NCBI GenBank assembly: GCA_944389495.1 | Contig: CALXMN010000002.1 | Coordinates: 85,704 to 149,703 of the forward strand | Direction of reading: 5' to 3' | Source: an uncultured Alphaproteobacteria bacterium | GTDB lineage: Bacteria > Pseudomonadota > Alphaproteobacteria > Rs-D84 | Length of the DNA: 64,000 nucleotides | In this document: in pieces, positions 1 through 64,000 of the stretch | Layout: every line of letters begins with the position of its first letter | Numbering within the stretch: position 1 is the stretch's first letter | Program-made: the position numbers and the translations under genes | The notes under the pieces: model-generated | What the model was told of the DNA's origin: nothing | The model's database searches: none | The model's input: the letters and a program-made list of their open reading frames with translations, nothing else

Positions 1-232
1 ATCCGCACATTACCACAACCGCCAATATGTTTGATGTCCAATCAAATGTGCGTGCAATAATGGGGCGCGTTATGCGCGAATTATCGGAATTAAATGGAAA
101 CAGTTTTCTTACATAGGTTGCAGTTGCGTTTATCAAGTACCATAAAAATGTAGCAACCAATAATGGTATTAAAATTGACCGACCCAACCACAGAAAAAAT
201 ATTAATGCAACAAATACTATTATTCCGTTCAT
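1..232 (-). CDS. 5' end of a membrane-protein gene running off the left edge (N-terminal ~77 aa only)
   Basis: ATG at 232 on the minus strand opens MNGIIVFVALIFFLWLGRSILIPLLVATFLWYLINATATYVRKLF... and stays open to position 1. The N-terminus is hydrophobic. It is absent from the ORF track because there is no stop inside the window. Family not assignable. Confidence 0.35.
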   Translation of the reverse strand, partial: MNGIIVFVALIFFLWLGRSILIPLLVATFLWYLINATATYVRKLFPFNSDNSRITRPIIARTFDWTSNILAVVVMCG

Positions 233-275
233 AAAATTCCCCTATGCCTTGTATATGTGTATCCAGCGCGATTTT

Positions 276-1175
276 TTATTGTTGAACCGTGGCCAGGTCG
301 TTGATGTTCATTGTGATGTTGGCGACATCGTTTTGTGCATTTATAAACATTACAATTACACCAATCAAAACCAAAATGTTTGCAATTATTGCAACATAGG
401 CGTATTTATCGCGCAGTTGCTGCTTGAATTCCAATGGGTCCGTTATTCGGAACCATAGTGCAAATATTAAGGCCGAACACAGCGTTAATATTACGGATTT
501 GTATCCGTAAAAAAACTGGGAATAAAGTGTAATAACAGCAAATGTAAGTATTGTATATGTTTGATTGGATATAATTCGGTTGGTTAATTTGGAATACCAT
601 TTTGTGTGAACGTTTACCGCCGTATCGGTGTTTTTTGTGTCGTCTTTAATTAAATAACCCGGTATCCACAGCAATCCAAACCCAAATGGCATAGAGCAAA
701 TTATTTTCCACGGGCGGATTCCCATTTCGCGGCAACGTTTATACTTGGCATATAAATTTGTGAAAAATAATCCGCAAAGGTACATATAAAACAGACCCGC
801 AATTATAACAATAACAGAAAATGTTGTTGGGTTTGTGCTGTAAAGCCATATTAATTTTGCAGAGATTTGATTTTGATATTTTGCGATAAATATGGATGAT
901 ATTAAAAATAACGTTGCCACAACGGTCATTTGTGTGTTATTCAGTGCGACAAATGCGAATCTGTTCATTTTCCCGCGTGGCGCGGTATAGAGTGTTATCG
1001 CGGCCGCAACGGCAACCGAGATTATTATTACAAAAAACGTCGGCCAATATCCGCCGAATTGGTTATAGTTTACAAGTATTGATGCAAGCATTATTAATGC
1101 AAGTGATATAAGTGCGAATTTAAACGGATGCCACAACAACCACATTAATAATGATTGTGATTTTTTGTTTTTCAT
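276..1175 (-). CDS. polytopic inner-membrane protein, unknown function
   Basis: 299-aa ORF with many hydrophobic segments (FALISLALIMLASILV, FFVIIISVAVAAAITLY, VIVIIAGLFYMYLCGLFF, YVAIIANILVLIGVIVMF). Same strand as sufC with a short gap downstream of it. No catalytic motif recognised. Confidence 0.55.
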   Translation of the reverse strand: MKNKKSQSLLMWLLWHPFKFALISLALIMLASILVNYNQFGGYWPTFFVIIISVAVAAAITLYTAPRGKMNRFAFVALNNTQMTVVATLFLISSIFIAKYQNQISAKLIWLYSTNPTTFSVIVIIAGLFYMYLCGLFFTNLYAKYKRCREMGIRPWKIICSMPFGFGLLWIPGYLIKDDTKNTDTAVNVHTKWYSKLTNRIISNQTYTILTFAVITLYSQFFYGYKSVILTLCSALIFALWFRITDPLEFKQQLRDKYAYVAIIANILVLIGVIVMFINAQNDVANITMNINDLATVQQ

Positions 1176-1201
1176 TATTTCCCCCTGGATACCATTAATA
1201 G

Positions 1202-1879
1202 TTATTTTATCATAACTTTGCCATTCGACAAAGTTGTTATATCGGTTGGTTGTACCATATCGGTAAAATTTTTCTGATGACTGATAAACACGAACGTTGT
1301 ATCACGCATTTCGTGAATTGTATTAACAATTTGTTGTTGAACCGTGGCGTCGGCACCAGAATCAGGTTCATCCAAAATGGCGAATTTGGGCCGTGTCATA
1401 ACCAATCGTAACAGCATAAGGCGTTTGCGCTCGCCACCCGAAAAGCCAACATTAATTGATCGGTTAAGCCACTGTTTCGGTATATCCAGTTTTGTACGTA
1501 CGTTTTCCAGCGCGGTTAAAAATTCCCCCATAGATAAATCGTGACCTGTTTCAAAATGGTGATGTGCCGCCATAGAATGCTTAAGAAAACTAAGCACGGT
1601 TAAACCCGGTATTTCGGGCACATTTTGGGAACCGATAAAAATCCCCATTAATGCGCGTGCAGTGGCGTTTTCGTTTGTTATATCGCGATCTTCAAATATA
1701 ATTTTACCCGTATCAATGGTGTATTCGGGATTGCCCGCAATCACGGATACCAGTGTTGATTTCCCTGAACCATTATGACCCGACAATAAGTGTCGCGCAC
1801 CACGTGCAATGGTCATATTTATATCAGATAATAAACGTTTGCCGTTCAATGATACAGATAAATTCTTTATTTCCAACAT
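1202..1879 (-). CDS. sufC: Fe-S cluster assembly ATPase SufC
   Basis: ABC ATPase with Walker A GHNGSGKST, signature FSGGERKR and Walker B FAILDEPDSG. SufC-like N-terminus MLEIKNLSVS. Lies immediately downstream of sufB. Confidence 0.9.
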   Translation of the reverse strand: MLEIKNLSVSLNGKRLLSDINMTIARGARHLLSGHNGSGKSTLVSVIAGNPEYTIDTGKIIFEDRDITNENATARALMGIFIGSQNVPEIPGLTVLSFLKHSMAAHHHFETGHDLSMGEFLTALENVRTKLDIPKQWLNRSINVGFSGGERKRLMLLRLVMTRPKFAILDEPDSGADATVQQQIVNTIHEMRDTTFVFISHQKNFTDMVQPTDITTLSNGKVMIK

Positions 1880-1896
1880 ACTTTATCCGTTTGTTT

Positions 1897-3222
1897 TTAT
1901 TTCCTTTCCAATGCCATTTGAATCAGCTGTTTGGATTCAACCAAGAATTCCATCGGCAGACGTGATATTACCGGTGATGCCGTTGCACCGATTATCAGTG
2001 CGGTTGCCGTGTCTTCATCAATGCCAGATTGCATTAAGTATTGCAATTGTGTGGCGTCGATTGTGCCGGTTGATGCCTCGTGACTTTGTTGGTTGTCGCC
2101 ATTGCCGTGTATAATCGTTGGTAATGTATTTGCCGTGGCGTTGGTGCCGATAAGGCGTGTGTCACATTTTGATGCATTTATTCCGTTATGACCAGAAAAA
2201 CTGACCAAACTGCGAAATGTTTGGCGTGATGTGTCCAGTGCAACCCCATACGATAATATGTTTGATACGGTGTTATTTCCAATGTGAATCATTTTTGTAC
2301 CTGTGTCGGCCTGTTGCCCGCCACGGGTTATTGTCAAAGAGTAAAAGTCAGATGATGCACCATCGCCCGCCAAAATAGTTGACGGATATTTCCACGTCAT
2401 CGCAGAACCAATTTCAACCTGGGTCCAGTTCAGACGGGCATTTTTATCACAGCGTCCCCGCTTGGTCACAAAATTTAATATTCCGCCCGTTTTTTTTGTG
2501 TTGAATTTACCTGGGTACCAATTCTGGACCGTTGCATAACGTACCGTTGCGTTGTCGTGAACAATTATTTCAACAACACCGCTGTGCAGTTGATGGTTGG
2601 GACGGCGGGGGGCGCTGCAACCCTCCATATAACTAAGTTCTGCGCCGGTATCTGCGATAATCAATGTGCGTTCAAATTGTCCGATTTTTGCGGTTTCGAT
2701 TCTGAAATAACTGGCCAAATCAATGGGGCATTTTGTGTTGGGGGGGATGTAGACAAATGTACCGTCTGAAAATACCGCCGCGTTCAGTGCCGCAAAGAAA
2801 TTGTCGCCCGCCGGTACAACCGTGCCAAGATATTTCTTGACCAATTCTGGGTATTGTTGGACCGCGTCCGAAAATGGCAGAAATATTATCCCCAATCGAT
2901 TTAATTCGTCTGTGTAAGATGTGTGTACGGAACGACTGTCGATGACGGTGTCGGTCGCCATTCCCATCAGTGCATTTTGTTCGCCAATGGGTAAACCCAT
3001 TTTTTCGTATGTCGCACGCAAGTCAGAATTATCAATTTGTTTCGGGGCGTTATAGTAGTTTAATTTATCATAATTAATTGGTTCGTAATCAATTTCTGCC
3101 CAATGTGGTTCGTGCATTTTTTGCCACGTATTAAATGCCGAAATTCGCCATTCCAACAACCAGGCGGGTTCGTTACGTTTGCCTGATATGTCACGAATAA
3201 GATCTTTGGATAGCCTTGGCAT
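1897..3222 (-). CDS. sufB: Fe-S cluster assembly scaffold SufB
   Basis: SufB-like along its length (NEPAWLLEWRISAF, FVYIPPNTKCPIDLASYFRI, MEGCSAP, TKMIHIGNNT, GTIDATQLQYLMQSGIDEDTA). The ORF opens at 3267, but the ATG at 3222 (MPRLSKDLIRD) removes a 41-nt overlap with the upstream gene. Confidence 0.9.
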   Translation of the reverse strand: MPRLSKDLIRDISGKRNEPAWLLEWRISAFNTWQKMHEPHWAEIDYEPINYDKLNYYNAPKQIDNSDLRATYEKMGLPIGEQNALMGMATDTVIDSRSVHTSYTDELNRLGIIFLPFSDAVQQYPELVKKYLGTVVPAGDNFFAALNAAVFSDGTFVYIPPNTKCPIDLASYFRIETAKIGQFERTLIIADTGAELSYMEGCSAPRRPNHQLHSGVVEIIVHDNATVRYATVQNWYPGKFNTKKTGGILNFVTKRGRCDKNARLNWTQVEIGSAMTWKYPSTILAGDGASSDFYSLTITRGGQQADTGTKMIHIGNNTVSNILSYGVALDTSRQTFRSLVSFSGHNGINASKCDTRLIGTNATANTLPTIIHGNGDNQQSHEASTGTIDATQLQYLMQSGIDEDTATALIIGATASPVISRLPMEFLVESKQLIQMALERK

Positions 3223-3226
3223 ATTT

Positions 3227-3772
3227 TTATTCAATTGTTTGTGCGGCCAATTGTTTTGCCTGGGCAAAGAATGTTAACGATTGCCCCAACAGACCGTCGG
3301 TAAATGTCGCGGCCAGTATGCCATCAGGATCCGTTGTCGTCAAGTGATGCAAAAATGTGTCCGCGCGGTTCATATAATTGTCGATACTGCGGGCAACCTC
3401 GGCATCAAGTTTTATGCAACGGCGCAGTTTTTCCAATGCAAATGGATTTTTTGCATATTCATCCATAATTCCGCCCAGGGCCCGCCAAAGTGGATGCTCG
3501 TTCGTGTTGCGGGGCATAACATCAATTGCCGCCATAATGGGAATCAGGTTTTGTAATAAATCTTGGTATATCATTTCCGCATTTTCGGCAACCGCGTTTG
3601 TTGCAGATTTGTTTTTTAATGTGGCCTGGATCTTTACAATCAAATTATATTGATGGGTCAGGGTTTTTGATATATCACGCACGCGGGTGTTTGCAATGTA
3701 TACAAAATATAACATTATGATTTGAGTTAAAAAAACAATGGCAATTCCGATAAAAATTAACGTGTTTTGCAT
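3227..3772 (-). CDS. membrane-anchored helical protein, unknown function
   Basis: 181-aa ORF with one N-terminal TM (LIFIGIAIVFLTQIIMLYFVYI) followed by a helical soluble part. Its stop is 4 nt before the sufB ATG, which suggests an operon. No family recognised. Confidence 0.5.
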   Translation of the reverse strand: MQNTLIFIGIAIVFLTQIIMLYFVYIANTRVRDISKTLTHQYNLIVKIQATLKNKSATNAVAENAEMIYQDLLQNLIPIMAAIDVMPRNTNEHPLWRALGGIMDEYAKNPFALEKLRRCIKLDAEVARSIDNYMNRADTFLHHLTTTDPDGILAATFTDGLLGQSLTFFAQAKQLAAQTIE

Positions 3773-3955
3773 AAAATTCCCCCAATAATAACCTGCTTTG
3801 CGTACAGTATAGCATCTTTTATCGATTCGTGCGATTTTATCTTTGACGGTAAATTTTTCGCGCTGTATTCGTGCGATTTAATCTTGCACAGATTCGGTCA
3901 AGTTGTTATAATAATATGTAATTATATTAATGAACGTTCAGGAAAGGAAGTTTTT

Positions 3956-4870
3956 ATGTTCCGCAAAATTTTAATTGTCGCAATGTTTGCAACCGCGGCG
4001 GGTTATTGTTTTGCCGCGGAAACAAATCTGCCCCAGGTTGTCACGTCAGAGGTATATTATGACGTTGAACCCGTTGTTTCAGAATCCCAAACCATAGAGG
4101 TTGATACCACAACCGCACAAGAGCAGGTGCCGGTTTGGCCAATTGCCGGGTCAGATGCGGATGTTACCGTTGCGTGTGATGACGGTGCCTGTGCGGGCGA
4201 CAAGGACAAGGATAATATTCGTATAGTTTCCAAAATTGGTGCAGATTTGGTTGTGGAAAATAATTTTAATTTGGCCGGTGCAACCGACGGTGACTTTAAT
4301 GGTTGGTCGGGTGGTGCAAATATGCTGCACGGAACCCAGGTGCCCGCCGGATTCGATGATCCGTGTGATAGTGGGGCGGAAATGCCATTGTTGTCACGTG
4401 AAATGTTGGAGGATGATGGCGGGTCTGTTCTGTCTGTGTCACGCAGCAGTCGCCAGGATTGTACCCAGTATCGTGATGGCTATACTGCGTTTATGGCCAA
4501 GTTTGGGATGAGTGATGCCGAAATCGCCGCCGCCAATGAAGAGGCGGAATCGCTGGATGCGGAAATTGCCGTTGATGTTTCTGCTGATGCCGAGGCGCCG
4601 GTTACATTGACTGACCAGGTTCGGTCCTGGGTCGTGGCAAACGGACAGACTCTGCGTGAGGTATTACAAGATTGGTGTAATAAAGAGGGATGGGATTTGG
4701 TTTGGGCTACATCGCGTGAATATCCAATAGAGGCCAGTGCCGTATTCAAGGGGCGTTTTGTTGATGTTGCGTCTGCGCTGGTTCGGAACTTTGCGCGTGC
4801 AACACCGATTCCGTATGCCAAGTTTTACAAGGGAAATCGTGTTTTGGTAATTTCAACAACCGAAGAATAA
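3956..4870 (+). CDS. secreted acidic protein with TcpQ/PilL-like C-terminal domain (secretin partner candidate)
   Basis: ATG 3956 is preceded by GGAAAGGAAG; the ORF track start at 3767 is a TTG extension. Signal peptide MFRKILIVAMFATAAGYCFA|AE. The C-terminus TLREVLQDWCNKEGWDLVWATSREYPIEASAVFKGRFVDVASALVRNF...AKFYKGNRVLVIS resembles the TcpQ/PilL family, which accompanies type IVb secretins. The gene sits directly upstream of a secretin. Confidence 0.5.
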   Translation: MFRKILIVAMFATAAGYCFAAETNLPQVVTSEVYYDVEPVVSESQTIEVDTTTAQEQVPVWPIAGSDADVTVACDDGACAGDKDKDNIRIVSKIGADLVVENNFNLAGATDGDFNGWSGGANMLHGTQVPAGFDDPCDSGAEMPLLSREMLEDDGGSVLSVSRSSRQDCTQYRDGYTAFMAKFGMSDAEIAAANEEAESLDAEIAVDVSADAEAPVTLTDQVRSWVVANGQTLREVLQDWCNKEGWDLVWATSREYPIEASAVFKGRFVDVASALVRNFARATPIPYAKFYKGNRVLVISTTEE

Positions 4871-4903
4871 GATGTCGTGTTTTTGCCGTAGGAGAATATA
4901 AAT

Positions 4904-6532
4904 ATGACCAACCCGATAAAATATTTGTTTATGTGTGGCATAATTGGCGCAATGGTTGCGGGATGTGCCACCAAGGAATCGGCCAAGGTTGCGGCATCTG
5001 TGGACCAGGATTTTATCAATGCGTATGACGCGTTTGAAATGTCCAAGAATCCGCCGGCCAAGGTTGCCAGCGGGGATACGGTGTCTATGTCCGAAGGTGT
5101 GTGGTTGGGATCTTCGTCAACGTTGTTGGCGCATCGTAATAATTTGCCATCACAATTTGAAACGGGTACGGGAATTACAATTTTGTTGGATGAACCGGTA
5201 ACGTTGCAGGCATTGTCAAATAACATAACCTCTGTTACGGGAATACCGGTCAAAATTGATAATCAAATTAATTCAGAAAAATTAAAAAAGACAATTAATG
5301 TTGCTTATACCGGCAGTTTGTCGGGGCTGTTATCGCAAATCGCAACAGATTTGGATTTACTGTGGTATTATGACAAAACATCAATTGTGTTTTATGAAAC
5401 AGAAACCAAGACGTTTACTTTATATGCGTTGGGGACGGATGTGTCGTATCAAACCGCCGTTGAAACCGATGATGGTAATGCCGTGTCTTTGGAATCTACG
5501 CTGAAAGAGTGGGATGAAATTGAAAATGCGCTGGATACCATAATTGGTGATACGGATAATGCATCGTTTACCGTATCGCGCAGTTTGGGCACAATAACCG
5601 TTACTGCGCCACCATCAACGTTGGCACGTGTCGGGGATTATATCGAACGTCAAAATAAACGTTTGTCGCAGTTGGTGACAATTGATGTCAAGGTTCTGCA
5701 GGTATCTATTTCCAACGATTCGGCCTTTGGGTTGAATTTGGCGGCGGCAATTAATTCGGCATCTGGATTGAATATTGTTGCAAATCCGAAAAATAATCTG
5801 ACCAGTACCGAGGCAAGTTCTATGAATATTGCCGTATTATCTAATACTGTGTCTGCGGCAACAGGGGCAACCCATCTGGAGGGTAACGATACCGTTGCCG
5901 GTGCATATACCCAGGATCAGATTCAGAATGGTTCTTTGGCCGGGTTGGCCGGAACGGATGCTCTTATCCAGGCGTTGGCCAAACAGGGCAAGGTTTCGTT
6001 GGTTACAAACGTTGGGGTTACAACGCGTAATAATCGTGTTGCGCCCGTAAATAATACGCGCACAACCGGATATATTAAGCGGTTTGAATCACGTAACTTT
6101 ACAACCGTAGAATCCAGCACCGTTGACCAGGATGATTTGGAAACAGGATTTTCGATGCAGTTATTGCCGAATGTTTTGGAAAATGGTAAGATTTTGCTGC
6201 TGTTCAGAATGTCGGTGCGTGAATTGTTGCGTATGCAGCAACAAACCATTGGCGAGGTTACTTTGCAATTGCCCGAGGTTGAAGAGCGCAGCTTTATGCA
6301 AGAGGTTATTATGGAATCCGGACAAATGTTGGTCGTTTCTGGATTTGAAAAACAGGAAAATAATGATACGCGATATGGACTTGGGGATCCTGATTTTATG
6401 GCCCTGTCGGGGTCGCGTGAAACGTCGGCCACACGTGATGTGTTGGTTGTTATCCTGACGCCCCAGGTGTTGGTCAGTCCGATGGATGCGGAACGAACAA
6501 TACAACAGCATTGGGGGGCACCACTGAATTAA
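4904..6532 (+). CDS. outer-membrane secretin lipoprotein, R64 PilN-like (type IVb pilus/T2SS-type secretin)
   Basis: GGAG RBS. Lipobox MVAG|C at Cys21. Secretin-domain blocks VTIDVKVLQVSISNDSAFGLN, GKVSLVTNVGVTTRNNRVAPV, GFSMQLLPNVLENGKILL, MLVVSGFEKQEN and RDVLVVILTPQV. The 542-aa length and lipoprotein nature match PilN-type secretins. Confidence 0.7.
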   Translation: MTNPIKYLFMCGIIGAMVAGCATKESAKVAASVDQDFINAYDAFEMSKNPPAKVASGDTVSMSEGVWLGSSSTLLAHRNNLPSQFETGTGITILLDEPVTLQALSNNITSVTGIPVKIDNQINSEKLKKTINVAYTGSLSGLLSQIATDLDLLWYYDKTSIVFYETETKTFTLYALGTDVSYQTAVETDDGNAVSLESTLKEWDEIENALDTIIGDTDNASFTVSRSLGTITVTAPPSTLARVGDYIERQNKRLSQLVTIDVKVLQVSISNDSAFGLNLAAAINSASGLNIVANPKNNLTSTEASSMNIAVLSNTVSAATGATHLEGNDTVAGAYTQDQIQNGSLAGLAGTDALIQALAKQGKVSLVTNVGVTTRNNRVAPVNNTRTTGYIKRFESRNFTTVESSTVDQDDLETGFSMQLLPNVLENGKILLLFRMSVRELLRMQQQTIGEVTLQLPEVEERSFMQEVIMESGQMLVVSGFEKQENNDTRYGLGDPDFMALSGSRETSATRDVLVVILTPQVLVSPMDAERTIQQHWGAPLN

Positions 6533-6558
6533 AAAATCCCCCGTATGGGGGATTTTTT
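6533..6558 (+). terminator. intrinsic terminator after the secretin gene
   Basis: AATCCCCC-GTAT-GGGGGATT hairpin followed by TTTTT. Confidence 0.75.
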
Positions 6559-6629
6559 GTGCTTTTTTGCTTGAACCGTCGATTCGGTTTTTATTATAAT
6601 AATTACATACGAATTGGGTCGTATATTAT

Positions 6630-6742
6630 GCCGAATTTAAACGGACGTTTATTTTCGGCATATTTGTATAGTAAAAAATGGTGTTTTCTGGGGCCTTTTA
6701 ACATAAAAAAAACGGTCGCAAAAACGTCCGTTTAAATTCGGC
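6630..6742. repeat. 21-bp perfect inverted repeat flanking a 71-bp spacer
   Basis: GCCGAATTTAAACGGACGTTT (6630-6650) is the exact reverse complement of AAACGTCCGTTTAAATTCGGC (6722-6742). It lies between the secretin terminator and the mini-fibre gene. Confidence 0.9.
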
Positions 6743-6780
6743 TTCTTGTGTTGGGGGCGCGGGGACAGAGAGTTTTTTAT

Positions 6781-7167
6781 ATGTGGCGCACAGTTTGTGT
6801 TTGGTTTTTGTTGGGTGTTGTATTGTGGCCGGTGGGTGCCCGGGCCGATGTTGCCAGTGCAAAATATGTCGAGGAAATTGTAAGTTCTGTGCGGGTCCAG
6901 TCTGATTGGAGCCAGAATGATTCTGGGGCGCTGGATTATATTAAAAACAAGCCTGATGTGCCGTCGCCGGATGCGGTTGAATATGTGGCAAATAAAACAA
7001 ATTTTGTGTCCGATGCATCGACGGATGCGCAATACCCATCTGCACGGGCGGTAAATACAGCGTTGGCACAAAAGGCCGATGTTGATGATGTGCGCTTTGA
7101 TACAATCCCAACCAGTCAACCCGCCGGTACGCCGCCCGCCGGTCAGGTATTTATATGGTTTAATTAA
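6781..7167 (+). CDS. small secreted tail-fibre-like protein (128 aa), minimal member of the fibre family at 40.5-48.6 kb
   Basis: ATG 6781 (the ORF opens at 6748 with TTG). Signal peptide MWRTVCVWFLLGVVLWPVGARA|DVASAKYVEE. Phage-fibre motifs DWSQNDSGALDYIKNKPDVPS and QYPSARAVNTALAQKADVDDV. Ends ...GQVFIWFN. Confidence 0.6.
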   Translation: MWRTVCVWFLLGVVLWPVGARADVASAKYVEEIVSSVRVQSDWSQNDSGALDYIKNKPDVPSPDAVEYVANKTNFVSDASTDAQYPSARAVNTALAQKADVDDVRFDTIPTSQPAGTPPAGQVFIWFN

Positions 7168-7170
7168 GCA

Positions 7171-8148
7171 ATGCCCGTAATAAATATTGGTGATATTCAA
7201 ATTCCGGTTCAGATGGCGCAAAAAACAACGCCTTCGTTAAAAATTATGGATGCGACGGGTACGATTTATTATGTCGATGCGATGGCGGCCGCGTGTCCAA
7301 ATGCGGTAAAAATATCAGATGGCGAAAATATTTACAGTATAGGTAACCAGACATTGGTATACCAGGCCGAGAATTTTAATTCTTGTGATACGGTTTCTTT
7401 GGAACCGGGATGTTATTATGCAGAAATTCGTGGTGGACGCGGCGGTGATGGCGGTAATAATGCGGACAGTGGGGGCGATGCACAAATACAAACGTACAGT
7501 TTTGTTATTTCGCAACAAACAGATGTTGTTGTGTTTCGTGGCGGTGATGGTAACGCAGGCGGTGTTAATCAAGATGATGGTATTTTTTCCGGTGGTGGTG
7601 GCGGCGCGTCCGGCGTGCCCAGTATGATCGCCGTTGATGATAATATAATTGTTTCATATGGCGGTGCCGGTGGTCGCGGTGGTGGTGGAATTGGACATAA
7701 TGATAATCAAACCGATTGTGGTCGCGGCGGCGGCGGTAATGCGGGCGAAAATTCCAATGGTAGCGATGCGATTGCGAATTATACGTGGACGAATTCTTTT
7801 CTTATGTGTGGTGCCGGGGGTGGTGGTGCGCCAAGTGGTAATGCGGGCGTGGGCGCAAGTGCCGTTGCCAATTCTTATGGTGGTAATCCGGGTGGTGTGG
7901 CGACAAGTGATTCCGGTGGTGCGGGCGGTGATGCGTGGCGAATAGTCGGCAGTACATCAGGCGGCGGTGGTGGCGCAACAATTTCTTTTTCTTGCGCGGG
8001 TCAAACTTTATATTCGTATGGTGGCGGTGGTGGCGGCGCAGTTCAAGCAAGAATGTCGCCCGGGCTTAACCTTGATGGGGGTGCAGGCGCCAGCGGTACA
8101 ACCGGAACCAGTGAATCCAGTTTTGTGCGAATTTATCGTTTTGGATAA
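7171..8148 (+). CDS. glycine-rich (polyglycine-block) protein, no signal peptide
   Basis: The ATG is 3 nt after the stop of the mini-fibre gene. Repeated blocks: YAEIRGGRGGDGG, VVFRGGDGNAGG, SGGGGGASG, YGGAGGRGGGG, GRGGGGNAG, CGAGGGGAPSG, GGAGGDAW, SGGGGGAT, YGGGGGGA, DGGAGASG. This resembles the bacterial/phage glycine-rich domain family also found in ALK/LTK receptors. Confidence 0.6.
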   Translation: MPVINIGDIQIPVQMAQKTTPSLKIMDATGTIYYVDAMAAACPNAVKISDGENIYSIGNQTLVYQAENFNSCDTVSLEPGCYYAEIRGGRGGDGGNNADSGGDAQIQTYSFVISQQTDVVVFRGGDGNAGGVNQDDGIFSGGGGGASGVPSMIAVDDNIIVSYGGAGGRGGGGIGHNDNQTDCGRGGGGNAGENSNGSDAIANYTWTNSFLMCGAGGGGAPSGNAGVGASAVANSYGGNPGGVATSDSGGAGGDAWRIVGSTSGGGGGATISFSCAGQTLYSYGGGGGGAVQARMSPGLNLDGGAGASGTTGTSESSFVRIYRFG

Positions 8149-8152
8149 TTAT

Positions 8153-8180
8153 AAAAAAACGCCCAACCAGGCGTTTTTTT
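8153..8180. terminator. bidirectional terminator between the Gly-rich gene and rpsT
   Basis: AAAAAAACGCC-CAACCA-GGCGTTTTTTT, with A and T tracts on either side. Confidence 0.75.
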
Positions 8181-8201
8181 AATTTGAAATTCTGGAACGC
8201 G

Positions 8202-8462
8202 TTACGCCATTTTGGCAACACGTTTTGTCAGACGTGAAATTTTGCGGGCGGCGCGCTTTTTGGGCATAACCTTGCCGGCGGATTTCATAATTTTGCTTTC
8301 TGCGTTGCGTGCAGCGGTAATAGCGGCCGCTTTGTCGCCAGATTCAACGGCAACCAATACCTTTTTGGCGGCGGTTTTAACCGCACTGCGACGCGAGTTA
8401 TTTACGGCATTTTTTTTCGCCGTAACCAGAATTCTTTTTTTAGATGACTTGTGATTTGCCAC
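8202..8462 (-). CDS. rpsT: 30S ribosomal protein S20
   Basis: (GTG)ANHKSSKKRILVTAKKNAVNNSRRSAVKTAAKKV..., a basic 86-aa protein of typical S20 sequence. Confidence 0.9.
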   Translation of the reverse strand: MANHKSSKKRILVTAKKNAVNNSRRSAVKTAAKKVLVAVESGDKAAAITAARNAESKIMKSAGKVMPKKRAARKISRLTKRVAKMA

Positions 8463-8535
8463 TTTATTTTCCTTTTATTTGATCACATTTTTTGTTATTT
8501 TATAGAAAACAAACATAAAATCAAGGAAAAATAAA

Positions 8536-9144
8536 ATGATAACTGTATCTTTTGGGGTGATGGCGGTGGCCGCAATTTTAATTTCTTATCTGTTGGGGTC
8601 AATCCCAATGGGGCTGATTTTAACCAAGTTGATGGGCAAGGGGGATCTGCGCAAGGTTGGCAGCGGTAATATAGGTGCAACCAATGTTATGCGGGTTGGT
8701 GGATTAAGAATGGCGGCAACAACCTGGGTGCTGGATATGGCCAAGGCAATTGCTGCCGTGTTGATTGGCAAGGCAATCGGTGGCGATGTGTTCGGGGCCT
8801 GGTGCGGATTTGCCGCAATTGTTGGGCATTGCTATCCCGTGTGGTTGCGATTTCGCGGGGGCAAGGGTATTTCGTCATTGTTTGGGGTGTTGTTGGCAAC
8901 GTCGCCGTTGGCCTTTGCGATATGTGGTATTGAATGGTTAATTGTTGCGTTGACGTCCGGATTTTCTTCGTTGGGGGCGGTGGTTGCATTTTGTGTGATG
9001 CCGATTTTGGGGTTCTTTATCAATGTTCAAATTGGTTGGGCTTTTTTGGCAATAGCATTGCTTTGTCTGTGGCGACACAGGGAAAATATTAAGCGACTTT
9101 TGAACGGAACCGAATCGAAGGTTGAATGGAAGTGGAAAAAATAA
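8536..9144 (+). CDS. plsY: glycerol-3-phosphate acyltransferase PlsY
   Basis: GSIPMGLILTKLMGKGDLRKVGSGNIGATNVMRVGG and HCYPVWLRFRGGKGIS. 202 aa, polytopic. Confidence 0.9.
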   Translation: MITVSFGVMAVAAILISYLLGSIPMGLILTKLMGKGDLRKVGSGNIGATNVMRVGGLRMAATTWVLDMAKAIAAVLIGKAIGGDVFGAWCGFAAIVGHCYPVWLRFRGGKGISSLFGVLLATSPLAFAICGIEWLIVALTSGFSSLGAVVAFCVMPILGFFINVQIGWAFLAIALLCLWRHRENIKRLLNGTESKVEWKWKK

Positions 9145-9259
9145 AATGTAAAAAAGTGTCGCAAAAAATCGCGGCACTTTTTTTATTTCAATGTATTTAT
9201 TCTTTATTTTTTGACCGTTTTGTGGTATAATAAAGGGGAATTTAACAGGGAAGTGAGGA

Positions 9260-10144
9260 ATGAAAAAATTTTTATCTTTGCTGGTATTATCTTTGGTTGT
9301 GTGTCCGGCATTTGCCGCAACACCCGCATCGCGTGCACGGCCATCTATGTCGACACAAATGGTTGGACCCGCACCACGTGTAACCGCATCAACCAATCAA
9401 ATTTCTGCAATGGCAAATATGAATGCCGCGGCAACGGGGGCCGCCGTTGTTGATATGTCCAGTATACGTGTGCCTGTGCCGGATAATTTTGGCGATGCAA
9501 ATAACAATGACGATGATGATAAAAATCAGGATGATGACAAGTTGGCCGAAATTGAACGTCAGAAACAAGCCTGTTTAAATAATAATATTGGTATTGGTAA
9601 TACGTTTGTTTGGGCCTCGCGTTACAGCAATACAAATAATTATGCATCAATGGTGGAAGATGTAAGTAATCCGGAAAATAACGTTTGCTTTGTTTTGGTT
9701 GAGGTTAAGTCCGCAGATCCGGATATAAATGTTTCTGATGTGCCGACAAAATATTTCCAGATGGGACAAAATATTACCTGTGGTTCGTGGGCAGATGAGG
9801 GAACTTTGCGGCAACGCATTTTAGATTCAAAGAAACGTGCACGTACCTGGGCAACGGTGGGTGGTGCCGTTGGTGGCGCCGGATTGGGCGTTGGTATTAT
9901 GGAACTGTTTGGAAATCGTCTTATTGGTGGTAATGTTCAAGGTCAAAGACAGTACGAAGAGGGCAGTACCCAACAATTATTGGTGCAATTGCGGGCGCTG
10001 CGTAATGAAAACCCCGTTGAATTCGACGAGTTTATTGATGCATTAAAGGTGGTGCGTGAAGAATGTAATAATTGGACGGGTGATAACAAGCCAGATATTT
10101 GTAATGAATATAATTATGAATATTTGATAAAAGCAGATAATTAA
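9260..10144 (+). CDS. secreted protein with D/N-rich linker, Cys-containing domain and one Gly-zipper TM segment
   Basis: Signal peptide MKKFLSLLVLSLVVCPAFA|A. Low-complexity stretch NNNDDDDKNQDDD. TM segment TWATVGGAVGGAGLGVGIMELFG. No family recognised. Confidence 0.5.
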   Translation: MKKFLSLLVLSLVVCPAFAATPASRARPSMSTQMVGPAPRVTASTNQISAMANMNAAATGAAVVDMSSIRVPVPDNFGDANNNDDDDKNQDDDKLAEIERQKQACLNNNIGIGNTFVWASRYSNTNNYASMVEDVSNPENNVCFVLVEVKSADPDINVSDVPTKYFQMGQNITCGSWADEGTLRQRILDSKKRARTWATVGGAVGGAGLGVGIMELFGNRLIGGNVQGQRQYEEGSTQQLLVQLRALRNENPVEFDEFIDALKVVREECNNWTGDNKPDICNEYNYEYLIKADN

Positions 10145-10174
10145 ATTCCCAATCATTGAATTGGAAATTTATAT

Positions 10175-10201
10175 CCCGCGGATGTTGCCGCGGGGTTTTT
10201 A
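10175..10201 (+). terminator. intrinsic terminator
   Basis: CCCGCGG-ATGTTG-CCGCGGG followed by a T-tract. Confidence 0.7.
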
Positions 10202-10250
10202 TTAAAATAGTTCTTTTATTATATATGATGATTTTCTTATAGTAATCTGT

Positions 10251-11279
10251 ATGAATATGGAAGATTTATTTTATAAATTATTGGTTCTGCGTATGCCTGG
10301 TATCGGGGCGGCAAAGTATAATAATCTGGTCCAGAAGTTTGGGGATGTGCGTGCCGTGGCGACAATGTTGGGTGTGGACGATGCGATTCGTGACGCGGTG
10401 CGACGTGAAATGGATCGGGCCGTGGAACTGGGGATACATTATATATGTGATGATATGCCGGAATATCCGGCGGCATTACGGGCGATTAAAAATCATCCGC
10501 CGGTGTTGTCTGTGCGTGGAAATGTTGAAACGTTGGGGCGGGGGACGGTCGGTATTGTTGGAACGCGTCACGCAACCGTGGCGGGAATGAATTTGGTGTC
10601 GCAAATTGCCGCCGCATTTGCGTCAAATGGAATTGCGGTGGTGTCGGGAATGGCAATGGGAACAGATACGGCTGCGCATCGTGGTGCACTGGGGGTTGGT
10701 GGTAATTGCCAGACCATCGCCGTTGTTGCCGGTGGTGTTGATTATATTTGGCCGGTGGAAAACGAATCGTTGTATTGGGAAATTGTTGCACGTGGTGCGG
10801 TGGTCAGTGAAATGCCCGTTGGGTTTGTGCCAATTGCAACAAACTTTGTCGTACGTAACAGATGGATTGCAGGAATTGGGGAAAAATTAATCCTGGGCGA
10901 GGCGGATCTGAATTCAGGCAGTATGAAAACCGCGCGATTCGCAATCGAATCGGGACGTGAAATTTGGGCGATTCCATCACATCCGTCGGATTCCCGGGCC
11001 GCAGGGCCCAATTTGCTGATAAAAACAGGGGCGGCAAAATTATGCAGTGGCCCATCTGATTTTTTTGATGCACAAAAAAATATGGTCGATGAAATAAAAA
11101 ATGAAAAAAAATCTGATTCGGAAAATTTGATTTTAGATGCCTTGGGAACAATTCCTGTGTCTGAAACTGTATTGTCAGAAATTGTCAAAAAAACAATTTC
11201 GGAAATAAAAGCGGATTTGGTTGTGCTGGAATTGCAGGGTTTGGTGCGAAAAGTTGATGGCGGATATGTGCGTGCGTAA
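10251..11279 (+). CDS. dprA: DNA-processing protein DprA (Smf)
   Basis: DprA core VGTRHATVAGMNLVSQIAAAFASNGIAVVSGMAMGTDTAAHRGAL. Also GSMKTARFAIESGREIWAIPSHP and a C-terminal winged-helix-like VLELQGLVRKVDGGYV. Confidence 0.85.
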   Translation: MNMEDLFYKLLVLRMPGIGAAKYNNLVQKFGDVRAVATMLGVDDAIRDAVRREMDRAVELGIHYICDDMPEYPAALRAIKNHPPVLSVRGNVETLGRGTVGIVGTRHATVAGMNLVSQIAAAFASNGIAVVSGMAMGTDTAAHRGALGVGGNCQTIAVVAGGVDYIWPVENESLYWEIVARGAVVSEMPVGFVPIATNFVVRNRWIAGIGEKLILGEADLNSGSMKTARFAIESGREIWAIPSHPSDSRAAGPNLLIKTGAAKLCSGPSDFFDAQKNMVDEIKNEKKSDSENLILDALGTIPVSETVLSEIVKKTISEIKADLVVLELQGLVRKVDGGYVRA

Positions 11280-11636
11280 AAAAAATCTTGTCTATACATT
11301 GTATATACAAGGCGCAGAAATCGGGCAAAAAAACGAATCGTTGTCAAAAAATAAATGTTCGAATTTTGGTTAACAATCGGTTGCAAACAGACAAATATCT
11401 TTTAACTTATTTGACGTATCCAAAAACGATTGAGAGCAATCCCAATCACCAGAAAAAATCGGCGGATAAATAAAAAATTTGTCCCACCGATAAAAGCGAG
11501 AGAGTAAAACGTAGGCAAATATATAAATACCTTTTTTCGCGTCGTGTGACAGAAAATTGGCGTTTATGTGCGGGTGATTTTTATACTCTTGCGGCGGCAA
11601 TGGGAAACTCTTTTAGGGAAGGAAAGGAGAAACGGA

Positions 11637-12926
11637 ATGCAGGCAGTGGCGATAAAAGAAACGACTAACTTGGAACAAATCAAGGGGGCCATCGCCGCAA
11701 AAATGGATTCTGCAACTTTTTCTTCTTGGATTGCCCCGTTACAGTTTGATGTTTGTGATGATATTTTGATGCTGGGGGCACAAAATCAATTCTCGGCTGA
11801 TTTTATTGGTTCTGTTCATAAAAATGTTTTGGCGGATGTTGCGGCACAATTTGGTTTGGGGCTGCGCATAACGGTACGTGGTGTTGTCGCCGCACACGTT
11901 GCAAATGATAATAATGTGCAATCATATTCGCCCACCGCAACCGTGTGTACAACCGCATCTGTGGCGGCGGCATCAGATGCGTTCAATGCATTTGTTTGTT
12001 GTGATGAAAATGCGTTTGTTTTATCTGCGTGTAAAAAATTAGCGGCGGGTTCAGTATCTTTTTCCCCGCTGTTTATTTATGGACCGTCCGGTTGTGGTAA
12101 ATCATTGTTAGCAGATTGTATTAACAACGCCGCCGCGGGACGTGTAATTAAAATGTCCGGGGGCCAGTTTGTGTCCGAATTTACGCGCAGTTTACACGAC
12201 AGAACTGTTTTTGCATTCAAGGATTTTTGCCGTAATTGTGAAACATTTATTCTGGACGATGTCCAGGCATTGGCCGGAAAACGTGCAACCTGTGAAGAAT
12301 TTGCACAATTGGTTATGGATTTGCGTGCCGCGGGTAAAAACATTGTTTTGACTGCGAATGCGGCACCAAATAATTTGGGGGGAATTGACCGTCGTTTGCA
12401 GTCTTTGATGGCGTCGGGTTTGGTTGCGGATGTTGTTGCACCAAATACAAATGTTAAACGTGTTATGTTAATGCGTGCGGGGGTTGCGGCGGATGTTGCG
12501 GATGCAATTGCGGCACGTATGGCGGCGGATGGGCATCTGGTCGGTGGCGTCGCAATGAAAATCAAAACGTATGCGGAATTAATGGGTACGGTTGTTACAA
12601 TGGATGTTGCCCAGCATTTGTTGGCCGATACACTGCAAAAGTCAAAAACACCGATTGCAATGGTAAAATCTATGTGTGAAAAATTGGGCGTTGCATATGA
12701 TGCCGTATGTGGCAAGGGCCGCAGTCGCGCGGTTGTGCTGGCGCGTCAAATGATGATGGTTGCCTTAAAGGGGGCAACAAATATGTCGCTGACGGAAATT
12801 GGCCGTGTTTGTGGTGATCGTGATCACGCAACGGTTGTTTATTCAATCGCGCAAATTGAAAAATTAAAAAAATCTGATTTGGTTTTGGCCGCACAAATTG
12901 ATCAATTAATCGCAGATTGTAAATAA
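11637..12926 (+). CDS. dnaA: chromosomal replication initiator DnaA
   Basis: ATG 11637 follows GGAAAGGAGA (the ORF opens at 11568). Walker A GPSGCGKS and Walker B FILDDVQ. C-terminal DNA-binding region RSRAVVLARQMMMVALKGATNMSLTEIGRVCGDRDHATVVYSIAQIEKL. Confidence 0.9.
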   Translation: MQAVAIKETTNLEQIKGAIAAKMDSATFSSWIAPLQFDVCDDILMLGAQNQFSADFIGSVHKNVLADVAAQFGLGLRITVRGVVAAHVANDNNVQSYSPTATVCTTASVAAASDAFNAFVCCDENAFVLSACKKLAAGSVSFSPLFIYGPSGCGKSLLADCINNAAAGRVIKMSGGQFVSEFTRSLHDRTVFAFKDFCRNCETFILDDVQALAGKRATCEEFAQLVMDLRAAGKNIVLTANAAPNNLGGIDRRLQSLMASGLVADVVAPNTNVKRVMLMRAGVAADVADAIAARMAADGHLVGGVAMKIKTYAELMGTVVTMDVAQHLLADTLQKSKTPIAMVKSMCEKLGVAYDAVCGKGRSRAVVLARQMMMVALKGATNMSLTEIGRVCGDRDHATVVYSIAQIEKLKKSDLVLAAQIDQLIADCK

Positions 12927-12932
12927 TCTTTA

Positions 12933-12958
12933 TGCCGCATTATGCGGCACTTGTTTTT
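12933..12958 (+). terminator. intrinsic terminator after dnaA
   Basis: TGCCGCA-TTA-TGCGGCA followed by CTTGTTTTT. Confidence 0.7.
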
Positions 12959-13079
12959 GTGTGTGATATAATTTCATTGTTGGAATTACGCGGAAAATAT
13001 GATAAAATATACACAATAAGTGTAAGTTAACAATGCCAAAATAACCCAACAATTATTTGTGGCATTAATGGGGGGACGT

Positions 13080-14525
13080 ATGAAAAAAATATTTTTAATT
13101 TGTTCTGTATTATTATCCGGATTGTTAAGTCCATCTGTTTCAAATGCAGCCTGTGAGGAAAGAGAATTAAGTGGTTGGGTCATAAAAAATAGTGATGAGT
13201 ACTTGTATCAAAGTCAGTCCAGATATAACGGAAAGTATGCTTATGAATGCGGAAATGGATACTGTGATGGAAATCAGGTTATTTTTATGCCGGCAAACCA
13301 TTATTTTGATGGTAAATTAGTAAATACCCAAAAACTGTATTATTGTGCCGCCAGAGGAGACCAAATGTGGGTTGAATGGGGCATAAATGATATTGCTGAT
13401 TGTAAAGAATCCCAATGCAGAATCACAGACGAAGCCGCCAAGCTTGGTGATTATTACATAATGGATGATAATGGTGGAAATGTTGGCATTTCAACCGGCA
13501 GCAAGGCACAATTACTGTACACGGACAGAACGAATATTTGTAAATGCGCATCTATTGGCGAGGCTAAAAAATCTTGCGTAAATAGTGGTGGAACGTGGAA
13601 TGGCAGTGTGTGTTCTTGTGCATCATCAAAAAATCTTAAGTTGACATCTGATGGGACGGTGTGTGAATGTATAAGTTCTGATTATGAATTTGATGCCGCG
13701 GCTAAGCAATGTAATAAAAAGAAAACTGTCATAGAAGAAGAGAATCGTCGTCGCCAGCAAGAGGAACAAAACCGCCAAAATCAACAACGCAAGGCCGCGT
13801 GTGAACAATCGGGTGGTGTGTGGGCAAACAATCAATGTTCGTGCGATAATGCCAAGAATTTACGCCTGGAAAACAATGTTTGTGTATGTCTGGACAATGA
13901 AAACTATGTTCGCAATGGCGACAGATGTGATTTAACAGATGCGGCCGCGTTGCAACAAAAATGTACATCACCGGACAGTATCGCATCAGGTGCATATTGG
14001 GATGATGTTAATAAACAATGCCGTTGCAGCAATCCGCAATATTCTTGGAATGGCAGTGTGTGCGCAATGAATCCGGCAATACAAAAATGTTTGTTGATTA
14101 CCGGTGCAAATTGGAATTATACAACCGGTCAGTGTTATTGTATGGAGGTTGGAAAAACATTTAATCCAGAGGGTACGGCCTGTGTGGATGCCACATCCGG
14201 TGGTCCCGTTGAGTCAACCCCCGATGAAAATGCCGCGGCCCAAGCGCGTGCCCGTGAACGTATAGAGGCGGCGGTTGCCAAGATGGATGACATAGCATCC
14301 GGGCTAAGATTAACAGTATGGCGTAATGACGAGGGTAAATTCAATACGTCGCGTTTGTTATCTGATTCCATTGCCGGTGTAGTGTTGGGGACGGCCGGTG
14401 GATTGATAACCAGTAACGTTGTAAAAAAGAATCAAACAGAAAGTGGGTTTGAAGATATACAATGCTCTATCGGTGGCCAGGTTGTTGCCGGATGGGGGGA
14501 CGAGTTCCGCGTCGGTATCCAATAG
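13080..14525 (+). CDS. secreted cysteine-rich repeat protein with C-terminal TM segment (481 aa)
   Basis: ATG 13080. Signal peptide MKKIFLICSVLLSGLLSPSVSNA|A. Four related Cys modules (CVNSGGTWNGSVCSCASSKNLKL..VCEC, CEQSGGVWANNQCSCDNAKNLRL..VCVC, GAYWDDVNKQCRCSNP..SVC, GANWNYTTGQCYCMEV..TAC). Charged coil EEENRRRQQEEQNRQNQQRK. TM segment IAGVVLGTAGGLITSNVV. Confidence 0.6.
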   Translation: MKKIFLICSVLLSGLLSPSVSNAACEERELSGWVIKNSDEYLYQSQSRYNGKYAYECGNGYCDGNQVIFMPANHYFDGKLVNTQKLYYCAARGDQMWVEWGINDIADCKESQCRITDEAAKLGDYYIMDDNGGNVGISTGSKAQLLYTDRTNICKCASIGEAKKSCVNSGGTWNGSVCSCASSKNLKLTSDGTVCECISSDYEFDAAAKQCNKKKTVIEEENRRRQQEEQNRQNQQRKAACEQSGGVWANNQCSCDNAKNLRLENNVCVCLDNENYVRNGDRCDLTDAAALQQKCTSPDSIASGAYWDDVNKQCRCSNPQYSWNGSVCAMNPAIQKCLLITGANWNYTTGQCYCMEVGKTFNPEGTACVDATSGGPVESTPDENAAAQARARERIEAAVAKMDDIASGLRLTVWRNDEGKFNTSRLLSDSIAGVVLGTAGGLITSNVVKKNQTESGFEDIQCSIGGQVVAGWGDEFRVGIQ

Positions 14526-14542
14526 TCAGATGGGGAAAACGT

Positions 14543-14576
14543 AAAACACCGGACATTTGTCCGGTGTTTGTTTTTT
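14543..14576. terminator. bidirectional terminator
   Basis: AAACACCGG-ACATTTGT-CCGGTGTTT followed by GTTTTTT, lying between convergent genes. Confidence 0.7.
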
Positions 14577-14591
14577 GCGTTTGTGTGCAAA

Positions 14592-15068
14592 TTATTTTTG
14601 TTTTGTTAACGCCTGGTGCATCATCCGTTCACGGATTTGCATTTGACGATTTAAATCGTGGCGTGATGCGTGATTTAAACGTTTCATAAAGTCGACCAAA
14701 TCGTTGCGGCACATAATTTCATTTGTCGGGAACAATAACGCAACCGGATCATTAGTATCTTTGTCCAGATATTCAATGATTGTGGATGCCATTTTTTCGC
14801 CCATAATGGGTTCTAGTTTTGAAAATGCCTTGGCCATATTACTGGCGGCGGGGTTTGGAAATGGGGTGCAGTGCATCCACGCGCCCGATGCATTTTGAAC
14901 GGGCTTTCCATTAATGGTTACAACGGCCATTGGTGTGGAATCGCACAATTCAAATGCCGATAAGTTGGCCATCACAGCCGATATTTTTACAACGTATGTA
15001 TTTTTTTTCTTTTTAGTCGCACGATTTGGCGCGACAATGTTTTCATTGTCTTTGTTTTTTTTATTCAT
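14592..15068 (-). CDS. hypothetical protein with basic N-terminus
   Basis: ATG 15068 (MNKKNKDNENIV...; the ORF opens at 15119). 158 aa. No recognisable motifs. Confidence 0.45.
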   Translation of the reverse strand: MNKKNKDNENIVAPNRATKKKKNTYVVKISAVMANLSAFELCDSTPMAVVTINGKPVQNASGAWMHCTPFPNPAASNMAKAFSKLEPIMGEKMASTIIEYLDKDTNDPVALLFPTNEIMCRNDLVDFMKRLNHASRHDLNRQMQIRERMMHQALTKQK

Positions 15069-15175
15069 TTTTTGTCCTTTGTGTTGTCTATAATTTAATA
15101 CAAAAATATAAATTGTCAAGTTTTAATTTGTGTATTTTTTTCCGGTTTTTTTTGTGAACATATTTAATTTGTTGA

Positions 15176-17155
15176 TTATACGAATAAATCTTTGACGAAT
15201 TGGGCGTGTTCTGTGATGAACTTAAATCGAAATTCCGGTTTTTTGCCCATTAATTCGGATACAATTGTGCGGGTTTTTTCCGTGTCTTCGGCACCTTCGT
15301 CCGTACGGGGCGGCAAATCGACCCGTATCAAACGGCGTGTTTTGGGTGACATTGTTGTTTCCTTTAACTGGTTCGGCATCATTTCGCCCAAACCCTTGAA
15401 TCGGGATATTTCAATTTTTTTATTTTTATATTTGGTGTTTTTTAATTGTTCCAATTCTTCGTCGGTATCAACATATATTGATTCGGTTCCGCACGTTAGT
15501 TTATACAGCGGCGGACAGGATAAATACAGATGGCCGCCATAAATTAACTGGGGCATAACCTGGTAAAAAAAGGCCATCAGCAGTGATGCGATATGACTGC
15601 CGTCGACATCGGCATCGGTCATCACAATTATTTTTTCATAGCGCAGTTTGCTTTCGTCCCAATCTTTGGCCGTGCCCGCACCGATAATGTCAATTAATTC
15701 ATTTAATTCTTTGTTCGTGCTGAACCGTTCGTCGGAATTAGATATAACATTTAATACCTTGCCACGCAGTGGCATAATTGCCTGGGTTGCACGATCGCGT
15801 GCCTGTTTCGCGGTGCCGCCGGCGGATTCACCCTCTACTATAAATAACTCTGTTCCGGTTATCCCGTGTTTGGAACAGTCGGCCAATTTGGCGGGCATAC
15901 GGATTCTTTTGGTTGGGGTCTTGCGGGCAATTTCTTTGACCTGTTTCGTTTTTATGCGCGCATTCGCAAGGTTGACCACAAAATCCAATACAGCGTTCGC
16001 AGTTTTGGGATCAGATGCCAAAAATATTTCCCACGGGTCACGTAGTGCGTTTTCTGTAAATCGTGCAATTTCCGGGTTGGACAGTTTTTCTTTGGTTTGA
16101 CCCAAAAATTGCGGTGTTTTATAAAATACAGATACAATCGCCGCAACAGAATCAAATACGTCATCGCTTATTATTGATGCGGCGGATTTATTGTTTACTT
16201 TGTCCCCATAGGATTTTATCCCCTTGGTAATTGCAGATTTAAAGCCGGTTTCGTGGGTGCCGCCATCAATCGTTGCGATTGTGTTACAATATGATGCAAA
16301 AAATCCGTCATCGGATGCCGCGCCGTTTTCATCTGTTAAAAAGGTCAGGGCCCATTCAACACGGCCAGAATCATCCGGAAAATCAACTGTGCCACTGAAT
16401 ATTTTGGGCAGAATGCGTGGCTTGTCACGTGTCTTTTCATCAAGAAAATCCGCAACGCCATTTGGATAATAGAATTCTGTTTGGGCGGGAATGTTCATAT
16501 CTTCGGTTAATAATTCCGAATTGCAAACCCAATTAACGCGTACCCCGCGTGATAAAAATGATTTCGCACGCGCCATACGATAAATCTTTACAGGTTTAAA
16601 TACGGCGTTTGTGCCAAAGATTTCGTCATCAATTGTAAATCGTATTTTCGTGCCGTGATTCTTGGTCGCGTCCCCACGTATCATTTTACTGGTTGGTTTG
16701 CCGCGGGAAAAGGTTTGCCGCCATTCATAGCCATCACGACAAATCGTTACAATCATTTCAGATGACAGTGCGTTTACAACCGAACTGCCGACGCCGTGCA
16801 GACCGCCACTGGTTTTATACACGTTGTTGTTAAATTTTCCACCAGAATGCAGAGTGGTTAAAATAACCTCTAGGGCGGATTTGCCGGGGAATTTTGGATG
16901 CTCGTCAACCGGAATACCACGACCGTCGTCGGTAATTTCTATGGTCTTTGCGTCAATTAAATTTACAGTAATTTTTTTTGCAAAACCGGCCACCGCCTCG
17001 TCAATAGAGTTATCAAGTATCTCGACCGGCAGGTGGTGCCACGCCTTTTCATCGGTGCCGCCAATGTACATACCGGGACGCAGACGAACAGGCTCGAGCC
17101 CTTCGAGTACCTGGATATCTGATGCATCGTATGTGTGTGTATTCTGTTCCATCAT
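15176..17155 (-). CDS. parE: type IIA topoisomerase ATPase subunit, ParE-like (topoisomerase IV subunit B)
   Basis: GHKL N-box EILDNSIDEA, DDGRGIP, Toprim EGESAGG, MTDADVDGSHI. At 659 aa it lacks the large insertion of proteobacterial GyrB. PGMYIGGTDEKAWHHL resembles alphaproteobacterial ParE. The ParE versus short-GyrB call is an inference. Confidence 0.7.
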   Translation of the reverse strand: MMEQNTHTYDASDIQVLEGLEPVRLRPGMYIGGTDEKAWHHLPVEILDNSIDEAVAGFAKKITVNLIDAKTIEITDDGRGIPVDEHPKFPGKSALEVILTTLHSGGKFNNNVYKTSGGLHGVGSSVVNALSSEMIVTICRDGYEWRQTFSRGKPTSKMIRGDATKNHGTKIRFTIDDEIFGTNAVFKPVKIYRMARAKSFLSRGVRVNWVCNSELLTEDMNIPAQTEFYYPNGVADFLDEKTRDKPRILPKIFSGTVDFPDDSGRVEWALTFLTDENGAASDDGFFASYCNTIATIDGGTHETGFKSAITKGIKSYGDKVNNKSAASIISDDVFDSVAAIVSVFYKTPQFLGQTKEKLSNPEIARFTENALRDPWEIFLASDPKTANAVLDFVVNLANARIKTKQVKEIARKTPTKRIRMPAKLADCSKHGITGTELFIVEGESAGGTAKQARDRATQAIMPLRGKVLNVISNSDERFSTNKELNELIDIIGAGTAKDWDESKLRYEKIIVMTDADVDGSHIASLLMAFFYQVMPQLIYGGHLYLSCPPLYKLTCGTESIYVDTDEELEQLKNTKYKNKKIEISRFKGLGEMMPNQLKETTMSPKTRRLIRVDLPPRTDEGAEDTEKTRTIVSELMGKKPEFRFKFITEHAQFVKDLFV

Positions 17156-17304
17156 AGCGTTATATTATTAGTATATTTTTGCCTTTTTTGCAAGTGAAAG
17201 AATTTTATGTGAACCGTGCTGGATAAGGAAAATATTTTTATGACCTTGATTTTTATATTATTATATCTATATATTTTTGGACAAAGTAATTATGGAATAT
17301 AAAA

Positions 17305-18435
17305 ATGAATAAAAATCCGTATGAAGTTTTGGGGGTCGCACGTAATGCGACCGATGATGAAATTAAAAAGGCGTATCATAAACTGGTTATGAAATATCAT
17401 CCCGATAGAAATCAGGGGGATAAAGATGCCGAAGAAAAATTTAAAGAAGTTAATAATGCTTTTGATATATTAAAAGATCCGCAAAAACGTGCGGCATACG
17501 ATCGGTTTGGTGATGCGGCCTTTGCCGGGGGTAATGCCTCGGGTGCAAATCCATTTGGTGCAGGTGCCAATCCATTTGGTAATGGGGCGTTCCATTTTAA
17601 TATGGGCGGTGGTGCCGGTATGGACGACATTCTGCGCGAGGCAATGCGTGGTTTTGGCTTTGATATGGGCGGTGGCCCAACGCGTGGTGCAGATGCACGC
17701 CGGGGACGTGACCTGTTGGACGAGGTTGCAATTGATTTGCGGGATGCGTATTTTGGTACAACACATACCGTAAAATTTACAACAAATGTTGAATGTGACA
17801 AGTGTAATGGTTTTGGTACGGCCGATGGAAAACAGGCGCCGAAATGTTCGCGGTGTAATGGAACCGGATATGTGCGTGCGGCACGTGGGTTCTTTGCAAT
17901 GGAAACACCGTGCCCGGATTGTAATGGTACAGGGCATAAAATTGATAAAAAATGCAGTCAATGTGATGGAAATGGTGTATTGCGCAAGACACGTACATTG
18001 GATGTAAAAATCCCCGCTGGAATCGAAGATGGAACGCGGCTGCGTCTGGGGGGGCAGGGCGAGGCTGGACAAAACGGCGCACCGGCCGGCGATTTCTATT
18101 TAGATGTGCGGATACGTCCAGATAAAAGATTTGAACGTGATGGCGCCGATTTAATAACTCGTGTGGATGTTCCTTTTACAACATTGGCATTGGGTGGTGA
18201 AATAGAGGTGGATACCATTGATGATAAAAAATTATCCGTCAAGGTGCCGGCCGGAACCCAGGTCGGTGAAAAATTACGTGTGCGTGGACACGGTATGCCA
18301 ACACGACGGCCGGGTGGATTTGGTGATCTGTATATAGATATAAATATGCCGGTGCCAACAAAATTGACCGAAAAGCAAAAGAAATTATTGGCCGAATTTG
18401 CGGGTACAAAAAGTGCAAAAAAGGGTTGGTTTTAA
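17305..18435 (+). CDS. dnaJ: chaperone DnaJ
   Basis: J domain with HPD (KYHPDRNQGD), a G/F-rich linker and four zinc motifs (CDKCNGFG, CSRCNGTG, CPDCNGTG, CSQCDGNG). Confidence 0.9.
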   Translation: MNKNPYEVLGVARNATDDEIKKAYHKLVMKYHPDRNQGDKDAEEKFKEVNNAFDILKDPQKRAAYDRFGDAAFAGGNASGANPFGAGANPFGNGAFHFNMGGGAGMDDILREAMRGFGFDMGGGPTRGADARRGRDLLDEVAIDLRDAYFGTTHTVKFTTNVECDKCNGFGTADGKQAPKCSRCNGTGYVRAARGFFAMETPCPDCNGTGHKIDKKCSQCDGNGVLRKTRTLDVKIPAGIEDGTRLRLGGQGEAGQNGAPAGDFYLDVRIRPDKRFERDGADLITRVDVPFTTLALGGEIEVDTIDDKKLSVKVPAGTQVGEKLRVRGHGMPTRRPGGFGDLYIDINMPVPTKLTEKQKKLLAEFAGTKSAKKGWF

Positions 18436-18529
18436 TTTTTTAATCATTTGTAAAAAATGCGCTGGGGCAATAAATCGTGTATCCAGCGCGTTTTTTTGTA
18501 ATAAAAATCCCGCCATTTGGCGGGGTTAA

Positions 18530-19168
18530 TTAATCTTTTATTTGTTTTAATTTTTCGGCGAATGTAAATGTGTATTGTGTTGCCGACCATACCGATGCAA
18601 TTAATGCCAGCCACAGGCATATTACACCAATGTATGCAAATACATAGAAGGCATAAGATGCCGCAAATGCATAATGTGGAAATACAGTCAGCGAAGGCAT
18701 ACACATCATTAATAACAATGCGCATATTGAAATCATCTGTATTGTTGTTTTTATTTTTCCCATTGAAAAACGTGCCTTGGGAACCGGCATTTCTATTTTT
18801 TGTGTTCCAAGAAATTCCCGCAGGCCGCTGATATACAATTCGCGTGCAATCATAATAATTGTTGGAACGATAATCATCCATATTTGAACGCCGGGAACCG
18901 GAATTTGGGCCAGCGCAAACGTCATAACGATGGTTAACATAATCAGTGTGTTTACAACCAATAACTTATCACCAATGTGATCCATCACGCCGCCCAATTT
19001 TGTACATACGTTATATTTGCGGGCCAAAAATCCATCGAACCAATCTGATACAGAGCCCAACAGAAATAATATAAACGATGTCCAATACATTCCAAACAGT
19101 AATGTCGGTATAATTGCAAATGCCGCGGTAATGCGGAATGCGGATAAAAAGTTAACGAAAAACTTCAT
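18530..19168 (-). CDS. pgsA: CDP-diacylglycerol--glycerol-3-phosphate 3-phosphatidyltransferase-like (CDP-alcohol phosphatidyltransferase)
   Basis: Motif DWFDGFLARKYNVCTKLGGVMDHIGDK in a polytopic 212-aa protein. Confidence 0.8.
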   Translation of the reverse strand: MKFFVNFLSAFRITAAFAIIPTLLFGMYWTSFILFLLGSVSDWFDGFLARKYNVCTKLGGVMDHIGDKLLVVNTLIMLTIVMTFALAQIPVPGVQIWMIIVPTIIMIARELYISGLREFLGTQKIEMPVPKARFSMGKIKTTIQMISICALLLMMCMPSLTVFPHYAFAASYAFYVFAYIGVICLWLALIASVWSATQYTFTFAEKLKQIKD

Positions 19169-19203
19169 ATTTTTGCTCCTTTAATAAATCATCAATGTTG
19201 GTA

Positions 19204-20628
19204 TTATATCACTTCTGAATGGAAATGGGCATATATTTTTTCGGCGGCCGATTTGCCCAGACCCGGAACGTGCATTAACGCATCCAGGTTTGCATCCGTT
19301 ATCGCGCGGACAGAACCAAAGTGGTTTAACAATGCACGTTTACGTGTGGGGCCGATGCCTTCGATTTCATCCAGTACCGATGATGTCATTTGCTTTGCGC
19401 GGACCGTGCGATGAAATGTAATGACGAAACGATGGGCCTCGTCACGGACGGCGCGCAGTAATAAAAACAGACGTGAATCTTTGGGGATGTCGCGGCAAAT
19501 GGTGCCGTTCGGCATTATAAAATGTTCGTCACCGTCACGAACCACGCCCTTGGTAACGCCAAGAATTGGTATTTCGGGGGCCGTTTTATGGGCGATGTTC
19601 CATTGGGCGGGACCGCCATCAACCACGATTAAATCCAGTTTTGGTCCACGTGTTGTTGCGCGTGATACGAATTCCGCCATCATCGCAATGTCATTTCCGG
19701 CACGTGATGTGTCGCGTAATTTAAAATGTCTGTATCCAGATTTTATAAAACCGTCGTGACCAAATGTTATCATCGCGCCAACGGGGTTGCGACCAAATAA
19801 GTGCGAATTATCAAATACACCCGCGCATTCAATTTTTATGCCCAGCCATTTTTCCAAATCATTAACAGAATCTGCCCAGTCAAAATTTGCGCTGTGTGCA
19901 CGATTCCGCCGTATACCGCGATTTGATGTTTGGGTTAGTGCAGCGATTTTGTCGCGTACAATTGCGGCGGATTCATAATCCATTGCGTTGGAAAAATTTT
20001 GCATTTGTTTGGTTAGATCTGCGATGATTGGCTCGCTGTCGCCGGTAAGAATACGGCGTGCCAACGCAACGTTTGCAGCATAGTCCGTTTGTGGAATTGT
20101 ACAAGGGCCACTGCAACGGCCGATTTGATATAACAGACACGGTCGTGTGCGATTGCGCATAAATGTGTCTGTACAGGTCCGCAGGCGACATACCTTTTGA
20201 ATCGTTTTGATTGTTTCGTTTAATGCGGTAACCGATGGATATGGACCGTATACATCGCGACGCTGGGATATTTTGCCACGAAACTTTAACAGACGTGGAT
20301 ATTCCGATTGGGTTAATGCAATCATAGGGTACATTTTCCCATCGGTCAGCATTATGTTGTATTTTGGCCTTAGTGTTTTAATCAGGTGTTGTTCCAATAA
20401 TAATGCATCTGATTCTGTTGATACAATTTCCCAGTCAACCCGCGCGACCAGTGTGCGCATAACCTGTTTGTGGGGCTCTAGTTTTGAGATGTCCAAATAT
20501 TGCCGTAATCGATTTGACAGATTTTTTGCCTTGCCCACATATAATAATGTGCCATCTGCGTCGTACATCTTGTACACGCCGGGGGCGTTGGGACTGTTTT
20601 CTATTAAATCAGAAAATTGAATATTCAT
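19204..20628 (-). CDS. uvrC: excinuclease ABC subunit C (compact, 474 aa)
   Basis: ATG 20628 (the ORF opens at 20664). GIY-YIG GVYKMYDADGTLLYVGKAKNLSNRLRQY, UVR-like YESAAIVRDKIAAL, and C-terminal (HhH)2 IEGIGPTRKRALLNHFGS...VPGLGKSAAEKI. Confidence 0.85.
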   Translation of the reverse strand: MNIQFSDLIENSPNAPGVYKMYDADGTLLYVGKAKNLSNRLRQYLDISKLEPHKQVMRTLVARVDWEIVSTESDALLLEQHLIKTLRPKYNIMLTDGKMYPMIALTQSEYPRLLKFRGKISQRRDVYGPYPSVTALNETIKTIQKVCRLRTCTDTFMRNRTRPCLLYQIGRCSGPCTIPQTDYAANVALARRILTGDSEPIIADLTKQMQNFSNAMDYESAAIVRDKIAALTQTSNRGIRRNRAHSANFDWADSVNDLEKWLGIKIECAGVFDNSHLFGRNPVGAMITFGHDGFIKSGYRHFKLRDTSRAGNDIAMMAEFVSRATTRGPKLDLIVVDGGPAQWNIAHKTAPEIPILGVTKGVVRDGDEHFIMPNGTICRDIPKDSRLFLLLRAVRDEAHRFVITFHRTVRAKQMTSSVLDEIEGIGPTRKRALLNHFGSVRAITDANLDALMHVPGLGKSAAEKIYAHFHSEVI

Positions 20629-20677
20629 ACTGAATATGATAGAATATAAAAAAATAAATATCAAATAGAGGTTGAAT

Positions 20678-21142
20678 ATGAAACAAGAATCGGGTCGATC
20701 AATGATTGAAATGATGGGCGTGTTGGCAATTATGGGGGTTATAACTGTTGGGGCTATCGCCGCAATTTCCAGCGCAATGAATATGCAAAAACGAAACGAG
20801 GTTAATGATGAAGTTCTGCAAATGGTAACCCAAGTACGCCAGATGTTTACAGAATATGATGATTATTCCAATATAAATAATGCAACTATTTTTGGTGCAA
20901 TTGGAATGACAAATCAAAATCCGTATGGTGGTACGTACGAGATATCGGTTAATCCATCCAATGCACGTCAATTTGTAATTTCTATTAATGGGTTGTCCAA
21001 ATCTGATTGTGAATATTTTATAACCAAGGGATGGGACGGTTCGGTTGGGTATGAAATGTCGGGGCGTACGCAAAGTGGCGCATCTGGTTCCTGTGACAAA
21101 GATAATGGGGAAAATGTTGTTCAGATAACGTATGGTGAATAA
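20678..21142 (+). CDS. type IV pilin / pseudopilin-like protein
   Basis: ATG 20678 follows AGAGG. Short leader MKQESG, then RSMIEMMGVLAIMGVITVGAIAAI, which places Glu at +5 after the Gly and is followed by a ~20-aa hydrophobic helix. Two Cys near the C-terminus (SDCEYF...SGSCD). Confidence 0.6.
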   Translation: MKQESGRSMIEMMGVLAIMGVITVGAIAAISSAMNMQKRNEVNDEVLQMVTQVRQMFTEYDDYSNINNATIFGAIGMTNQNPYGGTYEISVNPSNARQFVISINGLSKSDCEYFITKGWDGSVGYEMSGRTQSGASGSCDKDNGENVVQITYGE

Positions 21143-21160
21143 CATCGTTTGGTGGTGCAA

Positions 21161-22132
21161 ATGGCGGAAATGATCCAGGTTTCCAAAACCGAAGAAGGAA
21201 CGCGATTGTTGCGATGGTTTTTGCGACGGTACCCGTCTATGCCCCAACGGGAATTTTATAAACTGTGTCGTGGCGGACAAATTCGTGTAAATTCTTCGCG
21301 TGCCCGTGGCCAGGAAATATTACGCGCAGGTGATGTTGTGCGTGTGCCGCCAACGTTGGCCAGTTATGCCTGTACACAATGTAAAAAAACAGAAAGTGGT
21401 GTACGTTTTTCTTTGGCGGATTTGGAATCTTTGCGGCGTTGCATAATTCATAATGATGATGATATTGTTGTTTTTAATAAACCCGCTGGGTTGGCCGTAC
21501 AGGGCGGAACGGGTATTCGTAAATCTGTGGATAAAATGGCGGCCGCTTTGTTCCCGTATGACAAGGTTGCGTTGGTTCATCGTTTGGATCGGGAAACCAG
21601 CGGGGTTTTGGTCGTCGCAAAAAACCAGCGTGCGGCCCAGGTGCTTGCAAATGAATTTCAAACAAAATCTGCGCATAAAGAATATCTGGCGTTATTAAAT
21701 GGTGATGTTAGTCCCGATCACGGTGTAATCGATAACTATATGGTCAAAGGCCAGGTGTTTGATAATCCGGCACGTATAAATAATGGTACAGGCCAGCGGC
21801 CACAACGGGCAATCACAGAATATCGGGTTTTGTCAACGGCCGGTGGACATTTGTCGTGGGTGTTGTTTTCGCCAAAAACCGGACGCACACATCAATTGCG
21901 TATACATAGTGCCTTGAATTTAAATGCGCCAATTGTGGGTGATGAATTATATGGACGGGATAAGTATATTGATGGGGCGTTGGGGTCTGTGTTGGCAACA
22001 AATAACTTGTTTTTGTTGGCGTACAAGTTAACATTTCAACATCCAAGCACGGGTAAAACAATGACTTTGCGGGCACCGATACCGGATTTTATGCGGCCCG
22101 TTATAAAGTTTTTAGAATTTAAATTGCCGTAA
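21161..22132 (+). CDS. rluC: RluA-family 23S rRNA pseudouridine synthase (RluC/D-like)
   Basis: S4-like N-terminus (REFYKLCRGGQIRVNSSRARGQEILRAGDVVRVP). Catalytic block HRLDRETSGVLVVAKN, plus KEYLALLNG and GRTHQLRIH. The ORF opens at 21149 (TTG); the first ATG is 21161. Confidence 0.8.
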   Translation: MAEMIQVSKTEEGTRLLRWFLRRYPSMPQREFYKLCRGGQIRVNSSRARGQEILRAGDVVRVPPTLASYACTQCKKTESGVRFSLADLESLRRCIIHNDDDIVVFNKPAGLAVQGGTGIRKSVDKMAAALFPYDKVALVHRLDRETSGVLVVAKNQRAAQVLANEFQTKSAHKEYLALLNGDVSPDHGVIDNYMVKGQVFDNPARINNGTGQRPQRAITEYRVLSTAGGHLSWVLFSPKTGRTHQLRIHSALNLNAPIVGDELYGRDKYIDGALGSVLATNNLFLLAYKLTFQHPSTGKTMTLRAPIPDFMRPVIKFLEFKLP

Positions 22133-22138
22133 ATAAAA

Positions 22139-24241
22139 ATGGTTAAGAAAAAAAGAAAGGGTAGTTTTTTTAAAATTATGCGCGTGCTGGTTCTGTTTAT
22201 AATGGGACTGGTGGTGGCGGTTGTGATCGCGTTAAGCCAGATAAATCTTGAGGCGTTACGCGGCAGTGTTTTAACCGTATTGCGGGATGCAACGGGTTTG
22301 CCTGTGGAAATTGATGGGGCGGTGTCTTGGAAGTTATCTTTGCGGCCACAAATTGAATTGAACCAGGTGCGGGTACCAAATGCAGAATGGGCGCGGCACG
22401 AAAATGCATTCAGCGCAGAAAAAATAGACGTTACATTGGATTTAATTTCTTTGTTTCAAGACAGGCCAACAATACAAAATGTCAAAGTTTATGATGCCAC
22501 CATTTGTATAGAGCAAAATGAAAAGGGCGAATTTTCAATATTGCCAAAATTTACATCGGCACAACCGGATACAGATGCCGGAACAGAGGCACCCGTTTTA
22601 ACGGGGCCGGCCGATTATCCATTTGTTGACCCGGGGCTGGGCGGGTTAGAGGTACAGAATCTTGATATAGATATTTTGGGGGCCGAGTATTCGATTAACG
22701 GCTTTCAAATTCGATATATGCCGCGCAGCGATACGCGCGAATACAGCGGATGGGTAAGATCAACCAGTGATGTCTTTCCTTTTATATTGTCTTTTTCAAA
22801 ATACAATGCCGAACGCAAGGTTTATCCATTGCGCGTTGCGTTTGCAACCGGTGGTGATGCATTGATTGCAAATATCGCATTAGAGGGTACAAGCAAGGCA
22901 CCAATTGATTTTATAATTCGTGGCGATATTCCAGATATTGCAGAAGTTGGAAAGGTTTTTAATCTTGATTTGGAAACAATGCCCGCAATGAAAGTTGATA
23001 TTTCTGGTGGATATGATTGGCAGAAACTGACACTGCGGAATTCTGTGATAACCGTACGTGGAACAACGTTGGGGTTCAGTGGGGTTATTGATTGGTCGGG
23101 GGCGGTGCCAAATGTTACGGCGACATTGGAATCTGATTATGTTAGTTTATATGAATTGTTCCCGGATATGTATGGGAAAAAGTGGGTACGGCCGAATCGT
23201 GATTTAAATGTTTTTCACGATATACCGTTATATGGAACCGAATTTTTAAAGATAAATGCAGATTTGCGGATTTTGTTTGATAAATTTGTTATCTATCGTG
23301 ATTTTAATTTATCTGATATGGATGTGCGGTTGAATTTGTACAACGGTCGGGGACGGATTGATGTGGCAACCGTAATCGCAAATGGAAATGTTCGTGCCGC
23401 GGCGGATGTTGATATTGATGCAGATGGGCGGATGTATGCACGGGTCGGGGGATTGGGACGTGGAATTACAATCGGGCAATTGTTACAACAGGTTTATATA
23501 GATGATTTTATTTCTGAATTGCCGGTGGATTTCGAAATGTATGTGGAGGCCAGTGGCAGCACATTGTCCGAATGGATGCAGACAATCACGGGGCCTGTGC
23601 GGGTGTATTCGTCGGGATCGGGGTATGCGCATTCGGCACTGGTTGCGAATATGTATGGAACAGATTTTTTAACCACCTTGCGACACAGTATAACCGATTT
23701 GTTCAGTTCTGAAAAAAAGTATAATCAAATGACAATTTCGTGTGTTTCGGTAAATACAAAACTTCGCGAAGGTTTAATTGAAACCCAGCACGGGGTCGCG
23801 GTTGAAACAAATGCAATAAATGTGCGCTTGGCCGGTAACTTGGATTTGGGGGATGAAAAAATGCAATTGTCTTTGACGACGGTGCCGGTGCGCGGATTAA
23901 AGTTATCTTTGACGGGAAATGTTGTGAATTCTATGGAAATAACAGGAAATTTGGCAGAGCCAACAATAAGAATCAGTGGGGCCGCCGTAGCGGGCAAGGT
24001 TGCGTCTGCAACGGGAATTGGTTTATTGCTGGCACCGTTTACAGGTGGAATAGGATTGGTCGCCGGGGCGGGGGTTGGACTGTTGGCGGGCGATTTGTTG
24101 GAAAACTGGTTGGCGGATGACAATCCGTGCGAAACCGCATTGGAACGTGGGGCACCATCGCGTCGCGGTGATGCGGAATGGATGGATTTGTCGGCAGCGG
24201 ATTTGGCAAATAATATTATAAATAAAGGGGAAAATTTATAA
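22139..24241 (+). CDS. AsmA-family outer-membrane biogenesis/lipid-transport protein
   Basis: N-terminal anchor FFKIMRVLVLFIMGLVVAVVIAL followed by an AsmA-like N-domain (LPVEIDGAVSWKLSLRPQIELNQVRVPN). 700 aa with a beta-rich body. Confidence 0.7.
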   Translation: MVKKKRKGSFFKIMRVLVLFIMGLVVAVVIALSQINLEALRGSVLTVLRDATGLPVEIDGAVSWKLSLRPQIELNQVRVPNAEWARHENAFSAEKIDVTLDLISLFQDRPTIQNVKVYDATICIEQNEKGEFSILPKFTSAQPDTDAGTEAPVLTGPADYPFVDPGLGGLEVQNLDIDILGAEYSINGFQIRYMPRSDTREYSGWVRSTSDVFPFILSFSKYNAERKVYPLRVAFATGGDALIANIALEGTSKAPIDFIIRGDIPDIAEVGKVFNLDLETMPAMKVDISGGYDWQKLTLRNSVITVRGTTLGFSGVIDWSGAVPNVTATLESDYVSLYELFPDMYGKKWVRPNRDLNVFHDIPLYGTEFLKINADLRILFDKFVIYRDFNLSDMDVRLNLYNGRGRIDVATVIANGNVRAAADVDIDADGRMYARVGGLGRGITIGQLLQQVYIDDFISELPVDFEMYVEASGSTLSEWMQTITGPVRVYSSGSGYAHSALVANMYGTDFLTTLRHSITDLFSSEKKYNQMTISCVSVNTKLREGLIETQHGVAVETNAINVRLAGNLDLGDEKMQLSLTTVPVRGLKLSLTGNVVNSMEITGNLAEPTIRISGAAVAGKVASATGIGLLLAPFTGGIGLVAGAGVGLLAGDLLENWLADDNPCETALERGAPSRRGDAEWMDLSAADLANNIINKGENL

Positions 24242-24999
24242 TGACATATTGGGTTGATTTAATTCAAATTCTGGTAATCGCGATTGTTTTATTTTTGTTT
24301 TACCGCGCATTTATAAAAAATACATCGTCTGAAAGACTGGTGCGGGGCTTGTTGGGGTTGGCACTGTTGTGGGTATTAAGTTTTGTTTTGCCCCAGTTAC
24401 ATTTGGAATTGTTGGGTACATTTTTGCACTGGACGGCGTTGTTTTTATCCATCAGTTTGGTTGTTGTGTTTCAACCGGAATTGCGCAAGTTTATGGCATT
24501 GATGGGAAATATTGATGAGTGGCGCCGAATCTTTCGTGTGCCCGCCGACGCAAGACGTGATACAAAGTCATTGGATGCAATTGTGTCTGCGGTTGAATAT
24601 ATGTCGGCAAAACATACGGGGGCTTTGATTGTTTTTACGGGGTCGTTGGACGAAAGCGCAATTGATAAACCCGGCGTTGTTGTTGATGCTGTTATTTCAA
24701 GCGAGTTGTTGTTAACCATATTCTTTAATAAAACACCGCTGCACGATGGGGCGGTTATCATAGAAAAAAATCGTATCGCATATGCGGGGGGGATATTGCC
24801 ACTGTCAAAAAATAATTTAAATTGGAAATATGGAACACGACATCGGGCCGCATTGGGGTTAAGTGAAGTGTCCGGTGCAACTGTTTTGGTTGTGTCAGAA
24901 GAAAGTGGCGATATTTCAATCGCAGAAAAGGGCAAGTTTACAAAATATGATGATATGAAAAAACTGCGGGCCAAGTTGGAACGTGTTATGATAAAATAA
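24241..24999 (+). CDS. cdaA: membrane diadenylate cyclase CdaA (c-di-AMP synthase)
   Basis: Three N-terminal TM helices plus a DisA_N core: HTGALIVF, TPLHDGAVIIEKNRI, GTRHRAALGLSEVSGATVLVVSEESG. The start overlaps the asmA-family stop (TAATG). Confidence 0.85.
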   Translation: MTYWVDLIQILVIAIVLFLFYRAFIKNTSSERLVRGLLGLALLWVLSFVLPQLHLELLGTFLHWTALFLSISLVVVFQPELRKFMALMGNIDEWRRIFRVPADARRDTKSLDAIVSAVEYMSAKHTGALIVFTGSLDESAIDKPGVVVDAVISSELLLTIFFNKTPLHDGAVIIEKNRIAYAGGILPLSKNNLNWKYGTRHRAALGLSEVSGATVLVVSEESGDISIAEKGKFTKYDDMKKLRAKLERVMIK

Positions 25000-25001
25000 T
25001 A

Positions 25002-25028
25002 AAATGCCGTATTAGCGGCATTTTTTAT
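25002..25028 (+). terminator. intrinsic terminator after cdaA
   Basis: ATGCCG-TATTAG-CGGCAT followed by TTTTTT. Confidence 0.7.
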
Positions 25029-25157
25029 TTTTGTTTGACTGTGGTTGATATTTGTCCATAAATTGCGCTGTCAATAACCCTTGCACCGAATCGGCATTTT
25101 TTGATAAACTGAATCGAAAAGGATGTAGGACGAAAATAGATTTAACAGGAGCGTATA

Positions 25158-26276
25158 ATGGAATTTTCAGTATTTCGTCAGGTTTTAATCCGTGCGCTGG
25201 GGCATATGCAGTCAATTGTGGAAAAGCGTGCGACGCTGCCGATATTGGTTAATGTTAAAATAGAGGTTGCGGATGATTTGATTCTGTCTGCAACGAATGT
25301 GGATCTAGAGTTGGTTGAACACGTGGCGGCGGATATTACATTGGGTGGCAAGACAACCGTACCGGTTCAGATGCTGTATGATATTGTTCGTAAGTTGCCT
25401 GATGATGCGGAAATTTCTTTTAAACAGTCCGGTGATCAACTGGTCGTGTCCAGTGGGCGCGCGGTGTTTCATTTACCAACATTGCCGGCGGAAAATTTCC
25501 CGGCAATGGCGGGCAGTAATTTGACAACCAAGTTCCAGATGACAACCGGTGATTTGGCTCATTTGATTAACCAGACAAAGTTCGCGATACCAACCGATGA
25601 TGTGCGTTATCATCTTGGGGGGATTTATTTCCATATTTCTGACGAGGGCAAGGAAAAAATGTTGACCGCGGTTGCAACCGATGCCCAGCGTATGGCACTT
25701 TGTGCGATGCCGGCCCCGGCGGGCAGTGTAGAAATGCCGGCCGTTATTTTGCCGCGTCGTGTTATCGGTGAATTGTCCAAGTTATTGGAAGATGCGACCG
25801 TTGATGATGTGACAGTTGAATTGTCTGATACCAAGGCGCGTTTTACCGTTGGTGCCGCAACATTGACCAGTAAATTGGTTGATGCGCAATATCCAAACTA
25901 TCGTGTTGTTATCCCCAAGGGAAATGACAAAATTGCGATTCTGGACAGAAAACAGTTCTTAAACGCGGTGGATTTGGTTTCTGTTGCCAGTGTGGATAAA
26001 ACAAAATCTGTGCAATTAACTTTTTCTATGAATAAGTTGGTTGTTAACGCGTCCAGTCCGGATGCCGGAACTGCAACCCAAGAATTAGATATTGAATACA
26101 ATGGCGACAGTGCATTTACCGTCGTGTTTAATGTAAAGTTCTTGATGGATGTTGCCGGCCAGGTAGAAGGTGAAAAGTTCCAAATGGAAATGCAGGATCC
26201 TTTGTCGCCGACAATTATTAAATCCACCGATAAAAATACAGATGCGTTGTTTGTTTTGATGCCAATGCGTATGTAG
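25158..26276 (+). CDS. dnaN: DNA polymerase III beta sliding clamp
   Basis: MEFSVFRQVLIRALGHMQSIVEKRATLPILVNVKIEV..., LPDD, DVRYHLGGIYF, ATDAQRMAL, YPNYRVVIP, ending FVLMPMRM. 372 aa. Confidence 0.9.
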   Translation: MEFSVFRQVLIRALGHMQSIVEKRATLPILVNVKIEVADDLILSATNVDLELVEHVAADITLGGKTTVPVQMLYDIVRKLPDDAEISFKQSGDQLVVSSGRAVFHLPTLPAENFPAMAGSNLTTKFQMTTGDLAHLINQTKFAIPTDDVRYHLGGIYFHISDEGKEKMLTAVATDAQRMALCAMPAPAGSVEMPAVILPRRVIGELSKLLEDATVDDVTVELSDTKARFTVGAATLTSKLVDAQYPNYRVVIPKGNDKIAILDRKQFLNAVDLVSVASVDKTKSVQLTFSMNKLVVNASSPDAGTATQELDIEYNGDSAFTVVFNVKFLMDVAGQVEGEKFQMEMQDPLSPTIIKSTDKNTDALFVLMPMRM

Positions 26277-26408
26277 AATGTTTTTCGGGGTGTTCATAAA
26301 GGGGGGCGGAATGTTTGTTCCGGCCCCCTTGGTTTTTTTGTTATTATAAAAATTGCAAATTTGATTTTTTATGATAATATTGCGCCGTTAAATAAAGGAT
26401 TATTGAAT

Positions 26409-26951
26409 ATGAGTATAGAAGAAATCGCACCGGGTAAAGAACCGCCAAAAAAGATGAATGCGATAATAGAGGTCCCAGAAAACGGGCACGTTAAATATGA
26501 AATTGACAAGGCGACTGGTTTGCCACGTGTAGATCGTATATTGCATACGCCAATGGCGTATCCGGCAAATTATGGGTATTTCCCGGGAACGTTGGGTGAT
26601 GACGGTGACCCCTTGGATTGTGTGGTTGTGTGTAATTCGCCGTTGAGGCCGGGGGTATTGATCGAGGTGCGACCAATCGGTGCGCTGTTGATGGAGGACC
26701 AGGCCGGTGGTGATGAAAAAATTATCTGTGTGCCGCGTGATAATATTGATCCGTACTATACCAATACCGAATTCGTAGAGCAATTACCGGCAATTTTGCG
26801 TTCAAAAATAGAATACTTTTTTCATCATTACAAGGATTTGCAACCAAATGCTTGGTCCAAGGTCAAGGGCTGGGCCGATCGTGCAACCGCCGATAAATTG
26901 ATTTTGGACAGCATTGATCGTTATTGGGCGCATAAGCGGGCCGCACAATAA
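26409..26951 (+). CDS. ppa: inorganic pyrophosphatase (family I)
   Basis: ATG 26409 (the ORF opens at 26361). NAIIEVPENGHVKYEIDK, YPANYGYFPGTLGDDGDPLDCVV, DQAGGDEKIICVP. Confidence 0.9.
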   Translation: MSIEEIAPGKEPPKKMNAIIEVPENGHVKYEIDKATGLPRVDRILHTPMAYPANYGYFPGTLGDDGDPLDCVVVCNSPLRPGVLIEVRPIGALLMEDQAGGDEKIICVPRDNIDPYYTNTEFVEQLPAILRSKIEYFFHHYKDLQPNAWSKVKGWADRATADKLILDSIDRYWAHKRAAQ

Positions 26952-27012
26952 ACGCTTGCGTTGTGGTGGCATAACCGTATAATAAAGTCAGAAAATTCAA
27001 GGGGGTATTTAT

Positions 27013-27582
27013 ATGGCATCTTATATTGCAAATGATATGCGCGTTGGTTGGGTAATTTCTTATAATGGTAAACGTTATTCTGTTATGTCGATTACCAAGG
27101 TAAAGCCCGGCAAAGGTGGTGCTTTTGTCCAGGCGGATTTGCGCGATATTGATTCTGGAAACAAAGATAACAATCGTTGGCGTGCCGAGGATAAAGTTGA
27201 AAAATTAATGGTAGAGGATATTGAATGCCAATATCTGTATTCTGATGGTACGGACGCATACTTTATGAATTTGACCAGTTATGAACAGTTTACCGTATCT
27301 GTTGAATCATTGGGTGAACAAATGAAATTTTTGGCACCTGAAATGTTGGTCAAGGTTAATTTTGTCGAGGGCCAGCCCGTATCCGTTTCACTGCCCAAAA
27401 CAGTGATTGCCACCGTCGAGGAAACCGAACCGGCCTTAAAGGGACAAACTGTTTCCAACAGTGGTGGTAAGCCGGCAATCTTGGATAATGGTGTACGTGT
27501 TCAAGTGCCGTTGTTTATCGAACAAGGCGAAAAAATCGTGGTAAATACTGAAACCTTGGAATACGTTGAACGCGCAAAATAA
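27013..27582 (+). CDS. efp: translation elongation factor P
   Basis: ANDMRVGWVISYNGKRYSVMSITKVKPGKGGAFVQADLRDIDSGNK. 189 aa. Confidence 0.9.
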   Translation: MASYIANDMRVGWVISYNGKRYSVMSITKVKPGKGGAFVQADLRDIDSGNKDNNRWRAEDKVEKLMVEDIECQYLYSDGTDAYFMNLTSYEQFTVSVESLGEQMKFLAPEMLVKVNFVEGQPVSVSLPKTVIATVEETEPALKGQTVSNSGGKPAILDNGVRVQVPLFIEQGEKIVVNTETLEYVERAK

Positions 27583-27601
27583 ATTATAATAACATATCTG
27601 T

Positions 27602-27925
27602 AAACGATGGCGATTGCTCATGTAACGCTTGTACACTACGCAATCGTCATCGTTTACATCTATATCATTCTAATTTATTTTATATAATGCTATTTTTTAC
27701 CAACTCGTGTAATGTTTGTACACTACGCAAATTTTTTGCCGTCATCTATATCATTCTAATTTATTTTATATAATGCTATTTTTTGCACGGTGGCAACCAA
27801 CTCCTCGTGTAGCGTTTTTGTACACTTCGTGGTTGCCACTGCACACATCTATGGTGTTCTAATTTGTTTTTATAAAAGCCACATTTACATCTATACCATT
27901 CTAATTTATTTTGCAGTGTTTTTTT
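27602..27925 (+). repeat. degenerate tandem array (3 units of ~85-118 bp) with conserved box, AT-rich box and covarying hairpins
   Basis: The box CTCRTGTARYGYTT(TT)GTACACTWCG occurs at about 27617-27640, 27703-27727 and 27803-27829. The AT-box CATCTATAYCATTCTAATTTATTTT occurs at 27657, 27744 and 27888, with a variant at 27846. Around box 1 the stem is AAACGATGGCGATTG/CAATCGTCATCGTTT; around box 3 it is GGTGGCAACCA/TGGTTGCCACT. Confidence 0.8.
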
Positions 27926-27966
27926 GCAAATTTTTATCCCGCCGTTTGTGTGGGTGTTTTTTAATC

Positions 27967-28203
27967 TTGCATAGTATTTGTGTGTGCGGTAATATATTTT
28001 TTGCCGGCGGGTGTTCCGCGGGCGGGGTGTGGAAACCCTTCTTTTGCGTCGCATTTTGGCGATGATAAGTTAATCCCTGATTTTTGGTCAGGGGGGTCGT
28101 GAATATATTGAATAAGCGACACAATTCAAAAGATTGTTTCCAACCTCCTGGCCACCAAATTTTGGTGGTTTTTGTTTAACAAAAACAAAACAGGGGTTTG
28201 AAA
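27967..28203 (+). promoter_or_regulatory. promoter plus ~200-nt conserved structured leader with intrinsic terminator (leader copy 1 of 3)
   Basis: TTGCAT (27967-27972), 17-bp spacer, TAATAT (27990-27995). The leader aligns in the sense orientation with 35991-36202(-) and 60839-61035(-). Terminator CCACCAAATTTTGGTGG followed by TTTTT at 28152-28173. The ATG is at 28204. Confidence 0.7.
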
Positions 28204-28785
28204 ATGAAAAAAATATTTGTGCCGGCATTATTGCTGGGCTTGGTGTTGCCTGTTACAGTGAATGCGAATACTGCGTCAGAACCGTGGAAGCCATACGGTG
28301 ATGCATATGATATGGTTGTTTGTACACATTGCTTGTCGGCGGCAATTGCGATGCAACAACTTATTACCGCGTATGAACATTCTTCTACGTGTGAACAGAT
28401 AGAAAATTATCCGGATTATATAGCAATGAAGGAAAGATTTAAACAGAATGCTATGACTGATGCATATGCGTATGATGTACCAGAGGCCGGGGTGTTTTTG
28501 GATACTTATTTGGATCAATTAGGTCAAGCGATTTGTCGCGAAAAAAAGGATGCAACAATATGTTTTGAACATTCTTTGTGTGCTTGTACGGCGGGCTATT
28601 ATGCTTACATAGTTAAGAGTGCAACCGGATTAATAGATCGCGCAGACTGTACCCCGTGTCCACAGGGTGGAATATCAAAAGAAAATTCTTACAGCATTAC
28701 GGATTGCTATTTGCCGTCTGGCACAATGGGCAGTGATGATTTAGGCGATTTTATGTACACAAAAGATTGTTATTATCAGGAATAG
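28204..28785 (+). CDS. secreted cysteine-rich protein, CYY-tail family
   Basis: Signal peptide MKKIFVPALLLGLVLPVTVNA|N. C-terminal module CTAGYY...DCTPCPQGGIS...SITDCYLPSGTMGSDDLGDFMYTKDCYYQE, shared with 35427..35990. Confidence 0.65.
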   Translation: MKKIFVPALLLGLVLPVTVNANTASEPWKPYGDAYDMVVCTHCLSAAIAMQQLITAYEHSSTCEQIENYPDYIAMKERFKQNAMTDAYAYDVPEAGVFLDTYLDQLGQAICREKKDATICFEHSLCACTAGYYAYIVKSATGLIDRADCTPCPQGGISKENSYSITDCYLPSGTMGSDDLGDFMYTKDCYYQE

Positions 28786-28896
28786 TTACACGGGTTATTT
28801 GTAATTTGGGTGTTGGCAATCGTCGGCGAATTCAATAAACAACCAATGCGCATCGGTGGTGCGCATTGGTTGTTATGATTAATTTGTAATGAATAA

Positions 28897-29844
28897 TTAT
28901 TTAATTTTATTATCTGAACCCATAATATTTCTTATTTCATCAACGCAATTATCATAAATATTTTTTCGCCCCAATCCCAGATAATCGCGTGGATTAAAGT
29001 TTTCGGGCTTGGTTGCCAATGTTTCGCGTACGCCGGCGGTGAATGCCAGTCTGGAATCACTGTCCACATTTATTTTGCAAATGTTTTTTTGTGTTGCGCG
29101 ACGCAGTTGTTCGGGCGCAATTCCGCGTGCGTTTGACATTTTGCCGCCATATTCATTTATTGTTTGGACAAAGTGCTGTGGAATGCTGGATGCACCGTGC
29201 AGCACCAATGGAAAGTTTGGTAATTGTTCTGCAATTGCGTCCAATATATCAAAGCGTAATTCTTCGTCGTCGGATTTACGTTTGTATGCGCCGTGACTGG
29301 TGCCGATGGCAATGGCCAATGAATCGATATTTGTTGCGTTTACAAAATTTACAACGTCGTTGGGGTTTGTATAACTGGATGTGGTGGCGTGGGTGTTTTC
29401 GTCTTCTATTCCCGCCAAGGTGCCCAGTTCGGCCTCGGTCGTTACGTCGTATTTGTGGGCCAAATCGGCAACCGTGCGCGCCAGTTCGATATTGGCGTCA
29501 AATGGTAATTTAGAACCGTCAATCATTACGGATGAAAAACCCAACTTAATTGCACGGGCGCACGATTCCAGTGATGACCCGTGGTCCAGATGCAGTGCAA
29601 CATTGTCATACTTTTTAAGGTTCAGTCCCCAAATCATACCGCGCAATAAATCGTCGCCCATATATTTAAGTGCCGATTCAGATACCGCCAAAATAACGGG
29701 ACTGTGTGTGTCGCGGGCGGCGGATATGATCGCGGCCAGTGTTTCCATATTATAAAAATTAAATGCCGGAATTGCGTAATGATGCGCCAATGCCGACGCA
29801 AACATTTCACGTGTGTTGACCAATCCAAAATCTTTATAGTCCAT
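28897..29844 (-). CDS. fba: class II fructose-bisphosphate aldolase
   Basis: YAIPAFNFYNMETL, HLDHGSS, IAIGTSHGAYK, LVLHGASS. ATG 29844 (MDYKDFG...; the ORF opens at 29856). Confidence 0.85.
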   Translation of the reverse strand: MDYKDFGLVNTREMFASALAHHYAIPAFNFYNMETLAAIISAARDTHSPVILAVSESALKYMGDDLLRGMIWGLNLKKYDNVALHLDHGSSLESCARAIKLGFSSVMIDGSKLPFDANIELARTVADLAHKYDVTTEAELGTLAGIEDENTHATTSSYTNPNDVVNFVNATNIDSLAIAIGTSHGAYKRKSDDEELRFDILDAIAEQLPNFPLVLHGASSIPQHFVQTINEYGGKMSNARGIAPEQLRRATQKNICKINVDSDSRLAFTAGVRETLATKPENFNPRDYLGLGRKNIYDNCVDEIRNIMGSDNKIK

Positions 29845-29933
29845 TTTATCCCCCATTTTTATGCAAATTATATCATAATCATTTTAATGGCGCCCCAATA
29901 ATTTGTGGGAATCTTTGACTGTGTTATTAGGAC

Positions 29934-30198
29934 TTGACAATTTTGTAAATTCGTCATATATTTATAAATGAGCGAACAAAACGATGCAAAATCAATCAGA
30001 TGGTGTGAAAATGTTTTGTGATAAGCATCTTGGCCGTTTATATTTTGGGGGTAACCCTGATTGGCCGCCGTGCGCCGTTGGGGGCGTCGGGGGATTGCGG
30101 GGGATTGCGGGGGATGAAATTTCGCAATATGTATTAATCGCCGATGATGGTTTTGTGTTAAATGTGGGTTAAAAGTCCGGGGTTTTCCGGGCTTTTTT
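29934..30198 (+). promoter_or_regulatory. consensus-like promoter plus ~230-nt untranslated segment ending in a terminator hairpin (candidate sRNA or cis-leader)
   Basis: TTGACA (29934-29939), 17-bp spacer, TATATT (29957-29962). G-rich tandem CGGGGGATTG x2.5 at 30088-30116. Hairpin GTCCGG-GGTTTT-CCGGGC followed by TTTTTT at 30175-30198. The next ATG is at 30255. Confidence 0.45.
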
Positions 30199-30254
30199 GT
30201 ATTTATTGGGATTTTTTTCCGTAAATACGTAATGCCAAACCAAAGGGGGCAAAA

Positions 30255-30722
30255 ATGCAAATGAAAAAAATAGTACCGTATAAAATAAAAAGATTAATCC
30301 CGATGTTGGGATTGGTCGGGGCGTCGTTGGTTATGCCCGGGTGTGATAAGGAAGATCCCATCCCAATGCGCGATATAGAACTGCGTTTTTCTGATGACGA
30401 TTGTTCCAATCTGTTTTATAGGGATAGAGAAGGTAGATTTTTTATCAGCGAAATAATAAAAACGTGTGAAAAAGATCCGTATATTAAAACAGTGTACTTG
30501 ATTCCTGAGGGCGATTGGCATATTTATGTTGCAAGTTCTATTAATGGATTTCGTAAATATAATCTTGAAATATTGTTTGACTATTCGTCAAAATTACGGG
30601 GTCGGGGTGATTTTAACTTTTATCCCGGGGCCGCATCCCAGGTGCCAGAGGATAGTTTGTGGTATGTAAGCAAGGGATTTACAATAAACAAGTATCGTCC
30701 ATTAACAGACTATCAGCGTTAA
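30255..30722 (+). CDS. lipoprotein, unknown function
   Basis: Lipobox LVMPG|C in MQMKKIVPYKIKRLIPMLGLVGASLVMPGCDKED. 155 aa. Confidence 0.55.
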   Translation: MQMKKIVPYKIKRLIPMLGLVGASLVMPGCDKEDPIPMRDIELRFSDDDCSNLFYRDREGRFFISEIIKTCEKDPYIKTVYLIPEGDWHIYVASSINGFRKYNLEILFDYSSKLRGRGDFNFYPGAASQVPEDSLWYVSKGFTINKYRPLTDYQR

Positions 30723-30749
30723 AAAAACCGGCGTTATGCCGGTTTTTTG
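30722..30749 (+). terminator. intrinsic terminator
   Basis: AAAAAAACCGGC-GTTAT-GCCGGTTTTTT. Confidence 0.75.
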
Positions 30750-30817
30750 TGTTGTGTCGGATGGTTGATTGTGCAAAAATCAAATTGTAAGTATTTTTTG
30801 TGCAAGTGGGACGGAAT

Positions 30818-32119
30818 ATGAAAAAGATTATATTTATTGCGTTTGGTTTATTTGCATTTGATGTGTCAAATGTGTTCGCATATACAGAAGTTTGTTCTGT
30901 TTTGGAAAATGGTGAATGTTCGCCGGGGTGCGAATTTGATGAAACCAAGGGTATGTGTAAATTGTGCACGCCCGGAACGTACAGCAATGAAGATGGTGTG
31001 TGCGTAAGTTGTAAAGATGTCGTTGGTTTTCCGCTTTATCTTGACAATTGGGAATATGTGGGTGATGGTGCAGAAAATGTTGACGAATGTAAAGTAAAGA
31101 TATTTTGTGATGCGGGTGAATATCTTGATACGATTGATATGACAACGGTGCAAGGAACAAAAATTGCTTTTAACTGTGCTAAATGTGGGGCGTATTATGA
31201 TTCAGGGGAAAGTGCCGACGGGTTCGAATTTTTTTTAAAGTTTGATATGACGTTGGTTGATGAAAATAACGAGGTTATTCCGGATATTACTGATTATTCG
31301 GTTACGAGATGTGGTGATGGACGCGTTGCAAAATTGATATTGGACAGAAATACCTGGGTGGGGTTCTGGGATGATAAAGAAGCGTATGCAAAATATAATG
31401 TTGGTTTTGCAATGGACGAAAATCCCACAGGTGGGTGGTCGAATGGCGTGTTGCCGGATAAGGCGGTGCAGGGTGACAGACCGATAAAAACATTCAAAGG
31501 ATATTGGACCGGTGAAAATTGTGATGGAACAATGTTTTTTGATGCCGATGGGAAGTTTAATGGAAATTGGTCGGGGTTGTTTGATTCAATGAATTCGAAT
31601 GGCGAGATAACTTTGTTTTCTTGCTGGGAAAATTATACCATTGCCGTCGGATATAAAAATCCCACTGGTTCTGGGAGTGTAACTTGGTATACGCAAAATA
31701 TTACCATAGATGATAACAGCGAGGGACAAAGTTTCCCAATTATGGAATATGGTGGCGAACCAGGTGGCGAGGGAATGGTTTTTCAACATTATACCTGTAC
31801 ATATACCGAGCGTGTCGGGGAACAAGACATTGTGCGTCCCTGCAGCAGTACACAAACTGTATGGAGGCCGGGTGAAGAAATTCCATTGGTTGGAACCAAT
31901 ATAACCTTTACACCTGTGTTTGGGGCGTGTGCGGTCGGCTATTATTGTGTTGGTGGTGAACAAATACCTTGTCCCATGGGAACAACCAGTAATATCGGCG
32001 CGGGGGCGGAATCACAGTGCTTTATGACACGTGGAACGGATGGAACCCAGTTTTGTGATGGCAAGGGTCGGTGTTTCACACTGCCGGGGACCGGAAATAT
32101 AAATTATGAGCCGGATTAA
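30818..32119 (+). CDS. large secreted cysteine-rich protein with CxxC-x-G-x-Y type repeats
   Basis: ATG 30818. Signal peptide MKKIIFIAFGLFAFDVSNVFA|Y. CKLCTPGTYSNEDGVCVSCKD and CAVGYYCVGGEQIPCPMGTTSNIGAGAESQC resemble eukaryote-type GCC2/GCC3 or VSP-like Cys repeats. Confidence 0.6.
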   Translation: MKKIIFIAFGLFAFDVSNVFAYTEVCSVLENGECSPGCEFDETKGMCKLCTPGTYSNEDGVCVSCKDVVGFPLYLDNWEYVGDGAENVDECKVKIFCDAGEYLDTIDMTTVQGTKIAFNCAKCGAYYDSGESADGFEFFLKFDMTLVDENNEVIPDITDYSVTRCGDGRVAKLILDRNTWVGFWDDKEAYAKYNVGFAMDENPTGGWSNGVLPDKAVQGDRPIKTFKGYWTGENCDGTMFFDADGKFNGNWSGLFDSMNSNGEITLFSCWENYTIAVGYKNPTGSGSVTWYTQNITIDDNSEGQSFPIMEYGGEPGGEGMVFQHYTCTYTERVGEQDIVRPCSSTQTVWRPGEEIPLVGTNITFTPVFGACAVGYYCVGGEQIPCPMGTTSNIGAGAESQCFMTRGTDGTQFCDGKGRCFTLPGTGNINYEPD

Positions 32120-32244
32120 AACAGATCAATTTTATATGTATGATTTTATATAAAACTTGACAACTGTAAATTTTGTGCAACAATTAAAATACGAATCGGG
32201 GAGCGGGTCAGAGGATAACAGAATAAAAGTCAAAGGATTGACAA

Positions 32245-32631
32245 ATGAAGAAAGTTCTGGTTTCTGTAATCGCGCTGACATCGCTGGCCGGTTGTGGCGC
32301 ATATTATGATTATTACAAGGGCGGGGTAAGATATACCCAAGATGGTCCGGATTGTATTTACTATGCCGGTGAACACGGACGTAATTATTCGCACTATGTC
32401 GGTGGGTTGGATACAGGTAAAAAGATTGTTTATCGTAATACCCGCTGTGAAGATTTGTATGCGATTGATAACTTTGGTCAAGAACCACGTCACGATCGTC
32501 AAATCTTGGCGCCGGCCGCCCAGGTTACGCCCTGTGATTCTTGTGCCCGGGTGGAAAAGGTTTCTTGTAATTCCTGTGCCCAGGCCCAGCCGGTTCTGAA
32601 ACGCAGATATATCATCGTTCCTGCTATGTAA
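32245..32631 (+). CDS. lipoprotein with Cys-rich C-terminus
   Basis: Lipobox SLAG|C in MKKVLVSVIALTSLAGCGAYYD. C-terminal CDSCARVEKVSCNSCAQ. Confidence 0.55.
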   Translation: MKKVLVSVIALTSLAGCGAYYDYYKGGVRYTQDGPDCIYYAGEHGRNYSHYVGGLDTGKKIVYRNTRCEDLYAIDNFGQEPRHDRQILAPAAQVTPCDSCARVEKVSCNSCAQAQPVLKRRYIIVPAM

Positions 32632-32747
32632 TTTGTGGAAAGATGTTGAATTGTCAACGGCGTCAAACAGACGCCGTTGTTTTTTATGTTTGCTTGAATG
32701 TATATAATTTTTATGATAAAATTAATGGAAAAGAAAGGGGATTTATT

Positions 32748-33122
32748 ATGAAAGGTTTGTTGAAATTATTTGGTTTTGCCGGAATTGCTGTTTTGGCGGG
32801 CGGGGCCGCCGCGGTCGCGGCACCGGCCGGGGGTATTGGTGTGAATGAAGCCGGGTTGTGCGCATTGATTGGGCAAATGTACGGTGTGTTCAAGATTTTA
32901 CGTACGTTGGCATTTGTGGGGGCCGCGTTTATTATTGCCGGTTGGGCCTGGGGTTATATATCCAAGGGCGAAGTAAAACTGGATGATTTGCAAAAGAAGG
33001 GTACCGGAATGTTGGTTGGGTTTGTGCTGTTGTTCGGTATCGGTGTTGTGTTACAGTTCTTTTTGTTTTCGAGTACGGGGTTGGGCATTATTGGTTGCTC
33101 GAACCTGATTACAAATTGGTAA
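32748..33122 (+). CDS. VirB2/TrbC-like (type IV secretion pilin-like) small membrane protein
   Basis: ATG 32748 follows AAAGGGG (the ORF opens at 32643). Long signal peptide ending AAVAAPAGG. A Cys precedes TM1 (GLCALIGQMYG...TLAFVGAAFIIAGWAWGYI), then a short loop, then TM2 (MLVGFVLLFGIGVVLQFFLF). Topology and length match VirB2-type pilins; the family assignment is tentative. Confidence 0.4.
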   Translation: MKGLLKLFGFAGIAVLAGGAAAVAAPAGGIGVNEAGLCALIGQMYGVFKILRTLAFVGAAFIIAGWAWGYISKGEVKLDDLQKKGTGMLVGFVLLFGIGVVLQFFLFSSTGLGIIGCSNLITNW

Positions 33123-33195
33123 AATTTTTGGCGGCCGGTTGGTCGCCATTTTTTATTAAACGCATCGTCTTTTTGTGGCGATGTTTTTTTTGTGT

Positions 33196-33426
33196 TTATT
33201 GTGGGTTGGTGTCGTCAGCACTGACCAACGAGTATAATACAGATGAAATTAATAATTGGTATGGGACGTGTTGTTGTTCCGCCATTTTCTTGATGCGCTC
33301 TAATATCTGGTGGGGAATACGCATATTTATAACACTGTCTGATTTGTTAAATGCACGATAGGCCGCGTATTCTTTTAGCAGGGCCTCGATATTCATAATG
33401 AATAATTGTTGCATTACGTTTGGCAT
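33196..33426 (-). CDS. BrnA/CopG-like ribbon-helix-helix antitoxin-like protein (orphan)
   Basis: AGGAG RBS 7 nt upstream of ATG 33426. INMRIPHQILERIKKMAEQQHVPYQLLISSVLYSLV matches the BrnA-type pattern (xxIRLxxxxLxxxKxxAxxxGxPYQTLIxxxL). No adjacent toxin ORF. Confidence 0.5.
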   Translation of the reverse strand: MPNVMQQLFIMNIEALLKEYAAYRAFNKSDSVINMRIPHQILERIKKMAEQQHVPYQLLISSVLYSLVSADDTNPQ

Positions 33427-33655
33427 ACACTAACTCCTATACAGGCGACAATACCCCCGTGTTTACAATCGACTATATCATCGTATTGACATTTGTCAAT
33501 ACATTTGTAATTGCGGTCGTCAACACGCTTGTAATGATTGGTGTGATGGCAGGTGTATTGTGTTTTGTGTTGTTGGGATTTGTTGGTGCGATTTCTTGCT
33601 TTTTATATAATATGCATATAGAATTATGGCGTATATATTGGAAAGGATTTTAACT

Positions 33656-34975
33656 ATGCTTAAAAAGTTTATGCTTGTACTGGTTTTTTCGCTGGGGCTG
33701 GTTGGGGCGGCACGGGCCGAGTTAAAGGTTGATATTATTGCCGGCGCAACAGAGCCGATTTCAATCGCAGTACAAAAAATTGAAACCGTCGGAAATGTTT
33801 CGGCACGCGATGCCGAAATGATACGCGATGTTGTTGATGCCGACTTAAAATCAACCGGTTTGTTTCGTATCGTTTTACGTGACGCATTGCCCGAATTTGT
33901 CGAAATGGGTAAAATGCCGGATTTCGTTTTGTGGAATGCCGTACGGGCCCAGGTTTTGGTTCAGGCAAAATTATCTGCGGAATCGGGCGGTCGGTATAAT
34001 TTGGAATTCTATGTATGGGATGTGAATGGTAAAGAGCAAATAGAGGCACAAAGTTTGGTTGCGTCAAAAAAATCTGTGCGACGTTTGGCGCATATTATGG
34101 CCGATGCAATATATGAACGTCTGACCGGCGAGGTGGGATATTTTGATACGCAAATCGTATTTATTGCCGAAACAGGACCCGTGGATAAGCGTATTAAGCG
34201 TATGGCAATTATGGACCAGGATGGATATGGATTACGTTATCTGTCCGATGAAGATACTTTTGTTATGTCGCCGCACTTTTCGCCAAATATGCAGACGATT
34301 GTGTTCCTGTCGTTTCGTGATGATGACCCAATGGTTTGGACGCTGGATTTGGATACCGGGGAACAACGACGTTTGGGACAATTTGGTGGAATGAACTTTG
34401 CACCGCGGTTTTCGCCGGATGGAACAAAAATTGCGCTGTCGTTGGTTAAGGACGGTATTACGCATATATATGAATATGATATAGAGTCAAAAAAACTGCG
34501 CCAATTGACGTTTGGATATTCGTTGAATACCAGTCCGTCATATTCGCCAGATGGTAAAAAAATGGCCTTTAATTCCGATCGTAGCGGAAATCAACAAATA
34601 TATGTTTTGGATTTGGAATCGGGTGATGTTGAACGGATAACGTATGGGGCGGGGCGGTATGCTACGCCCGCCTGGTCGCCGGATGGCAAGTTCATTGCAT
34701 TTACCAAAATTGCAGATGATACGTTCTATATCGGAATTATGGATCCGCGCGGACGTAATGAAAAAATATTGGCCGGCGGTTGGTATATGGAGGCCCCATC
34801 CTGGGCCCCGGGATCGCGGCGTGTGGTATATTATGAAACAGAAAAGGCACTGGATGATATTGAACGTATTAGTCATATTCGCAGTGTGGATATTACCGGA
34901 CAAAATGTCTATGAAATCGAATTGCCCGATGGGGTAAATGGGGTGGAACCAACCTGGTCGCCACGCTTACCATAA
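33656..34975 (+). CDS. tolB: Tol-Pal system periplasmic beta-propeller protein TolB
   Basis: ATG 33656. Signal peptide MLKKFMLVLVFSLGLVGAARA|E. Repeated blades: FAPRFSPDGTKIALS, TSPSYSPDGKKMAFNS, ATPAWSPDGKFIAFT, EAPSWAPGSRRVVY. Confidence 0.9.
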   Translation: MLKKFMLVLVFSLGLVGAARAELKVDIIAGATEPISIAVQKIETVGNVSARDAEMIRDVVDADLKSTGLFRIVLRDALPEFVEMGKMPDFVLWNAVRAQVLVQAKLSAESGGRYNLEFYVWDVNGKEQIEAQSLVASKKSVRRLAHIMADAIYERLTGEVGYFDTQIVFIAETGPVDKRIKRMAIMDQDGYGLRYLSDEDTFVMSPHFSPNMQTIVFLSFRDDDPMVWTLDLDTGEQRRLGQFGGMNFAPRFSPDGTKIALSLVKDGITHIYEYDIESKKLRQLTFGYSLNTSPSYSPDGKKMAFNSDRSGNQQIYVLDLESGDVERITYGAGRYATPAWSPDGKFIAFTKIADDTFYIGIMDPRGRNEKILAGGWYMEAPSWAPGSRRVVYYETEKALDDIERISHIRSVDITGQNVYEIELPDGVNGVEPTWSPRLP

Positions 34976-34987
34976 GTTTGTATTTCT

Positions 34988-35398
34988 ATGCGATGGGGTG
35001 TTGTTATTTGTTGTGCGTGCGTGCTTGTGAAATCGGCCGGGGCCGTGCCTGCGGTTGTTGATTATGTCTTGGATGGTGATACCTTTGCCGCACGGGTGGC
35101 GTTGGCGGATAATATAAAAATAACTGTGCGGGTGCGATTGGCCGATGTTGATACGCCCGAACTGAACGGTAAATGTGCCGATGAAATCGCAATGGCGGTA
35201 CAGGCACGTGACAGATTGTCACAATTATTACGCGTCGGTGATATTGTGGATTTGCGCGATGTACGCGATGATAAATATTTGGGACGAATTGATGCACGGG
35301 TCTTTACCGCAGATGGACGTGATGTTTCCAAAATACTGATAGATGAAAAACTTGGGCGGCCATATGATGGTGGGCGACGATTACCGTGGTGTAAATAA
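34988..35398 (+). CDS. secreted thermonuclease (SNase)-family protein
   Basis: Signal-like N-terminus. VLDGDTFAARV...VRLADVDTPELNG...KYLGRIDARV, the typical SNase pattern. Confidence 0.7.
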   Translation: MRWGVVICCACVLVKSAGAVPAVVDYVLDGDTFAARVALADNIKITVRVRLADVDTPELNGKCADEIAMAVQARDRLSQLLRVGDIVDLRDVRDDKYLGRIDARVFTADGRDVSKILIDEKLGRPYDGGRRLPWCK

Positions 35399-35426
35399 AA
35401 ACACCGATTTAATCGGCGTTTGAATC

Positions 35427-35990
35427 TTAGTTTGAATAGTAACAATCCTTGGTATATGTAATGGTTCCGGTGGTGTCTGAGCCAATCGCGCCCGCCGGCA
35501 GATTGCACGATGTTATATTTGTTGCACCCGCGGTTGTTGTGCTGGAAATGCCGTCCGAAGATGGACATTTTGTACAGCCTGATGTGCCATTTGTACTGGT
35601 GCCGTAATATCCGGCCGCACATCTGTATTCTGTTTTTTTACTGCAAACGCACGTCGTTGTGTTGCACGTTGCGGTGGTGCGTTTTTCATATCCGGTTGAA
35701 TGCGCCGACCAGGATGTCGATTCACAATCTGTACAGCCATTGGAACAGTCTGGATATGGGGTGCAAATGCCTTGGTTACTGCTGAGCATTTGGCAATAAA
35801 AGCCGTCCATACATTGGTTGTTTCTAATGCACGGACTGCCATGGCCGCCGGCAGCGAAAAGGCAGGTGGCGCCGCCACAGTCGGCAGGATCCATACATAC
35901 AATACCTGGATTGTTGCTGCAATATCCGAGGGCAGCAAATGCATTGTGCACGGCAAATATTGCACCGATTATTATAATGGTTCGTTTCAT
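35427..35990 (-). CDS. secreted cysteine-rich protein, CYY-tail family
   Basis: Signal peptide MKRTIIIIGAIFAVHNAFA|A. About 24 Cys. C-terminal module CAAGYYGTSTNGTSGCTKCPSSDGIS...NITSCNLPAGAIGSDTTGTITYTKDCYYSN. Confidence 0.65.
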   Translation of the reverse strand: MKRTIIIIGAIFAVHNAFAALGYCSNNPGIVCMDPADCGGATCLFAAGGHGSPCIRNNQCMDGFYCQMLSSNQGICTPYPDCSNGCTDCESTSWSAHSTGYEKRTTATCNTTTCVCSKKTEYRCAAGYYGTSTNGTSGCTKCPSSDGISSTTTAGATNITSCNLPAGAIGSDTTGTITYTKDCYYSN

Positions 35991-36237
35991 TCAAGCACTC
36001 CTTAGGTTTTTGATTCGAAATCAAAAAACCGCCGAATTGTTTGGCGGTTGGAGGCTTGAAACTATCTTATAAAATAGCGGGCTTATTTTTATATTTCGCC
36101 ACCCTCCAACCTGATTATCAGCTGGAGTTTTTTGCATACTGTCGCGATGCACCGCGTTATAAGAGAGGTTTCAAGTCCTCGTTCGGGGAACACCCCCAAA
36201 CATTAATTAGTATAATATAAATAACAAACCGTGTAAA
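35991..36237 (-). promoter_or_regulatory. promoter plus conserved structured leader with terminator (leader copy 2 of 3)
   Basis: Read on the minus strand: TTTACA (36237-36232), 17-bp spacer, TATACT (36214-36209). Then the P1 hairpin GTTTGGGG-GTGTT-CCCCGAAC, switch strands CTCCAGC / GGTTGGAGG / GCCTCCAACC, terminator CCGCC-AAACAATT-C-GGCGG followed by TTTTTT, AAGGAG RBS and ATG 35990. Confidence 0.7.
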
Positions 36238-36267
36238 ATAAAAAAAATCCCGCAATTTGCGGGATTT

Positions 36268-36975
36268 TTATGCACTGTGGCGATTTATTGCCGCCGCAAT
36301 TTCATCCAATGATGCATTGCACGGTAACATCGGCTCAAACCATATATTGGCGGTGCCACTGTGCATACGGCCGTGTTTGGGCCAGTATAAACCCGCATCG
36401 GTGCCAACCGGTAAAATTGGCAACTTTAATTCGTGGGCCAAAAACAGAAGACCACGTCGCAGTTGAATGTGTTGGCCCGGTTTTGTGCGGGTTCCTTCGG
36501 GAAAAATAATTAATGTTTTTCCATTCATTATCTTTTTTGCAACCGCGTGTGTTAATTTTTTCATATTTGTCGCACCACGGGCACGATTAACCGGCTGCAA
36601 CCCCATACGCCAAAATGCCCATCCATATATCGGAATCCACAATAATTCGCGCTTGATAATAAAAAATGAATTTGGAACGTGGTTTGATAAAACCGCAATT
36701 TCCAGAATCGACATATGCTTGGCGGCAATAATTGATTTACCGTCAAAGCGTATATTGTCATTCGGGGCAACAGGAACACCGTTTTCTTCGTGCGGTGGAT
36801 AATGTATTTCGTATTTTATGCCCGCAACAATACGCGCCCAAAATAAAACGCCACGTGCACACGTCAGTACAAAAAATCTGTTGATGCGATCGGATATTAA
36901 TCCAATTAACAATATTGGGGCCCATAGTATAAAGTGTATCGCAAGTACAATTTTAAAAATAACAGTTCTTATCAT
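36268..36975 (-). CDS. plsC: 1-acyl-sn-glycerol-3-phosphate acyltransferase family
   Basis: N-terminal TM. Acyltransferase blocks AAKHMSILE, PVNRA and IIFPEGTRTKPG. Confidence 0.75.
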   Translation of the reverse strand: MIRTVIFKIVLAIHFILWAPILLIGLISDRINRFFVLTCARGVLFWARIVAGIKYEIHYPPHEENGVPVAPNDNIRFDGKSIIAAKHMSILEIAVLSNHVPNSFFIIKRELLWIPIYGWAFWRMGLQPVNRARGATNMKKLTHAVAKKIMNGKTLIIFPEGTRTKPGQHIQLRRGLLFLAHELKLPILPVGTDAGLYWPKHGRMHSGTANIWFEPMLPCNASLDEIAAAINRHSA

Positions 36976-36997
36976 ATTTTATTTTCCTTTTGTGTTT

Positions 36998-37507
36998 TTA
37001 TCCCTCTTTTATTCCAAATAAAGTAGCGATATATTTTATATATTCTATGGCCCATCGTTCAAGTCTTTTTGTAACGGGCATATCAGTTAATGGTACAGGA
37101 CAGGCCACAATTTCGGTTTGGGGTAATTCGTGCTCTATTAAATATTTGGCACGGTTCATATGATCTTCGGTTGTGATTATTACAATTCTGTCCAGTCCCG
37201 CGCGGGCAGCAATTTTACGTATCGCGCGGGCATTTTGATATGTTGATTTTGAATCAGCCTCGATTGTGACGCGGCGCGCCATTTCAAATGAACCATTTGT
37301 GCCCGCACCAATTATGTATAAATCTGCGTCGGGATGTTTGCGTAACAGGCGCATTGCAAAGGGTATTCTGCGCATATCGCCCGTTAAAACAAATATTGTG
37401 TCATCTGGTAATATTGTTGCACATTGACGCGGGGCAATCGATTTGAAAACCGCACCACCAATAATAAAGCAAGTTATTAATAATAAAGATGGGGTTAATA
37501 ATTTCAT
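36998..37507 (-). CDS. DUF218 (YdcF/ElyC-like) domain protein
   Basis: N-terminal TM. IFVLTGDMRRIPFAMRLL...ADLYIIGAG...RIVIITTEDHMNRA. The start overlaps the ftsX stop (TAATG). Confidence 0.6.
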   Translation of the reverse strand: MKLLTPSLLLITCFIIGGAVFKSIAPRQCATILPDDTIFVLTGDMRRIPFAMRLLRKHPDADLYIIGAGTNGSFEMARRVTIEADSKSTYQNARAIRKIAARAGLDRIVIITTEDHMNRAKYLIEHELPQTEIVACPVPLTDMPVTKRLERWAIEYIKYIATLFGIKEG

Positions 37508-38349
37508 TAATCATTCTTTAAAATTTTTATTGTCGTGCGACGTGTTATCCATATTGCAAATATTATTATTACAACTGGTAACATCAGTAATGCCAGCCAT
37601 CCCCACCCAGAAATCCCCAACATCGCCATTAATCCAACACGCGCACTGTGTGCCGTTCCCAGAATTAACAGTAATACAGGGGCCGCAACCGCAAAACCCG
37701 CCGCGCCCGCCATAATGCATATTTTTGTAATTATAATTTGCATTTGGTGGGCAACATAGGAATCAGTTGCGCCGATTTGATTTAATATTTCCAGTTCGCG
37801 CCGGTGCAATAATGCAGTGTTCTGGGCAATATATGATATACAAATTCCAATCGCCCCCAGGGTCAGTAATAATACAAATGATGAAATTAAAATCATTTTC
37901 CAACCCGCAGATGTGGAACTTTTTAATGCCGCGGCGTGGGTTAAAAAGCGGGCCCTATCGCCAATTTGTGATTGTACAGATTCCAAATCATCCGTTGAAT
38001 TAAACTGTAATTCATACATTTTTGGCAGGTAATTTTCCAGTGCGCCACCACCATTTGACATCCACGGACGTAATAAATCGTGCATTTTTTCCGTGGTAAT
38101 TTCGGTTACAGATTCTATTTTCGTGGCATTTTCATCAAAGATTTTTTTTACAGTATCTGTATTTTTTGTATCCATAATCTGGACCGTGGCGGTTAAATCC
38201 CACTGGGCATTCCAACGGATAACGCCCGTCCCAATCGCCAGGGCAATTCCAAACGCCAATACCGCCAAAAATGTCAACAAGGACATTATTGCCGTCATAA
38301 ATATTGACTGTTCACGTACCAGTGAAAATACAATTGGCCTTTTAGTCAT
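37507..38349 (-). CDS. ftsX: cell-division ABC transporter permease-like FtsX
   Basis: Follows ftsE with no gap. One N-terminal TM, a periplasmic domain and three C-terminal TMs. 280 aa. Confidence 0.8.
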   Translation of the reverse strand: MTKRPIVFSLVREQSIFMTAIMSLLTFLAVLAFGIALAIGTGVIRWNAQWDLTATVQIMDTKNTDTVKKIFDENATKIESVTEITTEKMHDLLRPWMSNGGGALENYLPKMYELQFNSTDDLESVQSQIGDRARFLTHAAALKSSTSAGWKMILISSFVLLLTLGAIGICISYIAQNTALLHRRELEILNQIGATDSYVAHQMQIIITKICIMAGAAGFAVAAPVLLLILGTAHSARVGLMAMLGISGWGWLALLMLPVVIIIFAIWITRRTTIKILKND

Positions 38350-39153
38350 CTATGCGTTCCCAATATCATCAAATTGTTTGGACAGTTCTGAAAAATAGTT
38401 TTGGGGTTTTGGACCCTTCCATATTTTTTGTGGTTGGAGATGTGATGCGACAGTATTTGTGTTTTTGGTGGTGTCTGTAATAAAGCCAACACGATGATTT
38501 TCAACGCGTATTACCGGAAATTTGTATGTTTCCATTAATTTTGTACTGTGTGTGGCAAGTATAATTGTTGTGCCAAACGTTTTGTTCATTTGTACAAACA
38601 GTTCCATTAATCGTGATGCGTTTTCATCATCCAGATTACCCGTTGGTTCGTCGGCCAGCAGGATTGCCGGCTGGATAATAATAGCGCGGGCAACGGATAC
38701 ACGTTGTTGTTGCCCCCCAGAAAGTGTTTTGGGATTTGCGTCCGCGTATTTGGCCAGACCGACCCATTCCAAAACCTTGATAACTAATTTTTTTATCTTG
38801 GATTCCGACAGGCCGCGCACGCGCAGCGGTAATGCCACATTATCAAATACAGACATATGTGATAACAGGGAATATTCCTGGAATACTATGGCCATTTTAT
38901 GGCGTAATGTCGCGATTTGATCGCGGGTCATATCGTTGGTAATGTGACCAAATAACTTGATTTGTCCCCGACACGGTTTGTGTAACTGATATATTAATCG
39001 CAATAATGTTGTTTTTCCCGCGCCCGATGCACCGGACAGAAAGTAAAATGCGCCCGAACTGATATTAAAAGAAACATCAGACAGGACTTCGCGCGCGTTA
39101 TCATCGTATCGTGCGCCAACATTTGCAAAAGAAATTGCGGTATTATCTGACAT
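38350..39153 (-). CDS. ftsE: cell-division ATP-binding protein FtsE (with ~40-aa C-terminal extension)
   Basis: Walker [10 protein letters not shown], signature LSGGQQQRV, Walker [12 protein letters not shown]. Adjacent to ftsX. Confidence 0.9.
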
Positions 39154-39229
39154 ATTAAAAATAATATTAAAAAAAGGTTATATGGTCAAGCGTACATAAA
39201 AATAAAAAATGCGCCAATGGCGCATTTTT

Positions 39230-39634
39230 TTATTCGGCATCAACAACCTTGGTTGTAGAGTTACGATTAAGGGCCCATACCTCTTCGCCGGTGCCGGGAT
39301 ATTGTGGGCGTTCTTTGCCATAGGAAATTGTTTTAATTCTTTCCGGTTCAATTCCGTCTGCAATTAAAACGTGTGCCGCGTTGCCCGCACGTAATGCACC
39401 CAGGGCCAGATTGTATTCCGTTGAACCGCGTTCGTCACAGTGACCTTCGAGTATGACATTAACATCCGGGTTGTTCTTCATATATAATGACTGGGATTCC
39501 AGATTCTCGCGCGCGTCATCAGAAATAACCGCGGAATCAAACGCAAAAAATACTTTGTCATCATTTATGTTGCTGGGGGCGCCGCCGCACGCCGCCAAGC
39601 CCAATACCGCAGAACACAACAAAATTTTTTTCAT
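39230..39634 (-). CDS. pal: peptidoglycan-associated lipoprotein Pal
   Basis: Lipobox LAA|C. OmpA-like domain FAFDSAVISDDARENL and NVILEGHCDERGSTEYNLALGALRAGNA. Confidence 0.9.
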   Translation of the reverse strand: MKKILLCSAVLGLAACGGAPSNINDDKVFFAFDSAVISDDARENLESQSLYMKNNPDVNVILEGHCDERGSTEYNLALGALRAGNAAHVLIADGIEPERIKTISYGKERPQYPGTGEEVWALNRNSTTKVVDAE

Positions 39635-39765
39635 ATCTCTTCCTTTCTTCTATTTACATAAGAAATTTAGCAAATTTTTTAAAAAAATGTCAAGTATGTG
39701 TTTTTCTTCTTTTTTTATATGGGGCATTTGTGTTATACTTACAACAAATAAAAAGGAAGGAAGGT

Positions 39766-40497
39766 ATGAAAAAATTAGTTTCTTTGGCGGTTTTATTGGC
39801 GTTTGCAACGCCGGCGGTGGCCGCGCCCAGTTATTTAACACGTACATCTGATGGTGGTTATCGTGTTACATATGATTATACAGATAAAGCCAAAACCGGT
39901 TGGTATGTCGGTGGTCGGGCGGATTTAAATTTCTGGAATTGGAAAAATAAGTACAGCGTTGATGATGCAATGGTCGACCTGGGCATTGTAAATGGCGATT
40001 ACAGCAGTGATAAGTATTCGTTCGAGCCTGCGTTCGGCGGCAGTATATTTGGCGGTAAACGTTTTGCTTATTTTTGGCGGGCTGAGTTAGAGGCCGGTTA
40101 CCTTGGGTATTTCGAAGATAAAGATGCGGCCGCAGAATTTTCTATGCAGATTCCGTATGTAATGTTAAATGGTTATTATGATTTTACAAATGGTCTGTAT
40201 TTGGGGGCGGGTGTTGGTGTTGCTGTGCCAATAACAACCGTTGATATGGTGTGGGCCGATGGTGCCGATCGTACAGAATATGGCGTTGCGCCAATGGCGG
40301 GAATAATGCTTGGGTATTCGTATGATTTAGATTATAATCTGGTGTTGGATTTCCGTTATCGTTTGTCTGCGATGACCGGTCTGGATCAGCGTATAGATAA
40401 TATATATGATAATCACGGTGGTGTGCATTGGTTCCAGAATGATATTGACTTTATTTTGGATAATTCAATATCAATTGGTATCAGATATGAATTTTAA
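39766..40497 (+). CDS. small outer-membrane beta-barrel protein
   Basis: ATG 39766 follows GGAAGGAAGG. Signal peptide MKKLVSLAVLLAFATPAVA|A. Alternating aromatic/Gly strands. C-terminus SISIGIRYEF with terminal Phe. Confidence 0.65.
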   Translation: MKKLVSLAVLLAFATPAVAAPSYLTRTSDGGYRVTYDYTDKAKTGWYVGGRADLNFWNWKNKYSVDDAMVDLGIVNGDYSSDKYSFEPAFGGSIFGGKRFAYFWRAELEAGYLGYFEDKDAAAEFSMQIPYVMLNGYYDFTNGLYLGAGVGVAVPITTVDMVWADGADRTEYGVAPMAGIMLGYSYDLDYNLVLDFRYRLSAMTGLDQRIDNIYDNHGGVHWFQNDIDFILDNSISIGIRYEF

Positions 40498-40509
40498 CAC
40501 AATTAGGTA

Positions 40510-40539
40510 TTGACCCGATTCGCAAAAATATGATATTAT
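40510..40539 (+). promoter_or_regulatory. candidate promoter of the fibre gene array
   Basis: TTGACC (40510-40515), 18-bp spacer, TATTAT (40534-40539), about 20 nt before the GTG at 40561. Confidence 0.35.
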
Positions 40540-40560
40540 TGAGTAGGTAGAGAGAATATC

Positions 40561-43185
40561 GTGAAAAAAGATCTGAAAACTTCAACACTGGCAATAATTT
40601 GCGTATTATGTACGGCGGCGGTATCTGGTGCATACGGTGCCGCTTCGGTTCGATCTTTGGGTGGCAGTGGTACGTATACCAGTGCGTCCAGTGCGTCCAG
40701 TGCGGCGGCCTCTAATGATTCTGGGGCGGCGTCTGTACGAGGTGGGTCTGTGCGCGTTAATCCGACATCTGGCGTGTCGGGGACAAGTGCGACGGTAAGT
40801 GCGGGCACCACGACCAGTGGGCGTGTTGCAACAACGCCACGTTTGTCCATTGGGCATTATTTGGGTGGTGGTACGTCGATCAGTGGGGGCAGTTCGCTGC
40901 GTCCGCAAACGCCGGGGGCGTCCACGGGTGGAACCTCGTCCGGTGGTGGTTCTATGGATCCGGATGTTGCGGCCGGTCTGCGGCAAGAGGTTGATCAGTT
41001 GCGTCGTGATGTGGACGAACTGGGGTCGGTGAATGATAATATCAATGATGCAATCGATGATTTAAGCCAGGGAAAGCAAGATACGTTGGTTCCGGTGGTG
41101 GATGGTTATATTATCATAGACAGCAATAACGAGATTTTTGTTGATGTTGATGCCTTGGCCCAAGAAATTGGCGAGGTTGCAGGTCAAGATGGGCGCGAGG
41201 TTGTGTTGGGTTATGATGACAATAACCTGTTGTGGCGCTATGACGATGAGAGTTCTTGGAGTGTTTTAATACCTAAATCTGAAATTACCGGACCCCAAGG
41301 TCCCCAGGGTGAAAAGGGCGAACCGGGCGAGGCCGCGAATTTAGACGCGTATTCCACGACCGAACAAATGAATGCTGCGATTGAAAAAGCGATTGCGGAT
41401 TTGGCGGGTGTTTATGCGACAACGGAATATGTGGATACAAAATTGTCTGCCAAGGCGGACAAGGCCACAACCCTGGCGGGGTATGGTATTAGGGACGCAA
41501 TGACCGAGGAAGAAATTAACAGAGCCATTGAAGATGCGACCAAGGATATTGTGGGCAGTGAAGAGATTGAACAATTCAAGGGCGATGTTGCGGGGTTAAA
41601 AACGACGGTTGGTGATGAAAATTCCGGACTGGTCAAAGATGTTAATGATTTGTCGGGTGCTGTGACCGCGTTGGATGGTGAAATGGATACGGTTTCCCAA
41701 TTGGCGGGCAGTGCGGCATCCACAGCGACCGGGGCGGCGGAAAGCGCGGCCCAGGCGTTGTCGGGCCTGGCGGATAAAGAAGACAAGGCAAACAAAAAAA
41801 CAACACTGACCAATAGTGATACAGATTATCCGTCTACGTCCGCGGTAACGGCGGCGTTGGCGGATTATGTAAAAACAGATGTCTTGCCGGGTGAAATTGG
41901 TGCGGCATTGGAAAATGCCGGTGCGGTGACCGATGAAAATATTTCTGAAAAGTTGTCTGGTTATGCCACCGATGAAGATTTGGCGGCCAAAGCCGATGCG
42001 TCGGATGTCGAAGCACTGGGGCAGCGTGTTGATGCGGCCGAAACAAATATTGAAGATATAAACACTACAATTGGTTCGGGCGAGTTGGCCACAACAGATA
42101 AAACCGTTTTGGGTGCAATTAATGAATTGAAATCTAAAACAGATGGAATGGCGACGGATGGTAATTTTGAAGAAATGAATAACAAGATTACCGAAATGGA
42201 AAGCCAGTTGAACGGAAAGCAAGATGTGTCGAACTTGGTTCAGGTTGTGTCCGAGGCTGATACAACAAAATACCCATCTGGCGCGGCCGTGTATAAAGAA
42301 TTGGAAACCAAGGCCAATGCGTCCGATCTGGATAACTATGTCACGAACGATGGCCTGGCAACGGCGGTTGATGGTGTGTTGGATACGGCCGGCGTTGTGA
42401 CGGATGAAAATTTGGCCGAAAAATTGGATGGCTATGCCACTGATGAAGAATTGGCGGGCAAGGCCGATGCATCTGATGTTGCAGAATTGGAAACGGCTGT
42501 TGGTGCATTGGAAACAACGGTTGGTGACGGCGAATCCGGTTTGGTAAAAGATGTTGCCGATGCAAAGGCGGCGGCTGATAAGGCAAGCCAAGATGTGGCC
42601 GGTAAACAAGATGCGTTGACCGCTGAACAATTGAACGCCGTGAATTCGGGCATTACTGCGGAAAAGGTTTCTGTATACGACGGCTATGCCGATGATATCG
42701 CGGGCAAGCAAGATGCGTTGGGATACACCGCCGAAAATGCCGCGAACAAGACCGACGATATGGCGACGGATACCGGATCCACGACCAAATATCCGACGGT
42801 TCACGCAGTCGAGGCATATGTTGCCAGTCAGGTTGCCGAAGGGGTTGAAATTAACACAGATCAAATTGCGGCCGGTGCGGTTAAAACGGATCAGATTGGT
42901 AATGGGGCCGTGACAGAAGAAAAATTGTCTGATGAATTAAATGCCGAAATCGATGGTAAAGAAGACAAGGCTAATCTGAAAGCGTTGGCATACAAGGATC
43001 AAATCAAGGATGCCGATGTTGCGGACGATGCGGCAATTGCAAAATCTAAATTGGCGTTGGATGTTCAAACGGCGTTGAATAATGCTGCGAATGCAGTGGT
43101 CGCGCCGGCGGGCGAAAAGCCATCTAACAGCGTATTGGGCACGGATGGCAAAGGCGATCCAGTGTGGTATGAAATCGCAATGTAA
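40561..43185 (+). CDS. exported tail-fibre-like mosaic protein 1 (874 aa)
   Basis: GTG start. Signal peptide MKKDLKTSTLAIICVLCTAAVSGAYG|A. S/G/T-rich linker, coil LRQEVDQLRRDVDELG, collagen triplets GPQGPQGEKGEPGEA. Phage-fibre motifs LAGYGIRDA, TDYPSTSAV, TKYPSGAAVY, TKYPTVHAVEAYV. Repeats ENISEKLSGYATDEDLAAKADASDVEAL and ENLAEKLDGYATDEELAGKADASDVAEL. Confidence 0.75.
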   Translation: MKKDLKTSTLAIICVLCTAAVSGAYGAASVRSLGGSGTYTSASSASSAAASNDSGAASVRGGSVRVNPTSGVSGTSATVSAGTTTSGRVATTPRLSIGHYLGGGTSISGGSSLRPQTPGASTGGTSSGGGSMDPDVAAGLRQEVDQLRRDVDELGSVNDNINDAIDDLSQGKQDTLVPVVDGYIIIDSNNEIFVDVDALAQEIGEVAGQDGREVVLGYDDNNLLWRYDDESSWSVLIPKSEITGPQGPQGEKGEPGEAANLDAYSTTEQMNAAIEKAIADLAGVYATTEYVDTKLSAKADKATTLAGYGIRDAMTEEEINRAIEDATKDIVGSEEIEQFKGDVAGLKTTVGDENSGLVKDVNDLSGAVTALDGEMDTVSQLAGSAASTATGAAESAAQALSGLADKEDKANKKTTLTNSDTDYPSTSAVTAALADYVKTDVLPGEIGAALENAGAVTDENISEKLSGYATDEDLAAKADASDVEALGQRVDAAETNIEDINTTIGSGELATTDKTVLGAINELKSKTDGMATDGNFEEMNNKITEMESQLNGKQDVSNLVQVVSEADTTKYPSGAAVYKELETKANASDLDNYVTNDGLATAVDGVLDTAGVVTDENLAEKLDGYATDEELAGKADASDVAELETAVGALETTVGDGESGLVKDVADAKAAADKASQDVAGKQDALTAEQLNAVNSGITAEKVSVYDGYADDIAGKQDALGYTAENAANKTDDMATDTGSTTKYPTVHAVEAYVASQVAEGVEINTDQIAAGAVKTDQIGNGAVTEEKLSDELNAEIDGKEDKANLKALAYKDQIKDADVADDAAIAKSKLALDVQTALNNAANAVVAPAGEKPSNSVLGTDGKGDPVWYEIAM

Positions 43186-43197
43186 AGGAAAGAAAGA

Positions 43198-45021
43198 ATG
43201 AGAAAGACAAATATCGCATTTTCTGGATTTATGGCGGCAATTTTGTTCAGTGCCGGTGCGGCCAATGCAGCAACGCAGATTGCCAGCAAACAGTACGTTG
43301 ATGACAATTACGCCACAAAAACAGTTGTACAGGAAATTCAAACAGATGTAGGTGCGTTGAACACCGCGATTAATGATCCGGAAAATGGCCTTGCGGGCAA
43401 GGTTGATAGTTTGGACGACGCGATTAATAACGCAGAGACGGGGTTGTCGGCCCAGGTTCAGGATGCGGTTGATGCCGCCGACGCCGCGAGCACTGCGGTT
43501 GACCAACTGGGGATCAAGGTTGACGCGTTGGAAACAACCGTTGGGGACGAGGCGGCCGGCTTGGTCAAAGATGTAAATGATTTGGAAACAACGGTTGGTC
43601 AGTTGGATACAGAACTGGATTCTAAATTGGATTCTGCAACCGCTGCAACAACATATGAAGTTTTATCAAACAAGGCGGCTGCAATCAACGAAGGTAATCA
43701 AACATCGCCAACAGCATATCCGTCAGTGGGCGCAATCGTTCAGTGGACCAATCAAAAGATTGCTGATTTATCCGATACCGGATTGCCGGTAAATCCGGGT
43801 AATATCGAAGACGGAACTATTGCTGGCAGTAAATTGGAAAATGGTGCCGTGACGACCGATAAAATTGGGGCGGATGCTGTTAATGGCGACAAAATTGCCG
43901 ATGATTCTATTGGTGCCGAACATATCAAAGATGGCGCGGTTGGATCCGACGCGATTGCCGATGGCAGTGTGACTGGCACAGATATTGCCGATGGTACCAT
44001 TTCCGCGGATAATTTGGATACGGCGTTGAATGCAGAAATCGATGGCAAAGAAGATAAAATAAACAAAGCCACCGCCATTGATTCAACCAACCAGGCATCC
44101 ACAGACGCATATCCGTCTGTCAAGGCTGTATATGATTGGACCACGCAACAGATTGCAAATGTTGAATTTGATCCGTCGACCGATATTGCCGATGGTGGTT
44201 TAAGTGGCGATAAAATTACCGATGGCACAATTACCGGTGACAAGATTGCCGATGACGCGGTTGATTCCGCGGCGATTGCCGACGGCAGTGTGACCGAGGC
44301 TGATTTGAACACCGATCTGGCCAGCAAGATTAATGGCAAACAGGACAAAAATGTTGGCGCGGATAACAGCGGTAAAATCCTGACCGTGGGTGCGGATGGC
44401 AATATCACGACATCTGCCACAATTGCCCAAAGTGCGGTTGATGGTTTGGAAACCGCCCTGGCGGACAAGGCCGACGCGGGCGATTTGACCACAATTAATG
44501 AAACAATTGAAACGATTGAACAAAACGTCAACAGCATCACCGCCGCCGATACCGGTTTGCTGGCGCAAAAGGAAGATGCCGCGAACAAGACCAAGGCGAT
44601 TACCGAGGAAAATAAATCATCCGAGACTTTGTTCCCGACAATTGGTGCAATTACCCAGTGGACCAACACGGAAATTCAAAAAATCCGTGACGAAGGAATC
44701 GACATCGGAACCGATAATATTGGCGAGGGCGCGGTTCAGACGGTTAATTTGGGTAATGGCGCGGTGACCACGGAAAAGATTGCGGATAAAGCCGTGACAG
44801 ATGAGAAGTTGTCTGATGAATTAAATGCTGAAATTGATGGCAAGGCAAATGCTGCGGATGTTTATACGAAATTGGAAACAGATGGCAAGATTGTGGAAAT
44901 TGCAATCCCCAGACCGACCGCGGATTGTCAGGCGGCATCTGGATTGTGCGTATTGTCGGTAACAACCGGGGGCGATTTGGCGTGGGTTAATGTTACAGAA
45001 CCGGCCGGTGATTCAGAATAA
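43198..45021 (+). CDS. exported tail-fibre-like mosaic protein 2 (607 aa)
   Basis: RBS GGAAAGAAAGA. Signal peptide ...SAGAANA|ATQIASKQYVDDNY. Motifs TAYPSVGAIVQW, DAYPSVKAVYDW, TLFPTIGAITQW. Repeats I(A/E)DG(T/A)I(T/A)G(D/S)K(I/L). Cys-bounded tip DCQAASGLCVLSV..LAWVNV. Confidence 0.75.
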   Translation: MRKTNIAFSGFMAAILFSAGAANAATQIASKQYVDDNYATKTVVQEIQTDVGALNTAINDPENGLAGKVDSLDDAINNAETGLSAQVQDAVDAADAASTAVDQLGIKVDALETTVGDEAAGLVKDVNDLETTVGQLDTELDSKLDSATAATTYEVLSNKAAAINEGNQTSPTAYPSVGAIVQWTNQKIADLSDTGLPVNPGNIEDGTIAGSKLENGAVTTDKIGADAVNGDKIADDSIGAEHIKDGAVGSDAIADGSVTGTDIADGTISADNLDTALNAEIDGKEDKINKATAIDSTNQASTDAYPSVKAVYDWTTQQIANVEFDPSTDIADGGLSGDKITDGTITGDKIADDAVDSAAIADGSVTEADLNTDLASKINGKQDKNVGADNSGKILTVGADGNITTSATIAQSAVDGLETALADKADAGDLTTINETIETIEQNVNSITAADTGLLAQKEDAANKTKAITEENKSSETLFPTIGAITQWTNTEIQKIRDEGIDIGTDNIGEGAVQTVNLGNGAVTTEKIADKAVTDEKLSDELNAEIDGKANAADVYTKLETDGKIVEIAIPRPTADCQAASGLCVLSVTTGGDLAWVNVTEPAGDSE

Positions 45022-45073
45022 ACGACCCAAAAGTAATTGAAAAAACTAAAAAAAAGAAAGAAAGGAAGGAAAA

Positions 45074-46285
45074 ATGAAAAAATTAACAGCAGGCATTTTT
45101 GCAACATTATTGGCCGTGGTTTCGGCCGATGGGGCATACGCAGCAATCGCATCCAAGGGATACGTTGATGACCAGGTTGGTGCAGTTGAATCAACGGTTT
45201 CAACCATCAATGAAACTGTGACCGAATTGGGTGATACAATTAATAACGCGGAAACCGGTTTGGGTAAACAGGTGGAAGATTTAAAAACCACTGTTGCCGA
45301 CAAGGCGGACTCTTCAACCGTTACCGCGTTGGATGGACGTGTTGATGCGGCCGAGGGCGAAATTGACGCGTTGCAAACCGCAGCAACAACGTATGCAACC
45401 AAAACGGAATTGGCTGGAAAGCAAGATACAATTGCCGGTGCACAGTTAGAGGCATTGAATTCAGGAATTACCGCGGACAAGGTAGGGGCATATGATGGTT
45501 ATGCCGCACAGATTTCTGGCAAGTTAGACACTGCAACAGCAGATGAAAAATATGCTGTTAAATCAACCGAGGGCGTTGCCAGTACAGCCAGCACAAATGC
45601 ACAAAAGGCATTAACAAACATTGGTACATTGTCTGAATTGACAACAGAAGCCAAGGGCAACACTGTTGCGGCAATCAATGAAGTAGCAAGCGAGGCCGCC
45701 GCCGCCGCCAGTGCAGCGTCCGCAGCAGATACCAAGGCCGGCCAGGCGCAATCAGACGCCGCCACCGCCCAGGGCGATGTTGACGCGTTGGAAGCGGTTG
45801 TGAACAATGAAACAACCGGTTTGGCCGCCGCGCATACCGCAATTGATGCCGTAGAAGGTCGGGTGACCACAGCCGAGGGTGAAATTGATTCCATCCAGTC
45901 AGAAATGGAAAAGATGGCAACATCTGAAACTGTTGCAGGCTTGAAAACAGACGTTGATGGTTTAAAGACAAGTAAGTTGGATAAAGCCACTTATGATTCT
46001 CAGGTCGGTACTGTAAGTGCTGGCAATATGGGAACAACGGCATCAACGGTTGTTACCGCTATCAAGGAAGTAAAGACACAGGCTGACAAGGGCGTTTCTG
46101 ATGCGGCAACTGCAAAATCAGCAGCAGACGCAGCCCAAGATGCAGCCGAAGCAGCACAGGCAACCGCCAATGCAGCCATCCCGAAACCAGATGGTGAATG
46201 TTCAAATCCGGCCAACAAGTGTGTGTTGACATGGAACAATTCAGCATATGCGTGGGAAGTGATTGAACGCGGCGCGGAGGAATAA
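45074..46285 (+). CDS. exported tail-fibre-like mosaic protein 3 (403 aa)
   Basis: RBS GGAAGGA. Signal peptide ...VVSADGAYA|AIASKGYVDDQV. Ala-rich coiled stalk. GAQLEALNSGITADKVGAYDGY. Tip GECSNPANKCVLTWNNSAYAWEVI. Confidence 0.75.
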   Translation: MKKLTAGIFATLLAVVSADGAYAAIASKGYVDDQVGAVESTVSTINETVTELGDTINNAETGLGKQVEDLKTTVADKADSSTVTALDGRVDAAEGEIDALQTAATTYATKTELAGKQDTIAGAQLEALNSGITADKVGAYDGYAAQISGKLDTATADEKYAVKSTEGVASTASTNAQKALTNIGTLSELTTEAKGNTVAAINEVASEAAAAASAASAADTKAGQAQSDAATAQGDVDALEAVVNNETTGLAAAHTAIDAVEGRVTTAEGEIDSIQSEMEKMATSETVAGLKTDVDGLKTSKLDKATYDSQVGTVSAGNMGTTASTVVTAIKEVKTQADKGVSDAATAKSAADAAQDAAEAAQATANAAIPKPDGECSNPANKCVLTWNNSAYAWEVIERGAEE

Positions 46286-46296
46286 TTGTGCCGATA

Positions 46297-46331
46297 TATA
46301 TGTGCGGTGTGAAACGCGCACCGCACATATA
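46297..46331 (+). terminator. 13-bp stem hairpin between fibre genes 3 and 4 (no clear U-tract)
   Basis: TATATGTGCGGTG-TGAAACGCG-CACCGCACATATA. Confidence 0.4.
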
Positions 46332-46402
46332 CAACCCAAAAAACAAAGCAGAGCAGAGTAGCGAAACTAAATAAACATTTATTAAGTTTTTGAGACACAG
46401 AT

Positions 46403-48577
46403 ATGATGAAAGTTAAAGGTATTTTCGCAGTTTCACTTATCGCCATAATGGTCGTTGGGGGGGCGTATGCCAATGTCGCGTCCAGTGGTTATGTCGATGA
46501 AAAAATCGACGGGTTGGCCACTGTTGCGAAAACGGGTGCGTATGGTGATTTGTCGGGTCGTCCGACCATTCCGACGGTGAATAACGCCACGTTGACCATC
46601 CAGAAAAATGGCGCCACCGTCGATACGTTTACTGCGAATGCGTCTGCGAACAAGACGATTAATATCACTGTGCCGACCCAAACCAGTCAATTGACCAACA
46701 ATAGTGGTTTTATTACCGCGGACGATTTGCCAGATGGTTATACTTTGCCGGTTGCAACCGCCAATGCGTTGGGTGGTGTGAAATCTGGTGGTGATATTAC
46801 TGTGGCGACCAGTGGCGCCGTGACTGTGAATAGTGCGACCCAGGCCGACAGAGCAACAACCGCCGCAAGTGCCACCAAGGCGACACAGGATGCGTCCGGG
46901 AATGTGATTACATCAACGTATGCAACGAAAACTGAATTAAACGCGAAGCAAAATGCCAGCACCGCCGTAGAGGTTGCCACCGCCGGAACCGCGGTTGGGG
47001 ATTCTACGCACCCGGTGTATGTTAATGCCAGTGGTGTTGCAACAAAAATAGACAAGGTTGCCGCCGCAGCCAAGGCCGATACTGCGACAAGTGCAACAAG
47101 GGCCACGACCGCAACCAATGCGACAAATGCAACCAATGCGACAAATGACGCAGATGGGAACGAGATTACCGAAACATACGCGACAAAATCTGAATTAACG
47201 TCCGGTTTGTCCGGAAAACAGGCGACTTTGTCGAGTGCGCAATTGAATGCGGTGAATTCTGGGATTACGTCGACCAAGGTATCAACCTATGACGGATATA
47301 ATGCGAAAATAACCGCCGCGCAGGATACCGCCGATGACGCCGTCGCCGCCGCCGCCGCCGCACAAAGCACGGCCAGTGGCAAGTTATCCAGCATATCGGG
47401 GTCAACCGGTGGAACGGGGAATGTGGTGACCAGTGTTTCGGCATCGGGGTCAACCGTTTCCGCAACCAAGGGTATAACCGCGGAAGAAACAAAAAATAAA
47501 GTGACCTCTGTGCGTGCCGCAGCCAGCGCGACTGATACTGCGTATCCGTCTGAAAAGGCCGTTGCCACCGCTTTGGCGACCAAGGCGAATACGTCCGCAC
47601 TGTCCGGGTATGCAACAACAACAGCGTTGGGTGCAGTCGAAGACAAGGCCGAAGCAGCGCAATCTGCGGCCAGTGCAGCGCAAAGCACCGCCAATGCCAA
47701 GGTTACTACCGCACAGGGTTCTGGTAATGCGAACAAGGCCGTGATTACAAATGCGTCCGGTAATATTACAACGGGACAAATTGCGTCGGGTATGATTGCC
47801 AATGGAGCGGTGTCGTCTGCCAAGATTGGTACAGGTGCGGTTGGAAATGGTAATTTGGCGAATAATGCGGTGACGTCTGCGAAAATTGCAGATGGCACAA
47901 TTACAAATGCCGATATTTCTGATGATGCCGCCATAGATGCCGCCAAAATCGACGGCTTGGCGACGGTCGCAACATCTGGGTCTTATAATGATTTGGCGAA
48001 TAAACCAAGCATTCCGACCGTGAATAATGCCAAGTTGACCATCCAGAAAAATGGTACGAATGTTGCGACGTTTACGGCGAATTCGGCCAGTGCGGCGACC
48101 GCGAATATTACTGTGCCGACCAAGACCAGTGAACTGACCAATGACAGCAATTTTGCCACAACCACCCAGGTGAACGCGCGTGTCGCAACCGCCCAGGGAA
48201 CGGATAATGCGAATGACGTTATGGTGGTGAATGCGTCCGGGAATGTGGCGCCTGCGTTGATTACGAATGCGAATATTTCCAGTTCGGCCGCAATCGCACA
48301 GAGCAAGATTTCGGGGCTGACCGATGCGTTGGCGGGCAAATTATCCACGGGTGGCACCGCGGCACGGGCCACGGCCGACGCCAGTGGGAATAATATTGTA
48401 AACACCTATGCGACCAAGTCGCAAATAACCGCACTGGACAGCACATCGACCGGCACCGGTGCCGTGGTGACGGGTGTATCCCAGAAGGATGGCAAGGTTT
48501 CCGTGACCAAGGGGAATGTTAAGATTCCGGTTGGTGGTGAAAGTGCAACGTCGTATGCGACAATTTGGATAGAATAA
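46403..48577 (+). CDS. exported tail-fibre-like mosaic protein 4 (724 aa)
   Basis: Signal peptide ...MVVGGAYA|NVASSGYVDEKI. Internal 69-aa duplication (GLATVAKTGAYGDLSGRPTIPTVNNATLTIQKNG... and GLATVATSGSYNDLANKPSIPTVNNAKLTIQKNG...). Motifs DASGNVITSTYATK, DADGNEITETYATK, DASGNNIVNTYATK, TAYPSEKAV. Ends SYATIWIE. Confidence 0.75.
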   Translation: MMKVKGIFAVSLIAIMVVGGAYANVASSGYVDEKIDGLATVAKTGAYGDLSGRPTIPTVNNATLTIQKNGATVDTFTANASANKTINITVPTQTSQLTNNSGFITADDLPDGYTLPVATANALGGVKSGGDITVATSGAVTVNSATQADRATTAASATKATQDASGNVITSTYATKTELNAKQNASTAVEVATAGTAVGDSTHPVYVNASGVATKIDKVAAAAKADTATSATRATTATNATNATNATNDADGNEITETYATKSELTSGLSGKQATLSSAQLNAVNSGITSTKVSTYDGYNAKITAAQDTADDAVAAAAAAQSTASGKLSSISGSTGGTGNVVTSVSASGSTVSATKGITAEETKNKVTSVRAAASATDTAYPSEKAVATALATKANTSALSGYATTTALGAVEDKAEAAQSAASAAQSTANAKVTTAQGSGNANKAVITNASGNITTGQIASGMIANGAVSSAKIGTGAVGNGNLANNAVTSAKIADGTITNADISDDAAIDAAKIDGLATVATSGSYNDLANKPSIPTVNNAKLTIQKNGTNVATFTANSASAATANITVPTKTSELTNDSNFATTTQVNARVATAQGTDNANDVMVVNASGNVAPALITNANISSSAAIAQSKISGLTDALAGKLSTGGTAARATADASGNNIVNTYATKSQITALDSTSTGTGAVVTGVSQKDGKVSVTKGNVKIPVGGESATSYATIWIE

Positions 48578-48607
48578 AAAATCCCCGCCATCCGGCGGGA
48601 TTTTTTA
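48576..48607 (+). terminator. intrinsic terminator ending the fibre array
   Basis: AAAAAATCCCCGCC-ATCC-GGCGGGATTTTTT. Confidence 0.8.
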
Positions 48608-48670
48608 TTAGTGTGCAAAGTGAAGAATATATAGTGCAGATGTTGTCCGTGCGAATGCGCGGATTTTTTA

Positions 48671-48871
48671 TGGATTGCCACGCTTCGCTCGCAATGACAA
48701 AAAGTGGGGCAATGACGAGTGGTTGGTGATGTGGATTGCCACGCTTCGCTCGCAATGACAAAGGGTGGGGGGCAATGACAAGGGGGCGGAGAGTTCAAGG
48801 AAACATAGGGAGGTCGCGCGAATGTGCGCGCATATAATTACTGGATTGCCACGCTTCGCTCGCAATGACAA
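48671..48871. repeat. three perfect copies of a 30-bp dyad-containing repeat
   Basis: TGGATTGCCACGCTTCGCTCGCAATGACAA occurs at 48671-48700, 48732-48761 and 48842-48871, with an internal ATTGC...GCAAT dyad. Each copy is followed by a G-rich tail (GTGGGG...CAATGAC). Spacers are 31 and 80 bp. Confidence 0.9.
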
Positions 48872-49073
48872 GTGGTGGGGTGGCGGACAGTTGTCTGGTG
48901 TCAAGCCCGTCGGGTTCGTGCATAATGTATGCACCGGCAAACACGCAATATACGGACTTGTTGGGTATATATAATTTTACAGCCGCCTGTCCGTTGGAAT
49001 AAATTTGGGTTGCTGATTCAGTTTTTTTACTGGATTTTCAACATCGGACACAATGTGTGGGGGATCGTCGAAT

Positions 49074-49649
49074 TTAAAACAGCGATATTAATCCAATGCC
49101 GAAAAATGCCGCGATAATCGCCCCAATTGTTAATGGCCAGAAATATTTTTTTACGATCGCATTTGCGCGTTCTTGGAAAAAATACAGCAATGTTGCAATT
49201 ATTGCAAAACGGCCCGTACGGAATATCGCAGAAATCGCAACAAATATCCATAACGGATAGCCAATAAATCCAAGCCACAATGCCAATAATTTGTACGGTA
49301 TTGGGGTTACCGCCGTCAGTACGATTATTAGTATGCCGTATTTGCCGAACATCGGCTTGATCGCCGTTTCAATTAATTCCGGATTGGTAAACGTGTTTAT
49401 TATCCATTGACCCAAAGAATCCCACAGCCACGCACCAATCATATATGCCAATATCCCACCAACTATTGATCCCAATGATGCAGCAATCGTAATCGGTAAT
49501 GCGCGTTTTTTGTTGGCTATGATAGGTGGGGTCATAAATACTTCGGGGGGGATAAATAAAAATATCGATTCGCAAATTGTTAAAATAAATACCAGCCAGG
49601 AATATGTTTTGCTTTCTGATTTACTTAGTATATATTCTGCGAATTTCAT
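49074..49649 (-). CDS. DedA/YqaA-family membrane protein
   Basis: WLVFILTICESIFLFIPPEVFMTPP...LGSIVGGILAYMIGAWLW..., the typical YqaA-type SNARE-associated domain. 191 aa. Confidence 0.7.
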   Translation of the reverse strand: MKFAEYILSKSESKTYSWLVFILTICESIFLFIPPEVFMTPPIIANKKRALPITIAASLGSIVGGILAYMIGAWLWDSLGQWIINTFTNPELIETAIKPMFGKYGILIIVLTAVTPIPYKLLALWLGFIGYPLWIFVAISAIFRTGRFAIIATLLYFFQERANAIVKKYFWPLTIGAIIAAFFGIGLISLF

Positions 49650-49736
49650 AGATGTTTCCCCGGTTTTGACAAAAAATTTACTTGATTGTAATTTATTATT
49701 TTATAATTTACAATCATTATATATGCGAGATTTAAA

Positions 49737-50090
49737 ATGAAACGACAAAATAATAATTCTAATCGGGCCCAGCGGGTGGCCAGTAAAGTACAAACACTGG
49801 TCGCGGAAATTTTGCGCGATGAATTTGGTGATGATAAATTGATTTCGGGGGTGTCATTGGTTGGGGCCGTGGCGCACGGTGGACTGCAGTTTGTGCGACT
49901 GTTTTACTATTCGCGTAATATGGATGTTAATGCGGTGCAAAAAAAACTGGACGATGTTACAAAAACGGTGCGATATGAACTGGCCGCGCGGATGAATCAA
50001 AAGTATGTGCCGGATATTAAATTCGAATATGACGATACGTTGGATCGGGCCGAACGTATCGATAAACTGTTGGACAAATTGGATGACTGA
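49737..50090 (+). CDS. rbfA: ribosome-binding factor A
   Basis: NRAQRVASKVQTLVAEILRDE...VRLFYYS...KYVPDIKFEYDDTLDRAERIDKLL fits the RbfA pattern (RxxRVxxxxxxxxxxxL; vPxLxFxyDxs). 117 aa. Confidence 0.75.
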   Translation: MKRQNNNSNRAQRVASKVQTLVAEILRDEFGDDKLISGVSLVGAVAHGGLQFVRLFYYSRNMDVNAVQKKLDDVTKTVRYELAARMNQKYVPDIKFEYDDTLDRAERIDKLLDKLDD

Positions 50091-50091
50091 A

Positions 50092-50559
50092 ATGAAACCG
50101 GGTATTGAACGTGTTATAAGTGTTAATATGAACTTGTTGCGCGATTGTTATTATATAGTGGATCAGACGCGCCCGGGTGATGCGATGGCACTGTATGCCA
50201 CTTTGCGCGATGATGTTGAAAAACGTGGGCATATTATGTTTGTCTTTAATGGGGCGGTATTCCCGTTGGGCTTTATCAAAGGGCAAATTTTACGCAGGCC
50301 TGATTTTAAAAATGATGCGCAAAGTTTAATCCAGGCCAAGGCAGATATGTTATATGTTGATAAAAAATATCAAAATAATGGTATTGGACAATCTTTGTTG
50401 CGCGCGTATGAAGATTACTGTGCGCAAAATGGGGTGGGGCAAATCGTTCTGTACAGTGCGCCAACGCAACAGGCGTTACGTTTCTATGCAAAAAATGGTT
50501 ACGAGTGTGTGAATAATAACTATTTGATGCGGCGAAATTTAAATTTACACGGGCGATAA
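50092..50559 (+). CDS. GNAT-family N-acetyltransferase
   Basis: ATG 50092 (the ORF opens at 50005 inside rbfA). Motif A YVDKKYQNNGIGQSLLRAYEDY, then ALRFYAKNGYE. Confidence 0.7.
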   Translation: MKPGIERVISVNMNLLRDCYYIVDQTRPGDAMALYATLRDDVEKRGHIMFVFNGAVFPLGFIKGQILRRPDFKNDAQSLIQAKADMLYVDKKYQNNGIGQSLLRAYEDYCAQNGVGQIVLYSAPTQQALRFYAKNGYECVNNNYLMRRNLNLHGR

Positions 50560-50631
50560 AAACAGATTGAAAATCTTGTTATACTGGTGTATCATTGCCG
50601 CATAGTTTCACGGTCAGCACCAGGATTTTCT

Positions 50632-52431
50632 ATGAAACAACAAAATATCAGGAACTTTGCAATTGTCGCGCATATCGATCACGGAAAATCAACTTTGTCA
50701 GACAGGTTGATTGAATATACCGGTGGATTGCAATCGCGCGAGATGAAGGCCCAGGTGCTGGATTCTATGGATATTGAACGGGAACGCGGAATTACAATCA
50801 AGGCGCAGACGGTGCGATTGAACTATACCGCAAAAGATGGCCAGGTTTATCAATTGAACTTGATGGATACGCCAGGACACGTTGATTTCTCGTACGAGGT
50901 GTCGCGTTCGTTGGCCGCGTGCGAGGGGGCATTAATTCTGGTTGATGCAACCCAGGGTGTCCAGGCGCAAACTTTGGCAAATGCGTATTTGGCATTGGAT
51001 AACGATTTGGAAATGTTGCCTGTCTTGAATAAAATTGATTTGCCGTCCAGTGATGTTGATGCAACGCGGGAACAAATTGCAGATGTTATCGGATTGGATG
51101 CGTCCGACGCGATATGTGTTTCCGGCAAAACAGGCGCCGGGGTGCCGGAATTGTTGGAAGAAATTGTTCATAAACTGCCCGCGCCACGCGGAAACGAAAA
51201 TGCACCCGCGCGCGCATTGTTGGTTGATTCTTGGTATGATTCTTATTTGGGGGTCGTGATTCTGGTGCGGGTTGTTGATGGTACGTTGTCGCGTGGACAA
51301 AAAATTCGCTTTATTGCAACCGGGGCGGAATATGTTATCGAAAAAATCGGTTACTTTACACCGAAGATGGTCGATGCCGATTCGATCGCAACCGGGGAAA
51401 TTGGTTTTATTATCACAGGAATGAAAACAATTCACGACTGTAAGGTCGGTGATACAATTGTTGACGCCCGTACGGGTGAAAAGTGTGAGCCGTTGCCGGG
51501 TTTTAAGCCGTCTGTGCCGGTGGTGTTCGCGTCGTTCTTTCCGGTGGTGGCCGATGATTATCCGGCATTGCGGGATGGGGCGGAAAAGTTGGCGTTAAAC
51601 GATGCATCTTTTGTGTTTACGGTTGAAAAATCATCTGCGCTGGGGTTTGGGTTGCGGTGCGGTTTTTTGGGTTTGCTGCATATGGAAATTATCAGTGAAC
51701 GGCTGCGTCGTGAATTTGGTTTGAATTTGATAAATACTGTTCCCAGTGTGTTGTACAAGGTTTATTTGCGTGACGGTTCCGTTATTGATTTGGAAAATCC
51801 CGCAGATATGCCCGATCAAACGCGTATCGCATCAATCGAAGAACCCTGGGTGCGGGCAACAATTATGATGCCTGATAAATATATGGGTGGAATTATGTCG
51901 TTGTGTTCGGAACGACGCGGTGTCCAGGAAAATATATCATATGTGGGTAATCGGGCCGTGTTGGTTTATCAATTGCCTTTGGCGGAAATCGTGTTTGATT
52001 TTTATGATCGGGTGAAATCTTTGTCGTCGGGGTATGCTTCGTTTGATTATGTCGTGCAGGGATACAGACCGTCCGATTTGGTTAAGGTATCAATTCTGGT
52101 TAATGATGAAAATGTGGAACCGTTATCTTTTATGTGTCATCGCAGTTTCGCAGAAAAACGCGGGCGTCAGATTGTTGAACGATTAAAAAATTTAATCCCG
52201 CGGCATCAATTTAAAATTCCATTACAGGCGGCCATCGGTGGAAAAATTATCGCGCGTGAAACAATTGCCGCATATCGTAAAGATGTTACCGCAAAATGCT
52301 ATGGCGGGGATATTACGCGCAAAAGAAAATTGTTGGAGAAGCAGAAGGAGGGAAAAAAACGTATGCGTACATTTGGTAATGTTGAAATACCACAATCGGC
52401 ATTTATCAATGCGCTTAAGGTGGGTGACTAA
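50632..52431 (+). CDS. lepA: translation elongation factor 4 (LepA)
   Basis: ATG 50632 ([26 protein letters not shown]). [13 protein letters not shown]. LepA-specific C-terminus [24 protein letters not shown]. Confidence 0.9.
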
Positions 52432-52448
52432 AATAAAAAGGTATTATA

Positions 52449-52856
52449 ATGATTGTTGAAAGTTTTAAGTATGTATTGAAAACGCCGTTGAAGCAAATTA
52501 TGGCGGATATTCACGAATATGATGAAGTGCGTATGAAATGTCGGGTGGCACGATTTGTTTGTGAAAATGCATATAGGATGTTGGTAAAAAATGCGCCCAA
52601 TTTAAAATTTGCAGGTAAATTGAATGCCTGTATCGTACGATGGATTGATTTAAAAATTGATGCAGAAAATGGCGGTTTGACACATAATTTTTATTCTAAG
52701 ATTTGTGATGACTATGATGATAAAATGCCGTGCAAAAATGTAAACTGTGTATGTTATATGAATAATCAGGAATATTTCGATTTAGTAAAAGAACGCGACA
52801 GATTAGAAAAAGTGAAAAAGAATTTTTGGAAAAATAAAACAATGCGTGTTGAATAA
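52449..52856 (+). CDS. hypothetical Cys-containing protein
   Basis: 135-aa ORF between lepA and the integrase-like gene. No motif recognised. Confidence 0.4.
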   Translation: MIVESFKYVLKTPLKQIMADIHEYDEVRMKCRVARFVCENAYRMLVKNAPNLKFAGKLNACIVRWIDLKIDAENGGLTHNFYSKICDDYDDKMPCKNVNCVCYMNNQEYFDLVKERDRLEKVKKNFWKNKTMRVE

Positions 52857-52878
52857 CTTTTAACCAAAGGGGCGATGG

Positions 52879-53877
52879 ATGGCGCACCAGTTCTTTTTTA
52901 ATCCGTTCATATTGGATAATTTGCCGGCACCCAGTGTCGGATTTGATGTTGTCCAAGATGTGTCCGAACCACGGCTTAGAATGTATGTGACAAGTCGGGG
53001 GGTCAAGACCTTTTTTGTGCGCAAGCGGGTTCACGGGCGCGATAAACGTATTATTATCGGTAACTATCCGGATATTGATATAGAAACCGCACGTGGTGCG
53101 GTGCCCGAAATATTGGCCGCCGCCCAAGAAAAACCGCGTACGCACAGAAAAAAAATAAGTTTGAAAAAATTCTTGGAAATTTATTTGGAAAAACGGGTGC
53201 GTCGTAACAGTGTGTCACGTGATAAATTGGAACGCGCAATTGCAAATCATTTGGGGCCGATTCTTGATAAAAATATTTCTGATATTACGGCCGATGATAT
53301 TGCGGAAACAATCGCGGAAATTAATGGCCCCGCCATTGCGGGACGTATGCAAGAATTTTTGCAAAGCGTTTTTAGATATGCAATTGATTCAGGATATGCC
53401 AAACAAAATCCAGTTGTGGGATTGGCCAAGATAAAACAAAATCGTCGTGTGCGACCGTTGAATAAAGCCGGTTTTCACAGACTTATGAACGCCATAGAGC
53501 GTGAAGATGATATAAATATGCGTGCCGCGTTTTTAATGTTGGTTTATGGATTCGCGCCAAAGTCCCAGGTGTTTTCTATGCAGTGGCGCGATTTGGATTT
53601 TAATCATTATACGTGGTGTGAACGGCCGCTGTCGGACAGGGCGGTTGTATTGTTACAGGATTTACCACAAAATGGGCGTTGGGTTTTCCCGGGACGTGGG
53701 CGCGGCCATCTTACCGATCCGCGTGTGGCGTGGCGGCGTGTGGCCAAAAATTCAGGAATACCAAATTTGACAATGGATGATGTTAATAAGTTCTTGATGC
53801 GGCAATTGGTTTGGACTTCGGATAAAGAAGTTTTTCGTGATAATATGAATGCATTGTTGAACGAGGTTTTGGCATAA
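52879..53877 (+). pseudogene. degenerate P4-type tyrosine integrase homologue (arm/DUF4102-like N-terminus kept, catalytic residues not recognisable)
   Basis: The N-terminus LRMYVTSRGVKTFFVRKRVHGRDKRIIIGNYPDIDIETARGAV matches the integrase arm domain. In the catalytic half, YGFAPKSQVFSMQWRDLDF replaces TGxRxxE, TMDDVNKFLMRQL replaces HxxR, and there is no terminal LxH...Y. At 332 aa it is shorter than the usual ~400 aa. The ORF is intact, so it could also be a repurposed non-catalytic protein. Confidence 0.55.
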
Positions 53878-54011
53878 ACATATATTTTTGCCTTTGTCAA
53901 GTTTTTGTTATCGTTTGTTATAATTCCTTGACACTTGGGGCATAAAATGATAGTTTTACATAATGACGCCCAAAGTTGGGCCACAAATTTAACAAAAACA
54001 AAGGATAAAAA

Positions 54012-54245
54012 ATGACAACTTTTGAAAAAGTAAGAAAAATCGTAGCGGACAAATTGGGTGTTCAGGAAGCTAAGATTGAAGAAACATCCGCATTTGTAAA
54101 TGATTTGGGTGCCGATTCATTGGACGTTGTTGAATTCGTTATGGAAGTTGAAAAAGAATTCGATATTACCATCCCGGATGAAGAAGCCGCAAAGTTGACA
54201 ACGGTTGGTGATGCCGTTAAGTATATCGAAGCACACAAAAAATAA
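54012..54245 (+). CDS. acpP: acyl carrier protein
   Basis: [29 protein letters not shown]. 77 aa. Confidence 0.95.
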
Positions 54246-54373
54246 TTCTGGGGTGATTATTATCACATACCAAAAAATCCGTCGCGGTGTTTTTTATCGT
54301 TGACGGATTTTTTTCTGTACGTGTGGTAATAAACAGGTTATTATTGGTGTGTCTTAGATAAAGGATAAAAAGT

Positions 54374-55627
54374 ATGAAAAGAGTTGTTATTACCGGTATG
54401 GGAATTGTGTCGCCGGTTGGAACGGGAATTGAATATGCCTGGAAAAATATTGTAAATGGTGTTTCAGGTGTTCGTAAAATTGATACGTTTGATGCATCTG
54501 ATTTAACCTCGCAGATTGCGGGGTTGCCGGTTATTGGTACCGAACCGGGCCAGTATAATCCAGATGCGGTTGTTGATGTACGTGAACAACGAAAAATGGA
54601 CAAGTGTATCGTATATGGTGTTGTTGCCGCAGACCAAGCAATACGTGATGCGGGATTGATTGATTATAATGGTGATAAAACCCGTATGGGGGTTTCGATT
54701 GGCGCCGGTATTGGGGGGCTGAATACCATTTATGATAATTGTGTGGAATTGTATGCAAATGGACCACGGCATATCAGTCCGTTCTTTATCCCCAAGGTTA
54801 TTATTAATATGACCGCGGGTCACGTTTCTATTAAATATGGTTTAAAGGGGCCGAATTTGTCCGTCGTGACCGCGTGCGCGTCGGCCGCACATTCCATTGG
54901 CGAGGCGGTACGTCTGATTCAACACGGTGATGCAGATGTTATGGTTGCCGGTGGTGCCGAAGGGGCTGTTGGTAAAATTGGTGTTGCAGGTTTCTGTGCA
55001 ATGAAGGCGTTGTCCACACGTAATGATGCGCCGGAAAAGGCTTCACGGCCGTGGGACAAAGATCGTGACGGATTTGTTATGGCCGAAGGTGCGGGAATAT
55101 TGGTGTTGGAAGAATACGAACACGCGGTTGCGCGCGGCGCAAAAATTTATGCCGAGGTGGCGGGATATGGTTTGTCGGGTGATGCATATCATATTACTGC
55201 GCCGGCACCCGGCGGCGAAGGGGGATTGCGCGCAATGCAGGCCGCATTAAAGGATGCCGATATGCAACCGGCGGATGTTGATTATATTAATGCACACGGT
55301 ACGTCAACAGGATTGGGTGATTTGGGCGAATTGGGGGCTGTAAAGACCCTGTTTGCGGGAACGGATGTGTGTATGTCTTCAACCAAATCTATGACGGGGC
55401 ATCTGTTGGGTGCCGCCGGTGCAGTCGAGGCGATATTCTGTGTTCTGGCCATTCGTGACGGAATTGTGCCGCCAACCATTAATCTGGAAAATCCAGAAGA
55501 AGAGGTTGGGGACTTTAATCTGGTGCCGAACAAGGCCCAGAAAAAGACCGTTAATGTTGCGTTAAGCAATTCGTTCGGTTTTGGTGGTACGAATGCGTCA
55601 TTGGTAATAAAACGCTTTGAAAAATAA
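54374..55627 (+). CDS. fabF: 3-oxoacyl-ACP synthase II
   Basis: VVTACASAAHSIGEA (active-site Cys), INAHGTSTGLGD, SSTKSMTGHLLGAAG, SFGFGGTNASLV. Confidence 0.9.
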   Translation: MKRVVITGMGIVSPVGTGIEYAWKNIVNGVSGVRKIDTFDASDLTSQIAGLPVIGTEPGQYNPDAVVDVREQRKMDKCIVYGVVAADQAIRDAGLIDYNGDKTRMGVSIGAGIGGLNTIYDNCVELYANGPRHISPFFIPKVIINMTAGHVSIKYGLKGPNLSVVTACASAAHSIGEAVRLIQHGDADVMVAGGAEGAVGKIGVAGFCAMKALSTRNDAPEKASRPWDKDRDGFVMAEGAGILVLEEYEHAVARGAKIYAEVAGYGLSGDAYHITAPAPGGEGGLRAMQAALKDADMQPADVDYINAHGTSTGLGDLGELGAVKTLFAGTDVCMSSTKSMTGHLLGAAGAVEAIFCVLAIRDGIVPPTINLENPEEEVGDFNLVPNKAQKKTVNVALSNSFGFGGTNASLVIKRFEK

Positions 55628-55630
55628 AAA

Positions 55631-55656
55631 ATGGGGCCACAGGCCCCGTTTTTTAT
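55631..55656 (+). terminator. intrinsic terminator after fabF
   Basis: GGGGCC-ACA-GGCCCC followed by GTTTTTT. Confidence 0.75.
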
Positions 55657-55678
55657 TATGGGAAAGGGTATGAAAAAT

Positions 55679-55875
55679 CCACCCGTTGGGTGGTTTTTAT
55701 TTTGTGGTCGGAGTGACTGGGCTACTTCGTCACCTGGGCGCGTTTGCGCGCGTGGCGCGCTGCACCGGCGTACTTCCGTCCGCCTCTTGCCGGCGGTTCG
55801 AACAGCTTCCTTCGCTGGTTCGAACCCACTACAGGCACAAAACAAAAAGCCACCCGTTGGGTGGTTTTTATTTTG

Positions 55876-55892
<17 letters not shown>
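55679..55892. repeat. 43-bp perfect direct repeat (tRNA-Pro 3' end plus its terminator) bracketing a 128-bp GC-rich insert
   Basis: CCACCCGTTGGGTGGTTTTTATTTTGTGGTCGGAGTGACTGGG occurs at 55679-55721 and 55850-55892. The insert at 55722-55849 is visibly GC-rich. It contains TCGCTGGTTCGAACCCA (55812-55828), a 17-nt copy of the tRNA variable-loop/T-arm region in inverted orientation. Confidence 0.9.
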
Positions 55893-55952
<60 letters not shown>

Positions 55953-56082
55953 ATAACTGAAATAAGCAGGGCGATTATGCAACCTTTTGTATAAAAAATC
56001 AACATTTTTTATTTGTTATTTTTTCTTTTACTATGTGAAAATTATCTGTAATACTATTTTTCGGCAATAAAAAGGGTATAAA

Positions 56083-57771
56083 ATGTTTGCACTGAACTTT
56101 TTAAAAAAAGATGAATTTGATGGATATGATGATTATGTGCAAAATGGTGCGCCGATTGTTCCAGATAATTTTAATTTTTCATACGATGTTATTGATGTGT
56201 TGGCAAAACAGACGCCCGATGCGATTGCTTTGTTGTGGGTAAATGATGCCGGCGAAAAAAAGACGTTCACTTTTCGTGACTTGTCAAAAATGTCGGGGTC
56301 GGTTGCAAACTTTTTGACGGCACGTGGTTTGCAGCGTGGGGATACCGTGTTGCTGTTTATGCGTCGCCGTTGGGAGTATTGGATTTTAATGTTGGCTATG
56401 CACAAGGCGGGTATAATCCCAATTCCTTCGACCAATCATTTAAAGGCCGAAGATATTGAATATCGTATAGATCAGGCCGAAGCCAAGGCGATAATCGCAT
56501 TTGATGATGGACATATCGTGGGCGAGATAAAAAATGCCATCGGTAATCGTGATATTCAATTGATCTCGAATGATATGGTTGCCGCCGCAATTAATTCTTT
56601 GCCGTCGGAATTTGAACGTGTGCCAAATGAAAACACTGATACGATGGTAATTTATTTTACCAGTGGAACAACAGATTTGCCGAAAATGGTTGCGCACAAC
56701 TTTGCATATCCGTTGGGGCATATTAATACGGCTGTATTCTGGCAGCGGCTGCACGAGGGTGATATTCATTTTACTTTGTCCGAATCGGGATGGGCCAAGT
56801 GTTCGTGGGGCAAGATGTACGGACAGTGGTTGGCCGGGGCAACGGTTTTTGTATTTGATTTTAACGGAATTGCAACCGCGCACGATTTGTTAAGCGCGAT
56901 GGCGGATAATCACGTGACTTCGTTCTGTGCGCCGCCGACGGTTTATAAAATGTTAATACACGCGGATTTCAACAAGTATGATTTGTCTGCGCTGGTCAAG
57001 GCAGATGTCGCCGGCGAGGCACTGAATCCAGAGGTTTTTGAACGTTTTCAAAATGGAACGGGAATAAAATTGCACGAAGGGTTCGGACAAACAGAAACCT
57101 GTGTTATGATGTTTACCAATCAGTGGATTGAGCCCAAACCAGGCAGTATGGGGATGCCCGCCGCCGGATGGGATGTCCAATTGTTGGACGAAGGGGGGCG
57201 ACCCGTGCCCGCCGGTACAGTCGGTGAAATTTGTGTGTCTTTAAAAAATGGACGGCCGGTTGGTTTGTTTCAGGGATATCATAAAAATGAAAAATTAACG
57301 GCCAAAGTTTTTCGTGATGGGTTTTATCATACGGGTGATGTCGCGTATCGTGATAACGACGGGTATTACTGGTTCGTGGGGCGTAATGATGATTTAATTA
57401 AAACATCCGGATATCGGGTCAGTCCGTTCGAGGTTGAAAGTGTATTGTTGGAACATCCCGCCGTACGCGAGGTTGCAGTTACCGGAATCCCAGATCCATC
57501 ACGTGGTATGGCGGTCAAGGCAACAATCGTTCTGAATAAATATTTCCAGGGTACCGATGTATTGGTTCGACAATTGCAAGATCACGTGCGGGCACGTACC
57601 GCATCCTATAAATATCCACGTGTAATTGAATTTGTCGACAGTTTGCCAATGACCATATCTGGTAAAATTCGGCGTGCGTTGATTCGTACACTGGACAGCG
57701 CCAAAGATACAATTATTGAACCGGTAAAAAGTGTTATTGGTTTGGGTAAAGATGATGACAAAGAAAAATAA
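56083..57771 (+). CDS. AMP-forming acyl-CoA synthetase (medium-chain type)
   Basis: YFTSGTTDLPKMV, GFGQTE, GDVAYRDNDGYYWFVGRNDDLIKTSGYRVSPFEVE, ISGKIRR. Confidence 0.8.
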   Translation: MFALNFLKKDEFDGYDDYVQNGAPIVPDNFNFSYDVIDVLAKQTPDAIALLWVNDAGEKKTFTFRDLSKMSGSVANFLTARGLQRGDTVLLFMRRRWEYWILMLAMHKAGIIPIPSTNHLKAEDIEYRIDQAEAKAIIAFDDGHIVGEIKNAIGNRDIQLISNDMVAAAINSLPSEFERVPNENTDTMVIYFTSGTTDLPKMVAHNFAYPLGHINTAVFWQRLHEGDIHFTLSESGWAKCSWGKMYGQWLAGATVFVFDFNGIATAHDLLSAMADNHVTSFCAPPTVYKMLIHADFNKYDLSALVKADVAGEALNPEVFERFQNGTGIKLHEGFGQTETCVMMFTNQWIEPKPGSMGMPAAGWDVQLLDEGGRPVPAGTVGEICVSLKNGRPVGLFQGYHKNEKLTAKVFRDGFYHTGDVAYRDNDGYYWFVGRNDDLIKTSGYRVSPFEVESVLLEHPAVREVAVTGIPDPSRGMAVKATIVLNKYFQGTDVLVRQLQDHVRARTASYKYPRVIEFVDSLPMTISGKIRRALIRTLDSAKDTIIEPVKSVIGLGKDDDKEK

Positions 57772-57971
57772 TAAAGACCGCGGATTTTCCGCGGTCTTTA
57801 TTTTGTTATTTTTTTATATGGTTACGGTTGAATTTGCGATGAATGTGGAATCAATTTGGTGGCGAATTATTATGGTGTTGGGACAGATATGGCGTAAATG
57901 GGGACGTTATACAAGGCAACACCAATATGTCAGAATATTACATTCCAACAGTCCGTCTGTTTATTTTATTT

Positions 57972-57999
57972 TTGCAAGTTCGATTTTTATCTGTATAAT
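57972..57999 (+). promoter_or_regulatory. candidate promoter placing the mltG start codon ~2-4 nt from the TSS
   Basis: TTGCAA (57972-57977), 16-bp spacer, TATAAT (57994-57999). The ATG is at 58009 and no SD lies between. Confidence 0.4.
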
Positions 58000-58008
58000 T
58001 GTGTTGCT

Positions 58009-59025
58009 ATGAAAAAACGAAAAATTATCCCATCCAGTAAGTTTGTTAATATTCTTTGTTTTGCGCTGATTCTTGTCATCGCATTGTTTGTATATGTGTT
58101 TGGAATTCGTTCGGTGGTGGAACGTGATGCAACAATGGTTATTTCACGTGGAGATACGGTTTCCGATGTGGCATCGCGGTTGGAATCGCGCGGATTAATC
58201 GATTCGGAATCTTTGTTCAAGGTTGCCGTGCGGGCCAATGGTGGTGAAATTCAATCGGGCCAGTATGATATTCCACGTGGTACCAGTATTTGGCGCATCG
58301 CAGATATGTTTGCACGTGGCGAGGTTGCCGCCACAACGGTCGTTATACCCGAAGGGTTAACCGTTAAACAAATTAAAGAATTATTATTGGCGGATGTAAA
58401 TTTAACCGGTGGTGTTGAATGTGGGCCAGATACAGATTTACCGGTTTGTAATCTGCACGATGGGGATTTGTTTCCGGATACATATCGGGTCGCACGTGGT
58501 ACATCGCGGTTGGCACTGTTGGATTTAATGCGAAAAAAAATGGTCGAGATGGAAGATAATTGGAAACGCGCCGGTGCGGTTGCACCAAGGCCTTTGAAGA
58601 CCTGGGACGATGTTGTAACGTTGGCGTCTATTGTGCAAAAGGAAACGTCCAAAAAGTCGGAAATGCCAATTGTGGCCAGTGTTTATTTAAATCGTTTGCG
58701 TGATGGAATGCGGTTACAGGCCGATCCCACGGTGGTATATGCATTGACAGACGGATTGGGTGATATGCGGGGACGGGCCTTGTTACGAAATCATCTGAAA
58801 ATAGAAAGTCCATATAATACATATACAAATTATGGTTTGCCACCGGCACCAATTGCAAATGTCGGATTGGATGCCATACACGCGGTTTTGTCGCCGGCAG
58901 ATACAAATTATTTGTTTTTTGTTGCAGATGGTAAAGGTGGACACAGATTTGCACATACGTATGACGAGCATTTGAAAAATCACGCCGACTGGCGCGTGAT
59001 AAAAAAAATTAAAAATGGAAACTAA
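58009..59025 (+). CDS. mltG: endolytic murein transglycosylase MltG (YceG-like)
   Basis: ATG 58009 (the ORF opens at 57898). N-terminal TM. ASIVQKET, YLNRLRDGMRLQADPTVVYAL, SPYNTYTNYGLPPAPIANVG. Confidence 0.85.
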   Translation: MKKRKIIPSSKFVNILCFALILVIALFVYVFGIRSVVERDATMVISRGDTVSDVASRLESRGLIDSESLFKVAVRANGGEIQSGQYDIPRGTSIWRIADMFARGEVAATTVVIPEGLTVKQIKELLLADVNLTGGVECGPDTDLPVCNLHDGDLFPDTYRVARGTSRLALLDLMRKKMVEMEDNWKRAGAVAPRPLKTWDDVVTLASIVQKETSKKSEMPIVASVYLNRLRDGMRLQADPTVVYALTDGLGDMRGRALLRNHLKIESPYNTYTNYGLPPAPIANVGLDAIHAVLSPADTNYLFFVADGKGGHRFAHTYDEHLKNHADWRVIKKIKNGN

Positions 59026-59283
59026 AAATACGTAATTTATTAAATTGTTTAATGATTTTGTCTTTGAATAAATTTTTCTTTTGATATATAAAACGCCCGG
59101 AATTCCGGGCGTTTTGAGATTTGTGTTGCGAATAAAAACCGATTCGTATACCGCGCCAGCATATCATATTTTTAGATAAAATGCAAAAATCTTTTGTCTT
59201 GCAGGGTGGTTGAAACACGCGGTAAAATATTCCTGTACTAGGTATATAAATCTAGTTTTTTAACTGAACCATAAGGATATATT

Positions 59284-60069
59284 ATGAAGAAATTAATTTT
59301 AACATCTTTGTTGGCAGTTTTTGCGGCAACGGGCGCAAATGCGGCGATTAATGATAACCCGCTGTATCGTCCGGATCAAGGTCGCTTTTACAGTGTGACG
59401 GCGTTGGAATCATCTTCGCGTCCAACAGTGGCTAATCAGAAAGGGTCAAGTGCGTTTGCTTTGAGCGAGGCATTTGGTTATGGTGTCACAGACAGATTGG
59501 CAATCGGTTTGGAAACAACCGCATCAACAGCGGATTGGTTTGACGAAAATTCTTGGGATACATTTGGTATTGGTTTGAATTACCGCGTATTTGATGGTGT
59601 AAACTGGAAGGCTGATGTATTTGGTTCATATGGATTTGGTGGTGTTTGGCCATATGGCGAAACATTCCTGGGCGAAGAAAATACTAATTATGTATGGACC
59701 GTTGGTGCAAAGATCGGATATGAAACTGCATCTTGGGCCGTTGCCGGACACGTTGCGTTTGATTATTATAACTCTGAATCGTTTAACTGGGACGAAGAAG
59801 GATTCCATTCACTGCGTGCCGGTGTTGACGCGTTCTTTGCAATGAATATGCAATGGTCGTTGGTATTGGGTGCAGAATATAATGCAGATTTAGATTATTG
59901 GGAAAACAATAATGGATTCTGGACCGGAAAATTGGGTGTAAACTATAACATTGATGACGCCAAATACATCGGTGCATATGTTGGTAAAGAAATGCGTCAT
60001 ATAGCCAAGGGCGAATGGGATATTGCAGACGGCTTTGCATATGGTGTAAAGTTTGGTGTTGAATTTTAA
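59284..60069 (+). CDS. outer-membrane beta-barrel protein
   Basis: Signal peptide MKKLILTSLLAVFAATGANA|A. Amphipathic strands. C-terminus YGVKFGVEF. Confidence 0.65.
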   Translation: MKKLILTSLLAVFAATGANAAINDNPLYRPDQGRFYSVTALESSSRPTVANQKGSSAFALSEAFGYGVTDRLAIGLETTASTADWFDENSWDTFGIGLNYRVFDGVNWKADVFGSYGFGGVWPYGETFLGEENTNYVWTVGAKIGYETASWAVAGHVAFDYYNSESFNWDEEGFHSLRAGVDAFFAMNMQWSLVLGAEYNADLDYWENNNGFWTGKLGVNYNIDDAKYIGAYVGKEMRHIAKGEWDIADGFAYGVKFGVEF

Positions 60070-60083
60070 TACCCAACAGAATG

Positions 60084-60111
60084 AAAAAAACGGGGCGCCG
60101 CCCCGTTTTTT
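60084..60111. terminator. bidirectional terminator
   Basis: AAAAAAACGGGG-CGCCG-CCCCGTTTTTT, between convergent genes. Confidence 0.75.
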
Positions 60112-60388
60112 ATTCCAATGGACAGATTGTGTTAAATTCATATGTGCCGCTGTTATCGGAATAGGGTGTGTTTGCTGGGGCGTACATTGTACACACTTTG
60201 TCCGGCGAATTGATAAGACAGGTGGTTGTTGTGCCAAGATTGGTTTGATGTATGGAACAACCGGTTGCGGATATTGTCATACCAGGATTGTTAACCATTG
60301 TGTACCCGTGTGGACAACTGGTTGTGGGTATAGAGGCGTGCGTATATGTGGGTGTGGCCAGTAAAAATAAAATGAATATTTTTTTCAT
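60110..60388 (-). CDS. small secreted cysteine-rich protein (92 aa), distal gene of a leader-controlled pair
   Basis: ATG 60388 follows GGGGGA. Signal peptide MKKIFILFLLATPTYTHA|S. The C-terminus YSDNSGTYEFNTICPLE resembles the GSDxxGxxxYTKDCYY tail. Confidence 0.55.
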   Translation of the reverse strand: MKKIFILFLLATPTYTHASIPTTSCPHGYTMVNNPGMTISATGCSIHQTNLGTTTTCLINSPDKVCTMYAPANTPYSDNSGTYEFNTICPLE

Positions 60389-60403
60389 ATTGTCCCCCAT
60401 AAA

Positions 60404-60838
60404 TTAATCAGAAAGATTGGAAAATAATCTTATACGAAAAAGTTCGGCACTTCTGTTTTCTAGTGTCTTTATGCAGTTTTGTGCGCAAAAATAGGGACAG
60501 TTCGAACCGCTTGAGACTGTTGTGATTGGACTAACCCATTGCGATATTGCGGGGCTTATCATTTTGCACCAACATATGGGTGTTGGGGCACTTGTGTTTA
60601 TTAAGGTAAGGTTTTCGGTGGTGGAACCCATTTCTGGGTTATCTGTGTGATGATCGCACATTGCGATGCCGCGAATTGGAATGCCACTGCAGGTTGCGGA
60701 CCAGGATTCGCCGGTGGAACTTACCGATGTGCAGGCATCACGTGATTGATTGTTTAATCCTATGCATTTGTATGCGGCGTTTGTCGTTTGAATTATGCCT
60801 GTACAAATTATGCCGGCAATGATTAAATGTTTTTTCAT
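60404..60838 (-). CDS. secreted cysteine-rich protein (144 aa)
   Basis: AAGGAGG RBS. Signal peptide MKKHLIIAGIICTGIIQTTNA|A. About 10 Cys in the mature part (ICWCKM, CPYFCAQNC). Confidence 0.6.
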   Translation of the reverse strand: MKKHLIIAGIICTGIIQTTNAAYKCIGLNNQSRDACTSVSSTGESWSATCSGIPIRGIAMCDHHTDNPEMGSTTENLTLINTSAPTPICWCKMISPAISQWVSPITTVSSGSNCPYFCAQNCIKTLENRSAELFRIRLFSNLSD

Positions 60839-61069
60839 TATAAACCTCCTTGGATTTTTCTTAAAAGAAAACCACCAAAATTTTAGGTGGCTGGAGGTTA
60901 GTAACTATCTAAACATAGTGTCGTTTATTCAAGTATATCACGACCCTCCAACCCAAATGTGGAGGCGATGTTTTTTGTCATCTCGGACAGTTTAGAGAGG
61001 TTACTACACCCCGTTGGCGGAATACCCGCCAACGCTTTTTATATTATCGTGTTGGTAGCAGTAAAGCAA
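60839..61069 (-). promoter_or_regulatory. promoter plus conserved structured leader with terminator (leader copy 3 of 3)
   Basis: Read on the minus strand: TTGCTT (61069-61064), 17-bp spacer, TAATAT (61046-61041). Then the P1 hairpin CGTTGGCGG-GTATT-CCGCCAACG, switch strands CCTCCAC / GGTTGGAGG / ACCTCCAGCC, terminator CCACC-TAAAATTTT-GGTGG followed by TTTT, and the RBS AAGGAGG. Confidence 0.7.
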
Positions 61070-61229
61070 GGTAAAAAGCATTTTGTCGACAGGTGGTTAA
61101 ACTTACGAAGGTGGTCAGAATAACGGCTGGTTCGTACCAATAAAAAAATTGTCATTTGTGTGATTTTTATACGTCCCGGATTTTTGGGATTTTCCAGCCG
61201 TTTTTTTGGTAAAAATCCCCAGATTCTGC

Positions 61230-61258
61230 TTGACAATATGTGGGTTCGTGGTTATAGT
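61230..61258 (+). promoter_or_regulatory. candidate rpsL operon promoter
   Basis: TTGACA (61230-61235), 17-bp spacer, TATAGT (61253-61258), about 145 nt upstream of the rpsL ATG. Confidence 0.5.
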
Positions 61259-61404
61259 ATATTCGCTTTCCGTGTAAACAAGGAAAGAAAAAACACAGAA
61301 TTCTGCATATTCTGACAGATTTATAATCGCGGCCACGCCGTTGAAATAATTCTGAACAGATGTTTTGTGCAGATAAAAAGGTACAAAAAACAAAGAGATT
61401 TTGA

Positions 61405-61776
61405 ATGCCAACAGTAAATCAACTGATTCGGAAGCCGCGTAAAAAGGTTGTTGTTAAGTCGACGGCGCCCGATATGATGCAGGCCCCGCAGAAACGCGGC
61501 GTTTGCACGCGTGTGTATACAACCACACCAAAAAAGCCTAATTCGGCCCAGCGTAAGGTGGCCCGTGTAAAATTGGCCAATGGTCGTGAAGTTACGGCCT
61601 ATATCCCGGGCGAAGGGCATAATCTGCAGGAGCACAGTGTTGTTATGATCCGTGGCGGACGTGTAAAGGACTTGCCCGGTGTGAAGTATCATATCATTCG
61701 TGGTGTGCTTGATACCAAGGGTGTCGAGAGCAGAAAGCAGGGGCGGTCCCTGTATGGTGCCAAGGTGGCAAAATAA
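61405..61776 (+). CDS. rpsL: 30S ribosomal protein S12
   Basis: [14 protein letters not shown]...[59 protein letters not shown]. Confidence 0.95.
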
Positions 61777-61849
61777 TAATTTGTACACACGGGGAAACCC
61801 GGGTGAGTAATTTGGGTTGTGCCCAGATGAAGCAATAAAAGGAATAAAA

Positions 61850-62323
61850 ATGTCAAGACGTAAAAGTGCAACAAAACGTGAAATTTTACCAGATTCTAAA
61901 TATAATAATCTGGTCGTTGCGAAATGTATCAATGTTGTTATGTGGGACGGCAAAAAAGAAGTTGCCGAAAATATCGTTTATGGTGCATTGGATAAACTGA
62001 AAAAAGTTGCAAAAGACGGTGATGAATTGGCCGCGTTTTTAGAGGCCGTTGATGTCTTGAAACCATCCGTAGAGGTAAAGGGTCGTCGTGTTGGCGGTGC
62101 AACATATCAGGTTCCGGTCGAAGTAAGACCTGCGCGTCAACAGACATTGGCCTTGCGTTGGTTGGTTATGTTTGCGCGTAAACGTGGTGAACGTTCTATG
62201 GAAGACAGATTGTTTGGTGAACTGCGTGATGCATTAAATGGTCAGGGTGGGGCCTTTAAAAAGAAGGTTGATACGCATAAGATGGCCGAGGCCAACAAGG
62301 CGTTTGCACATTTCCGTTGGTAA
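61850..62323 (+). CDS. rpsG: 30S ribosomal protein S7
   Basis: ATG 61850 ([20 protein letters not shown]). [24 protein letters not shown]. Ends AFAHFRW. Confidence 0.95.
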
Positions 62324-62367
62324 TTATGCAAACGTATACAGGCAACAAATAAAAAGGGGAAAAATTT

Positions 62368-64000
62368 ATGTCAGTCGGAAAAACAGCACCTTTGAATATG
62401 TACCGTAATATCGGTATTATGGCGCACATCGACGCCGGTAAAACCACTACGTCGGAACGTATTTTGTTCTATACCGGTAAGACATACAAAATCGGCGAAG
62501 TGCACGATGGCGGCGCAACAATGGACTGGATGGAGCAGGAGCAAGAACGTGGTATTACCATTACGTCCGCGGCAACAACCTGTTTTTGGCGCGATCATCG
62601 TATCAATTTGATTGATACGCCGGGGCACGTGGACTTTACAATGGAAGTGGAACGCAGTTTGCGCGTGTTGGACGGCGCCGTTGCCGTGTTTGAATCGGTG
62701 TCCGGTGTTCAGCCCCAGACAGAAACTGTTTGGCGCCAGGCCGATCGTTACAATGTGCCGCGTATTTGTTTCGTAAACAAAATGGATCGTATTGGGGGAA
62801 ACTTTTTCCGCTGTGTTGATATGATTCGTGAACGTTTGGGGGCGAATCCGCTGGTTGTGAATTTCCCAATTGGTGCAGAATCTGATTTCCGTGGTGTTGT
62901 TGATGTTATTGAAATGCGCGGTATTGTTTGGGAAGATGATTTGGGAAAAGAACCGCATATTGTCGATATTCCAGATGATTTAAAGGAAAAAGCAGAAGAA
63001 CTGCATAATAAGTTAATAGAAGAAGTTGTAACCTTGGATGACGATATTATGGAGGCCTATATGGAAGGCAAAACTCCGGATGTCGCAACAATTAAAAAAT
63101 TAATTCGCAAGGGTACAATTGCCCAGAACTTTAACCCCGTGTTATGTGGTACCGCATTTAAAAACAAGGGGGTTCAACCGCTGTTGGATGCAATTGTTGA
63201 TTATTTGCCAAGCCCGTTGGATATTCCGGCCATCAAGGGTACCGCAATGGACGGTAAAACCGTTGTGGAACGTCACGCTGATCCCAAGGAACCGTTCAGT
63301 GCATTGGCATTTAAGGTTGCAAATGATCCGTTCGTGGGTAATCTGATGTTTATTCGTATCTATTCGGGTAAATTGACATCTGGGTCTTATATTTACAATT
63401 CTAATCGCGATAAACGTGAACGTGTTGGTCGTATGTTGTTAATGCATTCCAACCAGCGCGAAGAAATTAAAGAGGCATCCGCAGGTGATATTATTACCCT
63501 GGTTGGTATGAAGGAAACGATTACCGGTGATACATTGTGTGATGAAGCAAATCCGATTATCTTGGAAAATATTCACGTTCCAGATCCGGTTATGAGTATA
63601 GCGGTCGAACCGAAAACCAAGGCTGATATTGAAAAAATGTCACTGGGGTTACAGGCGTTGGCCAAAGAAGATCCGTCGTTCCGTGTGTCTGTGGATGAAG
63701 AATCAGGTCAGACAATTTTGGCGGGTGTTGGTGAATTGCATCTGGAAATTTTGGTCGATCGTTTGTCGCGTGAATTTAAGGTTGACGTTAATGTTGGTGA
63801 ACCACGTATCGCATATCGCGAAGCGTTTGGTAAACCGGTTACCGAAGAATATACACATAAAAAGCAGTCTGGTGGTTCGGGTCAATATGCCCAGGTGAAA
63901 ATTGAATTTGAACCGTTGGAACCAGGTGCCGGATATGAATTTGAAAACAAGATTGTTGGTGGTGCGATTCCAAAAGAATACATCCCCGGCGTTGAAAAAG
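62368..64000 (+). CDS. fusA: translation elongation factor G (5' ~544 codons; runs off the right edge)
   Basis: ATG 62368 follows [45 protein letters not shown]...DTPGHVDFT...NKMDR. Open to the window end, so it is absent from the ORF track. Confidence 0.95.

Follow-up and report, generated by a model that had tools for sequence, protein, structure and literature searches.

Three genes in a 64-kb stretch of DNA from an uncultured gut alphaproteobacterium (hereafter, the window) are each preceded by a structured leader RNA of ∼170 bases. These leaders are a new family of cis-acting 5′-leader RNAs without a counterpart in Rfam, and we conclude that they represent a new class of conditional-termination and translation leader. 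We consider it fairly probable that a two-fold model describes them as a whole: a default structure (fold A) would keep the gene OFF, a trans-acting input would favor a second structure (fold B) that turns it ON, and the exchange would control a regulon.

The leaders lie in three intergenic regions (27967-28203 on the plus strand, 35991-36237 and 60839-61069 on the minus strand) that a preliminary description of this DNA had aligned in the sense orientation. The homology holds, with a mean column identity of 75%. Each of two conserved patterns is found in the window three times and no more, versus 0.31 and 0.00 occurrences expected from shuffles. Covariance model R1 scores copies 1, 2, and 3 at 183, 157, and 148 bits, and the antisense strand at ≤12 bits. 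A fourth candidate in the window (59073-59164, minus strand, 14 bits) was rejected as an ordinary terminator. Further copies, the existence of which the preliminary description had left to a covariance search, number ∼50 beyond the three in the window. There are 53 matches of at least 86 bits in 37 related loci, with densities of up to 3–4 per 12–20 kb. Across at least 18 species-level MAGs labeled Alphaproteobacteria or Rickettsiales, leader RNAs are ∼165–230 nt in length and often occur several per 10–20 kb. A pattern scan of metagenomes recovered at least 11 true loci, several of which duplicate one another; most matches in that scan are random coding sequence. The host bacteria inhabit the guts of mouse, deer, and other animals.

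The family could not be assigned to a known class from the sequence, and database searches agree. In the window, and in 146 kb from 16 related loci that include ∼30 leaders, only tRNAs match Rfam 15 at the gathering threshold. Scans of copies 1 and 3 by E-value found nothing above half of any gathering score, and the sub-threshold matches (sRNA-Xcc1, PyrR, Yfr10, and snoR03) are at chance level. A literature search found no paper tying riboswitches to these gut Alphaproteobacteria. In the catalogue of Fremin and Bhatt (2021; PMC8040213), the motif strings are absent from the 200 of 408 supplementary files that were searched.

Table 1. Coordinates of leader features and downstream genes for the three copies in the window.
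Copy	Feature	Position	Strand	Evidence or remark
1	Promoter	27967..27995	+	-35 TTGCAT 27967-27972, 17-bp spacer, -10 TAATAT 27990-27995; -10 ends 7 nt before P1
1	P1, 5′-terminal hairpin GCCgGCGG / CCGCgGGC, loop GUGUU	28003..28023	+	MFE fold, covariation
1	Four-way junction	28024..28147	+	MFE fold z = -4.25; P2, P2a, P4, P5 covary
1	Strand A / P2 5′ strand	28024-28039	+	
1	P2a 5′ strand	28040-28046	+	
1	P3	28047-28072	+	
1	P4	28073-28095	+	strand B 28073-28080; strand C GUCAGGGGG 28087-28095
1	P5	28096-28120	+	
1	J5/2a	28121-28127	+	
1	P2a 3′ strand	28128-28133	+	
1	P2 3′ strand (D)	28136-28147	+	
1	Hub strand D′ CCUCCUGGC	28144..28152	+	anti-SD-like; partners: strand A (fold A), strand C (fold B), or gene's SD
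1	Intrinsic terminator	28149..28175	+	hairpin 28149-28170, U-tract 28171-28175; terminator scan, MFE
1	Post-terminator U-tract:A-tract hairpin GUUUUUG/CAAAAAC	28168-28186	+	MFE, extended leader
1	SD CAGGGG	28191-28196	+	sequence
1	Gene, 193-aa Cys-rich protein, signal peptide and C-terminal CYY module	28204..28785	+	translation; no Pfam match
2	Promoter	36209..36237	-	TTTACA, 17-bp spacer, TATACT; scan 10/12
2	P1 hairpin GUUUGGGG / CCCCGAAC, loop GUGUU	36181..36201	-	MFE fold
2	Four-way junction	36051..36180	-	MFE fold z = -6.42
2	Strand A	36180-36165	-	
2	P2a 5′ strand	36164-36158	-	
2	P3	36157-36129	-	
2	Strand B	36128-36120	-	
2	Strand C GGUUGGAGG	36111-36103	-	
2	P5	36102-36079	-	
2	J5/2a	36078-36072	-	
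2	P2a 3′ strand	36071-36065	-	
2	Strand D	36062-36051	-	
2	D′ and terminator	36022..36054	-	D′ CCUCCAACC 36054-36046, overlapping hairpin 36049-36027; U-tract 36026-36022
2	U-tract:A-tract hairpin and SD	35998..36026	-	hairpin 36026-36008; SD AAGGAG 36003-35998; MFE, extended leader
2	Gene, 187-aa secreted Cys-rich protein	35427..35990	-	translation
3	Promoter	61041..61069	-	-35 TTGCTT 61069-61064, 17-bp spacer, -10 TAATAT 61046-61041; -10 ends 7 nt before P1
3	P1 hairpin GUUGGCGG / CCGCCAAC, loop GUAUU	61013..61033	-	MFE fold
3	Four-way junction	60894..61012	-	MFE fold z = -5.01
3	Strand A	61012-60997	-	
3	P2a 5′ strand	60996-60990	-	
3	P3	60989-60966	-	
3	Strand B	60965-60959	-	
3	Strand C	60953-60945	-	
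3	P5	60944-60920	-	
3	J5/2a	60919-60915	-	
3	P2a 3′ strand	60914-60908	-	
3	Strand D	60905-60894	-	
3	D′ and terminator	60865..60897	-	D′ CCUCCAGCC 60897-60889; hairpin 60892-60870; U-tract 60869-60865
3	SD AGGAGG	60850-60845	-	
3	Gene, 144-aa secreted protein, 'CWCKM...SNLSD' family	60404-60838	-	translation

Each copy is predicted to be transcribed from its own sigma70-type promoter. The hexamers and 17-bp spacers first proposed are present in all three copies, but only copy 2 passes a consensus scanner (10/12); the -35 boxes of copies 1 and 3 are too weak for it. The best -10 box stops 6–8 nt short of P1 in 35 of 45 homologues. An RBS and ATG were expected 25–35 nt downstream of the U-tract, and they are found at 20–40 nt in 42 of 44 homologues. 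Next to the promoter of copy 2 is the terminator of the upstream acyltransferase gene (36269-36243).

Fold A combines hairpin P1 with a four-way junction, and an intrinsic terminator comes next. The preliminary description had foreseen mutually exclusive helices and a terminator, both of which stand, but it drew the leader as a row of independent hairpins, and the dominant fold is instead a four-way junction closed by long-range helices. These are P2 (GGGGYGUNGAAACC with GUUUCNARCCUCC) and P2a, and the junction holds P3, which is variable in length, P4, and P5, which has a large and semi-conserved loop. The consensus of P4 is CUCCWRN with NYWGGAGG, and its 3′ purine strand is strand C, of the GGUUGGAGG type. 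Individual elements recognized earlier find their places in this fold. Helix 1 (P1) is the 5′ hairpin noted for compensatory changes in its stem, and double changes are present in seven of its eight pairs; the hairpin with an AU-rich loop is P5. The AGAUWGUUWC element is the 3′ strand of P2a and P2, the long-range helices that had been missed.

An enlarged alignment, proposed as the check on this structure, is strongly covarying. Across 45 sequences, 93.3% of fold A cells are paired versus 73.5% in shuffles, and double-change cells number 400 versus 121 in shuffles (none of 500 reached the observed value) and 50–72 in slid controls. Compensatory pairs are present in every helix. G-U pairs, which are possible on the sense strand only, are frequent; pair 42:310, for example, is GU in 29 sequences. 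Minimum free energy folding of single sequences predicted the helices of fold A in essentially all 28 distinct homologues, with the outermost P2 pairs replaced in a few.

Covariation bears directly on the possibility that the regions are not functional RNAs and result from recent duplication of a gene cassette together with its upstream DNA, or from a DNA-level repeat or recombination site. Most downstream genes do belong to one expanding paralogous family, and a weak resemblance to the integron-associated sRNA-Xcc1 (26 bits) prompted the idea. But helices stay paired through compensatory changes as sequences diverge, the model is strand specific with frequent G-U pairs, and unrelated genes (GT92, GT2, HTH, and several secreted families) share the leader. 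There were also zero leader matches to phage and plasmid sequences in blastn searches and zero pattern matches in viral contigs. Covariation has already largely refuted this reading, which we regard as scarcely credible. An integron attC site or sRNA-Xcc1 cassette RNA was likewise rejected. Neither the AAC nor the GTT core (RYYYAAC, GTTRRRY) is present in variants GGCAGGAGG / CCUCCUGCC, and the element is located 5′ of genes with its own promoter, not at the 3′ end of a cassette.

The terminator (helix 7) is conserved, with pair 320:340 being GC in 19 sequences and AU in 18. All three copies have a GC-rich hairpin followed by a U-tract on the sense strand. A terminator scan located that of copy 1 at 28150-28170. 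In copies 2 and 3 the stem is 7 bp and the loop, at 9 nt, exceeds the limit of the scanner; UUUUUU or UUUUC follows. We infer that fold A would stop transcription. A leader-peptide attenuator was rejected by inspection, as candidate frames are not conserved: GUG starts 0–3 nt after the internal GGAGG open frames of 27, 11, and 10 codons that differ among the three copies, and some homologues are startless.

In fold B, strand C, the SD-like 3′ strand of P4, would quit its partner B and pair over 9–10 bp with hub strand D′ (CCUCCWRSC). Pairing of C with D′ would remove four of seven terminator pairs and occupy the anti-SD, and the freed strands would form local hairpins alt-2 (GRGG...CCYC) and H_B1 (RCWAUU...AGAUWGU). 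That the purine strand is complementary to CCUCC-type strands on either side of it had been noted from the three copies, and in the larger family the strand covaries with both. Its alternative pairing was confirmed, but the two additional conserved hairpins had gone unrecognized. The overlap of the downstream strand with the terminator stem is also real and corresponds to four of seven model pairs; at only 2–4 nt, its small extent counts against the switch.

Evidence for fold B comes from several features of the alignment. The C:D′ helix is 98.3% paired; pair 205:315 is UA in 26 sequences and CG in 17, and pair 206:313 is UA in 27, AU in 14, and GU in four. RNAalifold picked this helix unprompted from an independent MAFFT alignment. 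Pair 284:299 of H_B1 is UA in 30 sequences and AU in 15 (100% Watson-Crick) and is the top non-consensus pair in a mutual-information scan, and pair 42:55 of alt-2 is GC in 17, AU in 15, and GU in 12; each of these hairpins is supported mainly by its one covarying pair, and such counts are inflated by sequence relatedness. Seven nucleotides left unpaired by fold A reach 97% conservation or more (C54, G211, C283, A285, U286, U298, and C312), and all seven are paired in fold B. The conserved C:D′ helix uses the whole 3′ strand of P4, excluding P4, in addition to the terminator pairs. A divergent subfamily keeps this three-strand logic with other sequences (CCCUGACC / GGUCGGGG / CCCCGAC) and has the same alternative helices of terminator and antiterminator. 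Two other arrangements were rejected. In a trp-like 1:2 / 3:4 model, strand A would pair with strand B, and this fails in the largest subfamily, where strand A carries GAGG, a sequence unable to pair with CUCC of strand B. Formation of H_B1 as a pseudoknot alongside P2a was rejected on topology, as zero nucleotides are left to cross the 6-bp P2a.

As long as the 3′ strand of the terminator has yet to be made, predicted energies put fold A ahead by 6.9 ± 4.3 kcal/mol, and nearest-neighbor models never favor fold B unaided. In blocking simulations, however, the truncated transcript flips to C:D′ at 0.59–0.72 when either strand A or B is unavailable and at 0.97 when both are blocked. A putative trans-acting input, a protein or RNA that holds 5′ strand A or B, would be predicted to favor fold B; alternatively, the input may act by stabilizing a three-way junction in fold B. 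We infer that the RNA would switch between the two folds in vivo.

The same energies suit a constitutive leader that does not switch and instead affects mRNA stability, insulates the gene from upstream transcription, or tunes translation. Thermodynamic models always favor fold A, and alt-2 is predicted to be a transient early intermediate. Fold B complementarities could instead reflect folding intermediates, formed during transcription, or something else, such as chance pairing among repeated SD- and anti-SD-like strands. However, a strong terminator immediately before the only promoter-proximal gene is senseless without conditional read-through, complementarity of 9–10 bp between C and D′ has been selected through at least four different sequence versions, and the conserved nucleotides left unpaired by fold A all pair in fold B. 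We therefore give a constitutive leader very little weight.

As to what would trigger the switch, the preliminary description named a ligand or a factor. Of these, the classic small-molecule riboswitch has the lower probability because there are no conserved unpaired "pocket" nucleotides, and we consider a macromolecular trigger more likely than a classic metabolite pocket. Were the leader a riboswitch for a small molecule, ion, or second messenger, the four-way junction of fold A or the three-way junction of fold B would be the aptamer, and the bound ligand would set the choice of terminator or antiterminator. Its complex multi-stem fold, with a variable P3 and the P5 loop, is consistent with this, as is the use of a terminator as expression platform, with a conserved pairing that competes. 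The gap of ∼7 kcal/mol fits ligand binding energies, and the organism has a gene for the diadenylate cyclase CdaA. Many copies per genome precede secreted and surface genes, an arrangement known from c-di-GMP-I riboswitches, which occur in many copies per genome upstream of such genes. Conversely, zero highly conserved unpaired nucleotides are left once fold B is counted; these are a typical feature of riboswitches rather than a strict requirement, and known aptamers normally retain a conserved junction core. The regulated genes also share no common metabolic theme, no Rfam aptamer matches, and no GGDEF, EAL, or HD-GYP genes were seen in a weak motif search of 360 kb of related DNA, which turned up the CdaA gene alone. 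A classic riboswitch is thus doubtful, though worth keeping in view. We are equally hesitant about an orphan riboswitch of a new class that senses a gut or host metabolite, ion, or nucleotide second messenger such as c-di-AMP, which is a candidate because the lineage encodes the diadenylate cyclase CdaA.

The hub strand may also influence translation. Its CCUCC matches the SD of each gene, and in read-through transcripts that adopt fold A, the CCUCC of strand D could mask the SD. The predicted probability of SD:D pairing averages 0.44 and is 0.96 for copy 1. Duplexes between D and the cognate SD exceed non-cognate D:SD duplexes in stability (0 of 5000 permutations), and SD variants in subfamily 2 fit their own D strands (AUUCCC/GGGAAU, CUUCC/GGAAG, and CUCCC/GGGAG). 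Forcing C:D′ is predicted to let the released strand B capture the SD (0.52), which would oppose the ON state unless B is otherwise occupied.

Anti-SD-like CCUCC strands, AU-rich loops, a promoter of its own, and a strong terminator with a U-tail are also what might be expected if the terminated ∼170-nt transcript were itself the product, an independent trans-acting sRNA of anti-SD or Hfq type, with read-through being secondary. Riboswitch-terminated leaders act in trans in other bacteria and offer a precedent. However, the anti-SD strands here are base-paired and not displayed in loops, and hub strand D fits the SD of its own gene better than those of others. The element is always 20–40 nt upstream of a co-oriented gene, leaving no space for a separate promoter. 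Independent sRNAs are therefore improbable, and we favor a leader that acts in cis.

In the cis-acting switch, fold B would then activate a regulon that comprises secreted Cys-rich proteins, glycosyltransferases, and small HTH proteins. Each of the three downstream ORFs in the window encodes a Cys-rich protein that starts with a signal-peptide-like segment, as originally reported. Most regulated proteins have no match in Pfam. The copy 2 protein has 100 unnamed homologues in gut MAGs, and its AF2 model (pLDDT 86) has no match in PDB at E < 1. Downstream of the copy 3 gene is a second small signal-peptide ORF (60110-60400). A link to diversity-generating retroelements was considered and rejected; a related locus (L005) has a bAvd-like gene but no reverse transcriptase nearby.

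For widespread uncultured gut Alphaproteobacteria, a group whose biology is almost unstudied, the leader would be the chief known point at which secreted and surface proteins are controlled. It marks a regulon that is invisible to ordinary annotation because most regulated proteins are without a Pfam family or fold match. As an RNA switch it would be unusually clear, as covariation backs both conformers and one hub strand is closing helix, anti-SD, and terminator base. Its trigger, once found, would prove to be either a novel ligand for a riboswitch or a novel antitermination factor that binds RNA. If an orphan riboswitch is the correct reading, one strand exchange would switch a whole surface and secretome program at both transcription and translation. 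The two-fold model gives specific mutation predictions for strands A, B, C, and D′.

Among known systems, T-box leaders are similar in being multi-copy 5′ leaders (200–300 nt) with a structured upstream sensing domain and a terminator that is the thermodynamic default, and in having a less stable antiterminator that overlaps the 5′ strand of the terminator and needs a trans-acting macromolecule. Unlike T-boxes, the leaders described here lack Stem I, the specifier loop, and the T-box sequence, and copies 1 and 3 do not match the Rfam T-box model even at E up to 10. Their antiterminator is a continuous helix of 9–10 bp without a conserved bulge, formed with an internal decoy-SD strand, and they regulate secreted proteins, glycosyltransferases, and HTH proteins rather than aminoacyl-tRNA or amino-acid genes. 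BglG/LicT RAT, ANTAR, and PyrR leaders share default termination and mutually exclusive terminator, antiterminator, and anti-antiterminator helices. Blocking simulations suggest a further likeness, in that stabilization of tandem 5′ hairpins (P1 and alt-2) would block the anti-antiterminator P2. However, the present leader far exceeds them in size and contains a four-way junction. The ANTAR hexaloop rule (A at position 1, G at 4) does not apply, since P1 has a GURUU-like pentaloop and alt-2 an 8-nt loop (NNUNGAAA), and the Rfam model of PyrR scores 19.7 bits versus a cutoff of 54.

RF02221 (sRNA-Xcc1) resembles the leader in having a GG...CC-rich closing helix around two short hairpins and in ending with CCACC and U's. 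But it scores 26.4 bits against a gathering score of 53, with E = 0.015 when 361 nt were searched; the match is confined to the 76 nt at the 3′ side of copy 1, and copy 3 has none. The pbuE adenine ON switch and c-di-GMP-I (GEMM) riboswitches also combine a structured leader with an intrinsic terminator and a competing helix, and GEMM riboswitches occur in many genomic copies before genes of secreted and surface proteins. In contrast to both, the leader has no conserved unpaired pocket nucleotides and no Rfam match, and both of its conformers are elaborate and each supported by covariation. Finally, SD-sequestering leaders contain a CCUCC strand that can pair with the SD, together with a purine-rich decoy strand that competes. 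The hub strand described here differs in that it is also the terminator base and the closing helix of a four-way junction, so that one strand exchange would couple transcriptional and translational control.

In the sense orientation, the three leader RNAs of the window (copies 1 to 3; see table) can be aligned along their entire length (mean column identity, 75%), bearing out the homology claimed in the preliminary description, and all seven of the elements that it listed are found in these regions. Two conserved patterns derived from the copies each have exactly three matches there versus 0.31 and 0.00 matches predicted from shuffles, and folding z-scores relative to shuffled controls are -4.3, -6.4, and -5.0 for copies 1, 2, and 3, respectively. 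A covariance model of the leader (R1; trained on 28 distinct copies) gives the window copies 148–183 bits; scores on the antisense strand do not exceed 12 bits. Further copies exist: R1 picks out 53 matches with scores of 86 bits or more, distributed over 37 loci at a density of up to 3–4 copies per 12–20 kb. Many of these were missed by a 22-nt degenerate pattern, which located about 22 true loci in 18 assemblies among GTDB species representatives; at least a few extra loci are among the matches listed in a JGI metagenome scan. The 18 assemblies are labeled Alphaproteobacteria, Rickettsiales, Proteobacteria, or Pseudomonadota, with one exception, a probable mis-binned contig. A typical leader at 176 bits is on a contig binned as Bacteroides fragilis (CAVGNU010000018.1), probably reflecting contamination of the bin by an alphaproteobacterial contig. 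Sources of leader-bearing assemblies include mouse, deer, and other guts. Consistent with the claim that the leader belongs to no known class, Rfam 15 has nothing similar; neither do phage and plasmid records or viral contigs, and the literature searched yielded no description.

Fold A, in which transcription would terminate, is composed of a 5′ hairpin (P1), a four-way junction, and a terminator. The junction is closed by a long-range helix (P2; GGGGYGUNGAAACC with GUUUCNARCCUCC) and an AU-rich helix stacked on it (P2a), and its multiloop bears three hairpins. P3 is variable, ranging from absent in some copies to a length of about 90 nt; P4 pairs CUCCWRN with NYWGGAGG; and P5 has a large AU-rich loop, with an inserted hairpin in some copies. 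The intrinsic terminator hairpin and U-tract are followed in most homologues by a hairpin of 5–8 bp with a short loop, in which the U-tract pairs with a downstream A-tract just upstream of the Shine-Dalgarno (SD) sequence. The conserved AGAUWGUUWC stretch, originally listed as an element of its own, is present and corresponds to the 3′ strand of P2a and P2. Of the 28 distinct homologues, essentially all show the fold-A helices in single-sequence minimum free energy predictions, with a few swapping outermost P2 pairs.

Covariation in the enlarged alignment, another expectation that held, is extensive. In the 45-sequence model alignment, 93.3% of fold-A cells are paired versus 73.5% in shuffles, and every helix has compensatory pairs (e.g., columns 48:305; CG 18, UA 13, AU 8, GC 6). 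Because the aligned sequences are related, we relied on slid controls and independent sequence versions: double-change cells number 400 versus 121 in shuffles (0 of 500 reach 400) and 50–72 in slid controls. Nonfunctional paralogy as the origin of the copies is very improbable.

The promoter hexamers and 17-bp spacers described previously are present, and among the three copies a consensus promoter scanner passed copy 2 only. Since 35 of 45 homologues have their best -10 box ending 6–8 nt upstream of the first hairpin and terminators of upstream genes directly precede the leader promoters, the RNA very probably starts at P1.

A second set of pairings is also conserved. On a plain MAFFT alignment, RNAalifold joined the P4 3′ strand (C) to the 3′ tail (D′, the CCUCC-type hub strand overlapping the 5′ side of the terminator) and not to its P4 partner. 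This nine-pair C:D′ helix is 98.3% paired (205:315, UA 26 and CG 17; 206:313, UA 27, AU 14, and GU 4) and takes four of seven terminator pairs, leaving three. The best pair outside fold A in a mutual-information scan, 284:299, is 100% Watson–Crick (UA 30, AU 15) and belongs to a 6-bp hairpin (H_B1; RCWAUU with AGAUWGU) that competes with pairing of the P2a 3′ strand. In a third alternative (alt-2), GRGG of the P2 5′ strand pairs locally with CCYC (42:55; GC 17, AU 15, GU 12). As predicted from these alignments, fold B is nested: it has P1, alt-2, and a three-way junction, with C:D′ as the closing helix and P5 and H_B1 inside. All seven nucleotides that are at least 97% conserved but unpaired in fold A are paired in fold B. 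A small-molecule riboswitch, which we rank second because the two folds together leave no conserved nucleotides free for a pocket and the regulated genes have no common metabolic theme, is a minor possibility. A structural leader that does not switch is quite unlikely.

Predicted energies favor fold A by 12.8 ± 4.3 kcal/mol in the whole leader and by 6.9 ± 4.3 kcal/mol in a transcript that ends short of the terminator 3′ strand. When the transcript is modeled as it lengthens, alt-2 is an early hairpin (probability about 0.7) that P2 then displaces, and at no point does fold B win unaided. Given these predictions, the default state would be OFF. When the P2 5′ strand (A) is unavailable in a modeled truncated transcript, pairing switches to C:D′ (0.59) and H_B1 (0.65); C:D′ reaches 0.72 when the P4 5′ strand (B) is blocked and 0.97 when both are. 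The gene would thus be predicted to turn ON in response to an input that either acts on the 5′ strands or stabilizes fold B by several kcal/mol. In full-length mRNA models, the real SD pairs with the hub strand (D) at a mean probability of 0.44 and at 0.7–1.0 in many copies, copy 1 included. The stability of D:SD duplexes is greater for cognate than for noncognate partners (matched by 0 of 5,000 permutations). The U-tract:A-tract hairpin may bring the SD beside this anti-SD strand in read-through transcripts.

A divergent subfamily, scoring 29–38 bits with R1, keeps the same pairing logic with changed sequences. CCUCC/GGAGG strands are replaced by CCCC/GGGG types (B, CCCUGACC; C, GGUCGGGG; D′, CCCCGAC), H_B1 pairs UCAU with AUGA, strand A pairs with D as GGGA with UCCC, and there are two P3 hairpins. 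Its SD variants complement the D strands of the same leaders (AUUCCC/GGGAAU, CUUCC/GGAAG, and CUCCC/GGGAG).

The three window ORFs that follow leaders encode Cys-rich proteins with signal peptides and no Pfam family. The 187-aa protein of copy 2 has 100 unnamed homologues, of which the few with source labels are mostly from Alphaproteobacteria bacterium or Rickettsiales bacterium MAGs; its AF2 model is confident (pLDDT 86) and has no fold match in the PDB. Across 44 leaders, about 26 precede secreted Cys-rich proteins with a C-terminal module (C.AGYYG...C..CP...IT.CY.P...CYYSN), about five a second secreted family (CWCKM...SNLSD), five small XRE-like HTH proteins, three GT92 and one GT2 glycosyltransferases, and two GTQYIDT proteins; the remainder are mostly secreted. 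The module, common to otherwise diverse proteins, has no Pfam family and may serve as a domain for sorting or anchoring. The 46-aa ORF of locus L009 is an internal deletion relative to a 184-aa orthologue in L048. The spacing of the 96-aa ORF suggests that copy 3 probably controls a two-gene operon. At L005, a diversity-generating retroelement is unsupported, with no reverse transcriptase seen in the 20-kb locus. The regulon resembles a program for the surface and secretome and not a metabolic pathway.

The window is ordinary chromosome of a Gram-negative bacterium, with genes for EF-P, class II aldolase, TolB, pyrophosphatase, DnaN, ribosomal protein S7, YceG, and CdaA diadenylate cyclase. 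The last implies c-di-AMP signaling in this alphaproteobacterial lineage; no ydaO-type c-di-AMP riboswitch is within the window. The partial integrase ORF may have been left behind by an integrated element. Syntenic contigs carry the same leader.

Coordinates of leaders and other features (L numbers, related loci)
Feature	Sequence	Position (strand)	Remark
Leader copy 1	Window	27967-28203 (+)	U-tract:A-tract hairpin, 28168-28186
Leader copy 2	Window	35991-36237 (-)	U-tract:A-tract hairpin, 36026-36008
Leader copy 3	Window	60839-61069 (-)	U-tract:A-tract hairpin, about 60870-60854
Divergent leader	L013	5939-6206 (+)	
Divergent leader	L050	5957-6205 (-)	
Divergent leader	L007	3299-3547 (-)	
Divergent leader	L029	5216-5462 (-)	
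Divergent leader	L023	about 1575-1750 (+)	
Leader	L009	5271-5470 (-)	Drives 46-aa ORF, signal peptide fused directly to C-terminal module
C-terminal module, ~45 aa	Window	28204-28785, 35427-35990	C.AGYYG...C..CP...IT.CY.P...D..G.Y...CYY(S/T)N; also downstream of leaders in L002-L051
96-aa signal-peptide ORF	Window	60110-60400 (-)	Starts 3 nt past stop of copy 3's regulated gene
bAvd/23S-rRNA-IVP four-helix-bundle gene	L005	10984-11340 (-)	Beside a Cys-rich gene
CdaA-type diadenylate cyclase	Window	24241-24999 (+)	PF02457 and CdaA N-terminal domain; adjoins dnaN
Partial integrase ORF	Window	52879-53877 (+)	Phage-type N-terminal and central domains only; no catalytic-domain match
tRNA gene	Window	55879-55952 (-)	Sole tRNA gene of window; ~2 kb from partial integrase ORF
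Five consecutive ORFs	Window	29868-33122	Between aldolase and TolB genes; no Pfam match; gene content varies between syntenic contigs L002 and L005

We think that the leader represents a new class in which conditional termination is coupled to SD masking. Comparisons across homologues establish that the family exists, that its two sets of pairings are conserved, and that it is linked in cis to the genes that follow; that these RNAs are instead a family of trans-acting sRNAs is unlikely. From the sequences, we infer that the leader switches and that a trigger exists. The closest analogues in logic are T-boxes, BglG/ANTAR and PyrR-type attenuators, and transcriptional riboswitches. The leader lacks the features that define T-boxes, ANTAR attenuators, leader-peptide attenuators, and attC/sRNA-Xcc1, and it matches the defining criteria of none of the Rfam families. 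The leader is a new family whose mechanism is of a known kind.

Follow-up and report, generated by a model that had tools for sequence, protein, structure and literature searches.

A conserved core-genome array of mosaic, probably exported fibre-like proteins in an uncultured gut alphaproteobacterium

Four tandem genes in a 64-kb stretch of DNA from an uncultured alphaproteobacterium (the whole 64,000 nucleotides analysed, here called the window) form a host core-genome locus that is not prophage cargo, and encode proteins whose interiors are mosaic and swapped between strains and species. With slightly better than even confidence, we read the products (F1 to F4) as Sec-exported, rod-like fibres that the cell would display on its surface and that owe their diversity to recombination. 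The ORFs lie on the forward strand, exactly where an earlier sequence-only reading of this DNA had placed them: F1 (40561..43185; 874 aa, GTG start), F2 (43198..45021; 607 aa), F3 (45074..46285; 403 aa), and F4 (46403..48577; 724 aa), separated by gaps of 12, 52, and 117 nt. The best sigma-70-like promoter match in the region (40510..40539, forward strand; TTGACC-18-TATTAT with an extended -10 TG) is situated 22 nt upstream of the F1 start; it is a consensus match only, and its function is predicted. A bidirectional terminator-like site, also identified by consensus match only (48584..48599; a GC-rich hairpin, then a T-run on both strands), lies 7 nt past the F4 stop codon. With a promoter-like site in front, small gaps, and a terminator after F4, the four genes may constitute one chromosomal unit.

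A synteny search of related genomes found the array in the same slot, pal–OMP–[4–6 fibre genes]–dedA–rbfA–lepA, in 29 of 29 loci with flanks. These loci were retrieved with F3 N-terminal patterns and represent about 29 species; their hosts are Candidatus Enterousia/order Rs-D84, uncultured gut Alphaproteobacteria. Because the genes occupy this one core-genome slot in every related genome examined, they are host-encoded, as had been proposed, rather than carried by a prophage. The OMP gene (39730..40497, forward strand) encodes a small outer-membrane beta-barrel protein of 255 aa (Pfam OMP_b-brl, 2.4e-06, just below the cutoff). It is co-oriented with F1, directly upstream of it, and adjoins F1 in every locus that includes the left flank; its product is a possible anchor partner of the fibres. 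Elsewhere in the window, about 40 ORFs were assigned housekeeping functions by Pfam (TolB, FtsEX, Pal, DnaA, DnaN, GyrB, LepA, FabF, and others) and about eight further ORFs had no Pfam or NCBIfam match. The earlier statement that no phage genes lie nearby held for the scanned ORFs, which are all but a few short ones: none matched a phage structural or lysis family in Pfam or NCBIfam, the two collections used for the flanks.

These observations bear on the idea that the proteins serve a particle of phage origin, be it a tailocin, a GTA, or a cryptic prophage, whose other genes lie at a distant locus, as modelled by the Rhodobacter GTA, whose head-spike and tail-fibre genes are remote from its main cluster. 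GTAs are often carried by Alphaproteobacteria, the array shares modules with phage tail fibres, and the genome was inspected over 64 kb only, all of which would suit such an origin. However, the fibres of virions, tailocins, and GTAs lack Sec leaders and are put together in the cytoplasm, whereas the array proteins have conserved cleavable leaders and, in F2 and F3, a conserved C-terminal Cys pair, and their N termini are unlike the domains by which the matching viral proteins attach to the particle. Together with the fixed slot in about 29 species and the lack of any phage structural gene among the scanned ORFs of the window, this makes a remote particle highly improbable.

A Sec-type leader had been proposed for each protein, and all four passed a heuristic check of n-, h-, and c-regions that was combined with orthologue conservation. 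Two to three Lys/Arg residues occur within the first six positions of each N terminus, followed by a 12-residue hydrophobic core (mean Kyte-Doolittle 2.2–3.1) and a small-x-small cleavage site: AYG↓AA in F1 (40561..40638; MKKDLKTSTLAIICVLCTAAVSGAYG↓AA), ANA↓AT in F2 (43198..43269; …SAGAANA↓AT), AYA↓AI in F3 (45074..45142), and AYA↓NV in F4 (46403..46471; …VVGGAYA↓NV), all on the forward strand. Orthologues from 29 genomes conserve these leaders and cleavage sites, and the leaders change little or not at all from one species to the next. No membrane-like hydrophobic segment follows the leader in F1–F4, and searches of the four proteins for a lipobox, an autotransporter barrel, a T1SS or T9SS signal, or an S74 domain were negative. 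Cys residues are found only in the F1 leader or as a conserved C-terminal pair in F2 and F3; their confinement to this pair outside the leaders fits export to an oxidising compartment.

In F1, the leader (aa 1–26) is followed by a conserved ASSVRSLGGSGTY motif, a Gly/Ser/Thr-rich linker of ~110 aa, a conserved coiled coil, a Trp-containing domain, five collagen triplets, and a mosaic rod that closes with the conserved ending NSVLGTDGxGxPVWYEIAM. The N-terminal ~230 aa are retained even in 372-aa orthologues, the Gly/Ser-rich N-terminal region is not shared with F2–F4, and the more than 600 homologues of F1 are all unnamed. The five GXY triplets described earlier are present (GPQGPQGEKGEPGEA; F1 aa 244–258); none occur in F2–F4, and no Collagen Pfam match was obtained for the four proteins. 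Five triplets in F1 are also all that was found of the extended G-X-Y stalk of bacterial collagen-like proteins (BclA, Scl, Lcl), and the array was not assigned to that class. F2 opens with a leader (aa 1–24) and ATQIASKQYVD, followed by coiled-coil segments; a 10/11-residue repeat, I-x-DG-x-V, recurs in runs at aa ~180–400, and the protein closes with a conserved Cys-loop ending, P.PxADCxxxSGLCVLxVxxGGDLAWVNVTEP. In F3, the leader, which is invariant (MKKLTAGIFATLLAVVS…AYA↓A), gives way to IASKGYVD and a rod that is helical almost throughout, and a Cys-loop beta-hairpin, AAIPKPDGECSNPANKCVLTWNNSAYAWEVIERG, forms the ending; the AF2 monomer model of F3 places helices at 2–368 and the hairpin at 383–396, with pLDDT 50–68. 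In F4, a leader (aa 1–23) and NVASSGYVD precede a body containing a duplicated ~70-aa module (aa 34–103 and 515–584), three DA(S/D)GNxIxxTYATK modules, an Ala-rich helical segment, and I-x-DG-type repeats. The two copies of the duplication (46502..46711, GLATVAKTGAYGDLSGRPTIP…SQLTNNSGF, repeat families D3 and D6; and 47945..48154, GLATVATSGSYNDLANKPSIP…SELTNDSNF; both on the forward strand) are 76–78% identical at the nucleotide level, as repeats of 141 and 51 nt. F4 closes with the conserved ending VTKGNVKIPVGGESATSYATIWIE, and an ending of this type closes the last gene of every array. The structure predictions are AF2 monomers of low confidence (pLDDT 45–53), and fold searches with these low-confidence models found nothing.

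Regular-expression searches bore out the sharing of modules between paralogues. The [IV]AS[KS][GQ]YVD element is present at the mature N termini of F2, F3, and F4, and not F1; QLxA[VL]NSGITxxKVxxYDGY recurs in F1 (position 690), F3 (124), and F4 (280); LSDELNAEIDGK is common to F1 and F2; and GLVKDV has two copies in F1 and one in F2. A direct DNA repeat between F1 and F2 (86 nt, 79% identity) confirmed the sharing. Other modules are restricted to F4: (T/S)G(A/S)Y(G/N)DL..(R/K)P(T/S)IP and S(E/Q)LTN(D/N)S(N/G)F with two copies each, and DA(S/D)GNxIxxTYATK with three. The eight copies of YP(S/T)xxAV claimed previously proved slightly generous, as the strict pattern YP[ST]xxAV occurs five times and two looser versions are found in F2. 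The shuffling itself was upheld, and it extends across strains and species.

The description of these modules as phage-fibre-like was correct for parts of F2 and F4, which match real phage tail-fibre proteins, but the similarity is patchy and F1 shows none. F2 aa 154–276 match phrog_892 (tail fiber, 3e-23), and F2 also matches cyanophage and pelagiphage tail fibres. F4 aa 154–272 and 519–598 match IMG/VR proteins (lowest E value 2.5e-19), which PHROG in turn identifies as tail-fibre or minor-tail proteins, and one F4 relative contains the Pfam domain Phage_fiber_rpt (PF22337). There were no PHROG matches for F1 or F4, no viral relative of F1 was found, and tblastn against phages returned nothing for F4 and coverage of at most 28% for F2; phage proteins never cover more than about 28% of the length of a window fibre. 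F2 aa 154–276 being the only PHROG match, no protein was placed in a tail-fibre family over most of its length. What the window fibres have in common with phage tail fibres (e.g., PHROG 892, 9729, and 33406) is mosaic evolution by module exchange and the modules themselves: I-x-DG-x-V repeats, (S/T)G(S/A)Y(N/G)DLxxKPxIP, DAxGNxIxxTYATK, and LAGYGIxDA. Phage fibres, in contrast, lie within virion modules, lack Sec leaders, and combine particle-attachment N termini with variable C-terminal binding domains. Given conserved Sec leaders, a fixed slot, and no phage structural genes among the scanned ORFs of the 64 kb, the array proteins were not classed as virion, tailocin, or GTA fibres. No family in Pfam, NCBIfam, or PDB covers the four proteins.

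Variation in the array is concentrated in the protein interiors. Between related genomes, the median best-HSP identity of flank proteins is 69–93%; for F1–F4, identity is 45–53% over only 30–75% of the length, and orthologue lengths span 130 to 1064 aa. At each array position, the signal peptide and N terminus are invariant and position-specific, and the C-terminal motif is also position-specific and strongly conserved across species; even very short orthologues (159–160 aa for F4, 225 aa for F2) still carry both ends. The earlier remark that the C-terminal ends differ was thus partly right: each position has its own conserved ending, but F1–F3 share the pattern (P.P...)VL-x(5-9)-W-x-x-[IV]. 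Replacement of an interior is evident within the species. A conspecific strain (L064) is 97% identical to the window over 36367–45383 and 95% identical over 46110–48714, and essentially unalignable between 45383 and 46110. This F3 interior cassette (45383..46110, forward strand) is closest to F3 from other species, with 97.5% identity to L008 over 45376–45534 and 91.6% to L001 over 45376–45849. Fibre segments are 87–97.5% identical to those of species whose flanks are only about 70–81% identical; in L065, for example, a 1384-nt fibre segment is 92.7% identical and the flanks about 75%. Many homologues are 85–97% identical over only 8–42% of the query.

Such patterns could also arise if the proteins were not adhesins but formed a variable surface coat of abundant, exposed envelope fibres. 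Antigenic and phage-receptor variability would then evade host IgA and phages, and the conserved ends would be needed for export and assembly only, with flagellin as the closest analogy. Conserved termini around an interior that is hypervariable in sequence and length, the strain-level cassette swap, the exchange between species, and the OMP being the most variable flank gene as well (median identity 69%) agree with a coat. However, four to six distinct fibres, each retaining ends of its own, in a ~0.9-Mb genome suggest a specific function beyond camouflage, and the shared phage modules come from proteins made for binding. We regard a coat as possible, if on the unlikely side; it is compatible with an adhesin reading, and the two are not exclusive. 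Flagellin and type IV pilin variation likewise combines conserved export and assembly termini with a hypervariable, exchanged interior. Those proteins use dedicated flagellar or pilus export, whereas the window fibres would use Sec; there is no sequence or domain relation between them, and polymerisation is not implied.

The array resembles the MAT (mosaic adhesive trimer) fibres of Bdellovibrio bacteriovorus (Caulton et al. 2024) in concept. The earlier contrast, in which leaders and a shared N terminus were features of the window proteins only, does not hold, since in 21 of 21 MATs a signal peptide precedes an N-terminal domain that is conserved (PMC10769870). Both sets are encoded by the host as several paralogues, combine phage-like modules into chimeric fibre proteins, and carry a conserved N-terminal element after the signal peptide; both have a shown or proposed surface location without a known outer-membrane anchor, in an organism living off other cells. 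The MAT N-terminal domain is beta-rich and ~130 aa long, the C-terminal tip domains are variable, and 13 of 21 MATs carry an S74 chaperone-protease (PMC10769870). The element shared by the window fibres has ~8 residues (IASKGYVD; that of F1 differs) and leads in F2–F4 into a helical rod instead of a ~130-aa domain. Each position conserves its C terminus and varies in the rod, whereas phage and MAT fibres have a variable C-terminal tip, and, unlike MATs, the window fibres are encoded in one fixed syntenic array of four to six genes in a reduced-genome alphaproteobacterium. Sequence comparison matched the proteins to none of the solved MAT fragments, and Pfam identified no Peptidase_S74 or other tip domain in F1–F4. 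The signal peptide is thus shared, but without the N-terminal domain and the variable tip the proteins were not assigned to the MAT family.

Trimeric autotransporter adhesins (TAAs; YadA, BadA, Hia), which act as adhesins in host-associated Proteobacteria, are alike in having a Sec leader, repetitive coiled-coil stalks with interspersed beta modules, variable length, and mosaic evolution. TAAs are, however, defined by a C-terminal YadA-type anchor barrel, whereas the window proteins end in soluble-looking beta-hairpin motifs of ~30–40 aa; no YadA_anchor or autotransporter domain was detected in F1–F4 (Pfam, E ≤ 1), and they were not classed as TAAs. Two likenesses to phage T4 concern architecture. 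F3, as predicted at low confidence, would resemble fibritin in being a helical rod that ends in a single beta-hairpin, and we take the C-terminal pattern P-x-P…(G)xYVL…G…W-x-x-I to recall the sequence of the fibritin foldon, a C-terminal beta-hairpin of ~27 aa that serves in trimerisation. A profile of 30 C termini yielded no foldon match at E ≤ 10 in PDB, which contains many foldon-tagged constructs, and hhalign against the fibritin C terminus gave 0.2% probability; the resemblance is architectural only, and foldon homology found no statistical support. A tandem row of four fibre genes whose junction ends are conserved also recalls the end-to-end assembly of T4 gp34-37.

Under the favoured reading as recombining surface fibres, Sec would export each product and the leader would be cut at the conserved A-x-A/G site. 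The mature proteins would be long rods of coiled coils and short beta-repeat modules, with collagen triplets in F1 and some modules that also serve in phage tail fibres, and would end in a small conserved C-terminal beta element, which a disulfide presumably locks in F2 and F3. The ends specific to each position may be constrained by export, oligomerisation (probably trimer nucleation), and docking, either to the cell envelope or to one another. The exposed interiors would be continually replaced by homologous recombination, with crossovers in the shared modules and in the conserved ends, and with donor DNA from other strains and species. We infer surface display, the trimer state, outer-membrane crossing, and the adhesin role. 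A small variable set of fibres of this kind could bring the cell into contact with a partner cell or with a surface of the host, a role suggested by Enterousia metabolism, which points to partner dependence. Rs-D84 genomes are ~0.75–1.0 Mb, lack respiration and standard transporters, and have been proposed to be partner-dependent (PMC12306168). A constant C terminus joined to a variable rod is unlike tip-variable receptor-binding fibres, so the interior variability may be a response to antigenic or phage pressure and not a sign that binding specificity changes.

The rods might instead be periplasmic or envelope-spanning, linking the inner membrane, peptidoglycan, and outer membrane as tethers or keeping them apart as spacers. 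A Sec leader with no recognisable outer-membrane export or anchor domain would be expected of such proteins, a Tol-Pal/FtsEX neighbourhood (pal, tolB, ftsEX, and the OMP gene) fits them, and F3 and some relatives have weak Alanine_zipper (Lpp-like) matches. Scaffolds are not, however, expected to be hypervariable, exchanged between species, and anything from 130 to more than 1000 aa long, or to contain phage tail-fibre modules and collagen triplets. Rods of 600–870 aa would also be far longer than the periplasm is wide. On balance, a periplasmic or envelope-spanning role is improbable.

A more elaborate version of the surface-fibre reading, which we consider doubtful, is that the array specifies an ordered multi-protein contact organelle, with which an obligately partner-dependent gut alphaproteobacterium would recognise and hold partner cells by a phage-style fibre that recombination diversifies. 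F1, being always first and having a unique N-terminal region, would be the envelope-proximal anchor, and the protein with the invariant …IPVGxxxATxYATIWVE ending, being always last, would be the distal element. The IASKGYVD N termini would dock onto preceding hairpin C termini or onto a common base, as in T4 gp34-37. Such an organelle would be a cellular analogue of the phage receptor-binding apparatus, evolved independently of Bdellovibrio MATs.

Rs-D84/Enterousia is a widespread uncultured lineage of human and animal guts, and genomes of ~0.9 Mb imply dependence on other cells. Hypervariable, core-genome-encoded exported fibres are an obvious candidate for the contact apparatus, or for the main immune and phage target, and the array provides concrete genes for tagging, expression, and imaging. 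If correct, the reading would add a second independent case, besides Bdellovibrio, of phage-fibre parts on a bacterium's own envelope, but with the layout reversed, the tips being constant and the shafts variable, and with clear traffic of cassettes between species. Public data contain more than 3,000 homologues, all of them unnamed at present. The earlier account had missed one possible channel through the outer membrane: the only secretin in the window, which is PilN-type, of the type IVb-pilus kind and not T2SS GspD.

All four genes of the array lie on the + strand, and the coordinates proposed in the sequence-only reading were reproduced exactly: F1 (40561-43185; 874 aa, GTG start), F2 (43198-45021; 607 aa), F3 (45074-46285; 403 aa), and F4 (46403-48577; 724 aa), separated by 12, 52, and 117 nt. 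Pattern matching placed a promoter-like site 22 nt before F1 (10/12 plus TG) and a bidirectional terminator-like hairpin 7 nt after F4. The array is a single transcription-unit-like set in a core-genome slot. Ala, Thr, Asp, Gly, and Ser abound in its proteins, which are nearly devoid of Cys, His, Trp, and Phe, and this composition accounts for the raised local G+C (0.49-0.52 at F1-F4 versus about 0.42-0.44 in the flanks). Regular-expression searches recovered the modules described earlier. The mature N-terminal motif [IV]AS[KS][GQ]YVD occurs in F2, F3, and F4 and is absent from F1; QLxA(V/L)NSGITxxKVxxYDGY is present in F1, F3, and F4; LSDELNAEIDGK and GLVKDV are both common to F1 and F2; the five collagen triplets are all in F1; and the other modules were reproduced as a set restricted to F4. 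Strict YP[ST]xxAV gave 5 copies, not the 8 claimed. The proposed shuffling of modules holds at the DNA level, where direct repeats between and within paralogues back the sharing.

A locus scan that took one genome per species yielded 29 loci. Every one (29/29) belongs to uncultured Alphaproteobacteria of the gut, represented by Candidatus Enterousia spp., 'uncultured Rickettsiales UMGS…', and a closed MAG of 958,618 bp. The order pal–OMP–fibres–dedA–rbfA–(GNAT)–lepA was found in every locus with flanks; most species have four fibre genes, and some have five or six. Without exception the array opens with an F1-type gene and closes with an IWVE-type gene, and the IASKGYVD start is common to those in between; this strict order suggests, speculatively and by analogy, that assembly may be ordered like that of T4 gp34-37. 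In the distant rumen relative RGIG4808 (locus L023, 11308-14795), array genes 3-5 lack the IASKGYVD start and begin instead with (L/V)A(S/G)G(D/S)W(T/V)N(K/N)YFVDF, and the last gene retains the …VPVGSATVTNKYATIWIED ending, a pattern indicating that the last gene's terminal motif is older than the shared N-terminal motif.

Flank proteins have median best-HSP identities of 69-93% over essentially the full length of the window protein (LepA 93%, FtsE 87%, DedA 87%, Pal 85%, OMP 69%). For F1-F4, the medians are 45-53%, covering 30-75% of the window protein, and orthologue lengths range from 130 to 1064 aa. Each array position carries its own signature ends (/, cut site). F1 runs from MKxDLKISxLAIICVLCTAVSGAYG/ASSVRSLGGSGTY to NSVLGTDGxGNPVWYEIAM, F2 from …SAGAANA/ATQIASKQYVD to P.PxADCxxxSxLCVLxVxxxGDLAWVxVTxP, F3 from MKKLTAGIFATLLAVVS…A/xIASKGYVD to AAIPxPxxxCxxxxNKCVLxxxxxxYxWEVIxRG, and the last gene from …FAVSFIAMM…A/xIASQGYVD to VTKGNVxIPVGxxxATxYATIWVE. 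The ending VL-x(5-9)-W-x-x-[IV] is common to F1-F3 and the extra genes. Very short orthologues (F4, 159-160 aa; F2, 225 aa) have lost the middle and retained both ends, which indicates that the ends are constant and the rod is variable; the earlier statement that the C-terminal ends differ missed this main pattern, in which ends are kept position by position.

Nucleotide comparisons with related loci located the variation within the genes. In a conspecific strain (L064), identity to the window is 97% over 36367-45383, an interval that takes in the flanks, both F1 and F2, and F3 at its 5' end, and 95% over 46110-48714; the F3 interior between these segments (45383-46110) is essentially unalignable. 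That same interior is 91-97.5% identical to F3 of two other species (L001 and L008) with flank identities to the window of only about 75-80%. At L065, 1384 nt of F4 match at 92.7% with flanks at about 75%, and at L010, matches of 623 nt in F4 (90.5%), 786 nt in F2 (87%), and 122 nt in F1 (96%) accompany flanks at 80.5%. The 5' end of F3, encoding the leader and N terminus, is 88-92% identical across species, and database matches to F4 have 85-97% identity over only 8-42% of F4. These partial-identity patterns show homologous exchange of fibre segments among strains and species, with breakpoints that fall within genes. Invertible or shufflon-type switching was rejected as the source of variation: the array has no inverted repeats of ≥30 nt, and the nearby integrase-like gene is conserved. 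The core-genome slot, the frozen ends, and the interiors exchanged between species constitute the strongest property of the array, and one missed by the sequence-only reading.

The leader at the start of each of F1-F4 combines 2-3 basic residues with a strongly hydrophobic core and has a small-x-small site, and no hydrophobic segment was found beyond the leader in any of the proteins. These are cleavable-looking Sec leaders; they and their cut sites are kept in orthologues from 29 genomes, and such conservation is, as sequence evidence, stronger than a predictor score. Cys is confined to the F1 leader or a conserved C-terminal pair, a placement that fits disulfide formation following export. 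Lipoprotein anchoring was ruled out, as the sequences have no lipobox. Pfam, NCBIfam, and sequence inspection revealed no autotransporter barrel or known C-terminal secretion signal in F1-F4, and trimeric autotransporters were excluded because the proteins lack the anchor barrel. Elsewhere in the window, at 3767-6532 (+) and near dprA (10251-11279), a secretin gene (542 aa) comes after one for a TcpQ-domain protein (367 aa). Against NCBIfam, the secretin scored best with the type-IVb-pilus secretin PilN (2.3e-70, below cutoff), and its presence indicates that the reduced genome retains a pilus-type outer-membrane channel. The secretin is a putative channel for the fibres, and the co-oriented small OMP gene adjoining F1 a possible anchor.

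Housekeeping functions were assigned by Pfam scans to about 40 window ORFs, among them SufB, PlsY, DprA, DnaA, GyrB, DnaJ, UvrC, AsmA-like, CdaA, DnaN, PPase, EF-P, a class-II aldolase, TolB, FtsE, Pal, a small OMP barrel, a DedA/VTT protein, GNAT, FabF, acyl-CoA ligase, and YceG; about eight more ORFs matched neither Pfam nor NCBIfam. FtsX, RbfA, and LepA were assigned by position and synteny, together with Pfam labels on their orthologues in L065. No capsid, terminase, portal, tail, or lysis family matched any scanned ORF, in agreement with the reported absence of phage genes. Cargo of a prophage, tailocin, or gene transfer agent (GTA) is ruled out by the leaders and synteny, and the earlier view of the array as host-encoded stands on the same leaders and conserved slot. 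In an integrase-like ORF (332 aa; 52879-53877, +), only the Arm-DNA-binding and central domains were recognised, with no catalytic-domain match; its position is kept in about 20 species (64-83% aa identity), and the ORF is therefore not a recent mobile element. A tRNA-Pro lies at 55876-55952. The region right of the array is unstable: dedA-rbfA is inverted relative to the window in L003 (4709-5726) and L065 (12075-13093), and in L002 (13246-14613) the F4-dedA interval has gained two ORFs, one GIY-YIG (118 aa) and the other PAP2-like (206 aa). In the window, the stretch from the F4 terminator to dedA contains three REP-like copies of ~53 nt (48657-48880; core GGATTGCCACGCTTCGCTCGCAATGACAA), which yield spurious ORFs with repeated 'SLRAKRGNP/CHCERSVAIH' peptides.

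The relation of the array proteins to phage fibres is real and partial. Residues 154-276 of F2 match PHROG 892 'tail fiber protein' (3e-23), and cyanophage and pelagiphage tail-fibre ORFs share 38-45% identity with F2 in the I-x-DG-x-V repeat region only. An exhaustive HMMER search with F2 found about 60 close clusters and, beyond these, only matches to this repeat, which is widespread in giant proteins of 1,000-5,500 aa that have no informative Pfam domain; the remainder of F2 occurs only in a few dozen clusters. F4 has no PHROG match, and tblastn against GenBank phages returned none. IMG/VR proteins have two parts in common with it, the DAxGNxIxxTYATK region (156 aa at 44-49% identity, E ~1e-19) and the SGSYNDLxNKPxIP module; they lack leaders, and their N and C termini are unrelated to F4. 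Three of these relatives match PHROG tail-fibre or minor-tail families and one F4 relative bears Pfam Phage_fiber_rpt. F1 has no viral relative in IMG/VR. Virion, tailocin, or GTA fibres are themselves excluded by the leaders and synteny.

The closest concept among known systems is that of the mosaic adhesive trimer fibres (MATs) of Bdellovibrio. The signal peptide and shared N terminus offered earlier as contrasts do not separate the two, since MATs have signal peptides and a conserved ~130-aa beta-rich N-terminal domain (PMC10769870); the tandem arrangement does. The array proteins differ further in their minimal 8-residue N-terminal element, in C termini that are conserved rather than variable, and in lacking an S74 domain; the array is a single syntenic tandem set in a distinct host lineage and has no detectable sequence relationship with MATs. 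Membership of the MAT family was rejected on two tested features. Pfam and NCBIfam scans of F1-F4 gave nothing above cutoff, and F1, F2, F4, and an F4 profile had no meaningful sequence match among PDB chains, including solved Bdellovibrio MAT fragments. AF2 monomer models had pLDDT values of 45.5 (F4) and 52.6 (F3), too low to be relied on, low confidence being expected for intertwined fibres; Foldseek searches of PDB and BFVD with these models returned nothing below E=0.1. F3 was predicted as a nearly continuous helix (2-368) with a terminal beta-hairpin (383-396) spanning the Cys loop. Such a helix-to-hairpin arrangement, together with the P-x-P…YVL…G…W..I pattern, resembles T4 fibritin and its foldon in architecture only; homology of the C termini to the foldon was unsupported by profile search and hhalign.

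The protein family and its locus are real and previously undescribed, and are best seen as a variation on the idea of cell-encoded mosaic surface fibres that resemble those of phages. We propose that the proteins form rod-like oligomers, probably trimers, whose conserved ends would serve export, folding nucleation, and docking and whose rods, exposed outside the cell, would diversify under selection. The rods may mediate contact, because the host is presumed to be partner-dependent, and an adhesin function is plausible. The main alternative is a variable protective or antigenic coat.

Homologues (F3 ≥727, F4 ≥2239, F1 ≥600) all come from metagenomes or MAGs, with no named protein among those listed for F1, F3, and F4. 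Genomes of Rs-D84, the host order, are 0.75-1.0 Mb, with incomplete glycolysis and without TCA cycle, respiration, or standard transporters, and a partner-dependent lifestyle has been proposed (PMC12306168). Neither that survey nor other literature found on 'Enterousia' or 'Rs-D84' mentions the array proteins. Eight ORFs of 195-488 aa (276-1175, 7171-8148, 9260-10144, 13059-14525, 30800-32119, 59284-60069, 61321-61953, and 62371-62958) had no Pfam or NCBIfam match, in keeping with a published comment on the large number of uncharacterised proteins in such genomes. Fructose-bisphosphate aldolase is stated to be absent (PMC12306168), and the window contains a clear ORF of the class-II family (28897-29856, -; PF01116, 1.4e-89), which may be a tagatose-type paralogue or may have been missed by the survey. 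The dnaA (11568-12926) and dnaN (25158-26276) genes are 12 kb apart rather than adjacent, and GC skew is positive over almost the whole window, placing it on one replichore near the origin.
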